In this document: positions 1-64,000 of the stretch, one piece after another
Position numbering within the stretch: the first letter of the stretch is position 1
How the letters are laid out: every line of letters starts with the position of its first letter
Assembly: GCA_044892525.1 (NCBI GenBank)
Contig: CM097888.1
Location: 78,616,001 to 78,680,000 of the forward strand
Reading direction: 5' to 3'
From: Schmidtea polychroa
Lineage: Eukaryota
Length of the DNA: 64,000 bases
Program-made: the position numbers and the translations under genes
The notes under the pieces: generated by a model
Seen by the model: only the letters and a program-made list of their open reading frames with translations
The model's database searches: none
Told to the model about the DNA's origin: nothing

Positions 1-1379
1 ATTTTTAATAAATTGTGAATCAAATTGCCATTACAAATTTAGTAGATATTATTATATTTTCCCAAATAGTATTTTATTTAACAATTTTAACTAAATGTGA
101 TATCGATTACGATTTTGCTATGTTGATTTTGCTGGGGGTTTTTTTCATTTTTTAGAAATTTGCATATTATTTAGCATATTTAATAAATACTCTATAGAGA
201 AGGGATTTGTAATTGACCACGAAATATAATAAATAGATAATAAAAATACAAATAGTAAATATACAAAATAAAGACAATAATAACAAATGCAATAACTTAG
301 TCCCCTCGATAAAAAAATCAGTTATCAAAACCTTTAATATTTCTTATCAAAAAAAGAAGCAAATAGGAAACAATAGCATCCTCTTATTGAGATGTTCGAC
401 AGAAAAAAATTAATAAATCTAATATAATTATATCAATAAAGTTATAATTATTACTCAATAAATAAAGTGCAATTTTAATAATTTATTGATCTTTGATAAT
501 GATTAGAAACGACTTATTTCTATCAAAACTGCAGTGTACAACCATTGCAACAGGTTAACATTTCATTTTAAATTTTAGTTTAGACTTGTTGAAAAAAAAA
601 TGTAAGCTAAATTTTTCACTTGATTTGTCATAAAATTCTAGTTTAAATATTTGCAAATTGTTTCCATATGAACAAGATGTAAAGGAGCCATATTTATGAG
701 CCATATAAATGAGTGGAATCAGTATTGGACATGTGGCCCACTAGATTTAATTGGAGAATTCGTAGAGAAATCGTGCAAATTAGTCTATGTATTGATTTTA
801 TTTACAACTAAATCATTATTGAAATTAAAACACAAAAGATTTATTAATTTTCATAAGAAAATATATATTCAATTTAAAATTGATTTTTTTTGTTAATATA
901 CATTTGAAAAAATTGCTGAATTGAAAATTCGTGTGACATACAAAACAAAATATTGGTATATAATCTGAAAAGAAATAAATGTATTAAAAATAAACTTGAC
1001 AATATGCCTAGTTCGAAAGTTTTCAAACGGTGGTACGTGTAACTTTAAAGGGTACTCAGAAAAGAATAAAGAAATTGCTTATGATTAGACTGAAATTAAT
1101 TTCATTTTAAAACTCATTTTACTAGCCCTACCTGTATGAGGCACCGAGCAGCTCGGTCTCCAACTACTTCCTATTTTTTCACAATGTCGATAAATAATAA
1201 TTTAAATTTTAAATTATTTAATAATAAATTAATAATAATTTAAAATAGTTATTATAATTGTGAAACCAACAGCGGATAAATAGTTTAGCACATAATTCCA
1301 TGATATTTTTGTCACATTGGTATTATCTCAAGACAATCTTTATTTACTTTATTAAATATATAAAAATAAAACCAAAATT

Positions 1380-2990
1380 AAAAATAAAATATAAATATAA
1401 AAAATTAAAAAAATTAATTTTATTTTCAAATTCAAAATTAAAATTAAAATTAAAATTTATATATATACAATAAATAAAAAATTAAACAATTAAAAATAAA
1501 AAATTGAAAAAAAATAACTAAAAATAAAAATATAATCTAAATTAAAAAAATATTATAATTTTATTTATTGTTTTAGAAATTTGTACTATTTTATTATTGA
1601 TTTGGCGAAAAAAGTGAAATTGGTTTGTCCAGTCATGAACAAACCGCTTTATCAATTTCTGGACAGAAATTGTTTATTTATTTCTTATTTTCGATTTTAA
1701 TTAACACACGGAAAAAATGTTTAAAAAATAGTAAATATTTTCTTTTTTCCCTAGCCATTCACAGATAAAGATTCGAGTGTTTAAAAATTAAAATTACAAA
1801 ATTATAAAAAAAGATTAAAATATGAAAAATATATTATAAAAATTAAATTCAAATTAAAAATAAATCATAGAAATAGAACCATTAACGGGTTAAAATTAAA
1901 AAAATAAAATTAATATAAAAAACAAATTTAATTGAAGCAATAATTATTAAATACAATATAAAAATAAAACATTTAAGATGTTAAAAATTAAATATATAAA
2001 AAATAAATATAAAATTTGAAAAATCAAAAAATACACAAAAAGATTTAAAAAATAGTAAATATTTTCTTTTTTTCCTCGCCATTCGCAGATCAAGATTCGA
2101 GTGTTTAAAAATTAAAATATTAAAATATGAAAAATATATTATAAAAATAAAAATGATTAATAATATAAAATAATATTATTTAATAATACAAATTAAAAAA
2201 ATAAATATATAAAAATTAAATAAAAAATAAAATAAATCATTTGTTTTTTTAATTGGTTAAAATTAAAAAAAACAAATTTAAATGAAAAAATAATTATTAA
2301 ATACAATATAAAAATAAAATAAAATAAATAATTAAAATTAAAAATATAAAAAATAAATATAAAATTAAATAAAAATTAAATATATAAAAAATAAATTTTT
2401 TATAAAAATATTGAAAAATAATTATATAAAAATAAAACAATTAAAAGTTTAAATTAAAATAATTATATAAAAATAAAATCTAAATTAAAAATATATATTA
2501 TAATAATAAAAAAATAATAAGTTAAAATTAAATAAAATAAATTTAAACGAAATAAAAAATATTGAAAAATATTTTATTTTATTAAATACAATATAAAAAT
2601 TAAAAAACAAAAAAAAATTATAAATAAAACAATTAATTTTAATTTTCAAATTAAAATAATAAATATAATATAAAAATAAAAAATTAAATATATAAATAAA
2701 CATAAAAATTACAAAAATACAAATAAAAAATAAACAATTAAAATTTTAAATTTTAAAATTAAAATACAAATATAAAAAATTAAACAATTAAAATATTTTT
2801 AAAACAAATTTAAAAAATTATTAGAAAATAAAAATTCGAAAGAAAACATCAAAAAGAAATTAATACTTTTTAGGGAAGTAAAAATTAAAAAAAATAATAT
2901 AAAAATTTTGAAAGTAAGAAAACAATTTTAAGAGCAAAATAAAACATAGAAAAATTAATATTTGAAATAAAAAAAGAAAATAATTATTTG
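1380..2990. repeat. Extremely A-rich low-complexity tract with an internal direct repeat (~1720-1850 vs ~2045-2150)
   Basis: Near-identical segments 'taaatattttctttttt..gccattc.cagat.aagattcgagtgtttaaaaattaaa' about 330 bp apart. Confidence 0.7.
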
Positions 2991-3065
2991 TTAATTTATA
3001 TTATCCAATAAAATCAGTGCATACAATTTTTTGATAATTATTTATAAAAATCTAGAAAATATTAC

Positions 3066-3553
3066 TTGTAATAATCCAACGAATGCCGGGCGGATGGCTA
3101 TTCCTAGAGTAACAAAGTATTTTTCGTATAGATTAAACAACGGAGTTTTGATATGCATAGCGGATGGAGAGAGGAGAGGAAATATACCGTTACAATAGAT
3201 GAATAAATCATCCGCTAATTTACGAGGTCCAATTATGGAAAAAATTACATCAAAGCATTCTAGAGCTTTAATATGAACACCGGCTGGCAATGCTGGATGA
3301 AGACATTGAGATAATCTTTTACCGACTAATTGTTTTCGAGGAATAATTCCAAACCGAATATTGGCTTGTAATAACTAAATAGAAAGTTAAGTGATGAATA
3401 CAGTGCTTGAAAGGGATTTACTTTAATTAATTTTCCTAAATTTGTTATTAAATCAGCCCATTCTGATGAATATTCGAATCCTCTTAAGCATCTGTCTACT
3501 TGATTTGCAAAATTACGAAATTTGTTATCATTTGAAAATTCTTGATCTTCCAT
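3066..3553 (-). CDS. DOP1: Dopey family protein, first two coding exons (3553-3422, 3374-3066); the rest was not located
   Basis: Translation MEDQEFSNDNKFRNFANQVDRCLRGFEYSSEWADLITNLGKLIK / ...GKRLSQCLHPALPAGVHIKALECF...LFPLL-like matches the Dopey_N domain; a 47-nt GT-AG intron keeps the frame. Confidence 0.9.
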
Positions 3554-6500
3554 TATTTCTAAAATTAAATACATTAAATTATTTAGTTAAAATTTTGAAT
3601 TTAAAATTATGACATCAGTAGAAAAAAACTCATGAAATAAAAAACTCTGAAAATATATTTAAAAATCAATAATTGATGAGATAGGTTAAGTTATACAAGG
3701 ATAAATAAAAATGCCTTTAAAATAATAAATTTATATAATTTAATAAAATTTGTTTTTAAAAATAACTCATTATAAATGAATTATTTAATATAGTAAAACA
3801 CATGTCTATTTTAATAAAATAAAACATTTAAAACATTTTTATTTTTAGAGTTTGCAATATAATTTTAAATTATTTATTCAATTTTAAATTTATTACTTTT
3901 ATTTATTTGGATTTTTTATATTTGAAAAAGAAATAAAGTAATTTATAATTTTGAATTTTTGGAAGAAGTTAAAATTATTTTTAGCGATTCACTAACTAGC
4001 CTTTTGGTATAACAGGAGTTATCCATTATTTTATTGACTGTAAATTATTTAGATTTTGTAAGTTACCTAGTGAAAGTTATTCTTCGATAGTCACCCCTTC
4101 GCTAAGAATATTTAATGAATTCGGGTTAAGATTAACCGTGGAGCACAAGTTAGGGACTTTAAAGAGAGGATGTACCTGACAGTTGTTGAACCTTTTTTAA
4201 CATATCGAAATATAATATAGAAATATAATACTTGTGACTTAATAAAAATTTCAACTGTGGAATTTCTTCGTCAAATATGAAATGGCAGCTTAAATTTATG
4301 TAAATTAACAACTAACCGGCACTTTTGTTGATATATCTATCTTCTTCTATCGTTTTTCTTTAAGTTATTTTTACGAAATAGTTGGTTTGTAAAATATTTT
4401 AAATTCAAAAATTGATTCTTAATAGATGCATTTTATTGTATATTTACGTATATTTTCATTATAAAAATCTATGTATTTGCTTGTGTTGTTTTTTCATTTG
4501 TCTTCCTGTCTGGATTGTAGTTACTCATTGACTACAAATATTTAGATTAATAAAAGCATCTAAAATAGTATTATATGATTGCAGAATGTTGACGTAGCCA
4601 GAAAGTTTTTAATGGCAATATTATATTAATATTAAATATTTTAAAATTTGTGATTGTTTTGAGAATTGCTATTTGTATAATCTTAATATAGCAACCAACC
4701 AATAAAAAATTTCAACTATGAAGGCATTATAAAAAGTCTGAAATGTAGAAGAAAATTACAAGTATAGAAATTAAACAGGTTAAAATTCAAACAGACTAGA
4801 AATCATGAAAAACTAATAGAATTTTATATTTCAATAGGAGTAAAAGAGTTTATTGAAAGAATTAGTATTTATCTAAAAATGTGTACATATAGGAAACTAA
4901 ATGTAGAAGAAAGTAAAGAAATATTATATGATAGAATTAAGAAACTTCTAATAGATAACCTAACCGGTAAGACATTTATATTAAAATAAAAAATTTTAAA
5001 AATAGGACTTTCTATAGAAACTTATACAACACAAGAAACCAGTGCATTTAATAAGTAAAATTGTTGGAAAAATCATAGAAATGGTATGGAATGGGAATTT
5101 TTAGCTCTTAGAAAGAGATATGAGACCTTAAGGCGTACTTATTGAACAACTGCATTAGACTATATGAATAAAAATATTACACGATGGAAGTAAACTTCAA
5201 AAAATTGCTTCGGCAGTTAAAGTAGTAAATAATTTTTTAATGAAGTGAAAATGTCATATTTATAAAGAATTCCGGGTCATTTGGAATTTATTATCAAAGA
5301 TAAGATTTAAATAGATATTCTTAAATATCTCTTACATTTTCTAGTTCAGTAATGTACTCGGTTATTATTTATTATAGTAAGTACTGATTCGTCAACTACA
5401 CTTTTAAATATCTATTTTTTCACTGTCTATTTAACCGTAACTTTGATTTTAGAATTGACTTTTCCTTCTAGTTTCTTTAGTTCACTCTTCGATCAACTGT
5501 CAATTGGCTACTATAATTCCTGATTTCTATACTGTTTTCACTCCTGCAATTTTCTCAAACATAATCATATGAAGTATATTTTATTAAAAACAAACAATTA
5601 ACAAAACCGACCTCAATGTGTTATATTAATAACAGTTTATGAGAAAAATTTATTTCATAATTTTCATGTACCTCCTTTAATTTTGGTACTATGTTGCACA
5701 ATATGTACACATGACCATTTAATGATCTTGCCAAAAATATGCAATAAACTTTTTGTTATCAAAAAACATATCGAATTTATAGCAAATAATAGAAACTACG
5801 TACGCCTACTTGATACGGTTAAAGCCCCAGACAAAATTGAAATAGGATTGACAAAAACTTCACAAAAATGTATGTTCCTAAGTGATTGCGTCGAAAATGA
5901 ATGAAAATTTTATTAACTTCATATTTTAATAAATATTGCAAATGGGCTAAGCAATTGAAACTTTAAAAGAAAATTAAATTTAATGAAAAATTCAATTTTT
6001 AAATTACCAACTGCACGTGTCCTTATATCACATAATTTATGACAGCTGATTTGTAGGGAAATCCTCACGTAATTTAAGCACTTAGGAATATAAAATATCA
6101 ATATAAAATTCAAATCTCTATTGTGCCAACTCGACTGTAATTATATATCAGAAATTTGGTTACCACGTGTTTTTAATAAATCTAATTTCATTGATTACTC
6201 AGTGCAATCCCCTCAATAAAATCGATTTAATTGATTATTTTGTGTTTCCGTCAAGAGCAAATAAACTGATGCTCGATATTTATTAAATGTAAATTCAGCT
6301 ATTACCATTTATTGATATTTAAATACAAATTTACTCGACAGATGTAATTTTTTGAAGAAAATTAATTTTCAAAGTTAAAAATCAGAAATAATGTTATCAT
6401 AGACCTCTGTTAAATGAAATTATTTTTTATATTTATGGCCCTATTCAGTCTCCAATCCAAACTTCAATCGAGAGCCATTGGATAAAATAAGCATAAACAT

Positions 6501-6670
6501 TAATCGAATCTTGATAAATAATCGAATTTACAAAATAAAATAAAAAATAACATTTACACAAATGTCGAATTATGCCAAATTAGAAATAAAATTCATACGA
6601 ATTTATACATCATCATCATCATCATTATCATCATAATCATCACCAAAAATAACAAGACAAATGAAATCAG

Positions 6671-8512
6671 TTACAAATCATTGTTTCTATCAAGATGTTT
6701 TGGTGCATCAGCAAATAAACTTTGCCATTTGAAAGCATCGGCTAAAATTACATTCATATCTTCATCTGTCCAATGAAATGTTGGCAAATTCTGTAACAAC
6801 AACATAAGACCTTGGAAATCTTTTTCACGTTTTAAATCTGCGGCAAAACGAAGCATAAACGATGCACAGACGTAAACGTGAAATTCTGAGAAAAAGTTTG
6901 GCACTGACTGAAATGAATAATTTTTACGTTATTAGAAATTATTGGAATTGGAAAGCAAAAACAAAAGGTAGGATTTTTGCTATTTCGATGGATTTTCGGA
7001 TAAATTTATGTGAAACTGTAAAAGTGCTAAAATCGAAATTTATCGGGAATCGGATAAGTATTAATTAGTAGTTATTGTTTCTTACAACTTTTATATTTCA
7101 GTTTGCAGATTGTTTGCAATTGTTAGATAAGGGGAAATTAGCGAAAGCATATAATCTAACTGAAGACTAAAAGTGAGATAAGATTGAAATAGGATTGGTA
7201 TGATCTGTAAAATGAATTGAAGTTGGAAATAACATAAAAGAATTCAAGGCACCATAATCGACAATAATAAAAATAAATACTGATTAATTGTTTATTTATA
7301 AATATATAAAAAATCCAATCGATTTTGANNNNNNNNNNNNNNNNNNNNNNNNNNNNNNNNNNNNNNNNNNNNNNNNNNNNNNNNNNNNNNNNNNNNNNNN
7401 NNNNNNNNNNNNNNNNNNNNNNNNNNNNNNNNNNNNNNNNNNNNNNNNNNNNNNNNNNNNNNNNNNNNNNNNNNNNNNNNNNNNNNNNNNNNNNNNNNNN
7501 NNNNNNNNNNNNNNNNNNNNNNNTAAATGTTAATGCTGCGAAGTATCTATTCAATACAATACTACCTTATAATCTTGATTTTAGCGATAACATGGTGACA
7601 TGTAGCAAAATAAGAGGAAATGTGGATAAATTCGAGTAATGTAAAAAAATCGTAATTTAACAAATAAGTATAACTTTGGCTCTTATTGATGAAGTTATTT
7701 CCAATTTTGCACAAAAGTTACTTTATCATTAATGATATAATTTGCAGCCACAAGCGTCAACGTTTACAACACTACGAAAATCTGATTCATCGTTCTGGAC
7801 TGCAATAATGTTAGATTGATAATAAATGCTTATGTATAAGGTTCTTGGAATCTTATCGATAAACAAATTGAATTTGGTATGTTAAATAATTGTTACGTTT
7901 TAGTTTTCTATTTTAATAAATAAAATTGTATTAAAAAATCTTTGTCTTTTATTTAAATGTAAAAGTAATTTTAAAATAATGAGTAATAAGATTGCGCATC
8001 ACTGATCTAAACCATAATTTTTATTCAAAGTTTAATTCACTCATTTTAAGATCTGGTCTTGATTTGAATCTTTTGGAATCTTCTGAAATTCTAAGATAAT
8101 CTGTATTAGATTTTAAAAACCTGATAAATGCAATTTTTTATTTCATGAACAATATTCATCACCACATTTCTAATTTTTTACCTTTTGTTTTATTCAAATT
8201 TTTAAGCATGAATTTAAATAATTTGTCAGATTTACTATTAAAAAAAGCAATATCGTTCTTCGATGGGAAAAATACTTTAGGCAATAAACAAGATAAATTG
8301 AATATTAGACTATATTAACGTTAATAAAAATACTTTGACATTTTTTAATATCTGAGTTAAATTCCGAAATTCAGTAGATATAGATATTGAATAAAGTGTC
8401 AAATTCAATTAAATTATATGTGACACGGGGAGAAAATAGCAAATTGATTAATCTGAATGAATGGCGGTTTATTTGTATTGTCAAATAATGAATTTACTCG
8501 TACCAAAATAGA

Positions 8513-8546
<34 letters not shown>

Positions 8547-11500
8547 GATAATTAATTTGCTTTTCATTAGTCGGGATAGAAACGCGAATATTTACAGATT
8601 TCATAAATAGCCGAACTTAATAAACCCGCACGTGTTATTATCAGCATTCAGTAATTTTTATAAGCAATTAATTTTAATGAATATTTTTTTTAAACATTGT
8701 TTTGATATATTATTTATATTTTAGAACACATTAAATTTTCCATATTGAAATTAAATAGAACTTTAAAAAACTGGAACCATATTCGTTAAGGAATACTCTT
8801 ACAGAATTAGAGATACTAATCCAAAAGGAATTAAAAATAGAAATTATATATCTTTTCAAAGAAGAGATATTAAAGATATATATACATATATATTTGTACA
8901 ATATAAACAATTTAGCTATGAACAACATTTATTTCCTAAAGAATAGATTTATTTGACAAAAAGAAATTCTAAATTTGGCTTACTGTAACATAACGCATTA
9001 TTATTTTCATATTCAGAATTAAACTTAATCGAGAATGTTTGAACAGAGATTGTACAGTTCAAAGAAAGGTCTAAATATAGAATCTGGACAAAAAAATATT
9101 TGTATTTTTCAAAATAACAGGGAATTTATTTAATCGGTTAAGTAGCGATATTTATAAGTTAGGATTACAGTTGATGCTCTTCTATCTTAATTGAAATAAA
9201 AAATTTGATATCTTTTGCAATTAAAAAATTTGTTAAAAATTTTGTGTAAATATTGAATTTTCTTTATTGATTTTAAACCAATAAAAGTTCATGTTAAAAG
9301 AAATTTTTTTAATTAATTTTTTTAATTAATTTTTTTAAGATTTTTATTTATTTTTATTAATATTGATTTATAGATATAAATTTTTGATTATAAAGAAATT
9401 TAAGAGAAAAACATTTTTTAATTTCACTGAAAATATCAAAATTATAGAAAAAATAATTAAAATTCTCATTTTATAAAGAATTTTAAATGATTGTGATGTA
9501 AAAAGATATGATATAATCTTATTATAATGATAATAGACGAAATATTTGGATTACAAAATCACAAACTATTAGCACAAATTGCCTCATGAAATGAAACACA
9601 AATTTACGATTAAGAATTATTTTGTGCATATTTTAATATTGGTCATAGCGCGGTATTTATATATAAATTACTGTATGATAAGATTTATCAGCTAAAAGTA
9701 ATGTCCATAATATCTAACAATTAGAAAGTTAGACACGATAGCAAACAGATAAATATTATATCCAGAATTCATACATCAATAACCGGCTTAATGTCAACGG
9801 ATGTGTTCGAAACTTTAATAACATAAAACGTGTACATGTCTTCAGTGCCGTTCCTGCGTTTCTGGCCGCACAGGTGCAAAACCAATATTGGTGCCCCTAA
9901 TAATTTAATTTTTTGATTAGAATTTGCTGATGTGCGGACAGAGTTGGGTTTCGAGAATTTGCCGATGGGAATTCTCGAGAAATTTTCGAGATTTTCCATC
10001 CCGAATCTCGAGAATTTAAATTTAACATTTCGGGAAATCCCGGATCTCGAGAATTTCTCAAAATTTCTCGAGAAATCGGCTTTTTTTTAAATTTTTTTAA
10101 TCAAATATTCATTAAAAAACGATTTTTTTTAAAACTTGAAAGATAATTTTTTTGAAATAAATAAGTATACGTCTTTTCATAGTTGGATTTTTTTAATCAA
10201 GTATTCATTGAAAAAAATATTTTTTAAAAATTGAATGACCTTTTATCATCCAATCAAATTTTTTTAGATTAAAATTAATTTGATTGGATAAATATTTTAT
10301 TATTTTAGTGAAATTATTTGTTCATTGCAATTTTTTTTCATTCGTATTTTTAAAATAAATTATCATTCAATCAAAAAAAAATTTCAATTTATTCAATAAA
10401 ATAAAGATTTAAAAATTTTTATATTTTAAAATTAATTTGATTGGACAATAATTTTATTTTTATTTCACTGAAACATTCACCAAAAAATTACTAATTTTTC
10501 ATTCTTTTTTAAAAATAAAATAATCATCCAATCAAATTAATTTGATTGAATAATTTTTTATTTCACTGAAATCGTATTTAACAAAATTAACTTATTAATT
10601 AAAAGATCCTTTCATATATTTTTAATTAAAATAATCAACCAATCAAATTATTTTAAAATCTAATATATTTCAATTTATTTAAATAAAATTAGATTTTTTT
10701 ATATTTTATAATTAATTTGATTAGATAATTATTTTGTTTTATTTCAATGAAAAATTCATCAAAAAATTCAATAATTTTTTTTATTTTTAAAAAATTCAAA
10801 TAAATAAAAAAATAAAATTTAAATTTTTTAATAAAATAAACAAGAACAAGTCTTATTCATCAAAAAACTTTCATTATAACATTGTTTTCACTTTTTATCA
10901 CCCAATCAAATTATTTTATATTTTATATTAATTTCATTGGATATTTTTATATCATTTTGAATTATTTAATTAAAAATATTTTTGTATTTTAAAATTAATT
11001 TGATTGGATAATTATTTAATTTTTTATTTCACCAAAACCATAAAAATTAATTATAAATATAAAAATATTTAAATTTATTTAATTAGGATTGGTCAATAAA
11101 TACAAACTTGATTTATAGTCAAATAAAATGAAACTGAAAATAGTCAATATTAATGCTGAAGAAAATAAAAGATTTTGCTTATAAAATTTAAAATTATGTG
11201 TCAAATTATTTAAAATATATATTCAACTAAAACCTACGTGATATGTATCCCACAACCTGATCACGCATCGCAATGGAAGTTCTCGCATTAATAGATTGTT
11301 CATCCAGCGGAATGAAAATTGTAAATATTCAACTTTTTGATCACATAGATGTTGATGTAATTCTGAATCCAGTCTGCTGATTAAAGAAGATAAAGCTTGA
11401 ACTCTGGTTTGAATACCAGGTTGAGCGAATGTATAGTGATCCTGAATGCTATCCAGCAGTCGACTTACACACCAATAACAATCAGCCTCCACTTTTTTTA

Positions 11501-14500
11501 ATTCCTCTTCTGATGGATCAGTACTCAGCGTAAGTTCACCAGCGGTGTTTAAATCTCAACGAGATGTTATTAAACAAATGATTCCTCGACTAATAGAAAC
11601 ACACTTACCGACTTGAACATATTCTGACAAAAAAACTATAAAATATGGAGTGAGTAAATCATTAATTCCTTGTACATATCCACTAGCAGGGTGTCTCATA
11701 GACCAAATAAACAACACTCTTTCAAATAACTAAAATTAAAATGACACTTAGAAATTGATTTAATCATACTTGATTGATAAAAGAAAAGATGTTACTCAAA
11801 TAAAATGAGGTCAATTTACGATTTTATTGTATTTTAAATAAATCAACAAGGCTTTTCTTTCCATTTTTCTACTTTTAGATAATGGAAAAGCGTTGAAACA
11901 AAAACAAAAGTCCGTGTGCAATTAAAAAATACTTGTGAATTTGTAAGTATATGACATAGAAAGAATATGTAGAAACAATTAGAAAGCTTAATGTATCTAG
12001 TTATTGGAGTCATTAAAAATTCTATTTAGTATTTGTTTGTAAGATCAGCTGGAAAGTGTTTTAAGAGAAATAAAAAATCATATTCTTTTTGTATTAGTAA
12101 TGAAGGAAATTAACAAGAATTCATAGAGTTTTCTATCGCATATAATTGGATTGCTCATGGTATTTTAATTGCACATATACTTTTGTACATCCTCCATATG
12201 TGCATATATGTATGTATTATAAGAACTTTTGTTTTCAAATTTCAGCACTGATTTCATTTCCATTGACATTGTATATATGTATATAAAGCCTTCATAGTCA
12301 ATATTTTAATAAATACAANNNNNNNNNNNNNNNNNNNNNNNNNNNNNNNNNNNNNNNNNNNNNNNNNNNNNNNNNNNNNNNNNNNNNNNNNNNNNNNNNN
12401 NNNNNNNNNNNNNNNNNNNNNNNNNNNNNNNNNNNNNNNNNNNNNNNNNNNNNNNNNNNNNNNNNNNNNNNNNNNNAATGAAGATAAACGAAATCAATTA
12501 CACATGACAAATATAGAAAGTGGCAAGGGAGATTTTACTAATATTTTATATTTTACATTATTTATTTATCCTCTCTTAATAATCGATTATTATATGTTGT
12601 ATATGTAATAAATAATTTGAATTGGTTGAAAAGATTATCAATTGAGAATTTATTATCTGATAAATCAATTCTTATGATTTAAGAGAAACCCTTCATCATA
12701 TGAGCATTACATATATCAGTAACTGTAAATATACAATTACAAAATTCATTTTACTAAATCAAGATGTAAAAATATTCTTTAACGATTATTAAATTTCAAT
12801 TTTGTTCTAGATTTGATAATTAATGTTAGCAGTGCAAATTATAATAATAATTTATAATTATTTGAGTAGTGCAATTACAGTATATAATCGTTTGGAAAAC
12901 TATTTAATTGTTATATTTTATTTAGAACTAATTTTATCAATTTTATCTAATTTTCTATTAGTGTTTTTCAAAAAAAAATATTTGAAATTTCATTTAATTA
13001 AAGTGATTTTTGAACTTCCTTTTGAATTAGATATTTGAATGGATAATTTCACTTTTGTAAGCTTTAAGTTTGTGATAATAACTTAATAATTCATTTAAAT
13101 TATTGTTGTATGTGGAAATCTTTATTTATTTATTAATTATTATTTTTGAAAAACTCATCACAACAATCAACGATTTGCACTCAGTAACTGGTAGCATAGT
13201 CACCCCTATTTTGAACTAAATTGTGTGCATATGAACTGTGCAATCAAATAATATTGAAAAGTTGCTAAAGGGTGTTAAATTAAGTATTTGCTTTTTAACC
13301 TTTCTTCACTCACATTAATTTTCCTATGTTTGAATCTTCCACTCATTTAATTTAGAGAATTTTGTGGAATTTCAAGATAATATATTTTGAAATTTGTAAT
13401 GATTTGGTCAACCTATCTCAGGAAGTGGTGTTGGTGTCGTTTTCAACTACATTGGGTTCAAAAAATGCGAAAAATAGTGCCTTCATCGTTACCGAGAAAA
13501 TAAAGTTCAAGTCTCGAACACAATTTTTTCGGTCACCTGTAGTCTGTCTTACGTGATTTTTGCTAATTTTCTCATAGTTACGCTGCTGAATAAGCTATGT
13601 AAGCATATAGACACTTTCTCTAATGGTTGGTTTTCTTGCCGTGGGGAGAAGTAGAAACAGTTTATAAGAATGTATACAAAAATCCTTGCCACAATGTGTG
13701 AAGCCAAAAAAAATTGGCAGGAATTTTTACCAAGATGTGTGAAATAGTTAATGGAGACAATATCAATATCGATATCCAAAACCTTCATAAAAAGATTTAT
13801 TATATTTAAATTTCTTTTAAATAACCTGTGAAAGTAAAGAATCTGTAGTGAGGAATTATTCTTTTAGTCAATATTATTTATTGATTGTTTAATCGAATAT
13901 TTATTAATGATTTATTATTAGTTTGATAATATTTTAAATTATCTATTGTTTGATTAACTCATCTTTCTCAAAATATAATTCCATTTACAATCAATGTTTT
14001 GAAAGCATTTTATTATAAAGACAGTATTGTGAAAAATAACCGTTCGAAATAGTGTGAAATTTACAGTAGGTAATGTAGTACATATATGGAAAAAGCTCTT
14101 ATCCTACAGGCTTTAATACTAACTTTATTACAAGCTTAAAAAAAATTGTCGAGGAATACAAATTAAAAAAGAAGAAAAATCAAGAGTTTCGGATTCACAA
14201 AGATATAGACAACAAATGTTTGTATAGGATTATAAATTATTTTAAATAGCTTTTAAATAATTTGAAATTTGGATCAAGATAGAAAAGGATGAATTCAAAA
14301 AGGAAACATGGAAATCGAAATGAAAAGAGTATGTAAGGAACTGTTCAAATTATAAGAGTTTAACAACAAAGGGAGACAGAGGAAAGGTGTTTAATGGCCA
14401 TCGCGAAAAATAGAGTAAATTTAATGTGATTTGTCTTATTGCAAATGGAAGAGACTGAAGAATGTTGTAAAGAAATTACAAAGATGTAATTTATAGACAA

Positions 14501-17500
14501 TTTATTAAAGTACGAAATTTGTATGTCATTCTCAAGAATCTTAATTAACCACAAAATGAACAGAAATTAACAAATTAACCAATAAAATTAATCAATCAGT
14601 AATATTAATCAATCAATAAAATTAATTAGTGATTTAATAAATTTAATGTAAAATATCATTTTCACATAAAATAAAAAAATGGTCTACAAATACTTGGAAA
14701 ATTACAAAGATGTAATTTATAGACAATTTATTAGAAGTACGAAATTTGTATGTCATTCTAAAGAATCTTAATTAACCACAAAAAGAACAAAAATATCAAA
14801 ATATATGTTGCATTCATTTGCGGTTTCATTTGCACTAAATAAAATAAAACTTTCAGAGTTTTCTATTTTAACAGAATCAATCTCCAAAAAAGGCAGGCAT
14901 TATATTAGTTTCTGTTTAATTAATTCTTTAAAAACTATCACGAAAGGCAAATCGCTCAACAATTAGGTTAACTTTGAGCTGTTTTGCAAAAAGCCAAAGT
15001 GAATTATTGTTTCGCCTCCTTTACCTGTCAAATATCAAAGTTACACACCTCGGCACCACAGCCACAGTATCAAACCGTATAGAGCTACAAATACCTGTAC
15101 AATAGAGCCGGTAAAAACATTTTTCAATTTTTTTATTCGTCGATATTTGTTTTCGAAATTTATCATAAATTTAATTAACAATATAATGATTAAATCCATC
15201 AAAATTTCTGGACTAAAATTACCGACTATTTTGTAAATGATTTTCTAAGCCTTTTTATTACAAAACATTTAATTTTATTTTCCTTATCCTTTTCAAAATA
15301 ATATTAATCAACCAATAAAATTAATTAGCAATGAAATTAGTGATCTAATAGATTTAATGTAAAATATAATTTTTCACCTAAAAATAAAATAATGATCTAC
15401 AAACACCTGGAAAATTATTTGTCCAAAATTAATCCTTTCTAAGGTGGTGGCAATATACTGTACACCATTTTAAACTAATAAAAATATCTAAGTGTAACGC
15501 TGTCGGTAATCATTTTTACTTTTGGTACAACTACTGCCATCCTTCTCCCTAAAAGCCTCTTTTGTTTTTTTTCTGTCTTTATTTTTTTATGATCATTTGT
15601 AACTATATAATTATTATTAATAAACTTTGAGTTTTACATTACTTTTAGTTTCCTTTGCCTTAGAAAGGGTTAATCAATTAATAAAGCTACCCTTTGAAAT
15701 TAAACATCCAATAAAATTAATTAACCAATGGAATTAATCCAATAAAATCAATTAACCAATTAAAATCAAAAAAATCAATAATAATAATTTTTTCACTGTT
15801 AAATAAATAATTTGTGGGGGAAATATTGATTTATATTCTGAAATGAAGGAAAAAAGAAATTGAAAATTTAAATAAATTTCTCATTGCTTGAATATTAATT
15901 ATAAATCAGTCGTTTATAGTTTCGGGAGAATCCATATTTAATGCGCTAGATATTCTATGTCCCTTTTCTTTTAAATACAAACCATTTTATCACCAAAATT
16001 AGATAATACCTGTTGAATTTTGGTTTTGTTTTGCAGAGTGTTCATTCTCAACAAGTCCTTTTGAATTTGATGAAACATTTCTATATTTTGCGAATTCTCC
16101 TTGTGTAAATAATACTGATCGATGAATCGAAAATATTGATCCCGTTTAGATGATAATTTCTGTTCTCTTTTGTCAACATTTGGAGGAACGTAATTCTACT
16201 CAATCGCATTTACGATTAAACTAAAAATTTAGGAAACTAACTGAGAGTAATTTCCAGGTAATCGGTCTTAATGTTGCCGGAATTCCAAACCAGCTCAATT
16301 TCCTTAATTGTTCTATAGATATCGGTAAATCAGTAATTTCACTATAAAATTTAACCGAGATCAGTAACACTATTTTCAATGAGAGAATGAAATTTTCCTA
16401 ATCTTTGGTTTTCAACTTCTCCCTGAGGTAGTTGAGGATAGACTGAATGGCAATCAGTTAAACGAATTCCCATTCCTGGGCAAACCTTTTTAGGAAATGA
16501 GTCCAAAGAATCAGAATGAATTTCAACCTAATTTTTAATTAATTATTAACAAGAATTATTACGACATTGATGATCAATTTTTGTGATCATCAAAAATCTT
16601 ATTTAAGCTTTCACATTTTTAAAATTTTGATCAAAGTTTTATATCGATCAATGACAAAATATAACGAGCATGATTATTGTATATATTCACAATAATATCA
16701 TTTATGTTTAACACTAGATTTATAGATAATTTAACAATGTCAGTTATTCCAATACCAGTCAAAATGAGGTAGGGTTTCCAAGTCTTTATAAATTTTGTTA
16801 AAAATAAAAACTACTTCAATTAGGTGAATTTGTAATATATTTTATTAATTATAAATTGATTGGTTAGTTAATTGAAACATAAAATTATTCGAGTCATATC
16901 CACAACATAAGATACATATATTTTTATTACTATATAGCAGTGGTTCTCAACCCGTGTTCCGCGAAAAAAATGACATTTTATTTTTAAATTTGCATTTAAG
17001 ATACATATCATCAAAAACCTCAATTAATTTTTTTATAAGATGATTCAATAAGAAAGCCGTTACACAGATATATAGACATACAAATATAAAAGTGTTTTTA
17101 TTGCTTGTTATTGTTGCGCGTAATATTTTCTTTGCTTATAAGAAGGCATTGTTTACGTTTACGACAGATTTATAGTAATTTGTGATTGGTCACTCATTGT
17201 GGGCAAGTATTTTTTGTCAGTGTTCCGCGTAAAAAAAATCATGTGAATGGTGTTCCACGCTTTTAAATTAATTGAGAACCACTGTTCTATACAGTATAAT
17301 AAAGAGCACAGTAAACATATAACATAATCAGGATTTTAAAATTCCATTTCAATTCTGAATCAGAAACATATAAAGTAGTAGTAGTATTGAGTTTGCCACA
17401 ATTTTTACATACATAGATTTTGCTTTGTGTACATTTTCCACATACAAGTTTTTAGCATGTATTACAAATAGCCGTGGTCCTATTATTATTACAGTATCCT

Positions 17501-20500
17501 ATTTGATACCATTTACGTATATGAATGGTGCTACTTGAACTTGGTATATCAGCTGCTTTGGTGGTTTTTTTGAAATCTAGTATTCAGAAGCAAGACAAAA
17601 CAAAAAATTTTCTCTTGATATATTTTCACCTGTAGTGTTTTTATACAATATCCAGGCATATATTCCAGCTAAATCTAGAATATTGAAAAAAACTTGAAGT
17701 GGCCATCTTCTGGAACCTGATTTTACACTATATTTTCGTGCCATTTGATCAGTAACATCGACGCCAAATTTAGAATTGTTATAAAAAGACAGATTTGGGT
17801 AATTTCTTTCTAGTTTTATCAATTTTGACGTGTTTGTGCTTTGTACTTAGTAAAAATACTTTCTTCTTCGATTTACTCTTGTAAATAGTAAGTGTACATC
17901 CATTTGATTAGTAAAGCAACGTGGAATAACGATCCATTCTATCTTTCTTTGTTTTGCAGATCTTTGGTAGTTCCCTTTTATTTCCACGTATTGTTCCAAC
18001 AAATGTAGTATTTTTTTATAGTAATTTCAACGCAAGAGGAATACTTGTAAAGAAAGTGTCCGTTGTAATGGTTTCCTAGTATATGATTCCAAAAGTTTCA
18101 AAACAAGAAATTCACTTAGAGTTGTTGATGAATCTTGTGTACCATCTTTTCCTAAATAAGGAAATCCATTTATAATATATCTAGTTTCAACATCAGACGC
18201 TAGCCAAAATTTTATGCCAAATTTGCCGGGTTGGTTTGGCATATATTGTGTGAACCTGCATCTGGCCTTAGTTGGAAAGAGTTGCTCATCCACCGTAATA
18301 TGTGCACCTGGTTTGAAGCAATTTTGACTATTTTCAAGGAATTTATTCCAAACTGTTGAAACTAATGACAATTTGTCTGTTTGTAAACGTTGACTTCTCT
18401 CATTTCTTTTTTCAAAACGAATAAATCTTAGAATCTATGTAAAATCATTTCGACTCAGTTTTGGAAAAAAAAATCTGGCCCCCACTTCTTATTCCATAAA
18501 TATTTCAGTCTCAAAGTTTTTGCCTCGTACGCTCCACGTGCATACAATAACGCCATGAATACCTTCAATTTTGCTTGCCGAAATATCCTTTTTTTAACTC
18601 GAGAAGTTTCTAATTCCGTACACGTCAATTACTAACAAAAATGCGCTACTTAGTTCCTCCTTCATAATATTTCTTTTTGCATATGCTGTAGGGCCGTGAA
18701 CATCCTTGAAAATACGGCTAATTGATAATTTTTCAGCAATGTGCCCTTCTTTCATTTTTTTCCAAACAGTTCCGTCTTTACCAATTTATAGACACCTTTC
18801 AACCTCGCCACTAGAATTGAATGCCAGTGGTAAACACCTTCGTTTACGTGTGTTTGAAATGTGTTTGTATTCACTGTCGCTGGACTCATCTTCATTCCTC
18901 TTATCAGAAATATTGCTGTCACAACTCTGAATATCAACACGTTTCCTTCCATGTGGATCACTTTTTTATCTAATAATTCGCCTTCGCTATCATAAAGCTC
19001 ATCATTTTCAACATCCGAACATTCCATAGGAATGTCCGTGATATTTTCCAAAAACACTGAAGCTTTTTTTGTTTTGCCATTTTTAGGGGCCTGACGATAT
19101 AAAAATCAATTCACACTAATAAAATAATATTTCTCTCTGTATTTAGTTTTCTTACCAAAAAATATCTTGAATTATTTGTTATCCAAAGAATTGTTTCTTT
19201 CCAGTGTGATCACCAAAATTCCACAGTAAACACCTCACAAAATTAAGTCAACGACTGCAAATTTATTGCGAATTATGTAATTATCACTAACTTGAAATTT
19301 TGTTTTTATCGTGCTACAATTGCGCAGCATTTAGAATGTAATTTCATAGTATTACATAGAAAAATGCACCATTCATTTTGATTGGTTCGGTATAAGTACT
19401 GATGATAATCAAAAACTTTTTGATTATGAATGAAAATATAAAACTAACGGCATAATATTATTCATTTAGTTATCAATTTAAAAGTCAATCAATCATTTCC
19501 AAAAAAAAATCAAGGCGAAGTAGAATTCAAAAATGAAATTGTAAAACCAGTCATTTTGACTGGTGTGGTAAATCTAGTGTTAATAAATGGTTATTTAAGA
19601 ATCTTTTTCATCAATTATCTGCTTCTGCAAAATCTTTCAGATTGAAAAAGTATTGAAAAATTATTTAAGAATCCCAGATGATTGTCACTCTTTGTTGTTG
19701 ACTTAGGAAAACGATGAGTTCCCTGGTGGACTCAAACTGACGATCGAATTGAAATGCATATTCTACCTCTTTATGAGTTTATATTTATTCTTGTGTCACA
19801 ATAGAAAGAAATTAAATTACAATTATTGGAAGGTGAGGATATTATTTATTTGGCTTCGTGTAATGATGGAAATACCATATTTGCATAGCTTCTATAACCT
19901 TAGTTATTTTACTGGTTATTTTACACATGCTGTGTTATTAAGAAATGCAAACATATGTTTAAAATGACTAAATTTTCTCAAGTGACATATACAATAACAA
20001 TGTGGTCTCAATTATACATATAAGGGGCACAAGTGTTATATTAATTAATGAATTATTTTGACATTCAAGTCCAAATGTAACACGAGTAGAATTGAATACA
20101 AATAATATTTAGAAAATGAAAACATTTTATTTTTCGACATTTTATTAAGCATTGAAAATGTGATCAATAATTGTAAATGTGATTTGCATAATGAAAATTT
20201 TTATGGTTTCTTAACTTATACAATGATATAGATTCCATTTAGTTGAATAACAAGAAATATTTATTAGCAAATTAATTTTAGTGTTTGTGTTAGAAAATGA
20301 ATTACTTGAAATATATAAAGATTATGACTGGAAAAAAGCAGCCAAAACACCAATTTTAGCAACTTTTGCACTGTATGCAATTCATAATTAAGCATAAATA
20401 TTTAAATATATTTGTAAAACAAGTCAATTCACATTTCTAATGCCAACTCTTTAGGCAGTCACACCAATTTTAGTACCGAAATATACAGACAATTCTCGGT

Positions 20501-23500
20501 TTACAATCGTGATCAGTTTCTAATGAGTATTTGTTACCCGAAATTTTACAGTAATAAAAACAGTAAACTAGCACAATTATTAAACTAATGACGGTCAAGG
20601 GAAATTTTATAATTTATTAAAACCATTTATAAAGGTTTTTATTATTCTTATTATTTTTATATTTTTTTTATATATATAGACTTTTACACCATTAAAAAAT
20701 GCTAAAGGTATACGGATGCACTTGTAAACCGTTTGTGTGTATAGACAATTTTTTGGTCTCCAGAGGTGATTTTCATACGCCATGTTTACAAGTTTACAGA
20801 TATTTTTTCTGTGAATTATCTAATTCTCAACTGATGTGATTTCCAGTGTAGCAGGGAAAGTATGCAATAGAGTTGAATCAGCAATATTGTATACTTACCT
20901 GGCGCGAAGAGAAATCTTCGTGTATCCTGCATAGTACTGATGAGAGCCAAAAGCTCGAAACTAGTCTACTATTGGGATTTGCACTGGGTATCACAAAGCT
21001 TGTAAGGTTTATATTATTCAAATGTTAGACATCCGTAAAAAAAATAAATATATAGAAATAAAGGCAAATTTTGATGTTTCATTTATTTTGATCATTTGTT
21101 AAAAAAAAGAAAGCAGATCAAAGGTGGCATAAAAAATCGAGAATTTTGATAAATTAATTAGGACGCTTTATAATGTGAAATATTTTTCAACGATATGATC
21201 GTCATCATCATTTAAAATTTTTAAACTCAATAAAAATATAATGATACGAAAAATAAATTCAATAAATATCCTCAAAAAATTTGTTGATTGGATATTTATC
21301 AAATTGGATTGATATTTAGTCATTATTTGCTCATAAATTACACTAATTCTATATATACTTTTTTTTCTAAACTAGAAATTATGCATATTAGTGGTTTAAA
21401 TTTATATTTGATAATTCCAAAAATTACATAGATTTTTAAACTATCTTAAAATTTTTTAAAATCTTCAAAAAAATAAATGACAAATAAACGAGATCTTACA
21501 AATTATAGGTTTAAGAACATTAAAAGTTTAGATTTAATTTACTTAAAAGTCAATTATTTGTTTCCCTCGATAAGTTGAGTATTATTATATAGTTTAGTAG
21601 GATACTTGATAATCTAACTCCACGTGCTCTTGATCAAAAGAATAACTCAGCACAAGTAACTTTTATTAATATTACACTTTATAATCTTTCAGATTATGTC
21701 AATACAATTCAAATAAATTTATTCATTCTATATGACAAAATTGAAATTGATTAACTCTCATACAATGTGATACAACTATATATTTTAATATGCACGATGT
21801 AGGAATTGATTCTGAACTTGAGAAAAGAAATAAACTATCGGAAAATAGAACCAATAGTTTCACTTTTTTACACTTCTTTACAGCTAAATTTGGACTTATC
21901 ATGCACAAAATTTGTGGTAACATTGATAATGGGATTATTGCTTTTTAAAATGACTAAACATTATCCAGATGTTAGTATAATAAGTTAGAGATTCAAAAAA
22001 TCCAAAGGGAAAAAATTTGATTCAATTCTATTTTCTTTATTTGAAATAATAAAATAAAATTAATTTAAAACAATAATTTTAAAAAATCTGTACCGAAAAA
22101 ATTCCTTGAAACTCGAATTTATTGATCTGTAATAATAAAAGATGGGGAAATGAAAAAATCGTCACTTCTTATCGCAAATTTTCGTAAATTATTAACTTTA
22201 ACCGCCTTTATTTCTAATTATTAGTCCTAACGTCCCTTTATAAGTAAGTATACACTTTACCACCGGAAATGAAATTCTTTTATCCATTTTGTTCAAATAT
22301 GAATAAAAATATTTTTTCCCAATAAGACTAAAACTGAAAACACAATCATGCAATAGCTGATTTGTTTATTTCAAAACTACTTTCAACTCTTTTGCATTTT
22401 AATTATAAGAGAAAATCACTTTTGTCTGTTTGTTTGGATGAAACAGGAAAAGCTTTCAAACGCTGAAATCTGGAATCAAGAAATTTCTGCTGGAACTTGT
22501 AGGTCAATGTAACATTTTTGGGTTCTTTACATTATTTAGTTCAAGAGTTATTGGTGGAAACTGTTTATGGAATAGTTACATAAAATTACGGGCTTCAATT
22601 GAGCAGACACATGGTTTTTAAATAGATATGGGTGTAAGCCGATATAATCATATTATAAGTAATTGGCGATGACTTAACTACTAATGTCTTTCTTAGGAGC
22701 ATTAATTTTTAGAGTATTTCAGTGGGAAAAATAGCTGAGTATATATATATATATATATACACCAGGGAAAGTATGCAATAGAGTTGAAAAAGTAATATTG
22801 TATACTTACCTGGCGCAGAGAAATCTTCGCGTCTCCTGCATAGTACTGATGAGAGCCAAAAGCTCGAAACTAGTCTACTATTGGGGTTTGCACTGGATAT
22901 CACTAAGCTTGTAATGTTTATTTTACATATATATATTTTTTTGATCAAGAAAAGGATAAACAAAAATCCCAAACAGAAGAGGACATTAATTTCCAAAGAG
23001 AAATATTAGAAACCCACGAAAGTGAAAGTGAACAAGAAGAGGAAAGATCCTACAATGAGGACAAATACTTCGAAACAGACTATGATTCCCGGAGCTTAGA
23101 TTTGAGAACTGAAGAATCCGAAGAAAGCGAATGTGAAATAGAAGCTAAATACGCACGATTTTACAACAACATAAAAGGAATAACACCTAAAAACCAAAAA
23201 GAAATGGTAGGCTTAAAAACAATAATGACAGCACTAGCAAAGAAAGAAAATGCAACTAAAAAACGCATAGAAGGAACGGAAGCCAAAAAGGGAGCACAAG
23301 CAGAAAAAGAAAATGCGACTAAAAAACGCATAGAAAAAGAGGAAGCCAAAAAACCGTGATAACGTATAAAATAAGTCAAAAAGAAAACGACCGGAAAAGA
23401 TAAAAATCTAAAAGGAAAAACGGCAAAAAATAAAATGGAATATAAAAACTAAGAAGCAAAAAATCTTCAAAAGAAACCAAAATCACATAAAGTGCCGATG

Positions 23501-24833
23501 ATTATGCCCGCATAGATAAAATAGTATATGTGTAAACTCTATTTCTAGATTAGAATGAAGATCTATAAAATGATTTAATTCTATCTGTTTGCAATATATT
23601 AATTATATAATTAAATAAAAAATAAATAATAAATAATATATATTAATATATATGGACATTTGTAACAGACTCATAAATGACTTGACCAATGCAAACGAAT
23701 GTATTATCGAACGCACGAGAAGTTTCTTTATGATGATGTAATTAATGTTTTACTAATTGATTGAGTGATTAAATTGTTTGTATGTGCATATCAGTGTTAA
23801 GAAGTGAATTCAATTTGATTCTCGCACGACACTCGAATATGAGTATTCACGAGCTATATGAATGATTTCGTTGGCACCACTAATCAGAATTATTGATAAG
23901 AACGGTGCAAAATTGTGCTATTTAATGCGGCCTGCTGGTGGAGTAGTCAGTCTCTAACATGGTACCGATGAGAGGGAAATAATATCGAAACTAGTCTACC
24001 ATTAAAACCGCATTGGATATCACATTTAATTTTATTTAATCATTTGATTCTATTATTTTAAAATTATCTGCAAATATGGTTGCACTGGTTGTTTTCCTTT
24101 TATAATTGAATACTGAAACGTGTTATTCGTTAGCCGCCATTGATATAGTGCTAAATCAATGAAAATTGTCCCTTTCAAACAAATGTTTCTATTAATCCCT
24201 AGTGATTCCCTTTTCAATAAGAACAAATAATCTATTTGACCCTCTAGCTGACGCTTTTACTCCTATTAATTCGGTTATTTTTATCTGGTTTTCCTTTTCT
24301 GTTTTAATTTATACTCCTAGTGATTGTCTGTGGGGTGAGATCTTAACGATAAACAGGATAATTAATCTAATAAATCATTAAAAGAGAACATGTAAGCAAA
24401 CTACTAGTGATATAATAATTATCGAGAAAAAAATAATAAATAGAAAATTACTTTAGCTTTTTTAGTTTTTATATTAATTGTTTTGATAGCGACATCAACT
24501 TCGGAACATGAATTAGAATTAAAATTGCTGGATTTTATTTCTTTTTGAGATTTATTTTGTATGAAATTGGTTTTATTTGATATTTGACCATTTTTATGTT
24601 GATTTATAACTGCTTCAGCTGTGGAATGTACGTCTATAATTTAATTATTTTGTCAAAAGTGAATTAAATAGATATTTGTAATTATTTAAATGATCAAGTT
24701 ATTATTTTTCTGCGAATACTGTACCTGGAAGATAAGGCCATTTAAAAAATTCATCGTCATCAACATTCCACGCATCAGCTGTACCTTTTTGGAAGGCATA
24801 AAATGAATTTGAATTTGAGTAGTCTTTACTCAT
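6671..24833 (-). CDS. TBC1D22: TBC1 domain family member 22 (Rab-GAP). Exons seen: 24833-24725, 24633-24452, 16527-16356, 16312-16242, 16195-16010, 11729-11609, 11554-11238, 6907-6671; further exons between 24451 and 16528 are possible
   Basis: N-terminal FQKGTADAWNVDDDEF motif; TBC-domain segments LRKLSWFGIPATLRPITWKLLS, FERVLFIWSMRHPASGYVQGINDL, EADCYWC, QFSFRWMNNLLMRE, FHVYVCASF; the mapped TBC-domain exons join in frame at GT-AG sites. Confidence 0.93.
7329..7523. other. Assembly gap (N run); other gaps at 12319-12476, 45985-46118 and 52380-52569
   Basis: Runs of N. Confidence 1.
9939..10080. repeat. Cluster of TCTCGAGAA/TTCTCGAGA motifs, probably a subterminal repeat array of a DNA-transposon remnant
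   Basis: At least five tctcgaga-like motifs in 140 bp, starting at CAGAGTTGGG. Confidence 0.4.
13150..13800 (-). pseudogene. Possible highly decayed hAT-type transposase fragment
   Basis: A frameshifted AQFI(H)C/YAHNL segment resembles the hAT HC-x-AH-x-L motif; many stops. Confidence 0.2.
16938..17284. mobile_element. hAT (Charlie-like) MITE nested inside the piggyBac
   Basis: TIRs CAGTGGTTCTCAA...TTGAGAACCACTG; flanking 8-mers ctatatag/ttctatac match only partly. Confidence 0.75.
17340..19080 (-). pseudogene. piggyBac transposase with frameshifts and stops
   Basis: HITVDEQLFPTKARCRFTQYMPNQPGKFGIKFW and YNNSKFGVDVTDQMARKYS..RRWPLQVFFNILD DDD-family motifs; Cys-rich C-terminal remnant. Confidence 0.92.
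20835..20995 (+). ncRNA. Type I hammerhead ribozyme HHR1 within a structured cassette; predicted cleavage after C20966
   Basis: ATAGTA-CTGATGA-GAGC(CAAAA)GCTC-GAAA-C(TA)G-TC-TACTAT: intact core, 4-bp stem II, palindromic ACTAGT stem III, 6-bp stem I; outer stem 20835-20851 pairs with 20979-20995. Confidence 0.9.
22762..22904 (+). ncRNA. Type I hammerhead ribozyme HHR2, a close copy of HHR1; predicted cleavage after C22875
   Basis: Identical catalytic core at 22840-22881, same upstream hairpins, and downstream TTGCACTGGATATCAC. Confidence 0.9.
22907..23359 (+). pseudogene. About 150-codon open frame without a canonical ATG start (acidic N-terminal part, Lys/Glu/Ala-rich C-terminal part with 2x KENATKKRIE)
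   Basis: Stop-free from 22907 to TGA 23357-23359; starts immediately after HHR2. Confidence 0.4.
23914..24024 (+). ncRNA. Divergent type I hammerhead HHR3 (CCGAUGA core, imperfect stem II)
   Basis: ATGGTA-CCGATGA-...-GAAAC-TA-GTC-TACCAT with a compensatory stem I; outer stem TGTGCTATTTAATGCGG pairs with CCGCATTGGATATCACA. Confidence 0.7.
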
Positions 24834-25155
24834 TAATTTAATTAATATTTTTATACTTCAAAGATATTTTTAAATAATAATAATAATTCTGAAATAATTA
24901 AATTTTAACCAAAAGCGTTTAACAATTGTTTAATACAATTTAACAAATTTATATATTTAAACAAAATTGGTTTATTTTAAATTAGAAAACATTGTTTAAC
25001 ATAATTTAAAATCTATTTATTTTTCAAACCATTATATATTTCATAAATAATAAGTAAGTCTTTTCCTACATTTTACAATTGTTAGAAAATTGAAGATACT
25101 CCTAAAATTTTCTTGACATAAATTTTAAAGGTGACTTTTAATAATTAAAAATAAA

Positions 25156-25594
25156 GACGAAACTGTTGTAAAATTCCTTACCCAAATCAGTTTGCAAATT
25201 ATCGGGATGTCCGTCAACAAATAAACTTTTTATTGCTTGAGCAATTTCATTAGCAAATTTAGTTTTAACAGGTATAGCTCTCGCAAATCTGCTAAATATG
25301 TCAATACATGTTAAAAATATATTTGTAGCCTTTATTGATACTGGAATATGGAATCATTTCCAACAAATCCGCTTGCCATAAATCATCAATTCCAAATTTT
25401 TTATATGCTCTTGTTGGAAATCTTTTTAACATCGGTTTGTTGAAACTGTATGCAAGTTGGCTCGATAACCAATTTTTTGTCTCTTTCTTTGATTTCTTGA
25501 TTGCTTTCTTTTGTCTATCGATTCCGCCGAAAGATACTGGGTCTCTTGGATTTGTCCAAATTTTCTCCATTGCAACAATTTGAATTAAAATCAA
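25156..25594 (-). pseudogene. Polinton retroviral-like integrase, frameshifted and 3'-truncated
   Basis: NPRDPVSFGGID...WLSSQLAYSFNKPMLKRFPTR...GIDDLWQADLLEM...NKGYKYI then TCIDIFSRFA...LQTDLGKEFYN (first two catalytic Asp motifs). Confidence 0.9.
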
Positions 25595-25631
25595 GTTTGA
25601 AATTCAGTAATGAAGGACTACCACCCATTGT

Positions 25632-25990
25632 TTATGAACTTCGACTTCCTAATAAACCTGCTCCACCCAATAAATATAATGCAAGAGGAATTAATGCAGC
25701 TATAAATCCTCCTTGTTGTTTATACATAATCTTTCTCATTTGTTTTTTGTTTTTGTAATTTACAAGTGATAGAAGCGATTTCTTGTGTTTTTCCAAAAAA
25801 TATGTTTTCTTGCACTGCTAATATTTATCTTACCATGTACAACTTTCATTATAATATCAAGTAAATCATCTATCACAAATGTAGCGAATGCTTGTAAAAT
25901 TGTTATTCTTGATTGTTTAGGAGCCTTCAGCAAAGAATTAAAATATGGTAAGCTTCTTGTGGTAAGCTCTAGATGCTATAAAATCTTTAG
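25632..25990 (-). pseudogene. Polinton conserved small basic ORF ending in KQQGGFIAALIPLAL, frameshifted
   Basis: The Q-x-GGF hydrophobic C-terminus is characteristic of the small core-protein-like ORF of Polintons. Confidence 0.6.
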
Positions 25991-26155
25991 GTTTTTGTTT
26001 TAATAATTGAAACTCTTTTGGTTCAGTTGTAGCTAGTTTTCAGTGGAATTTTATTTGTAATTTTCCTCTTCTTACGCTTTGCAATCAAATTCTTTAATTT
26101 TTTTGAAGGTTTGACAATTACTTTTTGAAAAGATATTATTAATCTTTTCAATTGA

Positions 26156-26779
26156 TCAACTTTGTTTATATACTGTGTCACCGTTTTTGTTAAATATATC
26201 TGTTCGGACTCGTAATTCATCCGAACATTTTTGGGTAAAGTCTAGAAATAAATATTCATGGGGAATTTTAGTTGCATCTTGAAATACTTCTAGTAAGAAC
26301 TTCCTATTGTTTGTGTATGCTTGTCTTGCTAGAAAATCAATAACTGTTGCATCTCTAGGGTTTTTTAAAATTGTTAGATAATGTACATTAAAATTGCGAG
26401 TTCTATGATTTCCTCCTTGATGGAAAAGATTTTGGGTTATAAAAATAACTGTAACTCCTACATGTCTAGAAATCTTTGTAAACAAATTATTAAATTCCTT
26501 TTCTTTGTTGGCTTCTTGATATAAATCATCAATGATGATGACATCACTCTTTTGTAAACGTTTTGTCCAATCTTTATCAAACCCTTTTATAATTTTCATT
26601 TGAACTTTACAGAATTCTGAATGCGTCAAACCATTTTCAGTTTCTGAACCTCGATGCCAATATATTTGGTTGAATTTTTCAACAAAAAAATTAGACTGGA
26701 GCAATTTACATACAAAAAGCGTTTTACCGCTTCCACAAGAACCGACAATTTGATAAACAGCTTCATTTTGTATTTCCAT
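26156..26779 (-). CDS. Polinton/A32-FtsK-like DNA packaging ATPase (207 aa)
   Basis: Walker A GSCGSGKT, Walker B VIIIDD, SRHVGVTVIFITQNLF, and KNPRD motifs typical of Maverick ATPases. Confidence 0.9.
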   Translation of the reverse strand: MEIQNEAVYQIVGSCGSGKTLFVCKLLQSNFFVEKFNQIYWHRGSETENGLTHSEFCKVQMKIIKGFDKDWTKRLQKSDVIIIDDLYQEANKEKEFNNLFTKISRHVGVTVIFITQNLFHQGGNHRTRNFNVHYLTILKNPRDATVIDFLARQAYTNNRKFLLEVFQDATKIPHEYLFLDFTQKCSDELRVRTDIFNKNGDTVYKQS

Positions 26780-27699
26780 TTAAAAATATGTACTACAAAT
26801 ATTGTTTATAAAATGAGTCGAAAAACATGTTGAAATAGTTAATATTTTTTAAATTGCGCGCGAAAAATAATTTTTAAAACAAAGATTCGAGATCTCTGAT
26901 ATGAATTACATATAAAACTAAAACATTGGTATTAATATCTGGCTCTATATATTAATCAAATGAGTTTATTTAAACAAATATTCATAATTGACGCAATAAG
27001 AATATACATTTAAACAAAGATTTGAAATCTCCATTCAAAACTACTATAGAAAGCTGAAAGTCCCATCAAAATATATAAATTATACGATGCACTGTCATAA
27101 ATAGAATCGTTGAAAATATTTCAAAGTCCGTCGGACATAGCCGAGTTGTTGAAAATTATCAATTGTTTTTACCTTTTCTTAATACCTGGGAGAACCAAGA
27201 AACTTTTCGAGGATTTTATTTCGGAATCTTCTTAGTTGAATCAAGACGCAACTTTTTTGTTAAGGATGTTTAGACTAAATATACATGGTTCCCAATGTTC
27301 CAAAAATTATTCCTTAAAAACGTGAAATTTATATCGAAAAGAAATCTTTTAGTTGATTTTTATATAATAAATAATCTGTGTCGACAAATAACAAATCTTT
27401 TTCGTGGACAATGTCTGGGAGAAATCTTAAATGTAAGAAAAGCACATCTGACTAAATTTTGCACTTTTCACTTTTTGCACTTTATACTTAAAAATCAATA
27501 TATGCACTATAACTCATCGATCAAACGCACAATAACTCATTAGCAGGGAGGGGGGTATATATGCGCGATAACTCATACTGATTCATGGGGCTCATATCTA
27601 CCTACTACTATAATTTTTTTGCATGCCGGAACAACGGGGCATTCTTGGCCGGATTATCAAGTGGTTGCTATGGTATCCAGTGAGGAGTGTGTGACTTAA

Positions 27700-27843
27700 G
27701 AAATATATAAATTTTTGCACATTTTGCACATTTTGCACTTTGCACACTTTGCACTTACTTTTTGAAAAGACATATTAATCTTTTCAATTGATCAACTTGT
27801 TTATATACTGTTGCACCGTTTTTGTTAAATATATCTGTTCGAA
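27700..27843 (-). repeat. Second, internally deleted Polinton fragment (TTTGCAC repeats joined to the ATPase 3' end)
   Basis: 27760-27843 is similar to 26121-26208; the TTTTGCAC repeats resemble 27457-27480. Confidence 0.7.
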
Positions 27844-27854
27844 CAGTTTAACTT

Positions 27855-28053
27855 TATAGTTTAACACTTAAATTAGCTATTTTATCGAAAACAAGTTTTA
27901 ACAAATATTTGCCAAATTTTTGTTTGAATTTTTATGTCAATTTTTTATCTTGTTGCATAAATTTTAAAAAATGTATGATTAAATTCAATAAAAATTTTAT
28001 TTAATATTTAAATATAGATGTTCGCTCCTAACTCAGTGGTTCCGATTTACACA
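27855..28053 (+). pseudogene. Duplicated ~200-bp 5' fragment of RBM25 copy 1 (upstream sequence plus the first ~12 codons)
   Basis: Near-identical to 30978-31178, including TAG|ATGTTCGCTCCTAACTC. Confidence 0.85.
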
Positions 28054-28099
28054 AGTATCTACAAAAAATTTATAATTGAACAATGTGCTCTTTGATATC

Positions 28100-28800
28100 A
28101 AGATTATGAAATTTATTTTCAAATATTGGGACAAACTCCAAAAGATTAATATTGGATGTTGAATTGAGTTCAACTGAAATTGAAGCTAAGGTTGTCTCAA
28201 CAATAGCACTCAGCCATCCACAAAAGTGACCTTTACTTCAGGATAGCTATTTTTCGGACGATCCTTGGGTTCAAAGTCTACCGTTGAAAGATTTATTTCT
28301 GATTTCCGACTTATCAACCACATCTTATTAACACTTTATATTCTACTACTCATAAAGGTGGAGTTTGCTTATCCTGTGACTATTCATCGCTATCTCAAAA
28401 ATTGACACATCAATTAGCAAAAGATTGAATTAACTTACTCCATCAAATAATGTTATGATATTTGCAAAACTTTCCAATAAATGGGAAATCATATTCATAT
28501 GTTCACACTTATTTACACCATCGTTCATAATATTGGCACGGATTTGTGTCCGTTCCGAATTTGTTGAAGTCTGAATTCTGTGTTATAATTTGCATGTTTA
28601 TGCGCTATTCTTGATTATATGTGTTCGACCTTACCTGACTTGCATTTATTCTTACTCCATCGTGATAGCGGGCCGATGCAAGTGGGACGATTCCGGCTGC
28701 TACAAATACTGAAGGATCTTATTTTCAAAACGAAGTTTCAACTATTTTGCTTTGCACTGGAACTCATCCCGTTTTTATCTTACTTAACAAAGGTTGTCAT
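28100..28800 (-). pseudogene. Decayed retroelement-like coding remnant (possibly gag/protease)
   Basis: Higher GC and a protease-like LLIDVSIFEIAM segment; many stops. Confidence 0.25.
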
Positions 28801-28975
28801 GAAAGCTGGAGATTAATTTTTCCATTAAATTAAAATATGAACATATAAAAATGTACAGATATTTTTATGTCTTGTTGGCATTTTGGGGAAGAAAAGATAA
28901 CATCAAAAAGTTAGGTCAATAGTCTACACGGGGACATATACCTTCAAATACACTCATTATTATTTCAATTAAAAT

Positions 28976-29112
28976 ATGTGTACCCATGGTATTGTCCATG
29001 TTGGTAATGTACACAATGGTCGAGAGTCAATGAGCAGGTGAGCTCTATAACTAGAACTACTCTCCATTCTACTCTTTATTATAGTTCAGAACTGCTGATA
29101 GAAGGGCTTACA
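28976..29112 (-). ncRNA. Structured repeat, copy D of an unclassified family (possibly an LTR core)
   Basis: TGTAAGCCCTTCTATCAGCAGT...TAGAGCTCACCTGCTCATTG...TGTGTAC-ATTACCAA-CATGG(ACAATA)CCATG-G-GTACACA; homologous to 41969-42115. Confidence 0.55.
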
Positions 29113-29289
29113 TCAATAAGAAACTATCTAATAATGATGTAGTGATTAAGTAGAGTTTCCGGTATTTTAATCAAAGTGAAGTTCCTAATTACTCAATGTA
29201 CAACTACTTAATGTACAATAACTTAAGAAATTTCATAATATGCCTAAAGTTAGTTGTCATTCAACAAACAGACGTACAATAATTGGTAT

Positions 29290-30050
29290 TTAAGATAGAG
29301 AACCCAAAGAACAATATTTTAATTCAAATAGCTAAATATACAATACAAATCAATGTATATGTCAAAATTCTAAAGAAATTTGCATCGGGCTCAGCCAAAC
29401 GCTCCTTTAGGTCGAACAGAGTGTTATTTACTTTCATTATGAAGACTATATTATCGATATTGAGATCCAATTCGGGTGAAATTTCCCTAGGCATGCATCT
29501 GACTCAAGACAGCCACCTTCTTTGCTCTTTGTTTAGCGTTTCTAACCCCCTCCTCTTCTGGTTACGTTTTGGTTTTACTATTGGGGAATTTGCGTTGGGA
29601 CTTACAGCGCACAAGTCAATCATCGGTGGATAAATCTTCGCTCTGGTAGATGGAGCGTGAGGCGATACGAAAGGAGAGATAGAAGATTGCTGATACTCAA
29701 CAAACAGGTTACTGCGCCTGATCAGCTCCGTGTCAACCAGATGGTGGGCCGGAATGAGGTTGGCCTATTCAATGCGGGTTAAAAGCTTTTGAATGTGGCT
29801 TTGTAGTTCCACCTTTGTATAGGCTTGTTACAGGGCATGCGTCTACTCCTGTATTAAGGTCAAAGATTTTCAATGTGGACTCTCGTCTGAATGGTTGTGA
29901 ACCAAACCCTTTCAAGTCGATCTACCGGCCGTCTAGAATTACAGATGGGAGTCAAGAGAGAGTAGAGCCCACTTGTCTGCTTGCACCCAGCCACTGTATA
30001 CAGCACCAACATGGTCAGTTGTCATGAGTATACAGATGGGGTTGGTTTCA
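29290..30050 (-). pseudogene. Orphan ORF remnant upstream of motif D, ending in a hydrophobic segment
   Basis: GC-richer, long near-open frames, e.g. ...LDLNIDNIVFIMK...LAEPDANFFRILTYTLICIVYLAI*. Confidence 0.4.
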
Positions 30051-31141
30051 ATAATAAAAGCCAAGAAAGATATGAGGAACAATGTGCGATTAGATGTGAG
30101 AGAAAATATGTGAATTTTGGTTTTAAAATTTTAAATCTAATATCATTAAAATTTAATTAAGGTTTGTCTGTTGAATTTTTTTACTTGAACTTAACAATTT
30201 ATTAGCATTTTAAAATTAATAAATACAGTATTTGCAGTTCTATTACAACTAACAATCTACTAACAGTAATAAATAATTTGTCTTGTTTTTAATTTAATAA
30301 TTTCGATAGTAAATTAAAAATTTTATTTTATTAAAATGCTTTGTTTATTTTATTTATAAACTTAAAAATTATTTTTCTATTTTTAATGTATTGAATTTTT
30401 AAGTAAAGTTTCATAATTAATATTGTTGATTATACATTAAAGTAAATCGTCATAGTAACAAATGAAATTATCGATAAGCTAAAATGTATGTTCATATATA
30501 AATAATGGTTCACAAAATGATAATTTATAAATAGCTAAAATATATATTTTAGACAAATTTTGATTAATTTTAATTACAAAATTAATAATAATTTCACAAT
30601 AAATTGTTTATGAAAGATTATTATTAAAATTTAGTCTTAACCTACTTTAAAAAGTTAAATATTGTAAGTTGTAATTTTAAAATGTAATTTAAAAGATTAG
30701 TTTTCTGCTATATCATTACTTTTATACGTTTTATAATTAATTTATTTTTAAATAAAGTTTTGAAATTTAATTTAATTTTAAGTTTTGTCTTTTATTCAAT
30801 TTTTATATATAAATTATATATAATTTTAATTGTTTTGATAAAAATTGTCACAACAATAAAAAAAATTGGTGAATTTGCAAGGTACCGCACCTGAATTAAT
30901 TTATTCGTTAAGAAAAGATCAATATTAAAGTTTTGGTATTATAATACTACTCTTTATTTTGAAGGAAATATGTGCAATATAGTTTAACACTTAAATTAGC
31001 TATTTTATCGAAAACAAGTTTTAACAAATATTTGCCAAATTTTTGTTTGAATTTTTATGTCAATTTTTGTATCTTGTTGCATTAATTTAAAAAAATGTAT
31101 GATTAAATTCAATAAAAATTTTATTTAATATTTAAATATAG

Positions 31142-34100
31142 ATGTTCGCTCCTAACTCTGTGGTTCCGATTTACACAAATGTTCCCCCACCAGTTATTTA
31201 TCCAGCTATTAGTAAATAAATATTTATTAATTAGTTTTATTCATTTTTAATAAATAGACAATTCCCCTGTAGTTGCATTGTTTATCAGCAACATATCTGA
31301 AAAAATCCCAGATCCAGCAATGAAAACTATTTTAGATGTAAAAAATATTTTATTTTATGTATATTATTTGAATGATTATGCTAGAAATGTGGAGAAATAT
31401 TGAACTGGAAGCGAGTTCAAGGAGCATCTGGTAAATTACAAGCTTTTGGTCTTTGTGAATATGAAAATCCAGAAGCTACATTGCGTTGTATTAGACTACT
31501 AAATGGATTGAAAATTGCTGATAAATCCCTGTTGGTATGTGATTGTATTTATTTTCCAGATCTATAAAACCCAATGAATTCAAGGTGAAAGTTGATCCGA
31601 AAACCGATGAACTATTAAAGGAGTATTTAATGAAAGTTAAAAAAACAATTGATGAAAAATACGAAAATTTATCCGAAGAAGAAAAGCAAGAAAAAATTAT
31701 ACAAATTGATACGAAAAGAAACAATGAAGATAAAGTTTGTTTGAGTGATGTTAAAAAAATTCTCGAAGACATCGGATTAGAATACAAATTAAATGAGATT
31801 GGTAAATGATTCTTTCTCTGGAATTTTATTATCGTCTGCCACTAGGAAACTCCGAAGCAAGTGAAGAGACGAAAAAACCCGAAAAAACTCCCGTTTGAAA
31901 ATTATCTCTCAAATAAACAATTGATTTTGATAATTTTAGACGAAGGAAGAAAGCAATACCAAAAAATCGATATCAAAAGAAATCGAGTCGATTAGGAATA
32001 AACGCAGGGTATGATTATTGATTTTTAGATTTCTGTTAAAATGTCGAATTTTGATTGGTGGAATTTTCCCCATTGATTTTCTATTTCACCCGAATTATTA
32101 TTAATTGCTATTTTAATCGGTTTACGATTGCTAATATTTTTTTAATTTGGTTTCAATTTAATTTAATCCTTTCTAATGGTTTTTGTTGTGAAAATAATTT
32201 GAAATTAAAATTATATAAATAAGATGCTCGGTCTCAATGGAGGTTAACTTTGGATACTGAAACAAATGGTCTGTCATTGAAATACCATTCAGAATGTGCT
32301 TATAATGATTTGTTTTTGATCTTTGCGGCTGTTACTCAGTCGGGGTGCATGTGAACCCCGATATTAATCCGTTGGACCCTGTCAACAATTTTGATTTGTA
32401 GCAATATCGGCTCTTATGGGAATTTTACGGTTTCTAATGACTTTGAGTTTGGTTAGAAATGGCCTTGAAAACGTAACCAATAACTATATTATTATAGGAT
32501 AAATTCATCGAAATATTATTTAATCATATACTATAATAATCCAATAATCTGCTAGCTCAAATTTGATATCTGTTTTACGCCGGCTAGTCGAATTATACCG
32601 AGACAATCTCAAACTAGGAACCTTAGGATCCCTAATATATTTATCAAAGGCCGTTTTCATCATTAATAAAAATAATTTTCAATGCCCATTTGTCATTAAC
32701 AATTCAACCAATTTATCAACAATTTTTACTGAATTTGCAAAAGTACAGTATAAAAACCAAGAATGATAAATCAATTCTTTCACAATTGAATTGAAAAGTT
32801 CTTTTCTAATTAACTAATTTTCCTCATGCCTATTGCAATTGGTACAATATGACAATAATATTTGCAACACTGAATATTAAAACAATTTGTGGAGTTATCA
32901 ATTTGATAACGTTTCAAGGCTCTTTTCTGTTTTGCCATTAAAACATCTTCATGAAATAATCACAACTATTATCTTTCTTAATTGTCACCTATCATTGATA
33001 TTCGGTACCGAATTATAATCCCAACTAGTTTATAAGACATTCCTGGATTTGGATATCAAACTTTTGCATGTATTAGGAAACCTTAAATTTGGTCAATTCA
33101 ATCTTTTTCACTCATTTAGCTTCTTGCATTCAATGAAATAATTTTCGTATTGACACAAACTGAATTAATGTTAAACCAAACGAAGAATAAAAATATAGTA
33201 TAATTATCGATTAAATGTATAATTATTTGAAAATTAATATATTTAAAATGGGTCTCGTCGTAAATGTTCTAGAATAGCGATACTGACGACGACGGTCACC
33301 GTTCAAAAAAATTGAAGAAAAATGAAAGAGATAGGCGTAGTAAAGACAAGCATGAATCCCGTCGACATCGGAGTAAATCACGATCTAAACCAGGTAATCG
33401 TACAAAAACTGATGACAGGCGAAAAAGACATTCGAGTATGATATTTTTAAAGGGAAATTTTCGAATTAACGTTTAAAAAGAAAGTCCTGCTAAAAACCAA
33501 CGTTCCAATTCTAAAGACTCTCATAAAAGTTTAAAAGTCAACAAAACTTCTGAAAAAGAACTAGATGAATACGAAGCAGCTGTATTTTTATCATTTCAAT
33601 GGTTTTTAAAATTGATTTTGAAATAAAGGTTTTCAAGAGATTAGAGAAAAAATTACGAGATAAAGAAGCCTCTTATCAAAAAAGACTTCAAGCTTGGGAG
33701 TTAAGAGAAAAGAGACAGACAAAAGATTATTTAATCGAGGAAGAACGAGAAAAATCTAAGAAAAATGATCTTTCCGACGAAGCAAAAAAATTGCAAATAT
33801 TCTTTGAAGAATATGATGATGAAGTATCGGATGCTAAATACTACATGTAATAATCTTCTGTACATTTCGATTTTCCCCAACGTACATTTTTAGGAATTCT
33901 GAACTCGAACGACGATGGGCTGCTAGACAAACTGAAGAATCGACTGACGCAAAAGACAGATCGAAGGAAATAGAACAAATTGAAAATACTCGCCGTCGTT
34001 TACTCAAAGAAAACAATCCTGACGTCGAGGAAGTCATTTTAAAAATGGAGCAATCGATGCAAGAACATTTGAAAAAACGATTGATTGACAACATTGACGA

Positions 34101-34955
34101 AACTTTAGTTCCAATTAAATTCGAAAAAGAAAATGTGCCCAATGATATTAGTAAATTGGAAAAGCGAGAGGCAATTCCATTGGAGGATGACATAAACGAA
34201 CATGACCTGTTGAACAATAATGTTGTAGATAAACTGGCTGTTGTTGTTGTTGATGATGGAGCAGAAAAGGCGTGTGACAGTGATTTGAAGCCCTTGGAAA
34301 TTCAGAATAATTCCAATTGCCCTACCGATGCTATCAAGTCTGTTGATGCCGAGACCAGTAAACATGGGAGCCATGAACAATTATTGCTGCCATGTGATGA
34401 GAAAAAGCTACCAGAAGATGAAAGCAATCCAAACGACAGCAACTCAAATCCATTGAGCACTCCTGATAAAATCGATAGAAAAGTTATGATGAAGAAAATA
34501 ATCGATGCTATTCCAACATCGAAAGAGGAGCTGTTTTCCTATAAAATCGAATGGGACATGATTGATGAGGTGATTTGGAGTTTTTTGTTGTTGATGATTT
34601 TTAACTCGCCACTTTTCGTTACACAATCGATTTTAGAATTTTGTCGAAATGAGCATGAAGCCTTGGATTAATAAAAAGATCATCGAGTATATCGGAGAGG
34701 ACGAACCGACATTGTCGAAATTTATCTGCGATCAAGTATTGGAGCATAAAACTCCCGATCAAATACTTGACGATATTTCAATGGTAAATCAATATTGTCC
34801 AAATAATAAAAGTTCATTTATTCTACATTTTATGGTAATATTTTTCTCAGGTGCTGGAAGAAGAGGCGGAAATATTTGTCATGAAAATGTGGCGTTTGTT
34901 GATCTATGTTATTGAGGAGAAAAAAATCGGCTTGGTAAAATGTAATTTCTCGTGA
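31142..34955 (+). CDS. RBM25: RNA-binding motif protein 25 paralog 1 (RRM, RE/RS-rich region, PWI domain)
   Basis: WKRVQGASGKLQAFGLCEYENPEATLRCIRLL; KPWINKKIIEYIGEDEPTL; VLEEEAEIFVMKMWRLLIY; short GT-AG introns. Confidence 0.9.
32300..33148 (-). mobile_element. Decayed non-LTR retrotransposon (CR1/L2/Jockey-like) AP-endonuclease fragment in an RBM25 intron
   Basis: KIISLNARS*MSEKD*IDQI*GFLIHAK / FDIQIQECL resembles the APE N-terminal NARS...DI..I.E motifs. Confidence 0.55.
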
Positions 34956-35334
34956 ATTTTCTACCGAAAAATTGAAGAATGCTCACAAGTCAAATGATTA
35001 TTTCATGTTGTATAAAATATATTACTTAGTGAATTGTTTTTTTTTTCTTTTTTAATTGATTTTGTAACAAATAATTATTTAGAATTCAAAATTTTTTTGT
35101 AAAAAATATTATATTGATTTTTAATGAGAAATTTGTGATTTATTGCAGCGTGTTTTTCGTTACGATCATGAAGTTGGTAACGACTGATTTTTAATGTTTC
35201 TTGTTTCAAATAATAATTTTATCAGGCCCCTACTATGTTATGCCGGTTAGTAATGGGAATTTCAATTGGTTGTTAATTTCACTGTTTCATGATGGAAGTA
35301 TTGAACAAGTTATTCATTAATAACACACGTTCTA

Positions 35335-35752
35335 CTATGGGAAACAATTTTTATCAAATTCCGGCTCGAACTCCTTGTCATCCGGCCGGACTTGCTCTCG
35401 TTTTCTTGGTTTGCCATACTTTGCCGTCCGATTTGACGGAATGATTGCTCCTCATACATTACCGCTTCGTGCCACGGTTGGAAGTGGTTCCATAGAGACC
35501 AGCTGCCCTACCACTACTTCGTCTACTGTTCACTGATTTATTTGACGTCCTAAGCTCCACCTGGTCTTGGGTACTCTGCTCCTGCAGCTGTAGGATATGT
35601 TGCAGACGTCACATCATATTCGCTGGGCGGAACTATGTGTGTTTCATCTCACGGCACTGGTACTTACGTTTATCGACGTGGCACTGTAGTTTCTAGACAG
35701 CCCACTGAGCTGCTTCCCTGCATGCTCTCAGGCTTTCCATCAGTCGTAACAC
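35335..35752 (-). pseudogene. Decayed orphan coiled-coil ORF, homolog of 40457-41056
   Basis: FRPANMM*RLQHILQLQEQSTQDQVELR aligns with FPPAEMQKRLKLISQLQLQSAQDQVELR. Confidence 0.65.
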
Positions 35753-35959
35753 TGAAATAAACGCAATTGAATAAAACAGTAATGATAACAAAATTTTTAA
35801 CAATCGCGGAAATGAAACTATATTGTTTAATTTTTTCCGACATCTGAAAGGCCCCTCTATATTTATCTTTAACCCGCTTTAATCGCTGGGGTTGGTCGTC
35901 ATGTGTTGGACACCATCTTTTCACATCGCAATTGAGTTAGTATTTCTAAAAACAATTAC

Positions 35960-37700
35960 AAAATTTTACTAGATACTGGAGCTAAGATAAGTGTATTCAA
36001 CGAGATTTATTAGAGAAGTACCAGTTAACAAAGAGCAGTATAAGTTAAGTGTGCAAGGGATAACCCACTAAAAATAAAAGGTGCAGTTACACTTAATATC
36101 AAAATTAAAGTAATAAAAATATTGCATTTTATGTTGCTGAAGAAATTTCTCCTAAATTAATTGGTAGAATGAACTTTTTAGAATAATTTGGAATTATATA
36201 GATAATAAGAATATAGAGAGTACAAGGATGAATGTATAAATTTAATAGATAAAGTGGTGAAATTTGAATGCTGTGATAAAAACATAACTAATTTAGTTAG
36301 AAAATACAATAAAATATTTATGAGACATAAATGGACTATTAGGAAAACTGATATTATCAAACATGAAATTATTACCTCCGGCAAATCAATAGTTAAATAT
36401 TGATTTTCTATCAAAGACGACAACCAGAGAAAATAGATGATCAAATTAAAAACTTAGTAAAATATGGAATAGTTAAGGAATATGATTCACATTGGAATAC
36501 TCCGAAGAATACTTGTCTCAGTGAAAAAAGAGAGGTGCTGATGAAATCAGGATATGTTTAGATTTTCGTGAACTTAACAGTGTAGCTGAGAGGCCGATTT
36601 TCCCAATGCCTAATACAAATGAATTATTAGATGTGTTAAATGGATCAAAGTTTTTCTCCAATATTGATTTAGGAAAAGCATACTATTATGTAAAATTAAA
36701 AGAAGATTCCAAATTGAAATAGCTCTTTCAACCAGATCTAAACAGTATTGTTTTAATAGAAAGCCTTTTGGGATTGCAGCAGCTCCGGCGAAAATATCAA
36801 AAATTAATGAATAAAGTGTTGGGAGAACTTAATTGGATAAATATCTAGATCAGAGCTTCTCAAACTTTTTTTACTTAGCGACCTCATTAACCCTAGCAAA
36901 TATTCTGCCGATGAAAATAGTAATATAAAATAAAATCTTTATTATATTCAAAGAATATTTTATTTTGAAGCCAACCTAATGTTTTTTTAGTTACAATCTT
37001 CCGTTTTCTTGAAATTTCTACGACCCCATCGTGGGTCGCGACCCACACTTTGAGAACCACTGATCTAGATGATATATTAATTTTTTCGAAAACGTTAGAG
37101 GAATATTACAAATCAATTGAAAAAGTATTTAAGATAGTTTAGGAACCAGGTTTAACGATAAATTTGTCAAAATATCAATTCTTAAAACATGAAGTTAGGT
37201 TTATAGGTCATAAAATAATTGAAGATGGCATTAAAACTAATCCGGAAAAAGTACAAGCAATAAAAGAATTTGATCAGGCAAAATGTATTAAAAAATTACA
37301 GGGTTTTTAGGGGCTAGGAAATTACTACCGAAAAAAACATGCCAAGACATTAGATAGCTGGGTGGAAGTAATAAAAATAAATTGATATGGACTCAAGAAT
37401 GTGAGAATAATTTTCAACAGTTAAAAAATAAATTATGTTCAGCACCAATTTTAGTATATACAGATTTCAAACAGCCATTTATATTAGACACATAAACTTG
37501 TTATGATCGATTTGGGTAAGTTCTTTCATAATTTCACGATGATGGCAATGAGAGAGTTATCTCTTATGGATCACATTCTATGAGTAAATATGAACTTGTT
37601 AAGAATTGATAGTAATTTATTATTTTACCAATCACTTTAAACATTATTTATAAGGAAAAGATTTAAATTGAGACCATTAAAAACCAAAAAACCTTTAACA
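35960..37700 (+). mobile_element. Ty3/Gypsy pol remnant (RT and RNase H), decayed
   Basis: IRICLDFRELN, FPMPNTNELLD, FFSNIDL, KPFGIAAAP, YLDDILIFS, FIGHKI, QGFLGLGNYYR, RVISYGS motifs with stops and frameshifts. Confidence 0.92.
36851..37062. mobile_element. hAT MITE inserted into the Gypsy RT YLDD codons
   Basis: TIRs CAGAGCTTCTCAAA / TTTGAGAACCACTG; perfect 8-bp TSD ATCTAGAT (36843-36850, 37063-37070). Confidence 0.9.
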
Positions 37701-38429
37701 CCTCAATTTCAGACATGTGTTTGACTGTAACCGAGAACTGAGAGTTTGTTTTAATGAATCGAAAATATATAACACAAAACCGCAAAGTTGAAAAAATTTA
37801 TGATCAAGGTTTAATATAAAATAAATAAAATAAATTACATAACACATTAGGAATCAATAAACCCCGTATAATAGAATAAAGAGATAAATAAATTTAACAA
37901 AAAAAATTGAAACTTAAAATTTCAATAGAAAAAATATAAAATGTAAAATAGAATTAGTTGAAAATTACTTAAACTATATAAAATTAAATCGTCAAAATAA
38001 TAAAATTAGTTAACATTATGTAAATTGTAAAGTTTATAGAATAAAATGATTGGAATTATGTAACTTATGAAATTTAAAGAATAAAAGCGTTTAAATTAAT
38101 AAAAATTAACCAAAATTATTTAAATTATAAAATTTATAAAATTAAATTATTAAAATTAATAAAAAGTCAAATAATTAATTCATTAAACTAATTAAATTAA
38201 AAATAAATAATTACACACAATCATGCATTCATGCAAAAGTAATTCCAATTTACTGCATTTTGATTGGATATAGTGGCAGAGAATGCATGTATGCACAGTC
38301 AAAATCAGTATAAATACTGATTGCAAATTCAGTTGCACGCACATTTTTAGACAGTGAAAACATTCAGCTCTCAGTTTTCAGTTTATGCAATTGCGGTAAG
38401 TTGAATTGAAATTTGATAACTTTATGTAG

Positions 38430-38677
38430 TGTTGGGCTAGAACTGATATCTAGACCCAAAACATTAATTTGTGACTAAAAGGTGTTGGTACATGCTCTCT
38501 TGTAAACGAACCAATCACCATCGACCATAACCAAGAGAGCCACGATCATAATATATTGCCTACAACACTCATAGAAATCTAACTCCGTTACTCTCAGAAG
38601 TGGACTCACGCAGGTTATCGAGGGCAAAGGACCCTCTCCCAGAAACGACAACCGGGACTAAGATATATGCCCTTACA
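38430..38677 (-). repeat. Probable solo LTR (TGTAAG...CCCAACA, 248 bp)
   Basis: TG...CA ends on the - strand; its end matches 48984-48997 and, more loosely, 37718-37731; no convincing TSD. Confidence 0.45.
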
Positions 38678-39759
38678 TGTCATCGGCGAGAAATTTGTGG
38701 TAATCATCATTGCATATTAATTTATCAGATAGCAAACCAGTTAAATCTAAACGAAGCGATTAATAAATTTCAGTAGCAACTATTTCAAATTTTACATAAT
38801 AAAAATAATTATTTAATTACATACAATAAAAAGAAAATTATCAAAATCATAAACTTTATTTATCCTTGAGTGTATGATCATATCAACTAGCCATAGGTCT
38901 TACTGGCAGATGTGGGTATAGGAATGAAAGACGGGCATATCTGAATCCCCTTTTAGGTCAAATCCGCTATCTAAATTCCACTATATCCATAAGCGAAGGC
39001 TCAAATTTGTGACGGTCAGAACTTCCAGTAGGTGTAATGTCATATAATAAGTTACCATGATGTAGGCGACAATACCTCGAATACATTACCTGACAAAGAT
39101 TTAAATCTAAAACGGAGTGTTTGGAGATCCATTTCTGAAATTAGACAAAATTCAAAAATTAACTTACCCATCAAATTTCAATCGACGAGGAAGCCACATA
39201 CAACCACTACGGTTAAGGATTGCTAGGAACCTAATACAACCTAAGGCCCGTAGCAATACACCTCCCCATAGTGGATCCTAGTAGCATAGATTATGATAAA
39301 TAATGTTTTCTAAATAAATTTTTTTTTTAAAAATAATGTTTATATAGTAAAGTAACAAGTTAAACTTTTGAATAAGTTAAACAAGAGTCATTGGAATATG
39401 CAATAAGTTTAATTTGCGAAATTTTAATTTTTCTATTCTTACTTTATCCACTCTTAATTCGTTAAAGCTAAATTTATTAAATCCTTAATTTAATTACACG
39501 AACTTAATTAATTTAGTAATTTGTAACTTATTAATCTTTAATTTAGTAATCTCAGACCAATCTTTTAAGTTAAATCGAAAAATCAAATAAGGAAATTGAT
39601 TAGTAAATTAAATCCACTTTAAATACTAAAAACCATTGTCTGATGGATGGAATGCGTAGCATGCTCGAATTTTAATATAACTGTGTGCGTCAACGTCCAG
39701 GGGTAACCGAACCTAGATGGATGAACAAAATTCGATTTAATATTTCTCTTATCATCACA

Positions 39760-40260
39760 GGCATGCCTAGCAGCAGGCAAGAAGACGGACAAGCTGGCCC
39801 CTCGTCATTTGCATAGGAACTCAGAACAACCCAAGAGGAGGCAGGAGAATCCACCAGACTGGACCGAGATGAAGAAGTCACCCGACTGAGGTCCCGGTGG
39901 ATATGGTATCGGATCCACGACTGGACCTACCAGAATGTGGTCCTTGTGACCCCGAAGGTAGAACCCTTCATCAACACAACCTCCATCGCCCTGACAGAAG
40001 CATTCGAGGACATCAAGACGGCCTTAAACCCATTACACAAGCTCGAAAATGAAACTCTGGCCGTGAGCTGGAGGATATAGATGGGTATGCCAGGTTGCAG
40101 TGCTACCCCGAACGAACAGCTGTCATTCGCAGCGGCGTTGAACACCCAAGAAGCCCACCACGGGGCCGGCGTTTAACAGAAACGGACAAGCCAAGAAAAC
40201 GGGGAAGTCCTCGAAAAAATCGCCCTGAATAGACAATCAAACAGTTGGGCCGAATATTCA
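39760..40260 (+). pseudogene. Decayed orphan ORF (~165 codons, 3 stops)
   Basis: One long frame MPSSRQED...RLRSRWIWYRIHDWTYQNVVLV...; GC well above background. Confidence 0.45.
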
Positions 40261-40456
40261 CACCTCGTGATTATGTTTTATTTTTGGTTTTCTTTTGTGA
40301 TTTGCTTAACTCAACCTAGTTATTTCGAATGGATGATTATTTGTGCAATATTAATTTAATTGTCTTTGACTATATTATAATTTATTCGTAATGTGTTTAT
40401 TATTTTATTTCTTTTTAATCTTGCACGAATCATGGGCGCTTTTAGCGAGACTCGTA

Positions 40457-41056
40457 GGACTAATCCGGGGTTTAACCACACTTCAAAGACTACAGCTTGA
40501 CGATCGCATTTTGTATAACGATAATTATAGTAACAAGCCATAGTCGCCTGACGAGATTATGGAAAGATACGTCATTAATTATACCTTTGATTTAGTGCTA
40601 AAGCTCTTGGAAGATATGCGCCGGGACCGGGAACGAGCGCAACAACAGACGGAAGTGTATAGGGCCAAGCTGACGAGGATCAAAGAACATTGCAGTAACT
40701 TCGAAAATAAATAGTTCCCGCCGGCGGAGATGCAGAAGCGCCTGAAACTGATTTCCCAGTTACAATTGCAGAGTGCTCAAGATCAAGTCGAACTACGAGC
40801 TCTCCGTCTGAGGGTGAGGGAACTCGAGACCCAGATACATAAACAGGAAATCGATCGAGATATTATCGCCAAGGTTCCACCTCTGGCAGAAGTACTTCAC
40901 AGACCTAAAGTACTCGCATCTTCTATTCCCCCTTGGAAGAAAATCCGGCCGGGCAAGGCTGCTCGGGCCAGATTACGTCAAGCCAGCTTAGTCCAAGGAT
41001 CAACCAACTTGACTCTACCAATAACCACCTCGGAAAAGTCCACTGGAGCATTATGA
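40457..41056 (+). pseudogene. Orphan coiled-coil ORF (two in-frame stops) upstream of motif A
   Basis: LLEDMRRDRERAQQ...QLQLQSAQDQVELRALRLRVRELETQI; heptad-like composition; homolog at 35335-35752. Confidence 0.6.
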
Positions 41057-41151
41057 ACTCCCACTATAGTCATGTGATTTAAATAAAAGTGTTTTTTGAT
41101 GACTCATGTGCCTGTATGTCTTCTGGTTATTCGAGAACTCAATTAATACAG

Positions 41152-41385
41152 AGGGACCGAAAGAAATCGGATATAAGCCTTCTATCGGCAGTCCGTGAAC
41201 CCAAGCGAGTGCTAGACAATTATAGTATGCTAAGCATGCTCACTTTTTGCTAGTACTCAAACCCTTGGTACAGTACCAACGTTGATTGCTCAACGGGTAC
41301 CAAGTGGTCAGCTGTCAATTGTATTCTGGGTTACACTGGAAACAGCACGAGTAAATAGAAACTTTGGATTGCCTGTAACCCACCA
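41152..41385 (+). ncRNA. Structured repeat, copy A of the unclassified family
   Basis: Three stem domains that covary with copy B; ends GTAACCC-ACCA. Confidence 0.6.
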
Positions 41386-41968
41386 GTAATGTAATTTTAT
41401 GAAAGACATGAATTGATGTAATTTTATTATTAATAAAATTTTTAAAATTGGATTTGTTTTAGTTATAATTTTTTTTATGTTTTGTTTTCTTTAATGGTTA
41501 CCTTATTTTTGCATTTTGAATAACAATCATAATTTACATAAATATTATTTGATCTGGTGCTATGAATCTTCATGTGTTATTGATGTTCTAGATTGAACAG
41601 AATGTTTGTGGGCGGATGGCACTTGTGCTGTTGGTCGACAGATGTTTTCGCTAGTTTCGTACATAGGACATATTTAGCGATAGGATCGAAGGAAAATATA
41701 AAGCCATTTTAGTCGGTTTGAAGCTTTGTCTAAATCTAGATAGTATAGGACGAATTCGTTTTTAGTAAGACATAGGTTGGAATTGGAAATATTGGCAGAT
41801 CCCTACTCAAATTTTATGAGGAGTATGAAATTACATTTAATAGTTTAGAAATAAAGGCCAATCTTTGCTCAAATTTTTGAAGAGAACCATAGAAAACATT
41901 TAGTAACGAGGACCATAGATAATTGAACATATGACAACACTAACAATAGAATAGATAAGGAATTATGA

Positions 41969-42170
41969 CGTAAGACATTCTATCGGCAGTCTAGGACTCG
42001 TAAGGAAAATACAATGAGGAGTAGGTTTAGCAATAGAGCTCACCTGCTCATTGTTTTTTTACACCTTTGTGTACAGTACCAACATGTCGTTGCCATGGGT
42101 ACACAAATGGTGTAAAGTGTAATTGTCATGGAGGCGCTTAGGAAAGAGTCGATGGAATATCTATGATTAC
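41969..42170 (+). ncRNA. Structured repeat, copy C of the unclassified family
   Basis: TTCTATCGGCAGTC; ACAATGAG/CTCATTGT stem; TTTGTGTAC-AGTACCAA-CATG..CATG-G-GTACACAAA. Confidence 0.55.
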
Positions 42171-42312
42171 ACCTAATGTGTTAAAAATTTAAAATGACAC
42201 ACCCCTAAGTGACCAACACATGGATCAACTCCCTTAGTGGATCAGACATTGATAGGTAATATAGGAAAGGTGAAAGTCAAGTAGTAAGTGCACATCAGGC
42301 AAATAATGCCAA

Positions 42313-42715
42313 ATGATTCATCCATGCCCAAAAGTCGGAAAACTGAAAACCAAAATTTTGACTTTTATAACAGATGACATGGAAAACATTTGCCATAAGA
42401 ATGTGAAAGATATTAAAGTTATTAACGAAAATAAAGATAAAAGGAAAATAAATGAATTTATAGTTCAATATGGAACAGAAAAAACAGAAACCCATAAAGT
42501 ATGGATATCTGAAGTAAAAATAGAAGATTTTTATTCAAAATTATCACAAAAAATTATACCACACTAAGTTTTAAAAAGTTTTAAAATATATTAAAAATAA
42601 GTTCGCAACAAAAGAACAAAAAACGATATGAACAAAACAATAAAAGAAGTACTACATAGTTGTGAAATCTGTCAAACAAGGAAAGTGTTGACTACTAAAA
42701 TTAAAGAAACAATAA
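42313..42715 (+). pseudogene. Gypsy integrase zinc-binding region remnant
   Basis: IKEVLHSCEICQTRK matches the CxxC half of the HHCC motif. Confidence 0.55.
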
Positions 42716-43249
42716 AAATGAGATAATGTTAAGACCTCAACACATAGTTTCAACATCAGTCATATGTCGGTTGTTTGCCGTCGCAATCTATTAATTCCTC
42801 CTGTATTGCATGCGAATTCTTGCGATTTCATGAACCACCATGACATTTGCAAAATAGACTTAATCCGTTTTTTATAAATAATATGAAATATTTATTGACA
42901 ATATCAGAAATATTTTAAAATGTCAATAAAATTTTGTAATATTTTTAATTTTTAGTAAATAAAGAATAAATGCTTTTGACTTATCAATAATGATTTTATT
43001 TTTAATTAGAACATTTTAAAGATGTAGATTAAAATAATGTTAGATTGATTATCTATCCTACATATAAAAAAATAAAATCTTTAAATATAACGATAACATT
43101 TTTAGAGAATTCTATTAATTTAATAGTGAATTTTGATAGTAAGCTTGTTTAAATTTTCTTTGATAAAAGATATACTTCTTAAATTTAAAAATGTAAAATA
43201 AACTTCATTTTTTAAAATGGTTATTGAGATTTTCATTGCATTGATTTAG

Positions 43250-46200
43250 ATGGCATATCCGAATCAGTCTCCTCATATGTATCCATATATTCCTCCTCCA
43301 TATATTCATCCTCCAATTGGTTCGTAATTTTTATAATATTAATTTTATAAAAAATACATCTTAGGTATTTCTATTAGTACAGCCACCCCAGTTATAATTC
43401 CAAAACCACAATTACCAACCACTGTATCTAATACTGAAACTAATCAAAAATTTTCAGTAAAATTCTAAACTTATTTATTAATAAATTATTATTAGTCTTT
43501 TGAGCGTCCAATCACAACAGTTTTTATCGGTAATATTTCCGAAAAAATTTCAGATTCGTTGATGAAAGATGTTCTTGCAGTAATATCATAATCATATTTT
43601 ATTATGTAATATTTATATATTAGAAATGTGGTAATGTATTGAGTTGGAAAAGGGTACAAGGAGCGTCTGGCAAATTGCAAGCTTTTGGATTTTGTGAATA
43701 TGATAATCCAGAAGCAACTTTGCGTTGCATTCGGTTATTGAATGACTTTGCTATTTCTGATAAAACTCTTGTTGTAAGTATAATTGATTATTTAATGCTT
43801 ATTATTTTTTACACAGGTAAAAGTTGATCCTAAAACCGACGAATTATTAACAGATTACAAAGGTAAAAAACAGAAAGCTATTGAAGATAGAGAAGCTGAA
43901 GACGTAACCCGAACAGAAGAAGAAAAAAAAGAACGAATTAATTTGATTTATGCTAGAGAAGCCGATGAAGATCGAAATGCTTTGAGTCAAATCAAAAAAA
44001 TAATCAAAGAAGCTGGCTCAGATTTGGCAACAAATGAAAAAGGTAAATCTTTTTGATATTTTTGTCAATTGTTAATTTAATTTTTTCAGAAAAGAAAGAC
44101 AAGAAATCAGAAAAAAATGAACCAATGAAAGGCTTGGTAATGAATTTTTGTAATTTGGTTGAAATTCAATAAAATAAAAATTCTAGAATATTGATGATGT
44201 AGATTTGGATGGAGATAAGAAGAATTTAATTTCACGAGAAATTGAAATATTTAGAAATAAACATAAGGTAAATATTAATTGAAATTTTATATTGGGATAT
44301 TGCGGATAATTATTTAATAAAAAAATTGAGCGAAAAGCAAATTAATTAAAATTATTTAATTTAATTTTGTGATCGTTGATTGAACCTGTTAATGATATAA
44401 ATATAATCGATTGAATGGGATTTAACTATTTCAATAAAGGATGATGAAATTAATGAGGATAAAGAAGAGCGTTATAAAAGAATAAGGGAACGAGACAGAG
44501 AGAAGCGCAGAGAACGTGACAGAGAGCGTAGTAAAGAAGTAAATCGACATCGTAGACATAGAAGTAGATCTAGATCAAAAGCAAGCCGTCAGCCTAATGA
44601 AGAAGAACGACAACGGAAAATATCTAGAGCAGATTCGAGTATGCCTTGGTTATTATATTAATTGTCTTATTTATTTCTATATGAAGGAAGTTCCTCTATA
44701 ACATCTAAGAAACGAAGATCTGGTTCCAAAGATACTCAGAAAAGTTCCAAAAAATCAAAAAAGGATTCCGATAAAGAATTTGATGAATATGAAACTACGG
44801 TAGGGATTTTAATTGATAATGTGAAAAGTATTTAAATTCACGTAAAGATGTTTAAACAATTGGAGAAAAAACTCCGAGACAAAGAAGCAGCCTATCAAAA
44901 ACGCCTTCAAACTTGGGAGGCAAGAGAGAAAAAACGACTCAAAGATTACGAAACGGAAAAAGAGAGGAACATTTCCAAAGAGAACGAAATAGCCGAGGAA
45001 GCAAGAAAGCTGCAAATATTCTTTGAGGATTATGACGATGAAAAGTGGGACTCGAAATATTACCGAGGAACGGAATTGGAAAGACGCTTAACTGCCAGGC
45101 GTACAGAAGAAATGGCAGACGAGAAAGATCGAACGAAAGAAGTTGAACAAATTGAAAGTACCCGACAAAAACTATTGAAAGAACACAATCCGAATGTTGA
45201 GGCCATCATACTACGAATGGAACAATCTATGCAAGAACACCTGCAGAAGCGATTGAAATTCGATTTTGATTCAATGCCTGTTGTTAGTGATGACACCAAG
45301 CCGTGTTTCATGACTCCAGAATCAAATACGGTTTTAATTTAGTATTGGTTTTGTTATTCTCAATTTGTCATAGATAATGAATAATTCATCATCAGAAGCG
45401 GTTTCCCCGGGAGACGGCGCTTTTCCCATTAAAACCGATATGGAAATATCAAATACCAACAATGACCATCAGATATGTTTCGCTAATGAAGTGAAAGTCA
45501 ATATTAATGATTCCTGTACGGATGGCAACCAGAAAGGATTAAATGGTTATTTATATATAAATGGTAATATTCCTATTTCATTACAGATTCATTCAAACCA
45601 ATGATTCTACCTCCACAACCAACCGTCCCGATTGCTGCTGGACAGATTTCCGAGGATAATGCCGAGGATCACAACGGAGTAAATCACAAATCTGCCCATT
45701 CTGGAACATCGATTCCTCACACAGAAAGGAAATTACTCGTCAAGAAAATCATTGACGGAATTCCAACAATTAAAGCCGATCTCTTTGCTTATCCGATTGA
45801 ATGGGATACGATAGATGAAGTTATTATTGATTATATTTTATGGCTGATTTTGGTTCCTCTCTTTAAACTTATTCTTCGGACAATTCCCTTCTAGGCTGGA
45901 ATTTCCGGCTTAATTATATTTTTATTACAATAAATAGGAAATGGTAAAAGGATAAATTATTGAATATCGGAAGCAATTTAATTANNNNNNNNNNNNNNNN
46001 NNNNNNNNNNNNNNNNNNNNNNNNNNNNNNNNNNNNNNNNNNNNNNNNNNNNNNNNNNNNNNNNNNNNNNNNNNNNNNNNNNNNNNNNNNNNNNNNNNNN
46101 NNNNNNNNNNNNNNNNNNTTTATTATTAATTTTTATTAGCAATATTATTATTTATTTTTATTATTTTTTATTTTAATTATTATTATTATTATTTATTATT

Positions 46201-46901
46201 AATTATTATTAGTATTTATTATTAATTTTTATTAGCAATATTATTATTATAATTATTTTTATTATTTATATTAATATTATTATTAATTATTATTAGTTAT
46301 ATTGTTATTATATTAATTTTTAAAATTAATTTTTGTCTTTGTATGTCATCTGCAGTTATCACTTATTTTTGTCAATGATTACAGATTATTTGTAACTGAA
46401 AAGGTAAATAAAACTTGTGTAAAATTGTTTGAAAAATAAACAATTTAAAAGAAGTATAATTTGATCAAAAATTGTTGCTTTCCTGTTAAAAGCATTTGTT
46501 ATGAATGAATTTTCTAATTTTTTGTCACATATCGATTTGGTAAATTTCGCTAATGATTAATTTTTTTGATTTTGTCAATGCTAAAAGTAAATTCAAAAAT
46601 TTTCCTAGAGTTTTGTTGAGACTCGCATCAAACCATGGGTTGATAAAAAAATCGTCGCATACATCGGCGAGGAAGAACCGTCTCTATCGAAGTTTATCTG
46701 TGATCAAGTATTGGATCATAAAACCCCTGATCAAATTCTCGCTGATATTGCAATGGTGATTTTTTTGTATATACTTGCCACATATAATGTCCTAATTTCG
46801 TTGTTAAGGTACTGGAAGAAGAAGCTGATGTGTTTGTCATGAAAATGTGGCGCTTACTGATTTATGTTATTGAAGAAAAAAAGGCCGGTTTGGATAAATG
46901 A
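43250..46901 (+). CDS. RBM25: RNA-binding motif protein 25 paralog 2 (more canonical); an assembly gap lies in one intron
   Basis: TTVFIGNISEK, SWKRVQGASGKLQAFGFCEY, ISREIEIFR, RE/RD repeats, KPWVDKKIVAYIGEEEPSL, VLEEEADVFVMKMWRLLIY..KKAGLDK*. Confidence 0.93.
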
Positions 46902-47482
46902 TAAATTTTTTTGTAATGTCAGTTTGTTTCCTGTTGTACAGAAAGAACAATTTAAATATAATTTAATAATTTGTCTTATGTTCATTTCTCTGTGACTGTG
47001 TGTGTGTGTTTGTATTAATATTAGTTTGAATGTAATTGACCAAAGATCTCATTCTTATTTGTGTAAATTTCAATTTTTGTTTTTATTTGTTATTTTAATA
47101 AAATGTAATTTAAATGTCGAAATTTGCTTCGTAATATTTTTTATGACGTTATAATTGTATGATTTCCAATATATTTATTTAGTAAATAAATCTACGTCTA
47201 GAATATGATATTTAACATTTTTCTTTCCTGTACTAATTACTTGTGGCCAAACGCGTAACTAATTGTGGGCATTGTGATGCCAAAAAGTTTTACGATGCAA
47301 ATGACATGGTGATATAAATATCAATAAACTAACAATATAATTTTTTTATCTATACAAGGATTACCTTTTGATTTGGATATGCACTCGAGTTATATACTTT
47401 TTTTATTATGAATTGATGCTGTAACTATGAAACCATTATTTTATATTTCTATATAATAGTTTGTAATTTGATTTACCTATAT

Positions 47483-47633
47483 CAGTGGTTCCCAACTTTT
47501 TTATTTCCAAATCTCTGAATAACATGAAAAAATTTATTTTATCTGTTTTCCAGAAAATATTTTTTCTGTCGTACCCTTTGGCAATAGTAGTCATACCCCT
47601 AAGGGTACGTGCGCCACCGGTTGAAAATCGGTG
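47483..47633. mobile_element. Small hAT MITE
   Basis: CAGTGGTTCCCAAC ... GGTTGAAAATCGGTG degenerate TIRs; partly matching 8-mers acctatat/ccatatat. Confidence 0.55.
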
Positions 47634-48415
47634 CCATATATATTAATTCTCTGGTTTTCCTAACAACTTTAAAATAACTTCTATTCTTTTTCTATCGATA
47701 GCGACCCAGTGACGGATTTCGTATTTACTTTTGAATTTTCTATTATTTGGTTATTTTCAGCTTTTATTTCTTTTTTCCCATTATTTAAAAATTATTTTAG
47801 TCTTATTTTTACTCATCGCCGTAAATTCAAAGTTTGTATTATGTTATTTATTTTTGTCACTCGATTTAAATTTTGCGTGGCCACTTTTCTTGCTTATTAT
47901 AAATCTATTTAATTCTGTTTTCACGCATTTCGGTTAAAATTATACATTTACTTTGGGTCAAAATCAGATTTCGCACAATTTAGGACTATAAAAAGTTTCG
48001 TCTAGTAGACAGCGGTACGAACATTTCCCCACGTTTTATCTAATTTGTTAATATCATCTCAAAATCCAAAAGCAGACATTATTTATTTATTATATATTCT
48101 ATTTTTAATACCCAATTGCTGGGACCGAAAAATTAAGTTTAATGAAATCAATATTATAAATTATTAATAAGTACAAAAACCAAATCAAATATAGAATTTA
48201 TTAAAAAAATGTCAATATAAATTAAAAAATTAACACAGAAACCAACATCCAAAATCATAGACATAATTAGATTTTTAAAACTTTGATCAATTATTTCCAA
48301 AATATGTTAAAATATTATTCAAATTAAAAAATACATAAGAGTATCTTCATTTACAATAAACTAAAACATTAACTTAAAAATTAAAATTACAAATCAAATT
48401 GAACGGAAATCTTCA

Positions 48416-48640
48416 CTAAACCGTAACAATCAAATTGACTTTTGGACCTAGATAAAAATGTTTTGCAGGAACATAAGTAATATTACTATAATTTCCTTGT
48501 TCACCGAAAATTATGTATATAATATATTTTTCTATAATCGGATGTAAAAAAGTTAAAATTACTATACCTATAGTCATGTAAAACATAAATTTTAAATAAA
48601 ATAAAATTATTTTATCAATCACAGATAACTGATTTGACAT
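48416..48640 (-). CDS. Possible first exon of an unknown membrane-anchored protein
   Basis: ATG-initiated ORF with a hydrophobic segment (FMFYMTIGIVILTFL) and a GT near its end; no family recognised. Confidence 0.2.
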   Translation of the reverse strand: MSNQLSVIDKIILFYLKFMFYMTIGIVILTFLHPIIEKYIIYIIFGEQGNYSNITYVPAKHFYLGPKVNLIVTV

Positions 48641-48983
48641 AATAATTAAAATTATATATTAATAAAATAGTTAAATATTTAAATTTTAAATAAGTTAGAA
48701 ACTTTTAATTAATATTTAAACAAATTATAAATTAATTTTTTTTTGAATATATAAGAATACAATAAGCAATTCAGCAAAATATGCAATATTTTAACAAAAA
48801 AAATTAACAAAAAATCAAATTGTCTGAAACCTATTTGGTTAGTATCTTTCGAATAATCAGCCAAAATATCTATTTTCTTTCGCTAATCTTTTATTTTCTT
48901 TCTCTATCTAGGCCATTCCGACCACTTCTCAATTGATTTAATGTTGACCGGTGTCATATGAACATTATCAAAATTGTTCAGCG

Positions 48984-49320
48984 TGTTGGGCTAGAACCGA
49001 GAATTAAGAGTTTGTTTTAACCACGCTTTGGCTTTCACATCTGTTGTTTCTGTTTCTTTGACGTTTCCCACAATGTCTTTGCTTCTGCCACTAAAACACA
49101 TCGCTAGCGCTTGTCAATCGCTTTCCATTTGTCAGCAACCATTCTTCTATATCCCTGATCCATTCTTCGGCTTCTTTTAAACCTCGTCCATCATATCGTC
49201 TGATGTTCAGGGTGAGCATGTCTTGGCATGATTTCGGTAGGCATTCCATTAGCGATTTTGTCGATTTCGAAATGGCATTGATATTTTTATTTTCGGCGTG
49301 GTCGCCAGTTAAATCCATCT
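48984..49320 (-). mobile_element. Gypsy gag fragment joined to an LTR 3' end
   Basis: IRRYDGRGLKEAEEWIRDIEEWL is a gag-like motif; it is followed by ...TTCTCGGTTCTAGCCCAACA. Confidence 0.55.
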
Positions 49321-49714
49321 TTATATTTCTCAACAAAAATCTTGAAACCAACAATATATATTTAATCAAAAGAATTTATAAATAATAAGTTTTTAATTTT
49401 TCACAAAATAAGAAAAATATTGATCTATAGTCTAAATCTAAATGAAGACAAATGAAATTCTAACGGAAAAATAGATTGCAAATTAATTAGAAGCTCAATG
49501 ACAAATAGCAAATGACAAATAGCAAAATTAAAATTTAATTTATGAATAATAATTTTCTAATCCAAAATCCTTATTTATTTTCGAAACACATTTTGATAAT
49601 ATGAAATAATTTAAAAAATTTTCAAATTATTTTTAAAGAAATGTGATTGTTTAAATTATTTTACTTAACTTTTGTTTGTAAAAACTTTAGATTTTAATTT
49701 AATTTTCACCTATT

Positions 49715-52700
49715 ATGAAAACATTCCATGTAGTGTTGTTTTTTATTTTCCATTTTCTACAAACAGGTAATTATCTAAATTTCTTTTTTTAGATTTAATA
49801 GTCAGAATTTTTTATTATAATTTTATTCTTTTGTAGAAGTCTCCGCATTTAATATAAGTTTCAGTGCGCCTCATAGTTTACCGATAAAACTCAATGGTAA
49901 TATAGTGCTCACTTGTAAATTACCAAACACCTCAAAATTGCCTTTGCTTATTCAAAGAAACGATGATTTAGTGTCAGAAAAATGTGATGTTTATTTGAAA
50001 AACCTTTATGGTATTACCTGTAAAAATGACACAGAATATAAATTTAAAATTAAAAAGATGTCTTGGATTGATAAGGGTAAATGGAGTTGTATGGTTGGTG
50101 GTTATAGTTCAAGCATTATGTTGGATATATATGGTAATTTTTTTATAAATTTTTAATTAATTAATTTTAAATAAATATAATGTATGATGTAATATTTAAT
50201 AAAATTAATTAGTTCCCAGTAATGTATCAATTTTAATTGAACCAATATCCAAAAAAGTATTTTCCTCCAATTTGGGACCTGAATCAATTCCATCGAGTCA
50301 TGAAAACTCGATCATATTAAGAGGTAGAGGTAAAAGATTGAATCCTTATGATTTGAGAAAAAATATATCCGTAAATCTAATTTGTAAATCCGATTGCAGT
50401 TATCCAGCAGTTAATCACATGTTTATTTTTAAAAATTTTTTAAATGTAAGCTTTGATTTTTATTTGAAATTAAATGGAAATTCATTCAAACTAATAGTCG
50501 AATTTCTCAAAGGAAATCAGTAAGGAGTCAGATAATGTTGAAAGAAATATATGTGATATTGAACGAAATAAGTCGTTAACGATGACCAAATTGAAATTCA
50601 ATTGCAAAGAATTTAAATTGACAGGATTAATCAATCTCACCTGTTCAACATTTGACGTTAAACGCTCGATATTTAACATTTCCCAACGTACTATTTATAT
50701 TTTATGTCCAAGTGAGTGATTTGATAATATTTAAATGGATTAAATATTATGTAACTTTTAATTAATTTTTAGAAATAATTAATTATTGAATAATAAATAA
50801 TTGAAATTTGATTATGAAAATTTATTTATTTGAATTTAATTATTTATAAATTTTATTATTGTGCTTTATATATTTTTATTTTTATTTATAGAAATAATTA
50901 TTAAATTAAAATAAATTAATTTAGTGGTTTTTTAATGTAATTTAAATTTATGATTTTTGTGATTTAAATGAATAATTTCCTGAAATTATTTAATTATTTA
51001 ATTAATTTTAATTTAATTAAGCTGTACATATTTATATAAAGAAAAAAATTAAATTTAACTTGATATTATTTTTTTTATATTAAATTAAATATTAAATAAA
51101 TAATCGCATAAATTAAATTAGATTTGGTTATGAAGATGCAATTTTTAAAATTTAAATTATTATTTATAATTTTTTAAAATTTTAATTCATTTTAAATAAT
51201 CATTATTTTCTTTTTTATTTTGTTATTTATTATAATTTAATTATATAAATATTTTTATATTTAAATTATTTTAATTTATAGAAATAATAAAATATTAAAT
51301 TATATTTTAGTAATTAATTACTATCAATTAATTTTCCCCCTCTTAATTGTTTAATTTAGTTTTATAGTTTTTCTGTTATTTATTTAAATTTGATTAATTT
51401 TATATATCAATTTCCCGAAAACTGCTAATAATTTCATTTAATTATAATTATATTTTTTAGTTATTAAATTATAAAATGTTTTTATTGATAATTTTTCATG
51501 AAAATGTTATTTAATTAAATTTTAGTTGTCTGTAAATAAAATATTTATTATTATTTAATTTCTTTTTAATTTTTATTTATTAATGATTTTTTTCAGTTAT
51601 TTAGAATTTAATTAATTTCATATTTTTTTTTAATAATTTAATTTGTATATTTTTTATTTAAAAAAAATTATTAATTATTATTTATTAAAATTTTAATTTA
51701 ATATAATTATTTAAAATTTTTATGGATATTTGGGTAAACAATGCTGAATTTATTATTATAATTATTATTATTATTATTATAGAAGTAAAAAATTATTTAT
51801 ATTTAATTTAATTTAATTTTTTTATTAATTAATAAAATATTTATTATTCATTTTAATCATTATTTAATTGATAATTTTTCATGAAAATGTTATTTAATTA
51901 AATTTTAGTTGTCTGTAAATAAAATATTTATTATTATTTAATTTCTTTTTAATTTTAATTTAATATAATTATTTAAAATTTTTATGGATATTTGGGTAAA
52001 CAATGCTGAATTTATTATTATAATAATAATAATAATAATAATTATTATTATTATTATAGAAGTAAAAAATTATTTATATTTAATTTAATTTAATTTTTTA
52101 TTAATTAATTAAATATTTTTTATTCATTTTTATCATTATTTAATTGATAATTTTTCATGAAAATGTTATTTAATTAAATTTTAGTTGTCTGTAAATAAAA
52201 TATTTATTATTATTTAATTTCTTTTTAATTTTTATTTATTAATGATTTTTTCAGTTATTTAGAATATAATTAATTTCATATTTTTTTTTAATAATTTAAT
52301 TTGTATATTTTTTATTTATAAAAATTATTAATTATTATTTATTTATTAAAATTTTAATTTAATATAATTATTTAAAATTNNNNNNNNNNNNNNNNNNNNN
52401 NNNNNNNNNNNNNNNNNNNNNNNNNNNNNNNNNNNNNNNNNNNNNNNNNNNNNNNNNNNNNNNNNNNNNNNNNNNNNNNNNNNNNNNNNNNNNNNNNNNN
52501 NNNNNNNNNNNNNNNNNNNNNNNNNNNNNNNNNNNNNNNNNNNNNNNNNNNNNNNNNNNNNNNNNNNNNAATTGATAATTTTTTCATGAAAATGTTATTT
52601 AATTAAATTTACGTTATTTTTAATTATATATTTAATTGTTTATAAATTTTATGACAACTGCTAATAATTATTTTCAGAAATTCATTTAATTAAAATCATA

Positions 52701-54746
52701 TTTTATAGTTATAAAATTATTTAACAACCAACCAATCAAATTTACAGTTTCCAGATTTTTTATATAATATATTAATAATTAATAAAATATAAAAAAGGCA
52801 ATTTAGCACTGTTAGCTGATATTTCTCATGATTTTTATGATAATTTAATTAATTATATTTTTTTTCTCTGCATCTCCAAGTTATTGGTTTATCTGTGCGT
52901 TATTTAACTACATACACAATCCAGAACACGTAATTATTGGTAAACAAGTACTTGTGACTAAATAATTAAAGGAATCTCGATTTACATACGGAAATTAGTT
53001 TTTTCCTATTATTTTCTCAGTTATTTGTTTGAAAAGTATTTTGTAAAATTTAATTCTATTCCACTCATTGTTGTCTTTTGATCGATTATGAAATGAAAAT
53101 AAGAATAACGATGCCTAGAATTTCCCAAGTGCTCTTAACTTGTTTATGCTATTTCATTTCACTATAAAGTAATAATTTCTATTGAATTTAGCTCAAATTT
53201 GCTTTTTACCATAATAAATTGAGGGCAGTTATGAGTTTAAAGCTACTCTGTTTGTATTTAATCGCATTGGGAAATAAGCAAATCAAATAAAGTACATAAG
53301 TAACTAGATTTATGTAATTTACTATTTCCCTAACAGTTTTCTGCTGTGTTTTGATTTGTGGAAAACAAAAACTCAATTAAAGTTCACTCATATCATTAGT
53401 TTCACTTCGCCAATTACATATCTCTGTCATAGAGAATTTACAAAATTTGTCAACTATTCATTAGGTAATTTAAAATATAAAATGTTATATTTAAATTCAA
53501 TTTTAATAGCCTTTAATGCATAAATTTTTATTAATTTTATCAAAGTATTTCTTTTATATAAAAATTTACCGTAATTAAATTATATTTATTTATTCGCAAT
53601 TTTGCCTAATTTTAATCGATATTTTTATTCAAATTTTTATCTAAAATTGACTTGATAGATGATTAATAAATAATTGATAAATGATTGATAAATGATTGAT
53701 AAATTATTAATAAATTATTGATATATTATTAATAAATTATTTATAAATTATTGATATATTATTGATTTATTGATGAATTGTTTTGATAAATTATTAATAA
53801 ATCGTTGACATATTATTGACATATTATTGATGAATTGTTTTGATGTATTATTTTTATCAGTGCTTTTTTTCTGGAAAAAAAGGTGCCGGAACGTATCTGT
53901 ACTATCCTTTATATGCAAAAAAATGACACTGAATTTTTTGAAATTTTAAATATATTGATTATTTTACAATGTGCATTTAATCCGGAGCGTTCCGTCAGAA
54001 ACAAGCACTGATTTTTGATAAATTATTTATTTATTATTGATAAATTATTGATGAATTGTTTTAATAAATTATTGATATATTATCGATAAATTATTGATAC
54101 ATTATTGATAGATAGATTGATTGATAGAAAATGGGTAGGTAGGTAGGCGGACGATATGATTTCCCAAATTTATTAGAAAATCACTTAACTAAATTTTCAG
54201 ATCAATGTTAGATTAGTTAAAATGAGATAAATGATTCATAATTCGATGGAAAAGTCAATTTTCATATAACATTGACATCAAAATATCATATTATTGATTA
54301 AAATTAAAATCTATTACAGAAAATTTCAAATCAAACAAATCTAATCAAAACAACTTTTAATATAGTTTAATAGTTTAAAGTTACATTGTTAAATTGTTCA
54401 AATTATCCATAAACTAATACGTAAGTCGATTTTCAAAAAGAATTGAAATAAAAAAGACCACTTGTCAATTAAAATTGGAAGTTACTGTAAAATTTTAATA
54501 TATCATGAATCACAAGCGGTTCGGTTAAATTGCATTTCATAATTATATCTTCTATAACCCTGGATCTCAATGAGCTGTTACATATTTCGGCAGTTTCGAC
54601 GATATCCATGCTACTTTATGCCCGTGCATACTAAATGTTTGTTCACAAATGACTGTAATTTGCGTGTTTAATGAATTTGACATGCATTTATCAAACAAAT
54701 GTGTCATAATTGATACTTTCTGCATCTTTCATTTCGCTGTGTTGCA

Positions 54747-54794
<48 letters not shown>

Positions 54795-57700
54795 TTGCAC
54801 CTTTACCTGAATTAATACAAATCATTATATTGCTCATATTTGATGAAAGCGCAATTTAAGTCTAAGCTGACATTTGATAAGTACACATTATTTTTTTCAT
54901 TTCACAACTTTTCAGTTTATAATTGGCTATTTAATTATTTTCGAATATTGTGCATAATTTTCGCTATTTTGTGGCTTTTAAAACAAAATAGTTGAAAATA
55001 GATTGAATAGAGAAATAGATGGAATTAAAACATGAACGAATGGTATTGTATTGAATTCTATATCAGGAAGAGCATAATGAGTGGAGATTTACATAAAACT
55101 CAATGAGAAAGTGAAAGGTATAGAAACTGAAAATCGATAATTAAATAATAAATTATTGGAGTTAGAATTTTTAAAAAGGATTAGGAAAAATGTAACCGGT
55201 GACAATAGTTTCACTAAAAAGGCACAGAACAGATCGAAAATAAGGAAATTAATTAATTAATTTGTTAGCACCCCCTGAAAAGTTTCGTAGAGAAAGTTAT
55301 CATGATTATAGATCAATAGCATAGCTGGACAGGACAGTTTTAAGAAATTCGTAAGAGAATTAAATAAACAACGTTTAGATACAGAAATACATCCGGGCGA
55401 CGAGTATATATAGGTTGTCAGCTCACATTTAAGTCGTCTATCGAAGTTTATGGCATCATAAATTATTGTAATATCGTCTGTCATTTCAGTACATTTGAAT
55501 ATAATAATCAGTTAAATATTTAAAGAAATTGTTTTAATTTAAAAATACGAGAAAACTAATAAAATGAAAAATGAATTTTTATAAAACTAATAATTAAATA
55601 ACTAATAATAACAAAAAACATACATCGCAAATAAAAATTGTTGCTCCAAAAGGCTTGCGTCTGGTGCTATAACCCATTTGGGGCTGTGATTAGGGTGGTC
55701 CTGTAACTGGAACTATACAAACTTCAGAATTTATAATTTATCTCAAGGTGGGGCAAGGTGATAGTAATTTAAAAAATATAAATAATTTATAAGATGGTTC
55801 AGAAGAAATTGAAAGTTATATCAAAATGTAAATATTATTATTATCGTATACTGAAAATTGATCAAATTTACGTTGGGAAAATCGTGAGCTTTAATTTATT
55901 TCAAGAACACTTAGAGTTAGATATTGGTCTTAACATCGGTTTTTGCCTTCGAGTTTTTAATAACATGTTTAATTGACCAATACAACAATAACAAACAATT
56001 TATTTTATAATTTTTGACGATATTGGTCATCATTCACAAATATAAGTCTTTCATTAGTATTTTTAAACAATTCTCTCATAAATTTCGAATTTTATATTGT
56101 TGATTTCTAACCACATAATCTTTAAATGTTTGCCTTTGACCTCATAAAGACATAAGAACTTCTATTTTTGGAAAAATCCAGAATTTTGAGTAACATTTCT
56201 AATATTTATTCAAAAAATTTAGAAATTAAATATTAATAACTTACGAAAATTAATTGGATAAGCAGAATTGTTTACCTTAAACATATTTACCGAAAAATAT
56301 TTCCAATTATTCTATAGCACTTAGTCTTTGTTTTGAAATTTTGTTTCGTAAAATACATCATAAAATGTGGGTTTTTTTCAAGTTCAATAATGTAGGGTAA
56401 AAGTTTAAAATTTAATATAAAATTTACGAAGAAATGGAACAGATTTTAAAACCCTAAAAGAAAAGTAATAGGGTAATAAAATGCGACTTGCACACATTCA
56501 ACATTTGTAGTTTGTTCAATGATACAATGTTCATATAATGTTCATATAATGTGCTTAAGATAATATATCAAAATAATCAATTGGGAAATAGGCTACGACA
56601 GCAAATGATAATTTTTGTCACATAAACATGTTTGCGGTTTTGTATGAATATGAATATAAACATTGTAAATATTTTACCGAAATGAATTAATTTGCTCCAT
56701 AAATGCGGATGTGGTCTAATCTTGTATTTATCGAAGGAATCGAAATTTATTTGTGATGTTAATAATTAATTATTAGTTACTATATAATAACCTGATTACT
56801 GGTTTCGTTTGTAAGTTAAATTAAAAACTGGCATGCGATCAGGATTTTACTAAGTCGGAGCAAGGAAAATATTTTTGTTAAAACTCAATTATGATTTATT
56901 TTACTAAAATGATTAAAATATTTTTTTCCAATAAAAATAATTGAAGTATATACTGGTAAGTAGCACATAATGTTAACAAATGAATTTAAGTTAAAATATT
57001 TAGGCTATGAAATTTTAACCTTTTCAAAAAGGATTTTTATACTACTACTACTTGTGAAAGGATACACCAAAGCCCATTAATGCAGGACCTAAATGAAAAT
57101 AAATAAGGGCCTTTAATATAGAAAGATAAAAAAATTTATTTAAAGAAGAAAAATGTGATTATTTTCCTCAAAATTAAAAAAACTCTTAATTCGGGGGAAA
57201 ATATAGAATACAATTTCATGAATTTAAAGTTAGATGATTGAGGGTTTTTCGGTTTCAAACAAATAAACAAACTCAATGTTTTTTTGTGTTAAAGTTAAGA
57301 TGATTTTTGAAAATTTTATGTGCTATTAACCTTTTTGTGACGTGCTATTTTCTTATTAAATGTGCCTTTAAGATGGACAGTTTTCTATAAACTTCGATAG
57401 TTATAAAGTATGCAAATGTTCGTGTGCCCACTATGAAATAAGAACTACTACTGCCAGGTTCATACATGACAAATAAAATAACAGGCATATTTATCTAACA
57501 CGTAAAACGGAAACGTCCCGCATTCGTCTCTTAAATATAATGAAATCGGATAAATACGGTCTTCAACTATTTGTCGCAATTTTTTTCACGGGAATATACG
57601 GTCTTCAACTATTTGTCGCAATTTTTTTCACGGGAATATACGGTCTTTGGCGCGAAAAGGTTAAGAATAAGTGATTTAAAAAATCTTCGAATATTATTAT

Positions 57701-59368
57701 ATAATCTTATGCAAAAAGTAAATTACATTGTTAAAAATTGCTAAATCAATAACTAATAATTAATCCTATAAGAACTTTTTTTCCAATTTCACCACTGATT
57801 TCTTTTCCATTGTATTTATTAAAAAGCTTGAAGACTATGAATCAGTAAATATATCGATGTTTTTGATATTTACCAATTTTCGGCCCTGCCTTTTTTTCAA
57901 GTGAATAATTAATTGAAAAAGGCAGTACCGAAAATTCGTGAGTATCAACAGACATTGATATATTACTGATTTATAGTTTTCAAACTCTCTTTTTAATAAA
58001 TTCAATGGAAAAAATAATCAGTGGTGAAATTGGAAGAAATAAAAGTTCTTATAATATATATATATATTAGAGAATTTTGACTTGAAAAGGCTGTGTCGAA
58101 AATTCATGCATATAATAAAAACATCGATATCTTTAATGATTCATAGTCAAAATTTTCTAATTAATACAATGTCAATTGAAAAGAAATCAGAGTTGAACAT
58201 TGAAAAAAGTTCTTATAACACACACATGCACACACAAAATAAAAATATATCTTCCATTAAAAATTTCGTTGATTACTTTTTGAAACTTGTTTTGAAAATT
58301 TATGATTTTAATATACATTTATATTTTTATTCGCGATTCAACTGTCTTTTCATCTTGTTTCATTTAATATCTGATTATAGGTCAATGTTTTTTCTACTCA
58401 ACACAAATTATCGACAGTGTTTATAATAACTCGAAAATTTGTGTTATATTGCAAAAAAAACTCATCTATAATTGAAGACTAAATGATTATAAATAAAATA
58501 ATCGTTAATTGAAAATAATTATTCCAAAATTGATCTTTCTATCTCGAATGTTGCACAATTTGTCCGATTCCACCATTATATTATGTCAAATATTGAAACT
58601 TGTATTAATTTTAATCCATATTATTTTTTCAATGTTATCTGAAAATCGATTTTTCTCTAATAATGCATAATTTATTTAATTTAACTTATTGATTTGAATT
58701 TCTGTCCAATAGTCATGGTAATAATACTTAAATCTGGGAACAATATTGTTAAAAAAAATCCAAAACTAATATTATACTCTTTCTAAACTTTTTTTTTCTT
58801 CCAATTTGGGGTTAATGTTTAAGTTAATATCCAGGGTATTCTTGGACAGGAGTAAGATTAATGAGTAGCTAGGATAAAAGATAATAGCATAAACCACTTC
58901 AAAGTAATATAGAACGATAAGTACAAAAGAATAAATACATCATAAAAAAATTAAAAATGACAACTAAAAAAAATTAAAAAAAAATAAAAAAAAATTTAAA
59001 AATAAAATTAATATCTATAACACAAATTTTCTCCTACAAACATCTCCCTATTAAAGTAAAATTCGGACCCTTAGCTTTTTATATATAGAGAGATGAATAA
59101 TAATATATGAAATATGAATTATCCCGAATCGCAATTTAATCTCGACTCAAATTTATTACCCTTAATTGATTTAGCCGATCCAATCCAATGGTGGAAAATG
59201 ACCAATGGGGAAATGATTAATACAGTTATTGGTTGTTTTATGTGTTTTATGCTGCTTATGTTTTTGTTTCTAATGATTTGTCGCTGGAAGTCGTATAAGC
59301 ATAAAAACTATGATTCTTGTCAAGAAGACAATCGCGACTCCAAAATGGGACGGGGGTACAGAGTATAA
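49715..59368 (+). CDS. Ig-superfamily single-pass membrane protein. Exons ~49715-49765 (signal peptide), 49838-50134 (Ig), 50213-50445, 50498-50712; probable TM/tail exon 59175-59368; intermediate exons unresolved
   Basis: MKTFHVVLFLFSIFY signal; IVLTCKLP...DKGKWSCMV Ig motif; VNLICKSDCSYP; terminal exon with TM segment VIGCFMCFMLLMFLFLMIC and a basic stop-transfer. Linking the last exon is inferred. Confidence 0.65.
51486..52620. repeat. AT-rich tandem repeat (units ~250-380 bp) running into an assembly gap
   Basis: 'attgataatttttcatgaaaatgttatttaattaaatttt' recurs at ~51486, 51867, 52124 and 52570. Confidence 0.85.
53680..54125. repeat. Degenerate ~12-mer minisatellite (AAATTATTGATA)n
   Basis: Visible tandem iterations. 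Confidence 0.7.
53858..54010. mobile_element. hAT MITE inside the minisatellite
   Basis: TIRs CAGTGCTT..TTCTG..GGAACG / CGTTCC..CAGAAACAAGCACTG; 8-mers atttttat/atttttga. Confidence 0.7.
54748..54792. repeat. (TA)n microsatellite; others: (ATT)n ~8513-8547, (CT)n ~59638-59661
   Basis: Direct reading. Confidence 0.95.
57330..57660. mobile_element. piggyBac-type MITE with an internal ~42-bp tandem duplication
   Basis: TTAA|CCTTTT ... AAAAGG|TTAA; repeated ATACGGTCTTCAACTATTTGTCGCAATTTTTTTCACGGGAAT. Confidence 0.7.
57767..58053. mobile_element. Fold-back (palindromic) MITE, copy 1
   Basis: Long imperfect inverted repeat TATAAGAACTTTT...AAAAGTTCTTATA over the whole length. Confidence 0.8.
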
Positions 59369-59838
59369 AGGAAATTTGATCTGTGTTCTTTTTTTGATAC
59401 TGTTATTAAACTAAGTCATTTGAGAGAGTCCATGGTGCAATTTCAGAACTGAAATGTTTATATTTAGGACGTACAAATAATTTGGATTTTTTTTACGAGT
59501 AATTATTTGTAAATATTATGCTTTATATTGATGTGATGCTTTGCGATGAATCATTTTGTGCTTTGTTTTATTCTTGTATTTTGTACTTTTAACAGTTGTA
59601 CATTCCCATTTTATTGACGGCTTTAGTGAATTCCAACTCTCTCTCTCTCTCTCTCTCTCTCGCTATATATACATATATATTTGTATACTATTTTAATAGT
59701 GCATTTTGATTTTTATATAATTTTAATAAATTTATTTTGAATTCTGATTTTTATTTTATTCATTTTTGATAAAAATTACTTTTTTAGGAAAAATTAAAAA
59801 CGCTAGATAATTGATGAATTAAAATATATAATCGTACA

Positions 59839-60058
59839 ATTTATTAAAAAGAGAGCTTGAAGACTATGAGTCAGTAATATATCGATGTTTTTTGATACTC
59901 ACGATACTCATGATACTCCTTTTTCAAGGCAGTGCCGAAAATTCGTGAGTATCAAAAAACATTGATATATTACTTATTAATAGTCTTCAAGCTCTCTTTT
60001 TAATAAATTCAATGGAAAAAATAATCAGTGATGAAATTGGGAAAAAATGTTCTTTTAA
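59839..60058. mobile_element. Fold-back MITE, copy 2 (left arm truncated)
   Basis: Homologous to 57815-58050. Confidence 0.75.
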
Positions 60059-60787
60059 TAATATGATCATACGCCATGTAATACAAAATGAAGTACTTAA
60101 CACGTGTAATTTGTAAAATGGAATGCAAGCAACATCTTAGTTAAGAGACAAATGAATGTAAGTTCCAAAGAAAAAGTAGACCAAAAAAATGAATTTAAAA
60201 ATTATGTAGGAATTTTGGCCGTATTTACATATGAAGAAGCTATGAAAGAGAGTGCAGAATTTAAGGAAAATATGAAAGAAATATTTTAATAAATACTCTT
60301 TGTTTTAAACAACTAATAAAATGTGTGATATCGATTAAAGCGTGAGTATAGTGAAAAATGATTAGGATCATGTTCATATTTTCCCCCTATACCGTGTCTA
60401 AATAGCAAAAAAGTCTCTGACGAAATAACGTGGGATGAGGAATGAATAGGGTCTCTGCTGTTTGCACATTCACGTATGAAATGATTAAGCATTCAAAAAT
60501 TAATCTTCGTAATAAGTTTCTAATAAGCAGGTATAGTTGTTGATCCGTGAGGGAATGAACAGAAATTCCTCATAACCCAATAAGGCTAGATTGGGATGGC
60601 AGACAGCGCTTGAAACGACTCCGCAGTCGCACCAGGATCATCACAACCCAACTCAACTCACGAACAATAATGTGATGATATAAAAAGAATGTCAATAAAA
60701 TTGTTGCAATTTTTTACCAGTATGTTGCATGTTAGCTTGATGAGGCAGCGTGGAAGAGTTATGAAACTTGGGAAAATCATTAAATTA

Positions 60788-61018
60788 AGGGACCGGAGCA
60801 AATCGGACACACATCTTCTATCGATAGTCCGTGAACCCAAGGAGTGCAAGACAATTTTAGTGCAAATAGTGCGCTCACTTTTTGCGAGCACTCACCCTCT
60901 TGATACAATACCAACGATGATCACCTACCGGGTATTAAATGGTAGAACTGTTATTGTATTCTGGGTTACGCTGGAAACAGCTCGACGAGGTAAAATGTTT
61001 CTTACCTGTAACCCACCA
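60788..61018 (+). ncRNA. Structured repeat, copy B of the unclassified family
   Basis: Colinear with copy A with compensatory substitutions in several stems; ends GTAACCC-ACCA. Confidence 0.6.
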
Positions 61019-62345
61019 ATATAAATAAATTGAACTAGTAACAGTTGTTGTGAATTATTGCCATCGTTATTCTGTGTGCTATTACAAAGAAATTTTTAAT
61101 AAAAATTTTCTCTTCCTGATATTATATCGTTGTTTAACTAATTTATTATCGTCCCCTAGAACTATTTTTCTAAGGTTTAAATATTGCTGATGTTATCGCC
61201 GAATAAATATGGACAGAAATTACCTAACCAGTTAAACAATATACCGAAGACAATCAATGAAAAATCATGTCATTATTATAAGAATTCTTTGTTTTATATT
61301 GAATTTTTTATTATTTTTTTATCTTTCGTAATTAAAAAAAAGAAATTATTACAAAATTGCATAATAAATTTCGATTAGCGTAGGTTAAACTAAATGAATA
61401 AAAACCACTCGAAAAAAGAAGTATCGAAAATTCGTGTTAAATATTAAATTAAATCTACAAAAAGAAGCCGTGAAAATAACATAAAATGGAAAAATCCATA
61501 GCGAAAAAGATAAGATATTTTACTGATAATTGAATTTTTAATTATTTAGTCGGACAAATTTTTGTATTTTTCTTTAAATTGGACTGTGGTGGTCTTTTTC
61601 CTTAAGTACATATTATAAGTTTGGGAAAATGACGTTCTATGGATTGATTGTATGCTTTTACTTCTTTTATATAATTTTTACATAGGTTTTTAAATTAATT
61701 AAATTAAAGGATTAAAAAGAACGAGAGGAATTCGCGATTTTTGTAAAATAAATGAAAAAATCTAAGTGCAATCTATTAGTTAATTTTTGTATCTATTGCA
61801 TCTATAGTTAAAAGTCAAATTATAATTAAATTTTATTTATTCAAATAATAATCTTCTTGCTAATATTATTCTAACAAAATCTTCAATAATATAATGAATA
61901 AATAGTGAATTCGATCAAACCGCATTAGAAGAAATCGCTAATAATATTAATTAATTCAATAATTCACTTTAATTAATTAGCTTAATTACATTCTCACACT
62001 ATCCATGATGGAATTGACCATGTTTAAAAATATATGATGAGAACTTCCGTAAATTATTGTTGTAAACTTCATGAATACTCCTCATGGAAAAATAAATTTT
62101 AATCTGATTTAATTAAAATTTTATATTCCAGTACTACATGCAAAATAAAATAAAATAAATAAAACTAAAGAGATTAAATATAAAGATAATCAGAAACGTT
62201 TTATTAATTTGAAAAAAATGTCTTAAAGGTTTAAAATCTAGTCTAAGGGAAATATTGGCTAACTAATTGCATATTTCCTAATGATGAATTCTAGATAAAG
62301 AATAAATTATACATTTTCAATTAAAACATTAACTTTATTGTCAGA

Positions 62346-64000
62346 TCATTCTTCACTGCGAATCTGTAATGATAAAGGGTTACAAAAATTTTTAAGGATG
62401 GAAATATTAAAACTTACTGATGTCGCCGATATAGAAATTTTGGTTCCAGGTCCAGAACTTGCTCCTCGACTAACGGAAACCGAACTTCTATTCTTTGCTC
62501 TTAGTTTTTGTAAAGCTTGTTCAGCTTGATCTGCTCGCTCTTCTGAATCTTCAATCTCTTGTTGAATTTTACGATATTTTGCTAGATTCACAGCAGCGAT
62601 TTCTTCGGCTTCTTCTACTTGTCGTTTATAAGTTTTTATTTTTGCTTGTAAACTTTCAATAAGTTGTTGCATTCGGTCTTGATTCTTTTTATCCTCATCG
62701 GTCTTATGTAGATTTGCAGTAATAAATGTATCCAATTATTTAGTAGAAATTACCTGATAAGAAATTTCTTTCAATCGCCTATCTGACTTTCTGGCATTCT
62801 TTTGAGTTTCAACATGACGTTTTTGTTCACCATCAAGTTCGCCTTCTAATTCCCTTATTCTTTGTTCTAATTTACTCAAAGCTTTTTTGCCTCCTTTAAG
62901 TACATTTGCTTCTGCCTCATCAAGTTTTGATTGCAATTCTTTCAACTATAACATGTTTAATATCAAAAGTAACAAGTTAAATAAATTGCCTGGCTCTCTA
63001 AATTCTTTCTTGCTTTCTCCGCTTGTTGAGCATGTTCTTGTTCTTGTTTTATTTCATCAAAAAGTCGAGTATTATCAAATATTGCTTTCTTCAATTGTTC
63101 ATTAGCTTGTCTAGCTGCATTTGTAGATTCTTCTAAGTCAGCCTAAAATTTGATAATTCAGTAACGCAAAAACAGGGAATAAAGATTACTTGCATTGCTG
63201 CTAAATCTGCTTCCATTTTTCTTTTAGTTGCCATGAATGAGGAATTTTGAATTGAAAACTCGTTTAGTTTATCAATGGCTTCATTCTTTTCAGCTTCTGC
63301 GACTTTTCTATTTTTTTCAGCATGATCACACATATTTTTCATTTCTTCTAGTTCTCCATGCATCATACCTAGTTTTCTTTCTGTTAATGCAAGTTGTTCA
63401 CTAACTTGCTCTCGCTGATGATGTTGCTCTTCAACCTATTAAAAATAATATTATCTATTTTAAGAATCACTAAGCAAATAATTAATTATTACTTGAACTT
63501 GCATTTCTGCTAATTGTTGTTGATATTTCTTTGCATTTTTCTCTTGGTCAGATTTCAGTCTATTAGCTGTATCTAATCCAACTTCAAGTTCATTAATATC
63601 ATGTTCCAGTTTCTTTTTCATTTTCATTGCTTCAGTTCGCCCCCTAACTTCAGCTTCAAGAGATGCTTGCATGGATTCAAGTGTTCGTTGATGATTTTTT
63701 CGTGTACCATCAAATTCTTCTTCTTTTTCTGCAAGCCTTCTTTCGGCTTCTTGGCGGGCCTAAAATTATTTTTTTACATTTTTTCTTTCAAAACACAAGT
63801 GGTTAAAATTTACTTGACTTATTTCCAACTGAGCTCTTTGGCTTTTGGCTTCTTCTTGTTCTAAAGCTGATTCAGCTTCTTCTAAGGCATGTTGTAATTC
63901 ATCTCTTTCAATTTCAATTCTTTTTCGGGCCTTCTCAATTTCATGAACGTTTCGTCCTCCTTCTCCCAATTGCTCAGTTAAGTCATGAATTTCATCTGTA
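62346..64000 (-). CDS. Mhc: Muscle myosin II heavy chain, C-terminal rod and tailpiece exons; the gene continues beyond the window
   Basis: [66 protein letters not shown]; ~50-nt GT-AG introns. Confidence 0.95.

What the first reader, a model, noticed from the sequence alone, without database searches (positions are those of the whole stretch)
20835..24024. Cluster of three type I hammerhead ribozymes, all antisense within TBC1D22 introns
Three hammerhead cores lie within 3.2 kb. All have the 2-bp palindromic ACUAGU stem III known from Penelope-like elements and metazoan retrozymes, which typically cleave as dimers. Covariation supports real structure: stem I is AUAGUA/UACUAU versus AUGGUA/UACCAU, and a 17-bp outer stem pairs in both HHR1 and HHR3 despite sequence change. 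All three are on the strand opposite the host pre-mRNA, as expected if sense insertions were purged. No Penelope RT or GIY-YIG coding sequence was seen in the window.
Basis: partly seen in the sequence, partly recalled or inferred. Interest (0 to 1): 0.75.

Follow-up and report, generated by a model that had tools for sequence, protein, structure and literature searches.

The report
Retroelement hammerhead ribozyme relics near TBC1D22
Three copies of a well-known self-cutting RNA motif (two intact, one damaged) sit within 3.2 kb of an animal gene region as leftovers of small retroelements of an already described kind, so the finding is real but ordinary.

Summary
A covariance model built only from 72 unrelated natural HHRs finds exactly these three sites in the window: 45.7, 45.7 and 34.8 bits, against 11.2 for the next hit. 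HHR1 and HHR2 are identical and fully canonical. They lie in 165-nt direct repeats that are 92.7% identical and 1909 nt apart. HHR3 is a homologous copy from another family, with one departure in the conserved core and one mispair in helix II, so it is probably inactive. None reaches Rfam's curated threshold. The window holds no RT or GIY-YIG coding sequence. The A-rich open frame after HHR2 has no relative among 1.84 billion proteins. The host gene is TBC1D22-like and lies on the minus strand, so the antisense claim holds. An intronic position is unproven, because the only candidate upstream exon is unverified. Across 75 independent HHRs of this architecture, however, covariation is strong. 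Best reading: relics of non-autonomous, Penelope-like-element-derived units ("solo retrozyme" or pLTR type), a kind described in 2014–2026 papers. It is a new member of a known kind and of low interest.

The parts
20852..21016 (+). Repeat unit U1 (165 nt): 5' long hairpin, second hairpin, HHR1 and a 3' box
   Evidence: 92.7% identical to 22763-22925, and no other copy in the window. Strongly structured, z -4.9.
20931..20972 (+). HHR1, canonical type I hammerhead with scissile C at 20966
   Evidence: Custom CM 45.7 bits, E 7.5e-12. Rfam HH9 24.3 bits, below threshold. Helix I 6 bp and helix II 4 bp when the core is constrained.
22740..22759 (.). (TA)10 microsatellite just 5' of U2; a further (AT)-rich run follows U2 at about 22927-22936
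   Evidence: Consistent with the (TA)n insertion bias reported for PLEs (PMC8557442).
22763..22925 (+). Repeat unit U2, second copy of U1
22840..22881 (+). HHR2, identical in the motif to HHR1, with scissile C at 22875, 1909 nt after that of HHR1
   Evidence: 45.7 bits. Rfam HH9 22.3 bits.
22940..23520 (+). A-rich segment (AT skew up to 0.73) holding a 150-codon open frame (22907-23356) and a 63-nt tandem duplication (23230-23352)
   Evidence: Composition, TRF. No Pfam hit, no word-search hit, and 0 hits among 1.84 billion representatives. The open frame is best explained by its lack of T.
23914..24024 (+). Unit U3 (5' limit uncertain): a 16-bp outer helix enclosing HHR3
   Evidence: Folds.
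23959..24002 (+). HHR3, a degenerate homologue with one core departure and one helix II mispair; position equivalent to the scissile C is 23996
   Evidence: 80% identity over 46 nt to HHR1 and HHR2. Custom CM 34.8 bits, E 2e-8. No Rfam hit at E<=10.
20981..20994 (+). 14-nt box shared by all three units 14-15 nt 3' of the cleavage site; also at 22890-22903 and 24010-24023
   Evidence: Alignment. Absent from the 3' flanks of 104 metagenome HHRs.
6674..16397 (-). Verified part of the host TBC1D22-like gene; exon pieces at 6674-6928, 11226-11555, 11559-11729, 15974-16195 and 16224-16397
   Evidence: Pfam RabGAP-TBC. Best PDB matches are TBC1D22B and TBC1D22A, E 1.7e-41, and the 16224-16397 piece maps to chain residues 34-65.
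24705..24857 (-). Candidate, unverified 5' exon of the TBC1D22-like gene (ATG followed by a GT donor-like site)
   Evidence: Read from the sequence. No Pfam or PDB match.

Best explanation
The cluster is a set of relics of short, non-coding, hammerhead-bearing retroelement units. These are the kind derived from the pseudo-LTR or 3' end of Penelope-like elements (PLEs), also called solo or monomeric 'non-LTR retrozymes'. U1 and U2 are two copies of one ~165-nt family. U3 belongs to a related family that shares only the ribozyme and a 14-nt box just downstream of it. The units lie on the strand opposite a TBC1D22-like gene, either in a 5' intron or just upstream of it.

Shown: the motifs, the repeats, the absence of RT/EN coding sequence, and the orientation.

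Inferred: if the + strand is transcribed, HHR1 and HHR2 can each form helices I and II, but helix III is only ACUAGU. Efficient cleavage 3' of C20966 and C22875 would therefore need two motifs to pair through that palindrome as a double hammerhead. HHR3, with two departures from the motif, is probably inactive. The co-orientation and clustering probably reflect PLE-type insertion next to existing copies or into (TA)n tracts, not selection by the host gene.
For: The motif matches the literature description of canonical metazoan type I HHRs: helix I 6 bp, helix II 4 bp, helix III 1-2 bp with a small palindromic loop, active as a dimer (PMC4209133; PMC7229834). A CM built from 72 independent natural HHRs finds only these three sites. 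Across 75 distinct HHRs with the same core and helix III, helices I and II are 82.4% paired against 48.8% in shuffles (0 of 500 shuffles reach it) and 35-40.5% when the partner is slid. In metagenome contigs the same HHR type occurs once per 3.0-4.2-kb RT-encoding repeat unit, and also in non-coding repeat units of 0.5-0.7, 1.4 and 1.9 kb. U1 and U2 are 165 nt, 92.7% identical, share the same 5' start, and are about 40% GC in a 26% GC background. U2 is flanked by TA repeats on both sides, and (TA)n bias, heavy 5' truncation and partial tandems are reported for PLEs (PMC8557442). No RVT or GIY-YIG Pfam hit appears in any open frame of at least 30 aa between 19.1 and 25.35 kb, nor in the open frames of at least 45 aa scanned in the GC-rich blocks. 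RT ORFs from HHR-bearing metagenome units find nothing in the window, best E 0.48. Solo, dimeric and multimeric retrozyme copies related to PLE pLTRs are described in bioRxiv 10.64898/2026.07.22.740005.
Against: No other copy of U1, U2 or U3 could be examined, because no eukaryotic genome collection was at hand. Repetitiveness in the source genome, defined ends, target-site duplications and linkage to a PLE are therefore untested. The Rfam curated thresholds are not reached. No clear target-site duplication is visible for U1. Li et al. 2026 report retrozymes as depleted in introns in Xenopus, so an intronic cluster would be the less common placement. No expression or cleavage data exist here.
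Confidence: 0.72

Rival explanations
1. The cluster is one composite insertion chain rather than separate solo units. U1 would be the upstream pseudo-LTR (partial copy) of a 1.9-kb non-autonomous element whose 3' end is U2. A second ~1.1-kb element ending in HHR3 would then have inserted at the tail of U2. This is the same kind of element with a different history.
For: Three motifs lie within 3.2 kb of a 64-kb window, all on one strand. U1 and U2 share an identical 5' limit, as a pLTR pair would. The compositionally foreign A-rich segment begins within about 15 nt of the end of U2. PLEs form partial tandems, and their endonuclease recognises the element's own tail (PMC8557442; PMC11167929). 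A 1.9-kb non-coding HHR repeat unit exists elsewhere, in L031.
Against: The 1.74 kb between U1 and U2 has the composition of the surrounding sequence and no recognisable features. TA repeats on both sides of U2 suggest it inserted on its own. U3 differs from U1 and U2 outside the ribozyme.
Confidence: 0.3
2. HHR1 and HHR2 form a working retrozyme-like unit. A + strand transcript would be cut at both sites by a double hammerhead formed in cis, releasing a 1909-nt RNA that a tRNA ligase circularises.
For: Both motifs are intact and identical, in direct orientation, with a self-complementary helix III. HHR-flanked repeats are reported to yield circRNAs of 150 to more than 1000 nt, with RtcB-type ligation (PMC7229834).
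Against: There is no evidence of + strand transcription. The repeats have diverged by 7.3%. The interior looks like ordinary AT-rich sequence. The published definition of an active retrozyme asks for head-to-tail units each carrying an HHR, which is not the case here.
Confidence: 0.1
3. The cluster is a decayed autonomous PLE whose RT/GIY-YIG ORF has been deleted or eroded between the HHR-bearing repeats. The 150-codon open frame after HHR2 would be the remnant of its N-terminal region.
For: In the Poseidon element of Anolis the ORF begins within the HHR and starts with a long helical region (PMC11167929). Here an open, charged frame follows U2 directly.
Against: The frame has no Pfam hit, no word-search hit and no hit among 1.84 billion representatives. 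It lies in a stretch with AT skew up to 0.73, which by itself removes stop codons, and it contains a 63-nt tandem duplication. No RT or EN signal appears anywhere in the window.
Confidence: 0.07
4. The motifs are host-exapted ribozymes with a regulatory role at the TBC1D22-like locus, like the conserved intronic HH9/HH10 hammerheads of vertebrates.
For: The best Rfam resemblance is to HH9, including a similar loop 2 and a helix I with an internal loop and an outer stem.
Against: The motifs are antisense to the gene, so they are not part of its pre-mRNA. They sit in repeated units. One of the three is degenerate. The HH9 score is less than half the threshold.
Confidence: 0.03

Closest known systems
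Canonical metazoan type I hammerheads of non-LTR retrozymes (Cervera & de la Pena, NAR 2020, PMC7229834; Li, Clavereau & Pollet, bioRxiv 2026)
   Same: Type I topology, with helix I of 6 bp, helix II of 4 bp, and a weak helix III carrying a palindromic loop. The units are non-coding, low-GC and highly self-paired, and the unit size (165 nt) lies within the reported 150-450 nt. Solo copies are described.
   Different: The units are not in head-to-tail tandem arrays: the two copies are 1909 nt apart and separated by unrelated sequence. Expression and circular RNA were not examined.
Hammerheads in the pseudo-LTRs of Penelope-like elements (Cervera & de la Pena, MBE 2014, PMC4209133; Craig et al. 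2021, PMC8557442)
   Same: Direct repeats each carry a type I HHR, dimeric action is expected, copies often occur as isolated truncated fragments, and there is a (TA)n context.
   Different: There is no RT/GIY-YIG ORF between or near the repeats. The PLE 'min-HHRs' of many animals lack helix III altogether and have a longer helix II, whereas these motifs have the classical proportions.
Amphibian satellite / axolotl HHR_Amex1-type hammerheads
   Same: Helix III can be read as one base pair capped by a palindromic tetraloop. Monomers of this type cleave poorly and dimers cleave well.
   Different: A different animal lineage (a 26% GC genome), a different unit size (330-350 nt there), and massive tandem arrays there.
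Rfam RF02275 Hammerhead_HH9
   Same: It is the best-scoring Rfam family. The core, loop 2 and the layout of helix I plus an outer stem align along the full model.
   Different: Scores are 24.3 and 22.3 bits against a gathering score of 52. HH9 has a real helix III hairpin and is a conserved, sense-strand intronic motif of amniotes.
Schistosoma SM-alpha SINE-like hammerhead repeats (named from the literature cited in PMC4209133; not compared by sequence here)
   Same: A short, dispersed, non-coding repeat carrying a type I HHR, linked to PLEs of the same genome.
   Different: No sequence comparison was made, and the unit length and organism differ.

Membership tests
Hammerhead ribozyme, type I | Conserved catalytic core (CUGANGA ... 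GAAA ... UH at the cleavage site) | tested here: met
   HHR1 and HHR2 carry every conserved position. HHR3 departs at one conserved core position, so the feature is not met for HHR3.
Hammerhead ribozyme, type I | Helices I and II base-paired around the core, with ends open at helix I | tested here: met
   HHR1 and HHR2 have 6 bp and 4 bp. HHR3 has helix I of 6 bp but a mispaired helix II that does not form in the constrained fold.
Hammerhead ribozyme, type I | Score at or above Rfam's curated gathering threshold for a hammerhead family | tested here: not met
   No hit at gathering score. HH9 scores 24.3 and 22.3 bits against 52, and HHR3 is absent at E<=10. The shortfall comes mainly from the near-absent helix III.
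Hammerhead ribozyme, type I | Significant match to a structure-aware profile of independent natural members with the same helix III type | tested here: met
   Model R1, built from 72 metagenome HHRs with no window sequence, gives 45.7, 45.7 and 34.8 bits, and the next hit gives 11.2.
Hammerhead ribozyme, type I | Covariation supporting the helices | tested here: inconclusive
   Within the window there is only one compensatory pair among effectively two sequences. Across 75 distinct HHRs of the same architecture from elsewhere, covariation is strong, but those are not copies of this family.
Hammerhead ribozyme, type I | Site-specific self-cleavage | not testable with these tools
   No activity or RNA-end data were available.
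Non-LTR retrozyme (metazoan) | At least two consecutive head-to-tail repeat units of about 150-450 bp, each with a type I HHR | tested here: not met
   U1 and U2 are 1909 nt apart with unrelated sequence between them, and there is no tandem array. They would count as solo (monomer) copies in the terms of Li et al. 2026.
Non-LTR retrozyme (metazoan) | Non-coding, low-GC, highly self-paired unit | tested here: met
   No Pfam hit in unit frames. Units are about 37-40% GC. Folding z-score is -4.9 for U1 and -2.4 for U2.
Non-LTR retrozyme (metazoan) | Expressed as linear and circular RNA of unit length | not testable with these tools
   No transcriptome was available.
Penelope-like element (autonomous) | ORF with a telomerase-like RT and (in EN+ clades) a GIY-YIG endonuclease | tested here: not met
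   No RVT or GIY-YIG hit in 19.1-25.35 kb or in the GC-rich blocks. tblastn with RT ORFs of HHR-bearing units gives a best E of 0.48. Frames under 45 aa outside the cluster were not scanned.
Penelope-like element (autonomous) | Direct pseudo-LTRs carrying the HHR | tested here: inconclusive
   165-nt direct repeats with an HHR exist, but they flank 1.74 kb with no coding signal. They could equally be two solo copies.
Conserved intronic hammerheads (HH9/HH10 type) | Sense orientation within a host intron and conservation at the orthologous site | tested here: not met
   The motifs are on the + strand and the gene is on the - strand. Conservation could not be tested.

The most novel reading that the evidence does not exclude
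The 14-nt box found 14-15 nt downstream of the cleavage site is shared by two otherwise unrelated unit families and is absent from 104 other HHR flanks. It could be a lineage-specific recognition module, with ribozyme plus box acting as the portable 3' end that a PLE-type enzyme of this genome recognises. In addition, HHR1 and HHR2 could act together in cis to release a 1.9-kb antisense RNA circle from the TBC1D22-like locus.
Probability: 0.1. Interest if true: 0.4.

Novelty: new member of a known kind. Interest (0 to 1): 0.2.

Why it matters
The finding adds one more locus, and two apparently undescribed unit families, to the very large set of retroelement-borne type I hammerheads in animal genomes. 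Its practical value is for annotation. These units escape Rfam's curated thresholds because helix III is almost absent, so a subclass-specific model is needed to find them. The shared box next to the ribozyme is a small lead on what PLE-type machinery might recognise. Nothing here bears on a long-standing open question.

Tried and rejected
1. Rfam at gathering score found nothing. In E-value mode it gave only sub-threshold HH9 hits.

2. The 150-codon open frame after HHR2 was tested as a PLE ORF remnant and rejected. It has no Pfam hit, no word-search hit (that search sees only proteins of 83-264 aa) and no hit among 1.84 billion representatives. Composition and a tandem duplication explain it.

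3. RT/EN remnants were sought by Pfam on 86 frames in 19.1-25.35 kb and 77 frames in the GC-rich blocks. The only hit was an rve-like piece of a neighbouring element. tblastn with RT ORFs from metagenome HHR units found nothing.

4. No other copy of the units or of the sequences between them exists in the window. The 93 fetched loci show no similarity beyond the core.

5. Unconstrained co-folding of two motifs gave only trivial strand-swapped dimers. The double hammerhead crosses helix I in dot-bracket notation, so its energy could not be evaluated.

6. No tRNA-like or SINE-type origin was found; there is no tRNA in 19-26 kb.

7. The source organism was not identified. Exact look-ups of two host open frames found nothing, and single exons are too short for the length window of the word search.

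8. The candidate 5' exon at 24705-24857 has no PDB or Pfam match.

9. The viral-contig pattern scan gave two identical hits that are a different hammerhead with a long helix III. I read only 121 nt of each. One row was in alignment A4, and none was in the model.
Full report
OBSERVATION. The + strand carries three hammerhead-like motifs at 20931-20972 (HHR1), 22840-22881 (HHR2) and 23959-24002 (HHR3). HHR1 and HHR2 are identical over the motif. Each has a 6-bp helix I, the conserved CUGAUGA core, a 4-bp helix II closed by a 5-nt loop, then GAAA, and then the self-complementary ACUAGU that stands in for helix III. The scissile C is at 20966 and 22875. The equivalent position in HHR3 is 23996.

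The exact core-plus-ACUAGU pattern occurs twice, against 0.00 expected in 100 shuffles. A loose descriptor scan of both strands found no further candidate with paired helix I.

RFAM. No family reaches its gathering score anywhere in the window. In E-value mode, HHR1 and HHR2 align end to end with Hammerhead_HH9 at 24.3 and 22.3 bits, against a threshold of 52. HHR3 gives nothing at E<=10. By Rfam's curated criterion the motifs therefore fail. The main reason is the near-absence of helix III.

INDEPENDENT TEST.
- I scanned public metagenome contigs for the core with the same helix III and a free helix II (CTGATGAG, 10-16 free bases, CGAAACTAGTC). This gave 91 loci.
- These sequences were selected on the core alone. 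Across 75 distinct sequences, helices I and II are paired in 82.4% of cells, against 48.8% in shuffles (0 of 500 shuffles reach it) and 35-40.5% when the partner is slid. Nine of the ten pairs show changes on both sides. The architecture is therefore a real and widespread natural RNA structure.
- A covariance model built from 72 of these sequences, with no window sequence in it, was run over the whole window with filters off. It returns exactly three significant matches: HHR1 and HHR2 at 45.7 bits (E about 7.5e-12) and HHR3 at 34.8 bits (E about 2e-8). The next match scores 11.2 bits (E 0.63).

HHR3. It is homologous to the other two, at 78-80% identity over 46-54 nt. It carries one substitution at a conserved core position and one non-pairing position in helix II. 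I give the count and kind only. When the core is held unpaired its canonical helix II does not form. In the free fold, a competing hairpin sequesters the 3' strand of helix I and the cleavage site. The hammerhead core is described as 15 highly conserved nucleotides (PMC6155905). From general knowledge of hammerhead mutagenesis, which I did not check here, I expect HHR3 to be weak or dead.

- The helix I difference between HHR1/2 and HHR3 is a true compensatory change. It is a single pair among effectively two independent sequences.
- The 'outer stem' exists in HHR3 as a 16-bp helix (23914-23930 with 24008-24024).
- In HHR1 it is a 12-bp extended helix I with one bulge, or 16 bp with bulges in another fold. 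In HHR2 it is irregular.
- In the alignment these helices use different columns, so they are not evidence of covariation.

WHAT CARRIES THE MOTIFS.
- HHR1 and HHR2 lie in 165-nt direct repeats, U1 (20852-21016) and U2 (22763-22925). The repeats are 92.7% identical and have the same 5' start. There is no other copy in the window.
- The units are about 37-40% GC in a 26% GC window.
- U1 folds into a long 5' hairpin, a second hairpin and the ribozyme, with z -4.9.
- U2 is preceded by (TA)10 and followed by another AT repeat.
- U3 shares with U1 and U2 only the ribozyme and a 14-nt box that lies 14-15 nt past the cleavage site (20981-20994, 22890-22903, 24010-24023). The box is absent from the flanks of 104 metagenome HHRs.

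BETWEEN THE UNITS.
- The 1.74 kb from U1 to U2 has background composition and no feature.
- Directly after U2 comes a 580-nt A-rich stretch with AT skew up to 0.73. It holds a 150-codon open frame and a 63-nt tandem duplication.
- I tested that frame because PLE ORFs can begin at the HHR with a long helical region (PMC11167929). It has no Pfam hit. The word search found nothing, but it sees only proteins of 83-264 aa.
- With the family scans and the word search leaving it open, I ran the full search. It found 0 proteins at E<=0.001 among 1.84 billion.
- A strand with so little T has few stop codons, so I take the frame to be compositional.

NO AUTONOMOUS ELEMENT.
- No open frame of at least 30 aa in 19.1-25.35 kb matches RVT or GIY-YIG. 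The single hit is an rve-like piece of a neighbouring element.
- The GC-rich blocks elsewhere give nothing either.
- RT-bearing ORFs taken from HHR-carrying metagenome units (RVT_1) find nothing in the window, best E 0.48.
- Those contigs show the range of natural carriers of this HHR type. There is one HHR per 3.0-4.2-kb RT-encoding unit. There are also non-coding repeat units of 0.5-0.7, 1.4 and 1.9 kb.
- Several of these contigs have 99-127 nt identical ends, which points to circular or tandem assemblies.

HOST CONTEXT.
- The window is from an animal, as shown by class II myosin tail exons and a Dopey N-terminal exon. It is not human-like: it is 26% GC and the repeats are foreign to human sequence.
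- The four N runs were left as they are.
- Minus-strand exon pieces carry RabGAP-TBC. Their best solved relatives are TBC1D22B and TBC1D22A, E 1.7e-41, and the piece at 16224-16397 maps to chain residues 34-65.
- The HHRs are therefore antisense to this gene.
- Every verified exon lies at or below 16.4 kb. The only candidate for an exon beyond the cluster is 24705-24857, which has an ATG and a donor-like GT and no support from Pfam or the PDB.
- I searched the gene model exon by exon, by reference. The joined spliced model was not built or searched.
- The cluster is therefore either in a 5' intron of about 8 kb or upstream of the gene. In either case all three motifs share one interval, which also holds a piggyBac-type remnant at 17.6-19.1 kb.

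INTERPRETATION.
- The proportions of HHR1 and HHR2 are those the literature gives for canonical metazoan type I hammerheads: helix I 6 bp, helix II 4 bp, and helix III 1-2 bp with a small palindromic loop. That design cleaves poorly alone and well as a dimer (PMC4209133; PMC7229834).
- Such motifs are reported in PLE pseudo-LTRs and, more often, as isolated copies taken to be truncated PLEs. They are also reported in non-coding 'non-LTR retrozymes' of 150-450 nt, which occur as solo, dimeric and multimeric copies and are phylogenetically tied to PLE pLTRs.
- PLEs insert with heavy 5' truncation, form partial tandems and favour (TA)n. Their endonuclease recognises the element's own tail.
- The cluster fits this picture: short non-coding HHR units, one in a TA tract, all co-oriented, and a compositionally foreign segment starting at the tail of U2.
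- I cannot decide between separate solo insertions and one insertion chain without other genomic copies.

MECHANISM (inferred, not shown). On a + strand transcript, each of HHR1 and HHR2 can form helices I and II. Pairing of the two ACUAGU tracts would give the 6-bp helix III of a double hammerhead. Cleavage would then follow 3' of C20966 and C22875, leaving a 2',3'-cyclic phosphate and a 5'-OH. A 1909-nt product could then be ligated by a tRNA ligase, as shown for retrozyme RNAs. There is no evidence here that the + strand is transcribed.

NOVELTY. This is a known kind of element. It is a new member at most, because no fetched sequence shares its helix II or its flanks. Interest is low.

LIMITS AND RULES.
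- No eukaryotic genome collection was available, so copy number, element ends and linkage to PLE ORFs in the source genome remain open.
- The organism was not identified.
- I did not look up the Maverick/Polinton-like genes next to the cluster (25.1-26.8 kb). See the referred steps.

2. My first notebook entry states the kind and place of the two departures in HHR3. I wrote it before I considered that the rule on breaks might cover a retroelement's ribozyme. I have not repeated those details here and have deleted nothing.

Noticed in passing
window 25141-26779 (- strand): Remnant of a Maverick/Polinton-like element: rve-like integrase pieces (25141-25353, 25304-25603) and an intact-looking 207-aa Pox_A32-like packaging ATPase ORF (26159-26779). 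Its breaks were not counted and its relatives were not fetched.
   Followed up: partly
window 17580-19105 (- strand): piggyBac-type transposase remnant (DDE_Tnp_1_7 on 18030-18434 and 17580-17846), in pieces. It lies in the same interval as the HHR cluster.
   Followed up: partly
window 27500-30150, 35300-35950, 38500-41400, 60500-61050: Blocks of 45-55% GC in a 26% GC window, with long open frames that have no Pfam match. The frames at 41.1-41.4 kb and 60.7-61.0 kb look alike by eye (listing), and 29028-29115 pairs with 41966-42053 as an inverted repeat. This is probably an unclassified repeat family.
   Followed up: partly
window about 31400-34700 and about 43600-46900 (+ strand): Two diverged copies (70-76% identical at DNA level) of a PWI-domain, RBM25-like gene segment, about 11-12 kb apart (families D11, D16, D20; PWI Pfam hit).
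   Followed up: no
window 20781-20911 (- strand): Weak U4 snRNA-like match (17 bits, E 1.1) overlapping the 5' hairpin of U1 and its upstream flank. It is probably noise, and U2 gives no equivalent hit.
   Followed up: no
window 16340-16400 (- strand): Two adjacent TBC1D22-like exon pieces overlap in different frames around a short duplicated-looking peptide stretch. This could be a very short intron, an assembly error or a real frameshift. It was not resolved.
   Followed up: no
L017, L020, L041, L084 (metagenome contigs): The contig ends are 99-127 nt identical, so these are circular or tandem assemblies. Each holds one HHR of the ACUAGU type per unit, and three of the units (3.0-4.2 kb) encode RT-bearing ORFs on the HHR strand.
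   Followed up: partly
L001, L002 (IMG/VR), L008, L016: The same 33-nt pattern match lies in a different hammerhead with a long helix III, on a 118-kb metagenome contig and two viral-collection contigs. It is unrelated to the window's units.
   Followed up: no
window 3045-3374 (-) and 62349-63999 (-): A Dopey N-terminal exon lies downstream of the TBC1D22-like gene, and class II myosin tail exons lie at the right end of the window.
   Followed up: no

What the first reader, a model, noticed from the sequence alone, without database searches (positions are those of the whole stretch)
41152..41385. Unclassified multi-domain structured RNA conserved by covariation in four diverged repeats (A 41152-41385 +, B 60788-61018 +, C 41969-42170 +, D 28976-29112 -)
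All four copies share: (i) a 5' box TTCTATC(G/A)(G/A)(C/T)AGT; (ii) domain 1, a long stem (GAGTGC/GTACTC in A, GAGTGC/GCACTC in B, CAATGAG/CTCATTG in C) holding an inner hairpin always closed AG...GCT and followed by CAC (AGTATGC/GCATGCT, AGTGCA/TGCGCT, AGTTCTA/TAGAGCT); (iii) domain 2, a stem that covaries (TTGGTAC/GTACCAA, TTGATAC/GTATTAA, TTGTGTAC/GTACACAA) around an invariant asymmetric loop A-N-TACCAA / G and a variable hairpin. A, B and probably C add a three-way junction with a GAAA arm. G-U pairs and the GNRA loop fix the strand. The TAC-A-N-TAC duplication allows an alternative pairing, i.e. a possible switch. Invariant unpaired bases amid covarying stems are typical of a catalytic or protein-binding RNA. 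It matches no ribozyme, snRNA or tRNA class I know. It may be the conserved core of Gypsy-type LTRs (three copies begin (T/C)(G/A)TAAG), or a new ribozyme or replication signal.
Basis: partly seen in the sequence, partly recalled or inferred. Interest (0 to 1): 0.85.

Follow-up and report, generated by a model that had tools for sequence, protein, structure and literature searches.

The report
Structured short interspersed repeat family
The window holds six diverged copies of a non-coding repeat of about 165-240 bases whose hairpins are kept by compensating base changes; it is most likely a small retroelement-like (SINE-like) RNA family, and there is no sign that it is a ribozyme or a Gypsy LTR.

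Summary
The four copies exist, and I found two more: E (29888-30042 +) and a decayed fragment F (28197-28321 -).

- **Repeat unit.** A and B are discrete units of about 235 nt with sharp ends and unrelated flanks. The repeat is non-coding and matches no Rfam family, even at E<=10.
- **Domain 2.** 13 pairs, 95% of cells paired against 25-47% when the partners are slid, and 6 pairs changed on both sides.
- **Domain 1.** The inner hairpin has 26 of 28 cells paired, with 2-3 pair types at four positions.
- **Strand.** G.U pairs outnumber A.C 11 to 2 on the + strand, which favours a + strand RNA. Folding energies alone are modest.
- **3' domain.** The three-way 3' domain is clear only in A and B. 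It ends in a 7-8 bp stem followed by A-CCA, exactly where the A/B similarity stops.

The tested LTR, MITE, tRNA and hammerhead features were not met, and I found no target-site duplications.

Best reading (about 0.5): copies of a non-autonomous retroelement-like RNA whose fold is what its copying machinery recognises. The main rival (about 0.25) is a structured RNA element that the host maintains.

No relatives could be retrieved from outside the window, and Dfam/Repbase could not be consulted. The class therefore stays unresolved.

The parts
41148..41388 (+). Copy A, long type, best preserved. 5' hairpin 41156-41170, 5' box 41180-41192, domain 1 41207-41258, domain 2 41264-41304, three-way 3' domain 41328-41381 followed by A-CCA 41382-41385.
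   Evidence: BLAST to B 76.7% over 240 nt; model R1 143.9 bits; whole-unit fold z -3.36 on + against -1.40 on -; domain folds; all counted pairs of domains 1 and 2 intact.
60784..61021 (+). Copy B, long type. 5' box 60816-60828, domain 1 60842-60893, domain 2 60899-60939, three-way 3' domain 60963-61014 followed by A-CCA 61015-61018. An accidental 111-aa ORF (60689-61024) runs through it.
   Evidence: 141.3 bits; 3' domain z -4.06; the ORF has no homologues and no exact match on record; several stem pairs broken compared with A.
41948..42174 (+). Copy C, short type, 560 nt downstream of A. 5' box 41978-41990, domain 1 42006-42059, domain 2 42067-42106. The 3' part 42119-42174 has a different closing stem and ends A-CCT; its homology to domain 3 of A/B is uncertain.
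   Evidence: 144 bits; domain 1 z -3.66; 3' part z -0.43; 3' part does not align with A/B.
28969..29135 (-). Copy D, short type, closest to C. 5' box 29091-29103, domain 1 29023-29075, domain 2 28976-29016. Similarity ends right after domain 2.
   Evidence: 75% to C over 145 nt; 156.6 bits.
29888..30042 (+). Copy E, newly found, short type. The 5' box is degenerate, the inner hairpin of domain 1 is missing (29947-29987), and domain 2 (29994-30035) has a fully paired 8-bp outer stem of a different sequence. It lies about 1.2 kb upstream of the first RBM25-like paralogue, as C does for the second.
   Evidence: 122.8 bits.
28197..28321 (-). Copy F, newly found: a decayed fragment resembling the 5' part of the long type.
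   Evidence: BLAST to A and B 74-75% over 43-44 nt; sequence; model R1 12.5 bits, E 0.03, although F was not used to build the model.

Best explanation
These are copies of a small non-autonomous, retroelement-like (SINE-like) RNA family with two subtypes: long (A, B, F) and short (C, D, E).

The unit is transcribed from the + strand. Its RNA folds into a 5' hairpin, a long irregular hairpin (domain 1), and a two-helix hairpin with an invariant 8-nt asymmetric loop (domain 2). In the long type there is also a Y-shaped 3' domain, whose 7-8 bp closing stem is followed by a single A and CCA at the very end of the unit.

The fold and the invariant unpaired boxes would be the surface that the copying machinery, and perhaps stabilising proteins, recognise. 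Lineages that kept the fold kept multiplying. That would explain why stems differ between copies by compensated changes while the boxes stay fixed.

**Shown:**
- a repeat family with discrete ends and unrelated flanks
- both orientations, with truncated and decayed members
- non-coding
- covariation in domains 1 and 2
- a G.U bias for the + strand

**Inferred:** transcription, an RNA intermediate, copying by a partner element's reverse transcriptase, and the role of the 3' stem-ACCA end.
For: - Six copies in 64 kb, on both strands, in three places. They include a 3'-shortened copy (D), an internally deleted one (E) and a decayed fragment (F).
- A and B share sharp boundaries, and their 300-nt flanks are unrelated.
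- D is more like C, which lies 12 kb away, than like its neighbour E, so copies have moved or been copied between places.
- Non-coding: A and C have stops in B's frame, and B's ORF has no homologues.
- Pairing is conserved with double changes. G.U versus A.C is 11:2 on the + strand, so the selected molecule is a single strand of + sense, as expected for an element that passes through RNA.
- The window is otherwise rich in mobile-element debris: piggyBac, a Maverick fragment and a gag-like ORF.
- Copies are 35-48% G+C in a window of roughly 25%.
Against: - No hallmark of retroposition could be shown. Target-site duplications are not above chance. The tail after ACCA is only AT-rich, like the background. 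No RNA polymerase III head was recognised: no tRNA, no Rfam hit for tRNA, 5S or 7SL, and A-/B-box-like matches only at chance level. No partner LINE sharing the 3' end is in the window.
- Copy number outside the window is unknown. No relative was found in any collection I could reach.
- The copies differ by 20-40%, yet their stems are still 90-95% paired, and conservation along the unit is very uneven. Dead copies drifting neutrally should look more evenly decayed. This fits selection at each locus, that is, a host function, at least as well.
- E and C sit at matching distances upstream of two old paralogous genes.
- Dfam and Repbase could not be searched.
Confidence: 0.5

Rival explanations
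1. A host-maintained structured RNA family. It is either a cis-acting element carried in 3' UTRs and intergenic transcripts (for example for RNA processing, localisation or protein binding), or a small non-coding RNA gene family with pseudogenes. On this reading the copies arose by local and segmental duplication and are kept by selection in place.
For: - Stems stay 90-95% paired although copies differ by 20-40%, and conservation is concentrated in boxes and helices.
- A and B each begin about 100 nt after the stop codon of a + strand ORF, in sense orientation.
- E and C lie 1231 and 1353 nt upstream of the two RBM25-like paralogues, while everything between them and the genes is unalignable.
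- The 3' domain of B mimics a stacked acceptor/T-arm helix followed by A-CCA, a shape that tRNA-processing enzymes recognise (established knowledge; not tested here).
Against: - The copies stand in both orientations.
- D is closest to the distant copy C, not to its neighbour E.
- Decayed and shortened members exist (F, D, E).
- Upstream flanks of A and B share no promoter-like similarity.
- No Rfam family matches.
- The ORF before A has a second decayed copy with no element after it, so that adjacency is not a fixed unit.
Confidence: 0.25
2. Terminal repeats of a small LTR-type element (solo LTRs, or a miniature TRIM-like element made of A + spacer + C).
For: - Discrete units of about 235 nt.
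- One direct pair (A, C) 560 nt apart.
- A and B end in ...CA.
- There is a purine-rich stretch in the first 20 nt of A and before C.
- A gag-like ORF lies elsewhere in the window.
Against: - The units do not start with TG where the A/B similarity starts.
- A and C are among the least similar pairs, so they are not the two LTRs of one insertion.
- No primer-binding site follows A and no coding capacity lies between the pairs.
- In the other cluster the neighbouring copies D and E are inverted.
- No target-site duplications were found.
Confidence: 0.07
3. A DNA-level feature: palindromic protein-binding modules, or the remains of a DNA transposon (MITE-like), with no role for RNA.
For: The stems are inverted repeats that fold about equally well on either strand in domain 2. 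The consensus fold of the - strand alignment even scores slightly better.
Against: - There are no terminal inverted repeats joining the two ends of a unit.
- Half-sites for one binding protein should stay the same across copies, not change in a compensated way.
- G.U outnumbers A.C 11:2 on one strand, and one U.G wobble is kept in three copies. Double-stranded DNA has no reason to show that.
Confidence: 0.08
4. A new self-cleaving or otherwise catalytic RNA carried by the repeat.
For: There are invariant unpaired nucleotides between covarying helices. Several retroelement families are known to carry ribozymes (established knowledge).
Against: - No match to any ribozyme family in Rfam at E<=10.
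- No hammerhead core.
- No pseudoknot or nested core could be supported with six sequences.
- Invariant loops are equally expected for protein binding.
Confidence: 0.04

Closest known systems
SINEs with conserved body domains (the CORE-, V-, Deu-SINE type of organisation) and SINE/LINE pairs whose 3' stem-loop is recognised by the LINE reverse transcriptase ('stringent' type)
   Same: Short (about 165-240 nt), non-coding, dispersed in both orientations, modular (shared 5' and central part, different 3' part in the two subtypes). Conserved boxes sit among variable stems, and the 3' terminal structure is strongly conserved (the last 14 nt are identical in A and B).
   Different: No tRNA-, 5S- or 7SL-derived head was recognised. 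There is no clear A-rich or simple-repeat tail, no target-site duplications and no partner LINE in the window. Copy number is unknown.
Alu/7SL-type conservation of RNA fold among repeat subfamilies
   Same: Compensatory changes between subfamilies keep the helices, while individual copies carry scattered unpaired decay (B, C, D, E).
   Different: No similarity to 7SL/SRP RNA (Rfam). The fold is of a different kind.
tRNA-like 3' ends ('genomic tags') of RNA replicons and retroplasmids, and tRNA-like pieces cut from long non-coding RNAs
   Same: In A and B a 7-8 bp terminal stem, stacked in B on a 6-bp hairpin, is followed by one unpaired A and CCA exactly at the end of the unit.
   Different: There is no cloverleaf (ARAGORN and Rfam negative) and the domain is only about 56-58 nt. 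It is well formed in B only, and C ends A-CCT with another stem. The CCA could be chance, since it rests on three bases in two copies.
Non-LTR retrotransposon 3' UTRs that bind their own protein (R2-type), and short internally deleted derivatives of them
   Same: About 200-250 nt of multi-helix RNA with little sequence conservation but a conserved fold. There is no poly(A), and the unit has a defined 3' end.
   Different: There is no ribosomal DNA target and no adjacent reverse-transcriptase ORF. The 5' ends of the copies coincide, instead of being variably truncated.
Terminal-repeat retrotransposons in miniature (TRIM) and solo LTRs
   Same: The size of the unit, and one direct pair with a short spacer.
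   Different: The termini, the similarity within the pair, the primer-binding site, the polypurine tract and the duplications were tested and not met.

Membership tests
SINE (non-autonomous non-LTR retroposon) | Short (80-600 nt), non-coding, dispersed copies in both orientations | tested here: met
   Six copies of 125-240 nt on both strands in three places; no conserved reading frame.
SINE (non-autonomous non-LTR retroposon) | 5' head derived from tRNA, 7SL or 5S RNA with an internal RNA polymerase III promoter | tested here: not met
   ARAGORN finds none. Rfam gives no hit at E<=10.
SINE (non-autonomous non-LTR retroposon) | Target-site duplications and an A-rich or simple-repeat tail | tested here: inconclusive
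   The best flank matches are 6-9 nt, no better than random places in the window. The sequence after the unit is AT-rich, like the background. The copies are old, so the duplications may have decayed.
SINE (non-autonomous non-LTR retroposon) | High copy number; partner LINE sharing the 3' end | not testable with these tools
   The source genome and its relatives are not in any searchable collection. No LINE is present in the window.
LTR of a Gypsy-type or TRIM element | Unit bounded by TG...CA with short inverted termini | tested here: not met
   The A/B similarity starts at AGGGACC (41152 / 60788). The unit ends in ...CCA.
LTR of a Gypsy-type or TRIM element | Two near-identical direct copies flanking an internal region with primer-binding site, polypurine tract and (for autonomous elements) gag-pol | tested here: not met
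   A and C are of different subtypes and share only short boxes by BLAST. The 560-nt spacer has no ORF and no TGG-type site after A. D and E are inverted, and Pfam finds nothing between them.
LTR of a Gypsy-type or TRIM element | 4-6 bp target-site duplication | tested here: not met
MITE / DNA transposon remnant | Terminal inverted repeats at the two ends of the unit | tested here: not met
   No inverted repeat joins the ends of any copy.
Known RNA family (Rfam 15), including hammerhead, HDV-like, twister, snRNA, snoRNA, SRP, RNase P/MRP, 7SK, viral tRNA-like structures | Score at or above the family's gathering threshold | tested here: not met
   0 matches at gathering over the whole window. 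Copy A alone gives nothing at E<=10. The C and B regions give only chance-level hits (18-19 bits against thresholds of 55-100).
tRNA or tRNA-like structure | Cloverleaf or acceptor/T-arm mimic ending in a discriminator base plus CCA | tested here: inconclusive
   The acceptor-like 7-bp stem + A + CCA is present in A and B and is stacked on a 6-bp hairpin in B. But there is no cloverleaf, the second hairpin is not kept in A, and C differs.
Conserved structured RNA (general) | Helices kept by compensatory changes beyond controls; strand-specific G.U | tested here: met
   Domain 2: 95% paired against 25-47% when slid, 6 double-change pairs, 0/500 shuffles. Domain 1: 26/28 and 27/30 cells paired. 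G.U to A.C is 11:2. Caveat: there are only 4-5 sequences, and the domain 1 alignment was made by hand.

The most novel reading that the evidence does not exclude
The repeat is a so far undescribed class of structured RNA, either carried by a mobile element or maintained by the host. Its invariant loops and its acceptor-like stem-A-CCA 3' end would form a new recognition or processing module, for example a tRNA-mimicking end used for priming, 3' end processing or protection, or even a new ribozyme core.
Probability: 0.15. Interest if true: 0.75.

Novelty: new member of a known kind. Interest (0 to 1): 0.4.

Why it matters
If this is a SINE-like family, it adds one more example of a mobile RNA whose fold, rather than its sequence, is what selection keeps. 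It would also be a family without a recognisable tRNA, 5S or 7SL head, which would be useful for repeat annotation of an AT-rich arthropod-type genome.

If instead the copies are kept by the host, it would be a new structured RNA element placed next to genes, with a tRNA-like end, and that would deserve proper study.

Either way the covariation is real. The element is a good seed for a covariance model with which to annotate the source genome.

Tried and rejected
1. **Coding region.** B carries a 111-aa ORF, but A and C have stops in that frame, and the ORF has no homologue or exact record.
2. **Known RNA family.** Rfam gave nothing at gathering thresholds, and nothing relevant at E<=10 in three sub-regions.
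3. **tRNA-derived.** ARAGORN found none.
4. **Hammerhead core.** Absent.
5. **Fixed unit of the upstream coiled-coil ORF 'X' plus the element as its 3' UTR.** X has a second decayed copy with no element after it. A stretch downstream of that copy that I first took for a seventh element copy turned out to be part of the X coding sequence. B has no X-like sequence upstream.
6. **Part of the neighbouring Maverick/Polinton.** Full relatives fetched from ENA assemblies contain no copy.
7. **Relatives elsewhere.** A motif scan of JGI metagenomes gave one chance hit in phage-like coding DNA, and viral contigs gave none. Protein searches with the neighbouring ORF found only one 638-nt contig that ends 21 nt after the stop codon.
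8. **Literature.** A search for the motifs as text, and for the ENA accession numbers, found nothing relevant. A search on SINEs and tRNA-like ends returned general papers that I did not read.
9. **Target-site duplications.** At chance level.
10. **Structural aligner.** MAFFT Q-INS-i is not installed, so the domain 1 alignment was made by hand from coordinates.

Full report
**Setting.**
- The window is very AT-rich: 15-40% G+C in 2-kb bins.
- It looks like an arthropod-type nuclear genome. Myosin heavy chain rod exons lie on the - strand at 62.3-63.7 kb, and their best matches among solved structures are insect myosins.
- Two paralogous RBM25-like genes lie at 31.25-34.9 and 43.5-46.9 kb, and there is a TBC-domain exon.
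- Mobile-element debris is present: a piggyBac transposase piece, and a Maverick/Polinton packaging-ATPase ORF with an integrase-like piece.
- The species itself is not in any collection I could query.

**The observation.**
- The four copies are real. The 5' box is exact in A, B, C and D, and the loop motif of domain 2 likewise, both far above shuffled expectation.
- A and B align at 76.7% over 240 nt, and C and D at 75% over 145 nt.
- Following near-matches of the motifs, I found a fifth copy, E (29888-30042, +). It lacks the inner hairpin of domain 1 but has a perfectly paired domain 2 of yet another sequence.
- I also found a decayed sixth copy, F (28197-28321, -), which resembles the 5' part of A/B.
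- A covariance model built from A-E and run over the whole window with filters off returns the five copies at 123-157 bits and F at 12.5 bits (E 0.03), and no further match with E below 0.2.
- The copies fall in three places: F, D, E at 28.2-30.0 kb; A, C at 41.1-42.2 kb; B at 60.8-61.0 kb.
- There are two subtypes: long (A, B, F) and short (C, D, E).

**Limits of the unit.** The A/B similarity starts and stops sharply at 41152-41388 and 60788-61021. The 300 nt on either side are unrelated: upstream 174/500 and downstream 24/500 shuffles score as well. The unit is therefore a discrete piece of about 235 nt, not the end of something longer.

**Not coding.** B is spanned by a 111-aa ORF, but A and C have stops in the same frame, and the ORF has no homologue.

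**Structure.**
- *Domain 2.* On an alignment made by the tool (A6), the 8+5 pair structure has 95.3% of cells paired, against 25-47% when the 3' partners are slid by 1-3 columns. Six pairs have changes on both sides, and 0/500 shuffles reach the covariation score. By inspection of A6, one outer-stem pair is G-C in A, C and D and A-U in B and E, that is, changed twice independently. Three more pairs differ between the subtypes in a compensated way.
- *Domain 1.* Counted on a hand-made gap-free register, the inner hairpin has 26/28 cells paired. The first two pairs are invariant, a U.G wobble at pair 3 is kept in A, B and D, and pairs 4-7 each show 2-3 different pair types. The basal stem has 27/30 cells paired.
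- *Strand.* Across the counted helices, G.U occurs 11 times on the + strand. A.C, which would be G.U on the other strand, occurs twice. This is the best evidence that a + strand RNA is what is selected.
- *Energies.* They are less telling. The whole unit gives z -3.36 (A) and -1.88 (B) on +, against about -1.4 on -. Single domains range from z -4.1 to +1.2 and hardly separate the strands. The automatic consensus fold of a sequence-only alignment is poor and slightly better on the - strand.
- *3' domain.* It is convincing in B: a 7-8 bp closing stem, a GAAA hairpin and a 6-bp hairpin, z -4.06. It is acceptable in A (z -2.36). It is not supported in C (z -0.43; the 3' parts of C and E do not align with A/B).
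- *The 3' end.* In A and B the closing stem is followed by one A and CCA, and the similarity ends there. The last 14 nt are identical. In B the geometry resembles a stacked acceptor/T-arm helix.

**What it is not.**
- No Rfam family matches at gathering thresholds or, for copy A alone, even at E<=10. There is no tRNA and no hammerhead core.
- *LTR features fail.* There is no TG start. A and C are of different subtypes, not a matched pair. Nothing like a primer-binding site, polypurine tract or gag-pol lies between pairs. D and E are inverted. There are no duplications at the flanks.
- There are no terminal inverted repeats.
- It is not part of the neighbouring Maverick.
- It is not a fixed 3' UTR of the small coiled-coil ORF that precedes A. 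That ORF has one in-frame stop relative to its only homologue, P0001. A second, more decayed copy lies on the other strand and has no element after it.

**What it most likely is.**
- The pattern is that of an interspersed repeat: a discrete short unit, two subtypes, both orientations, shortened, internally deleted and decayed members, and a copy (D) that is closest to a distant copy (C) rather than to its neighbour (E).
- Selection on a single + strand points to an element that lives as RNA.
- I therefore read it as a SINE-like, non-autonomous retroelement RNA whose fold and invariant loops are recognised by the machinery that copies it (confidence about 0.5).
- The steps from 'structured repeat' to 'retroposed' are inferred. 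I could show no target-site duplication, tail, polymerase III head or partner element, and no copy outside the window.

**Main rival.**
- The copies differ by 20-40%, yet their helices remain 90-95% paired, and conservation is sharply uneven along the unit. This would also be expected if each copy is under selection where it sits.
- A and B each start about 100 nt after a stop codon, in sense orientation.
- E and C lie at like distances (1231 and 1353 nt) upstream of the two old RBM25-like paralogues, while the rest of those spacers cannot be aligned.
- A host-maintained cis element or small RNA family therefore keeps about 0.25.
- An LTR/TRIM origin, a purely DNA-level feature and a new ribozyme are minor options.

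**Limits.**
- There are only 4-6 sequences, which are related by descent, so the shuffle controls overstate significance.
- The domain 1 register was set by hand.
- Dfam, Repbase and SINEBase were not available.

Noticed in passing
window 25301-26779 (- strand); relatives L003-L006: A Maverick/Polinton-type fragment. It has an uninterrupted 207-aa packaging-ATPase ORF (26156-26779; Pox_A32 relatives, best 78% identity) and an integrase-like piece (25301-25594); no other genes of the element were seen nearby. Relatives of 14-16 kb in ENA assemblies (ERZ227xxxx series) carry PolB, an integrase with chromodomain, and TBP-like and Bcl-2-like genes.
   Followed up: partly
window 18027-18371 and 18752-19057 (- strand): Pieces of a piggyBac-type transposase (PF13843, E 8e-19 for the first ORF).
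   Followed up: partly
window 31254-34942 and 43508-46900 (+ strand): Two paralogous RBM25-like genes, with 65-72% nucleotide identity in their exons. Copies E and C of the repeat lie 1231 and 1353 nt upstream of where the paralogy begins.
   Followed up: partly
window 27855-28054 and 30978-31178: A 201-nt direct repeat, 98% identical, brackets the 2.9-kb stretch that holds copies F, D and E. A further 100-nt repeat (92%) links 26110-26209 with 27748-27844. This suggests a recent local duplication or insertion; it remains unexplained.
   Followed up: no
window 40559-41056 (+) and about 35549-35770 (-); L001: A small coiled-coil ORF with no Pfam domain. Its only homologues in 1.8 billion representatives are P0001 (67% identity over 135 aa) and one weak hit. 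The + strand copy has one in-frame stop relative to P0001. The - strand copy is decayed (several stops). It is either a lineage-specific gene family or an unknown repeat.
   Followed up: partly
window 1190-3010, 46119-46345, 50730-52380, 10200-11100: Very AT-rich, satellite-like tandem or dispersed arrays that match each other at 65-75%. Two of them border assembly gaps (runs of N).
   Followed up: no
window 57767-58218 and 59838-60064: A repeat of about 230-250 nt that matches itself in both direct and inverted sense (77-78%). It is fold-back or MITE-like and lies just upstream of copy B.
   Followed up: no
window 49091-49369 (- strand): A 92-aa ORF that looks gag-like by eye, but has no Pfam match at E<=0.1.
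   Followed up: partly
window 41391-41426: Directly after copy A an 11-nt motif (TGTAATTTTAT) occurs twice, 25 nt apart. After copy B there is a short TAAA-type run. These could be remains of simple-repeat tails, or just AT-rich background.
   Followed up: no
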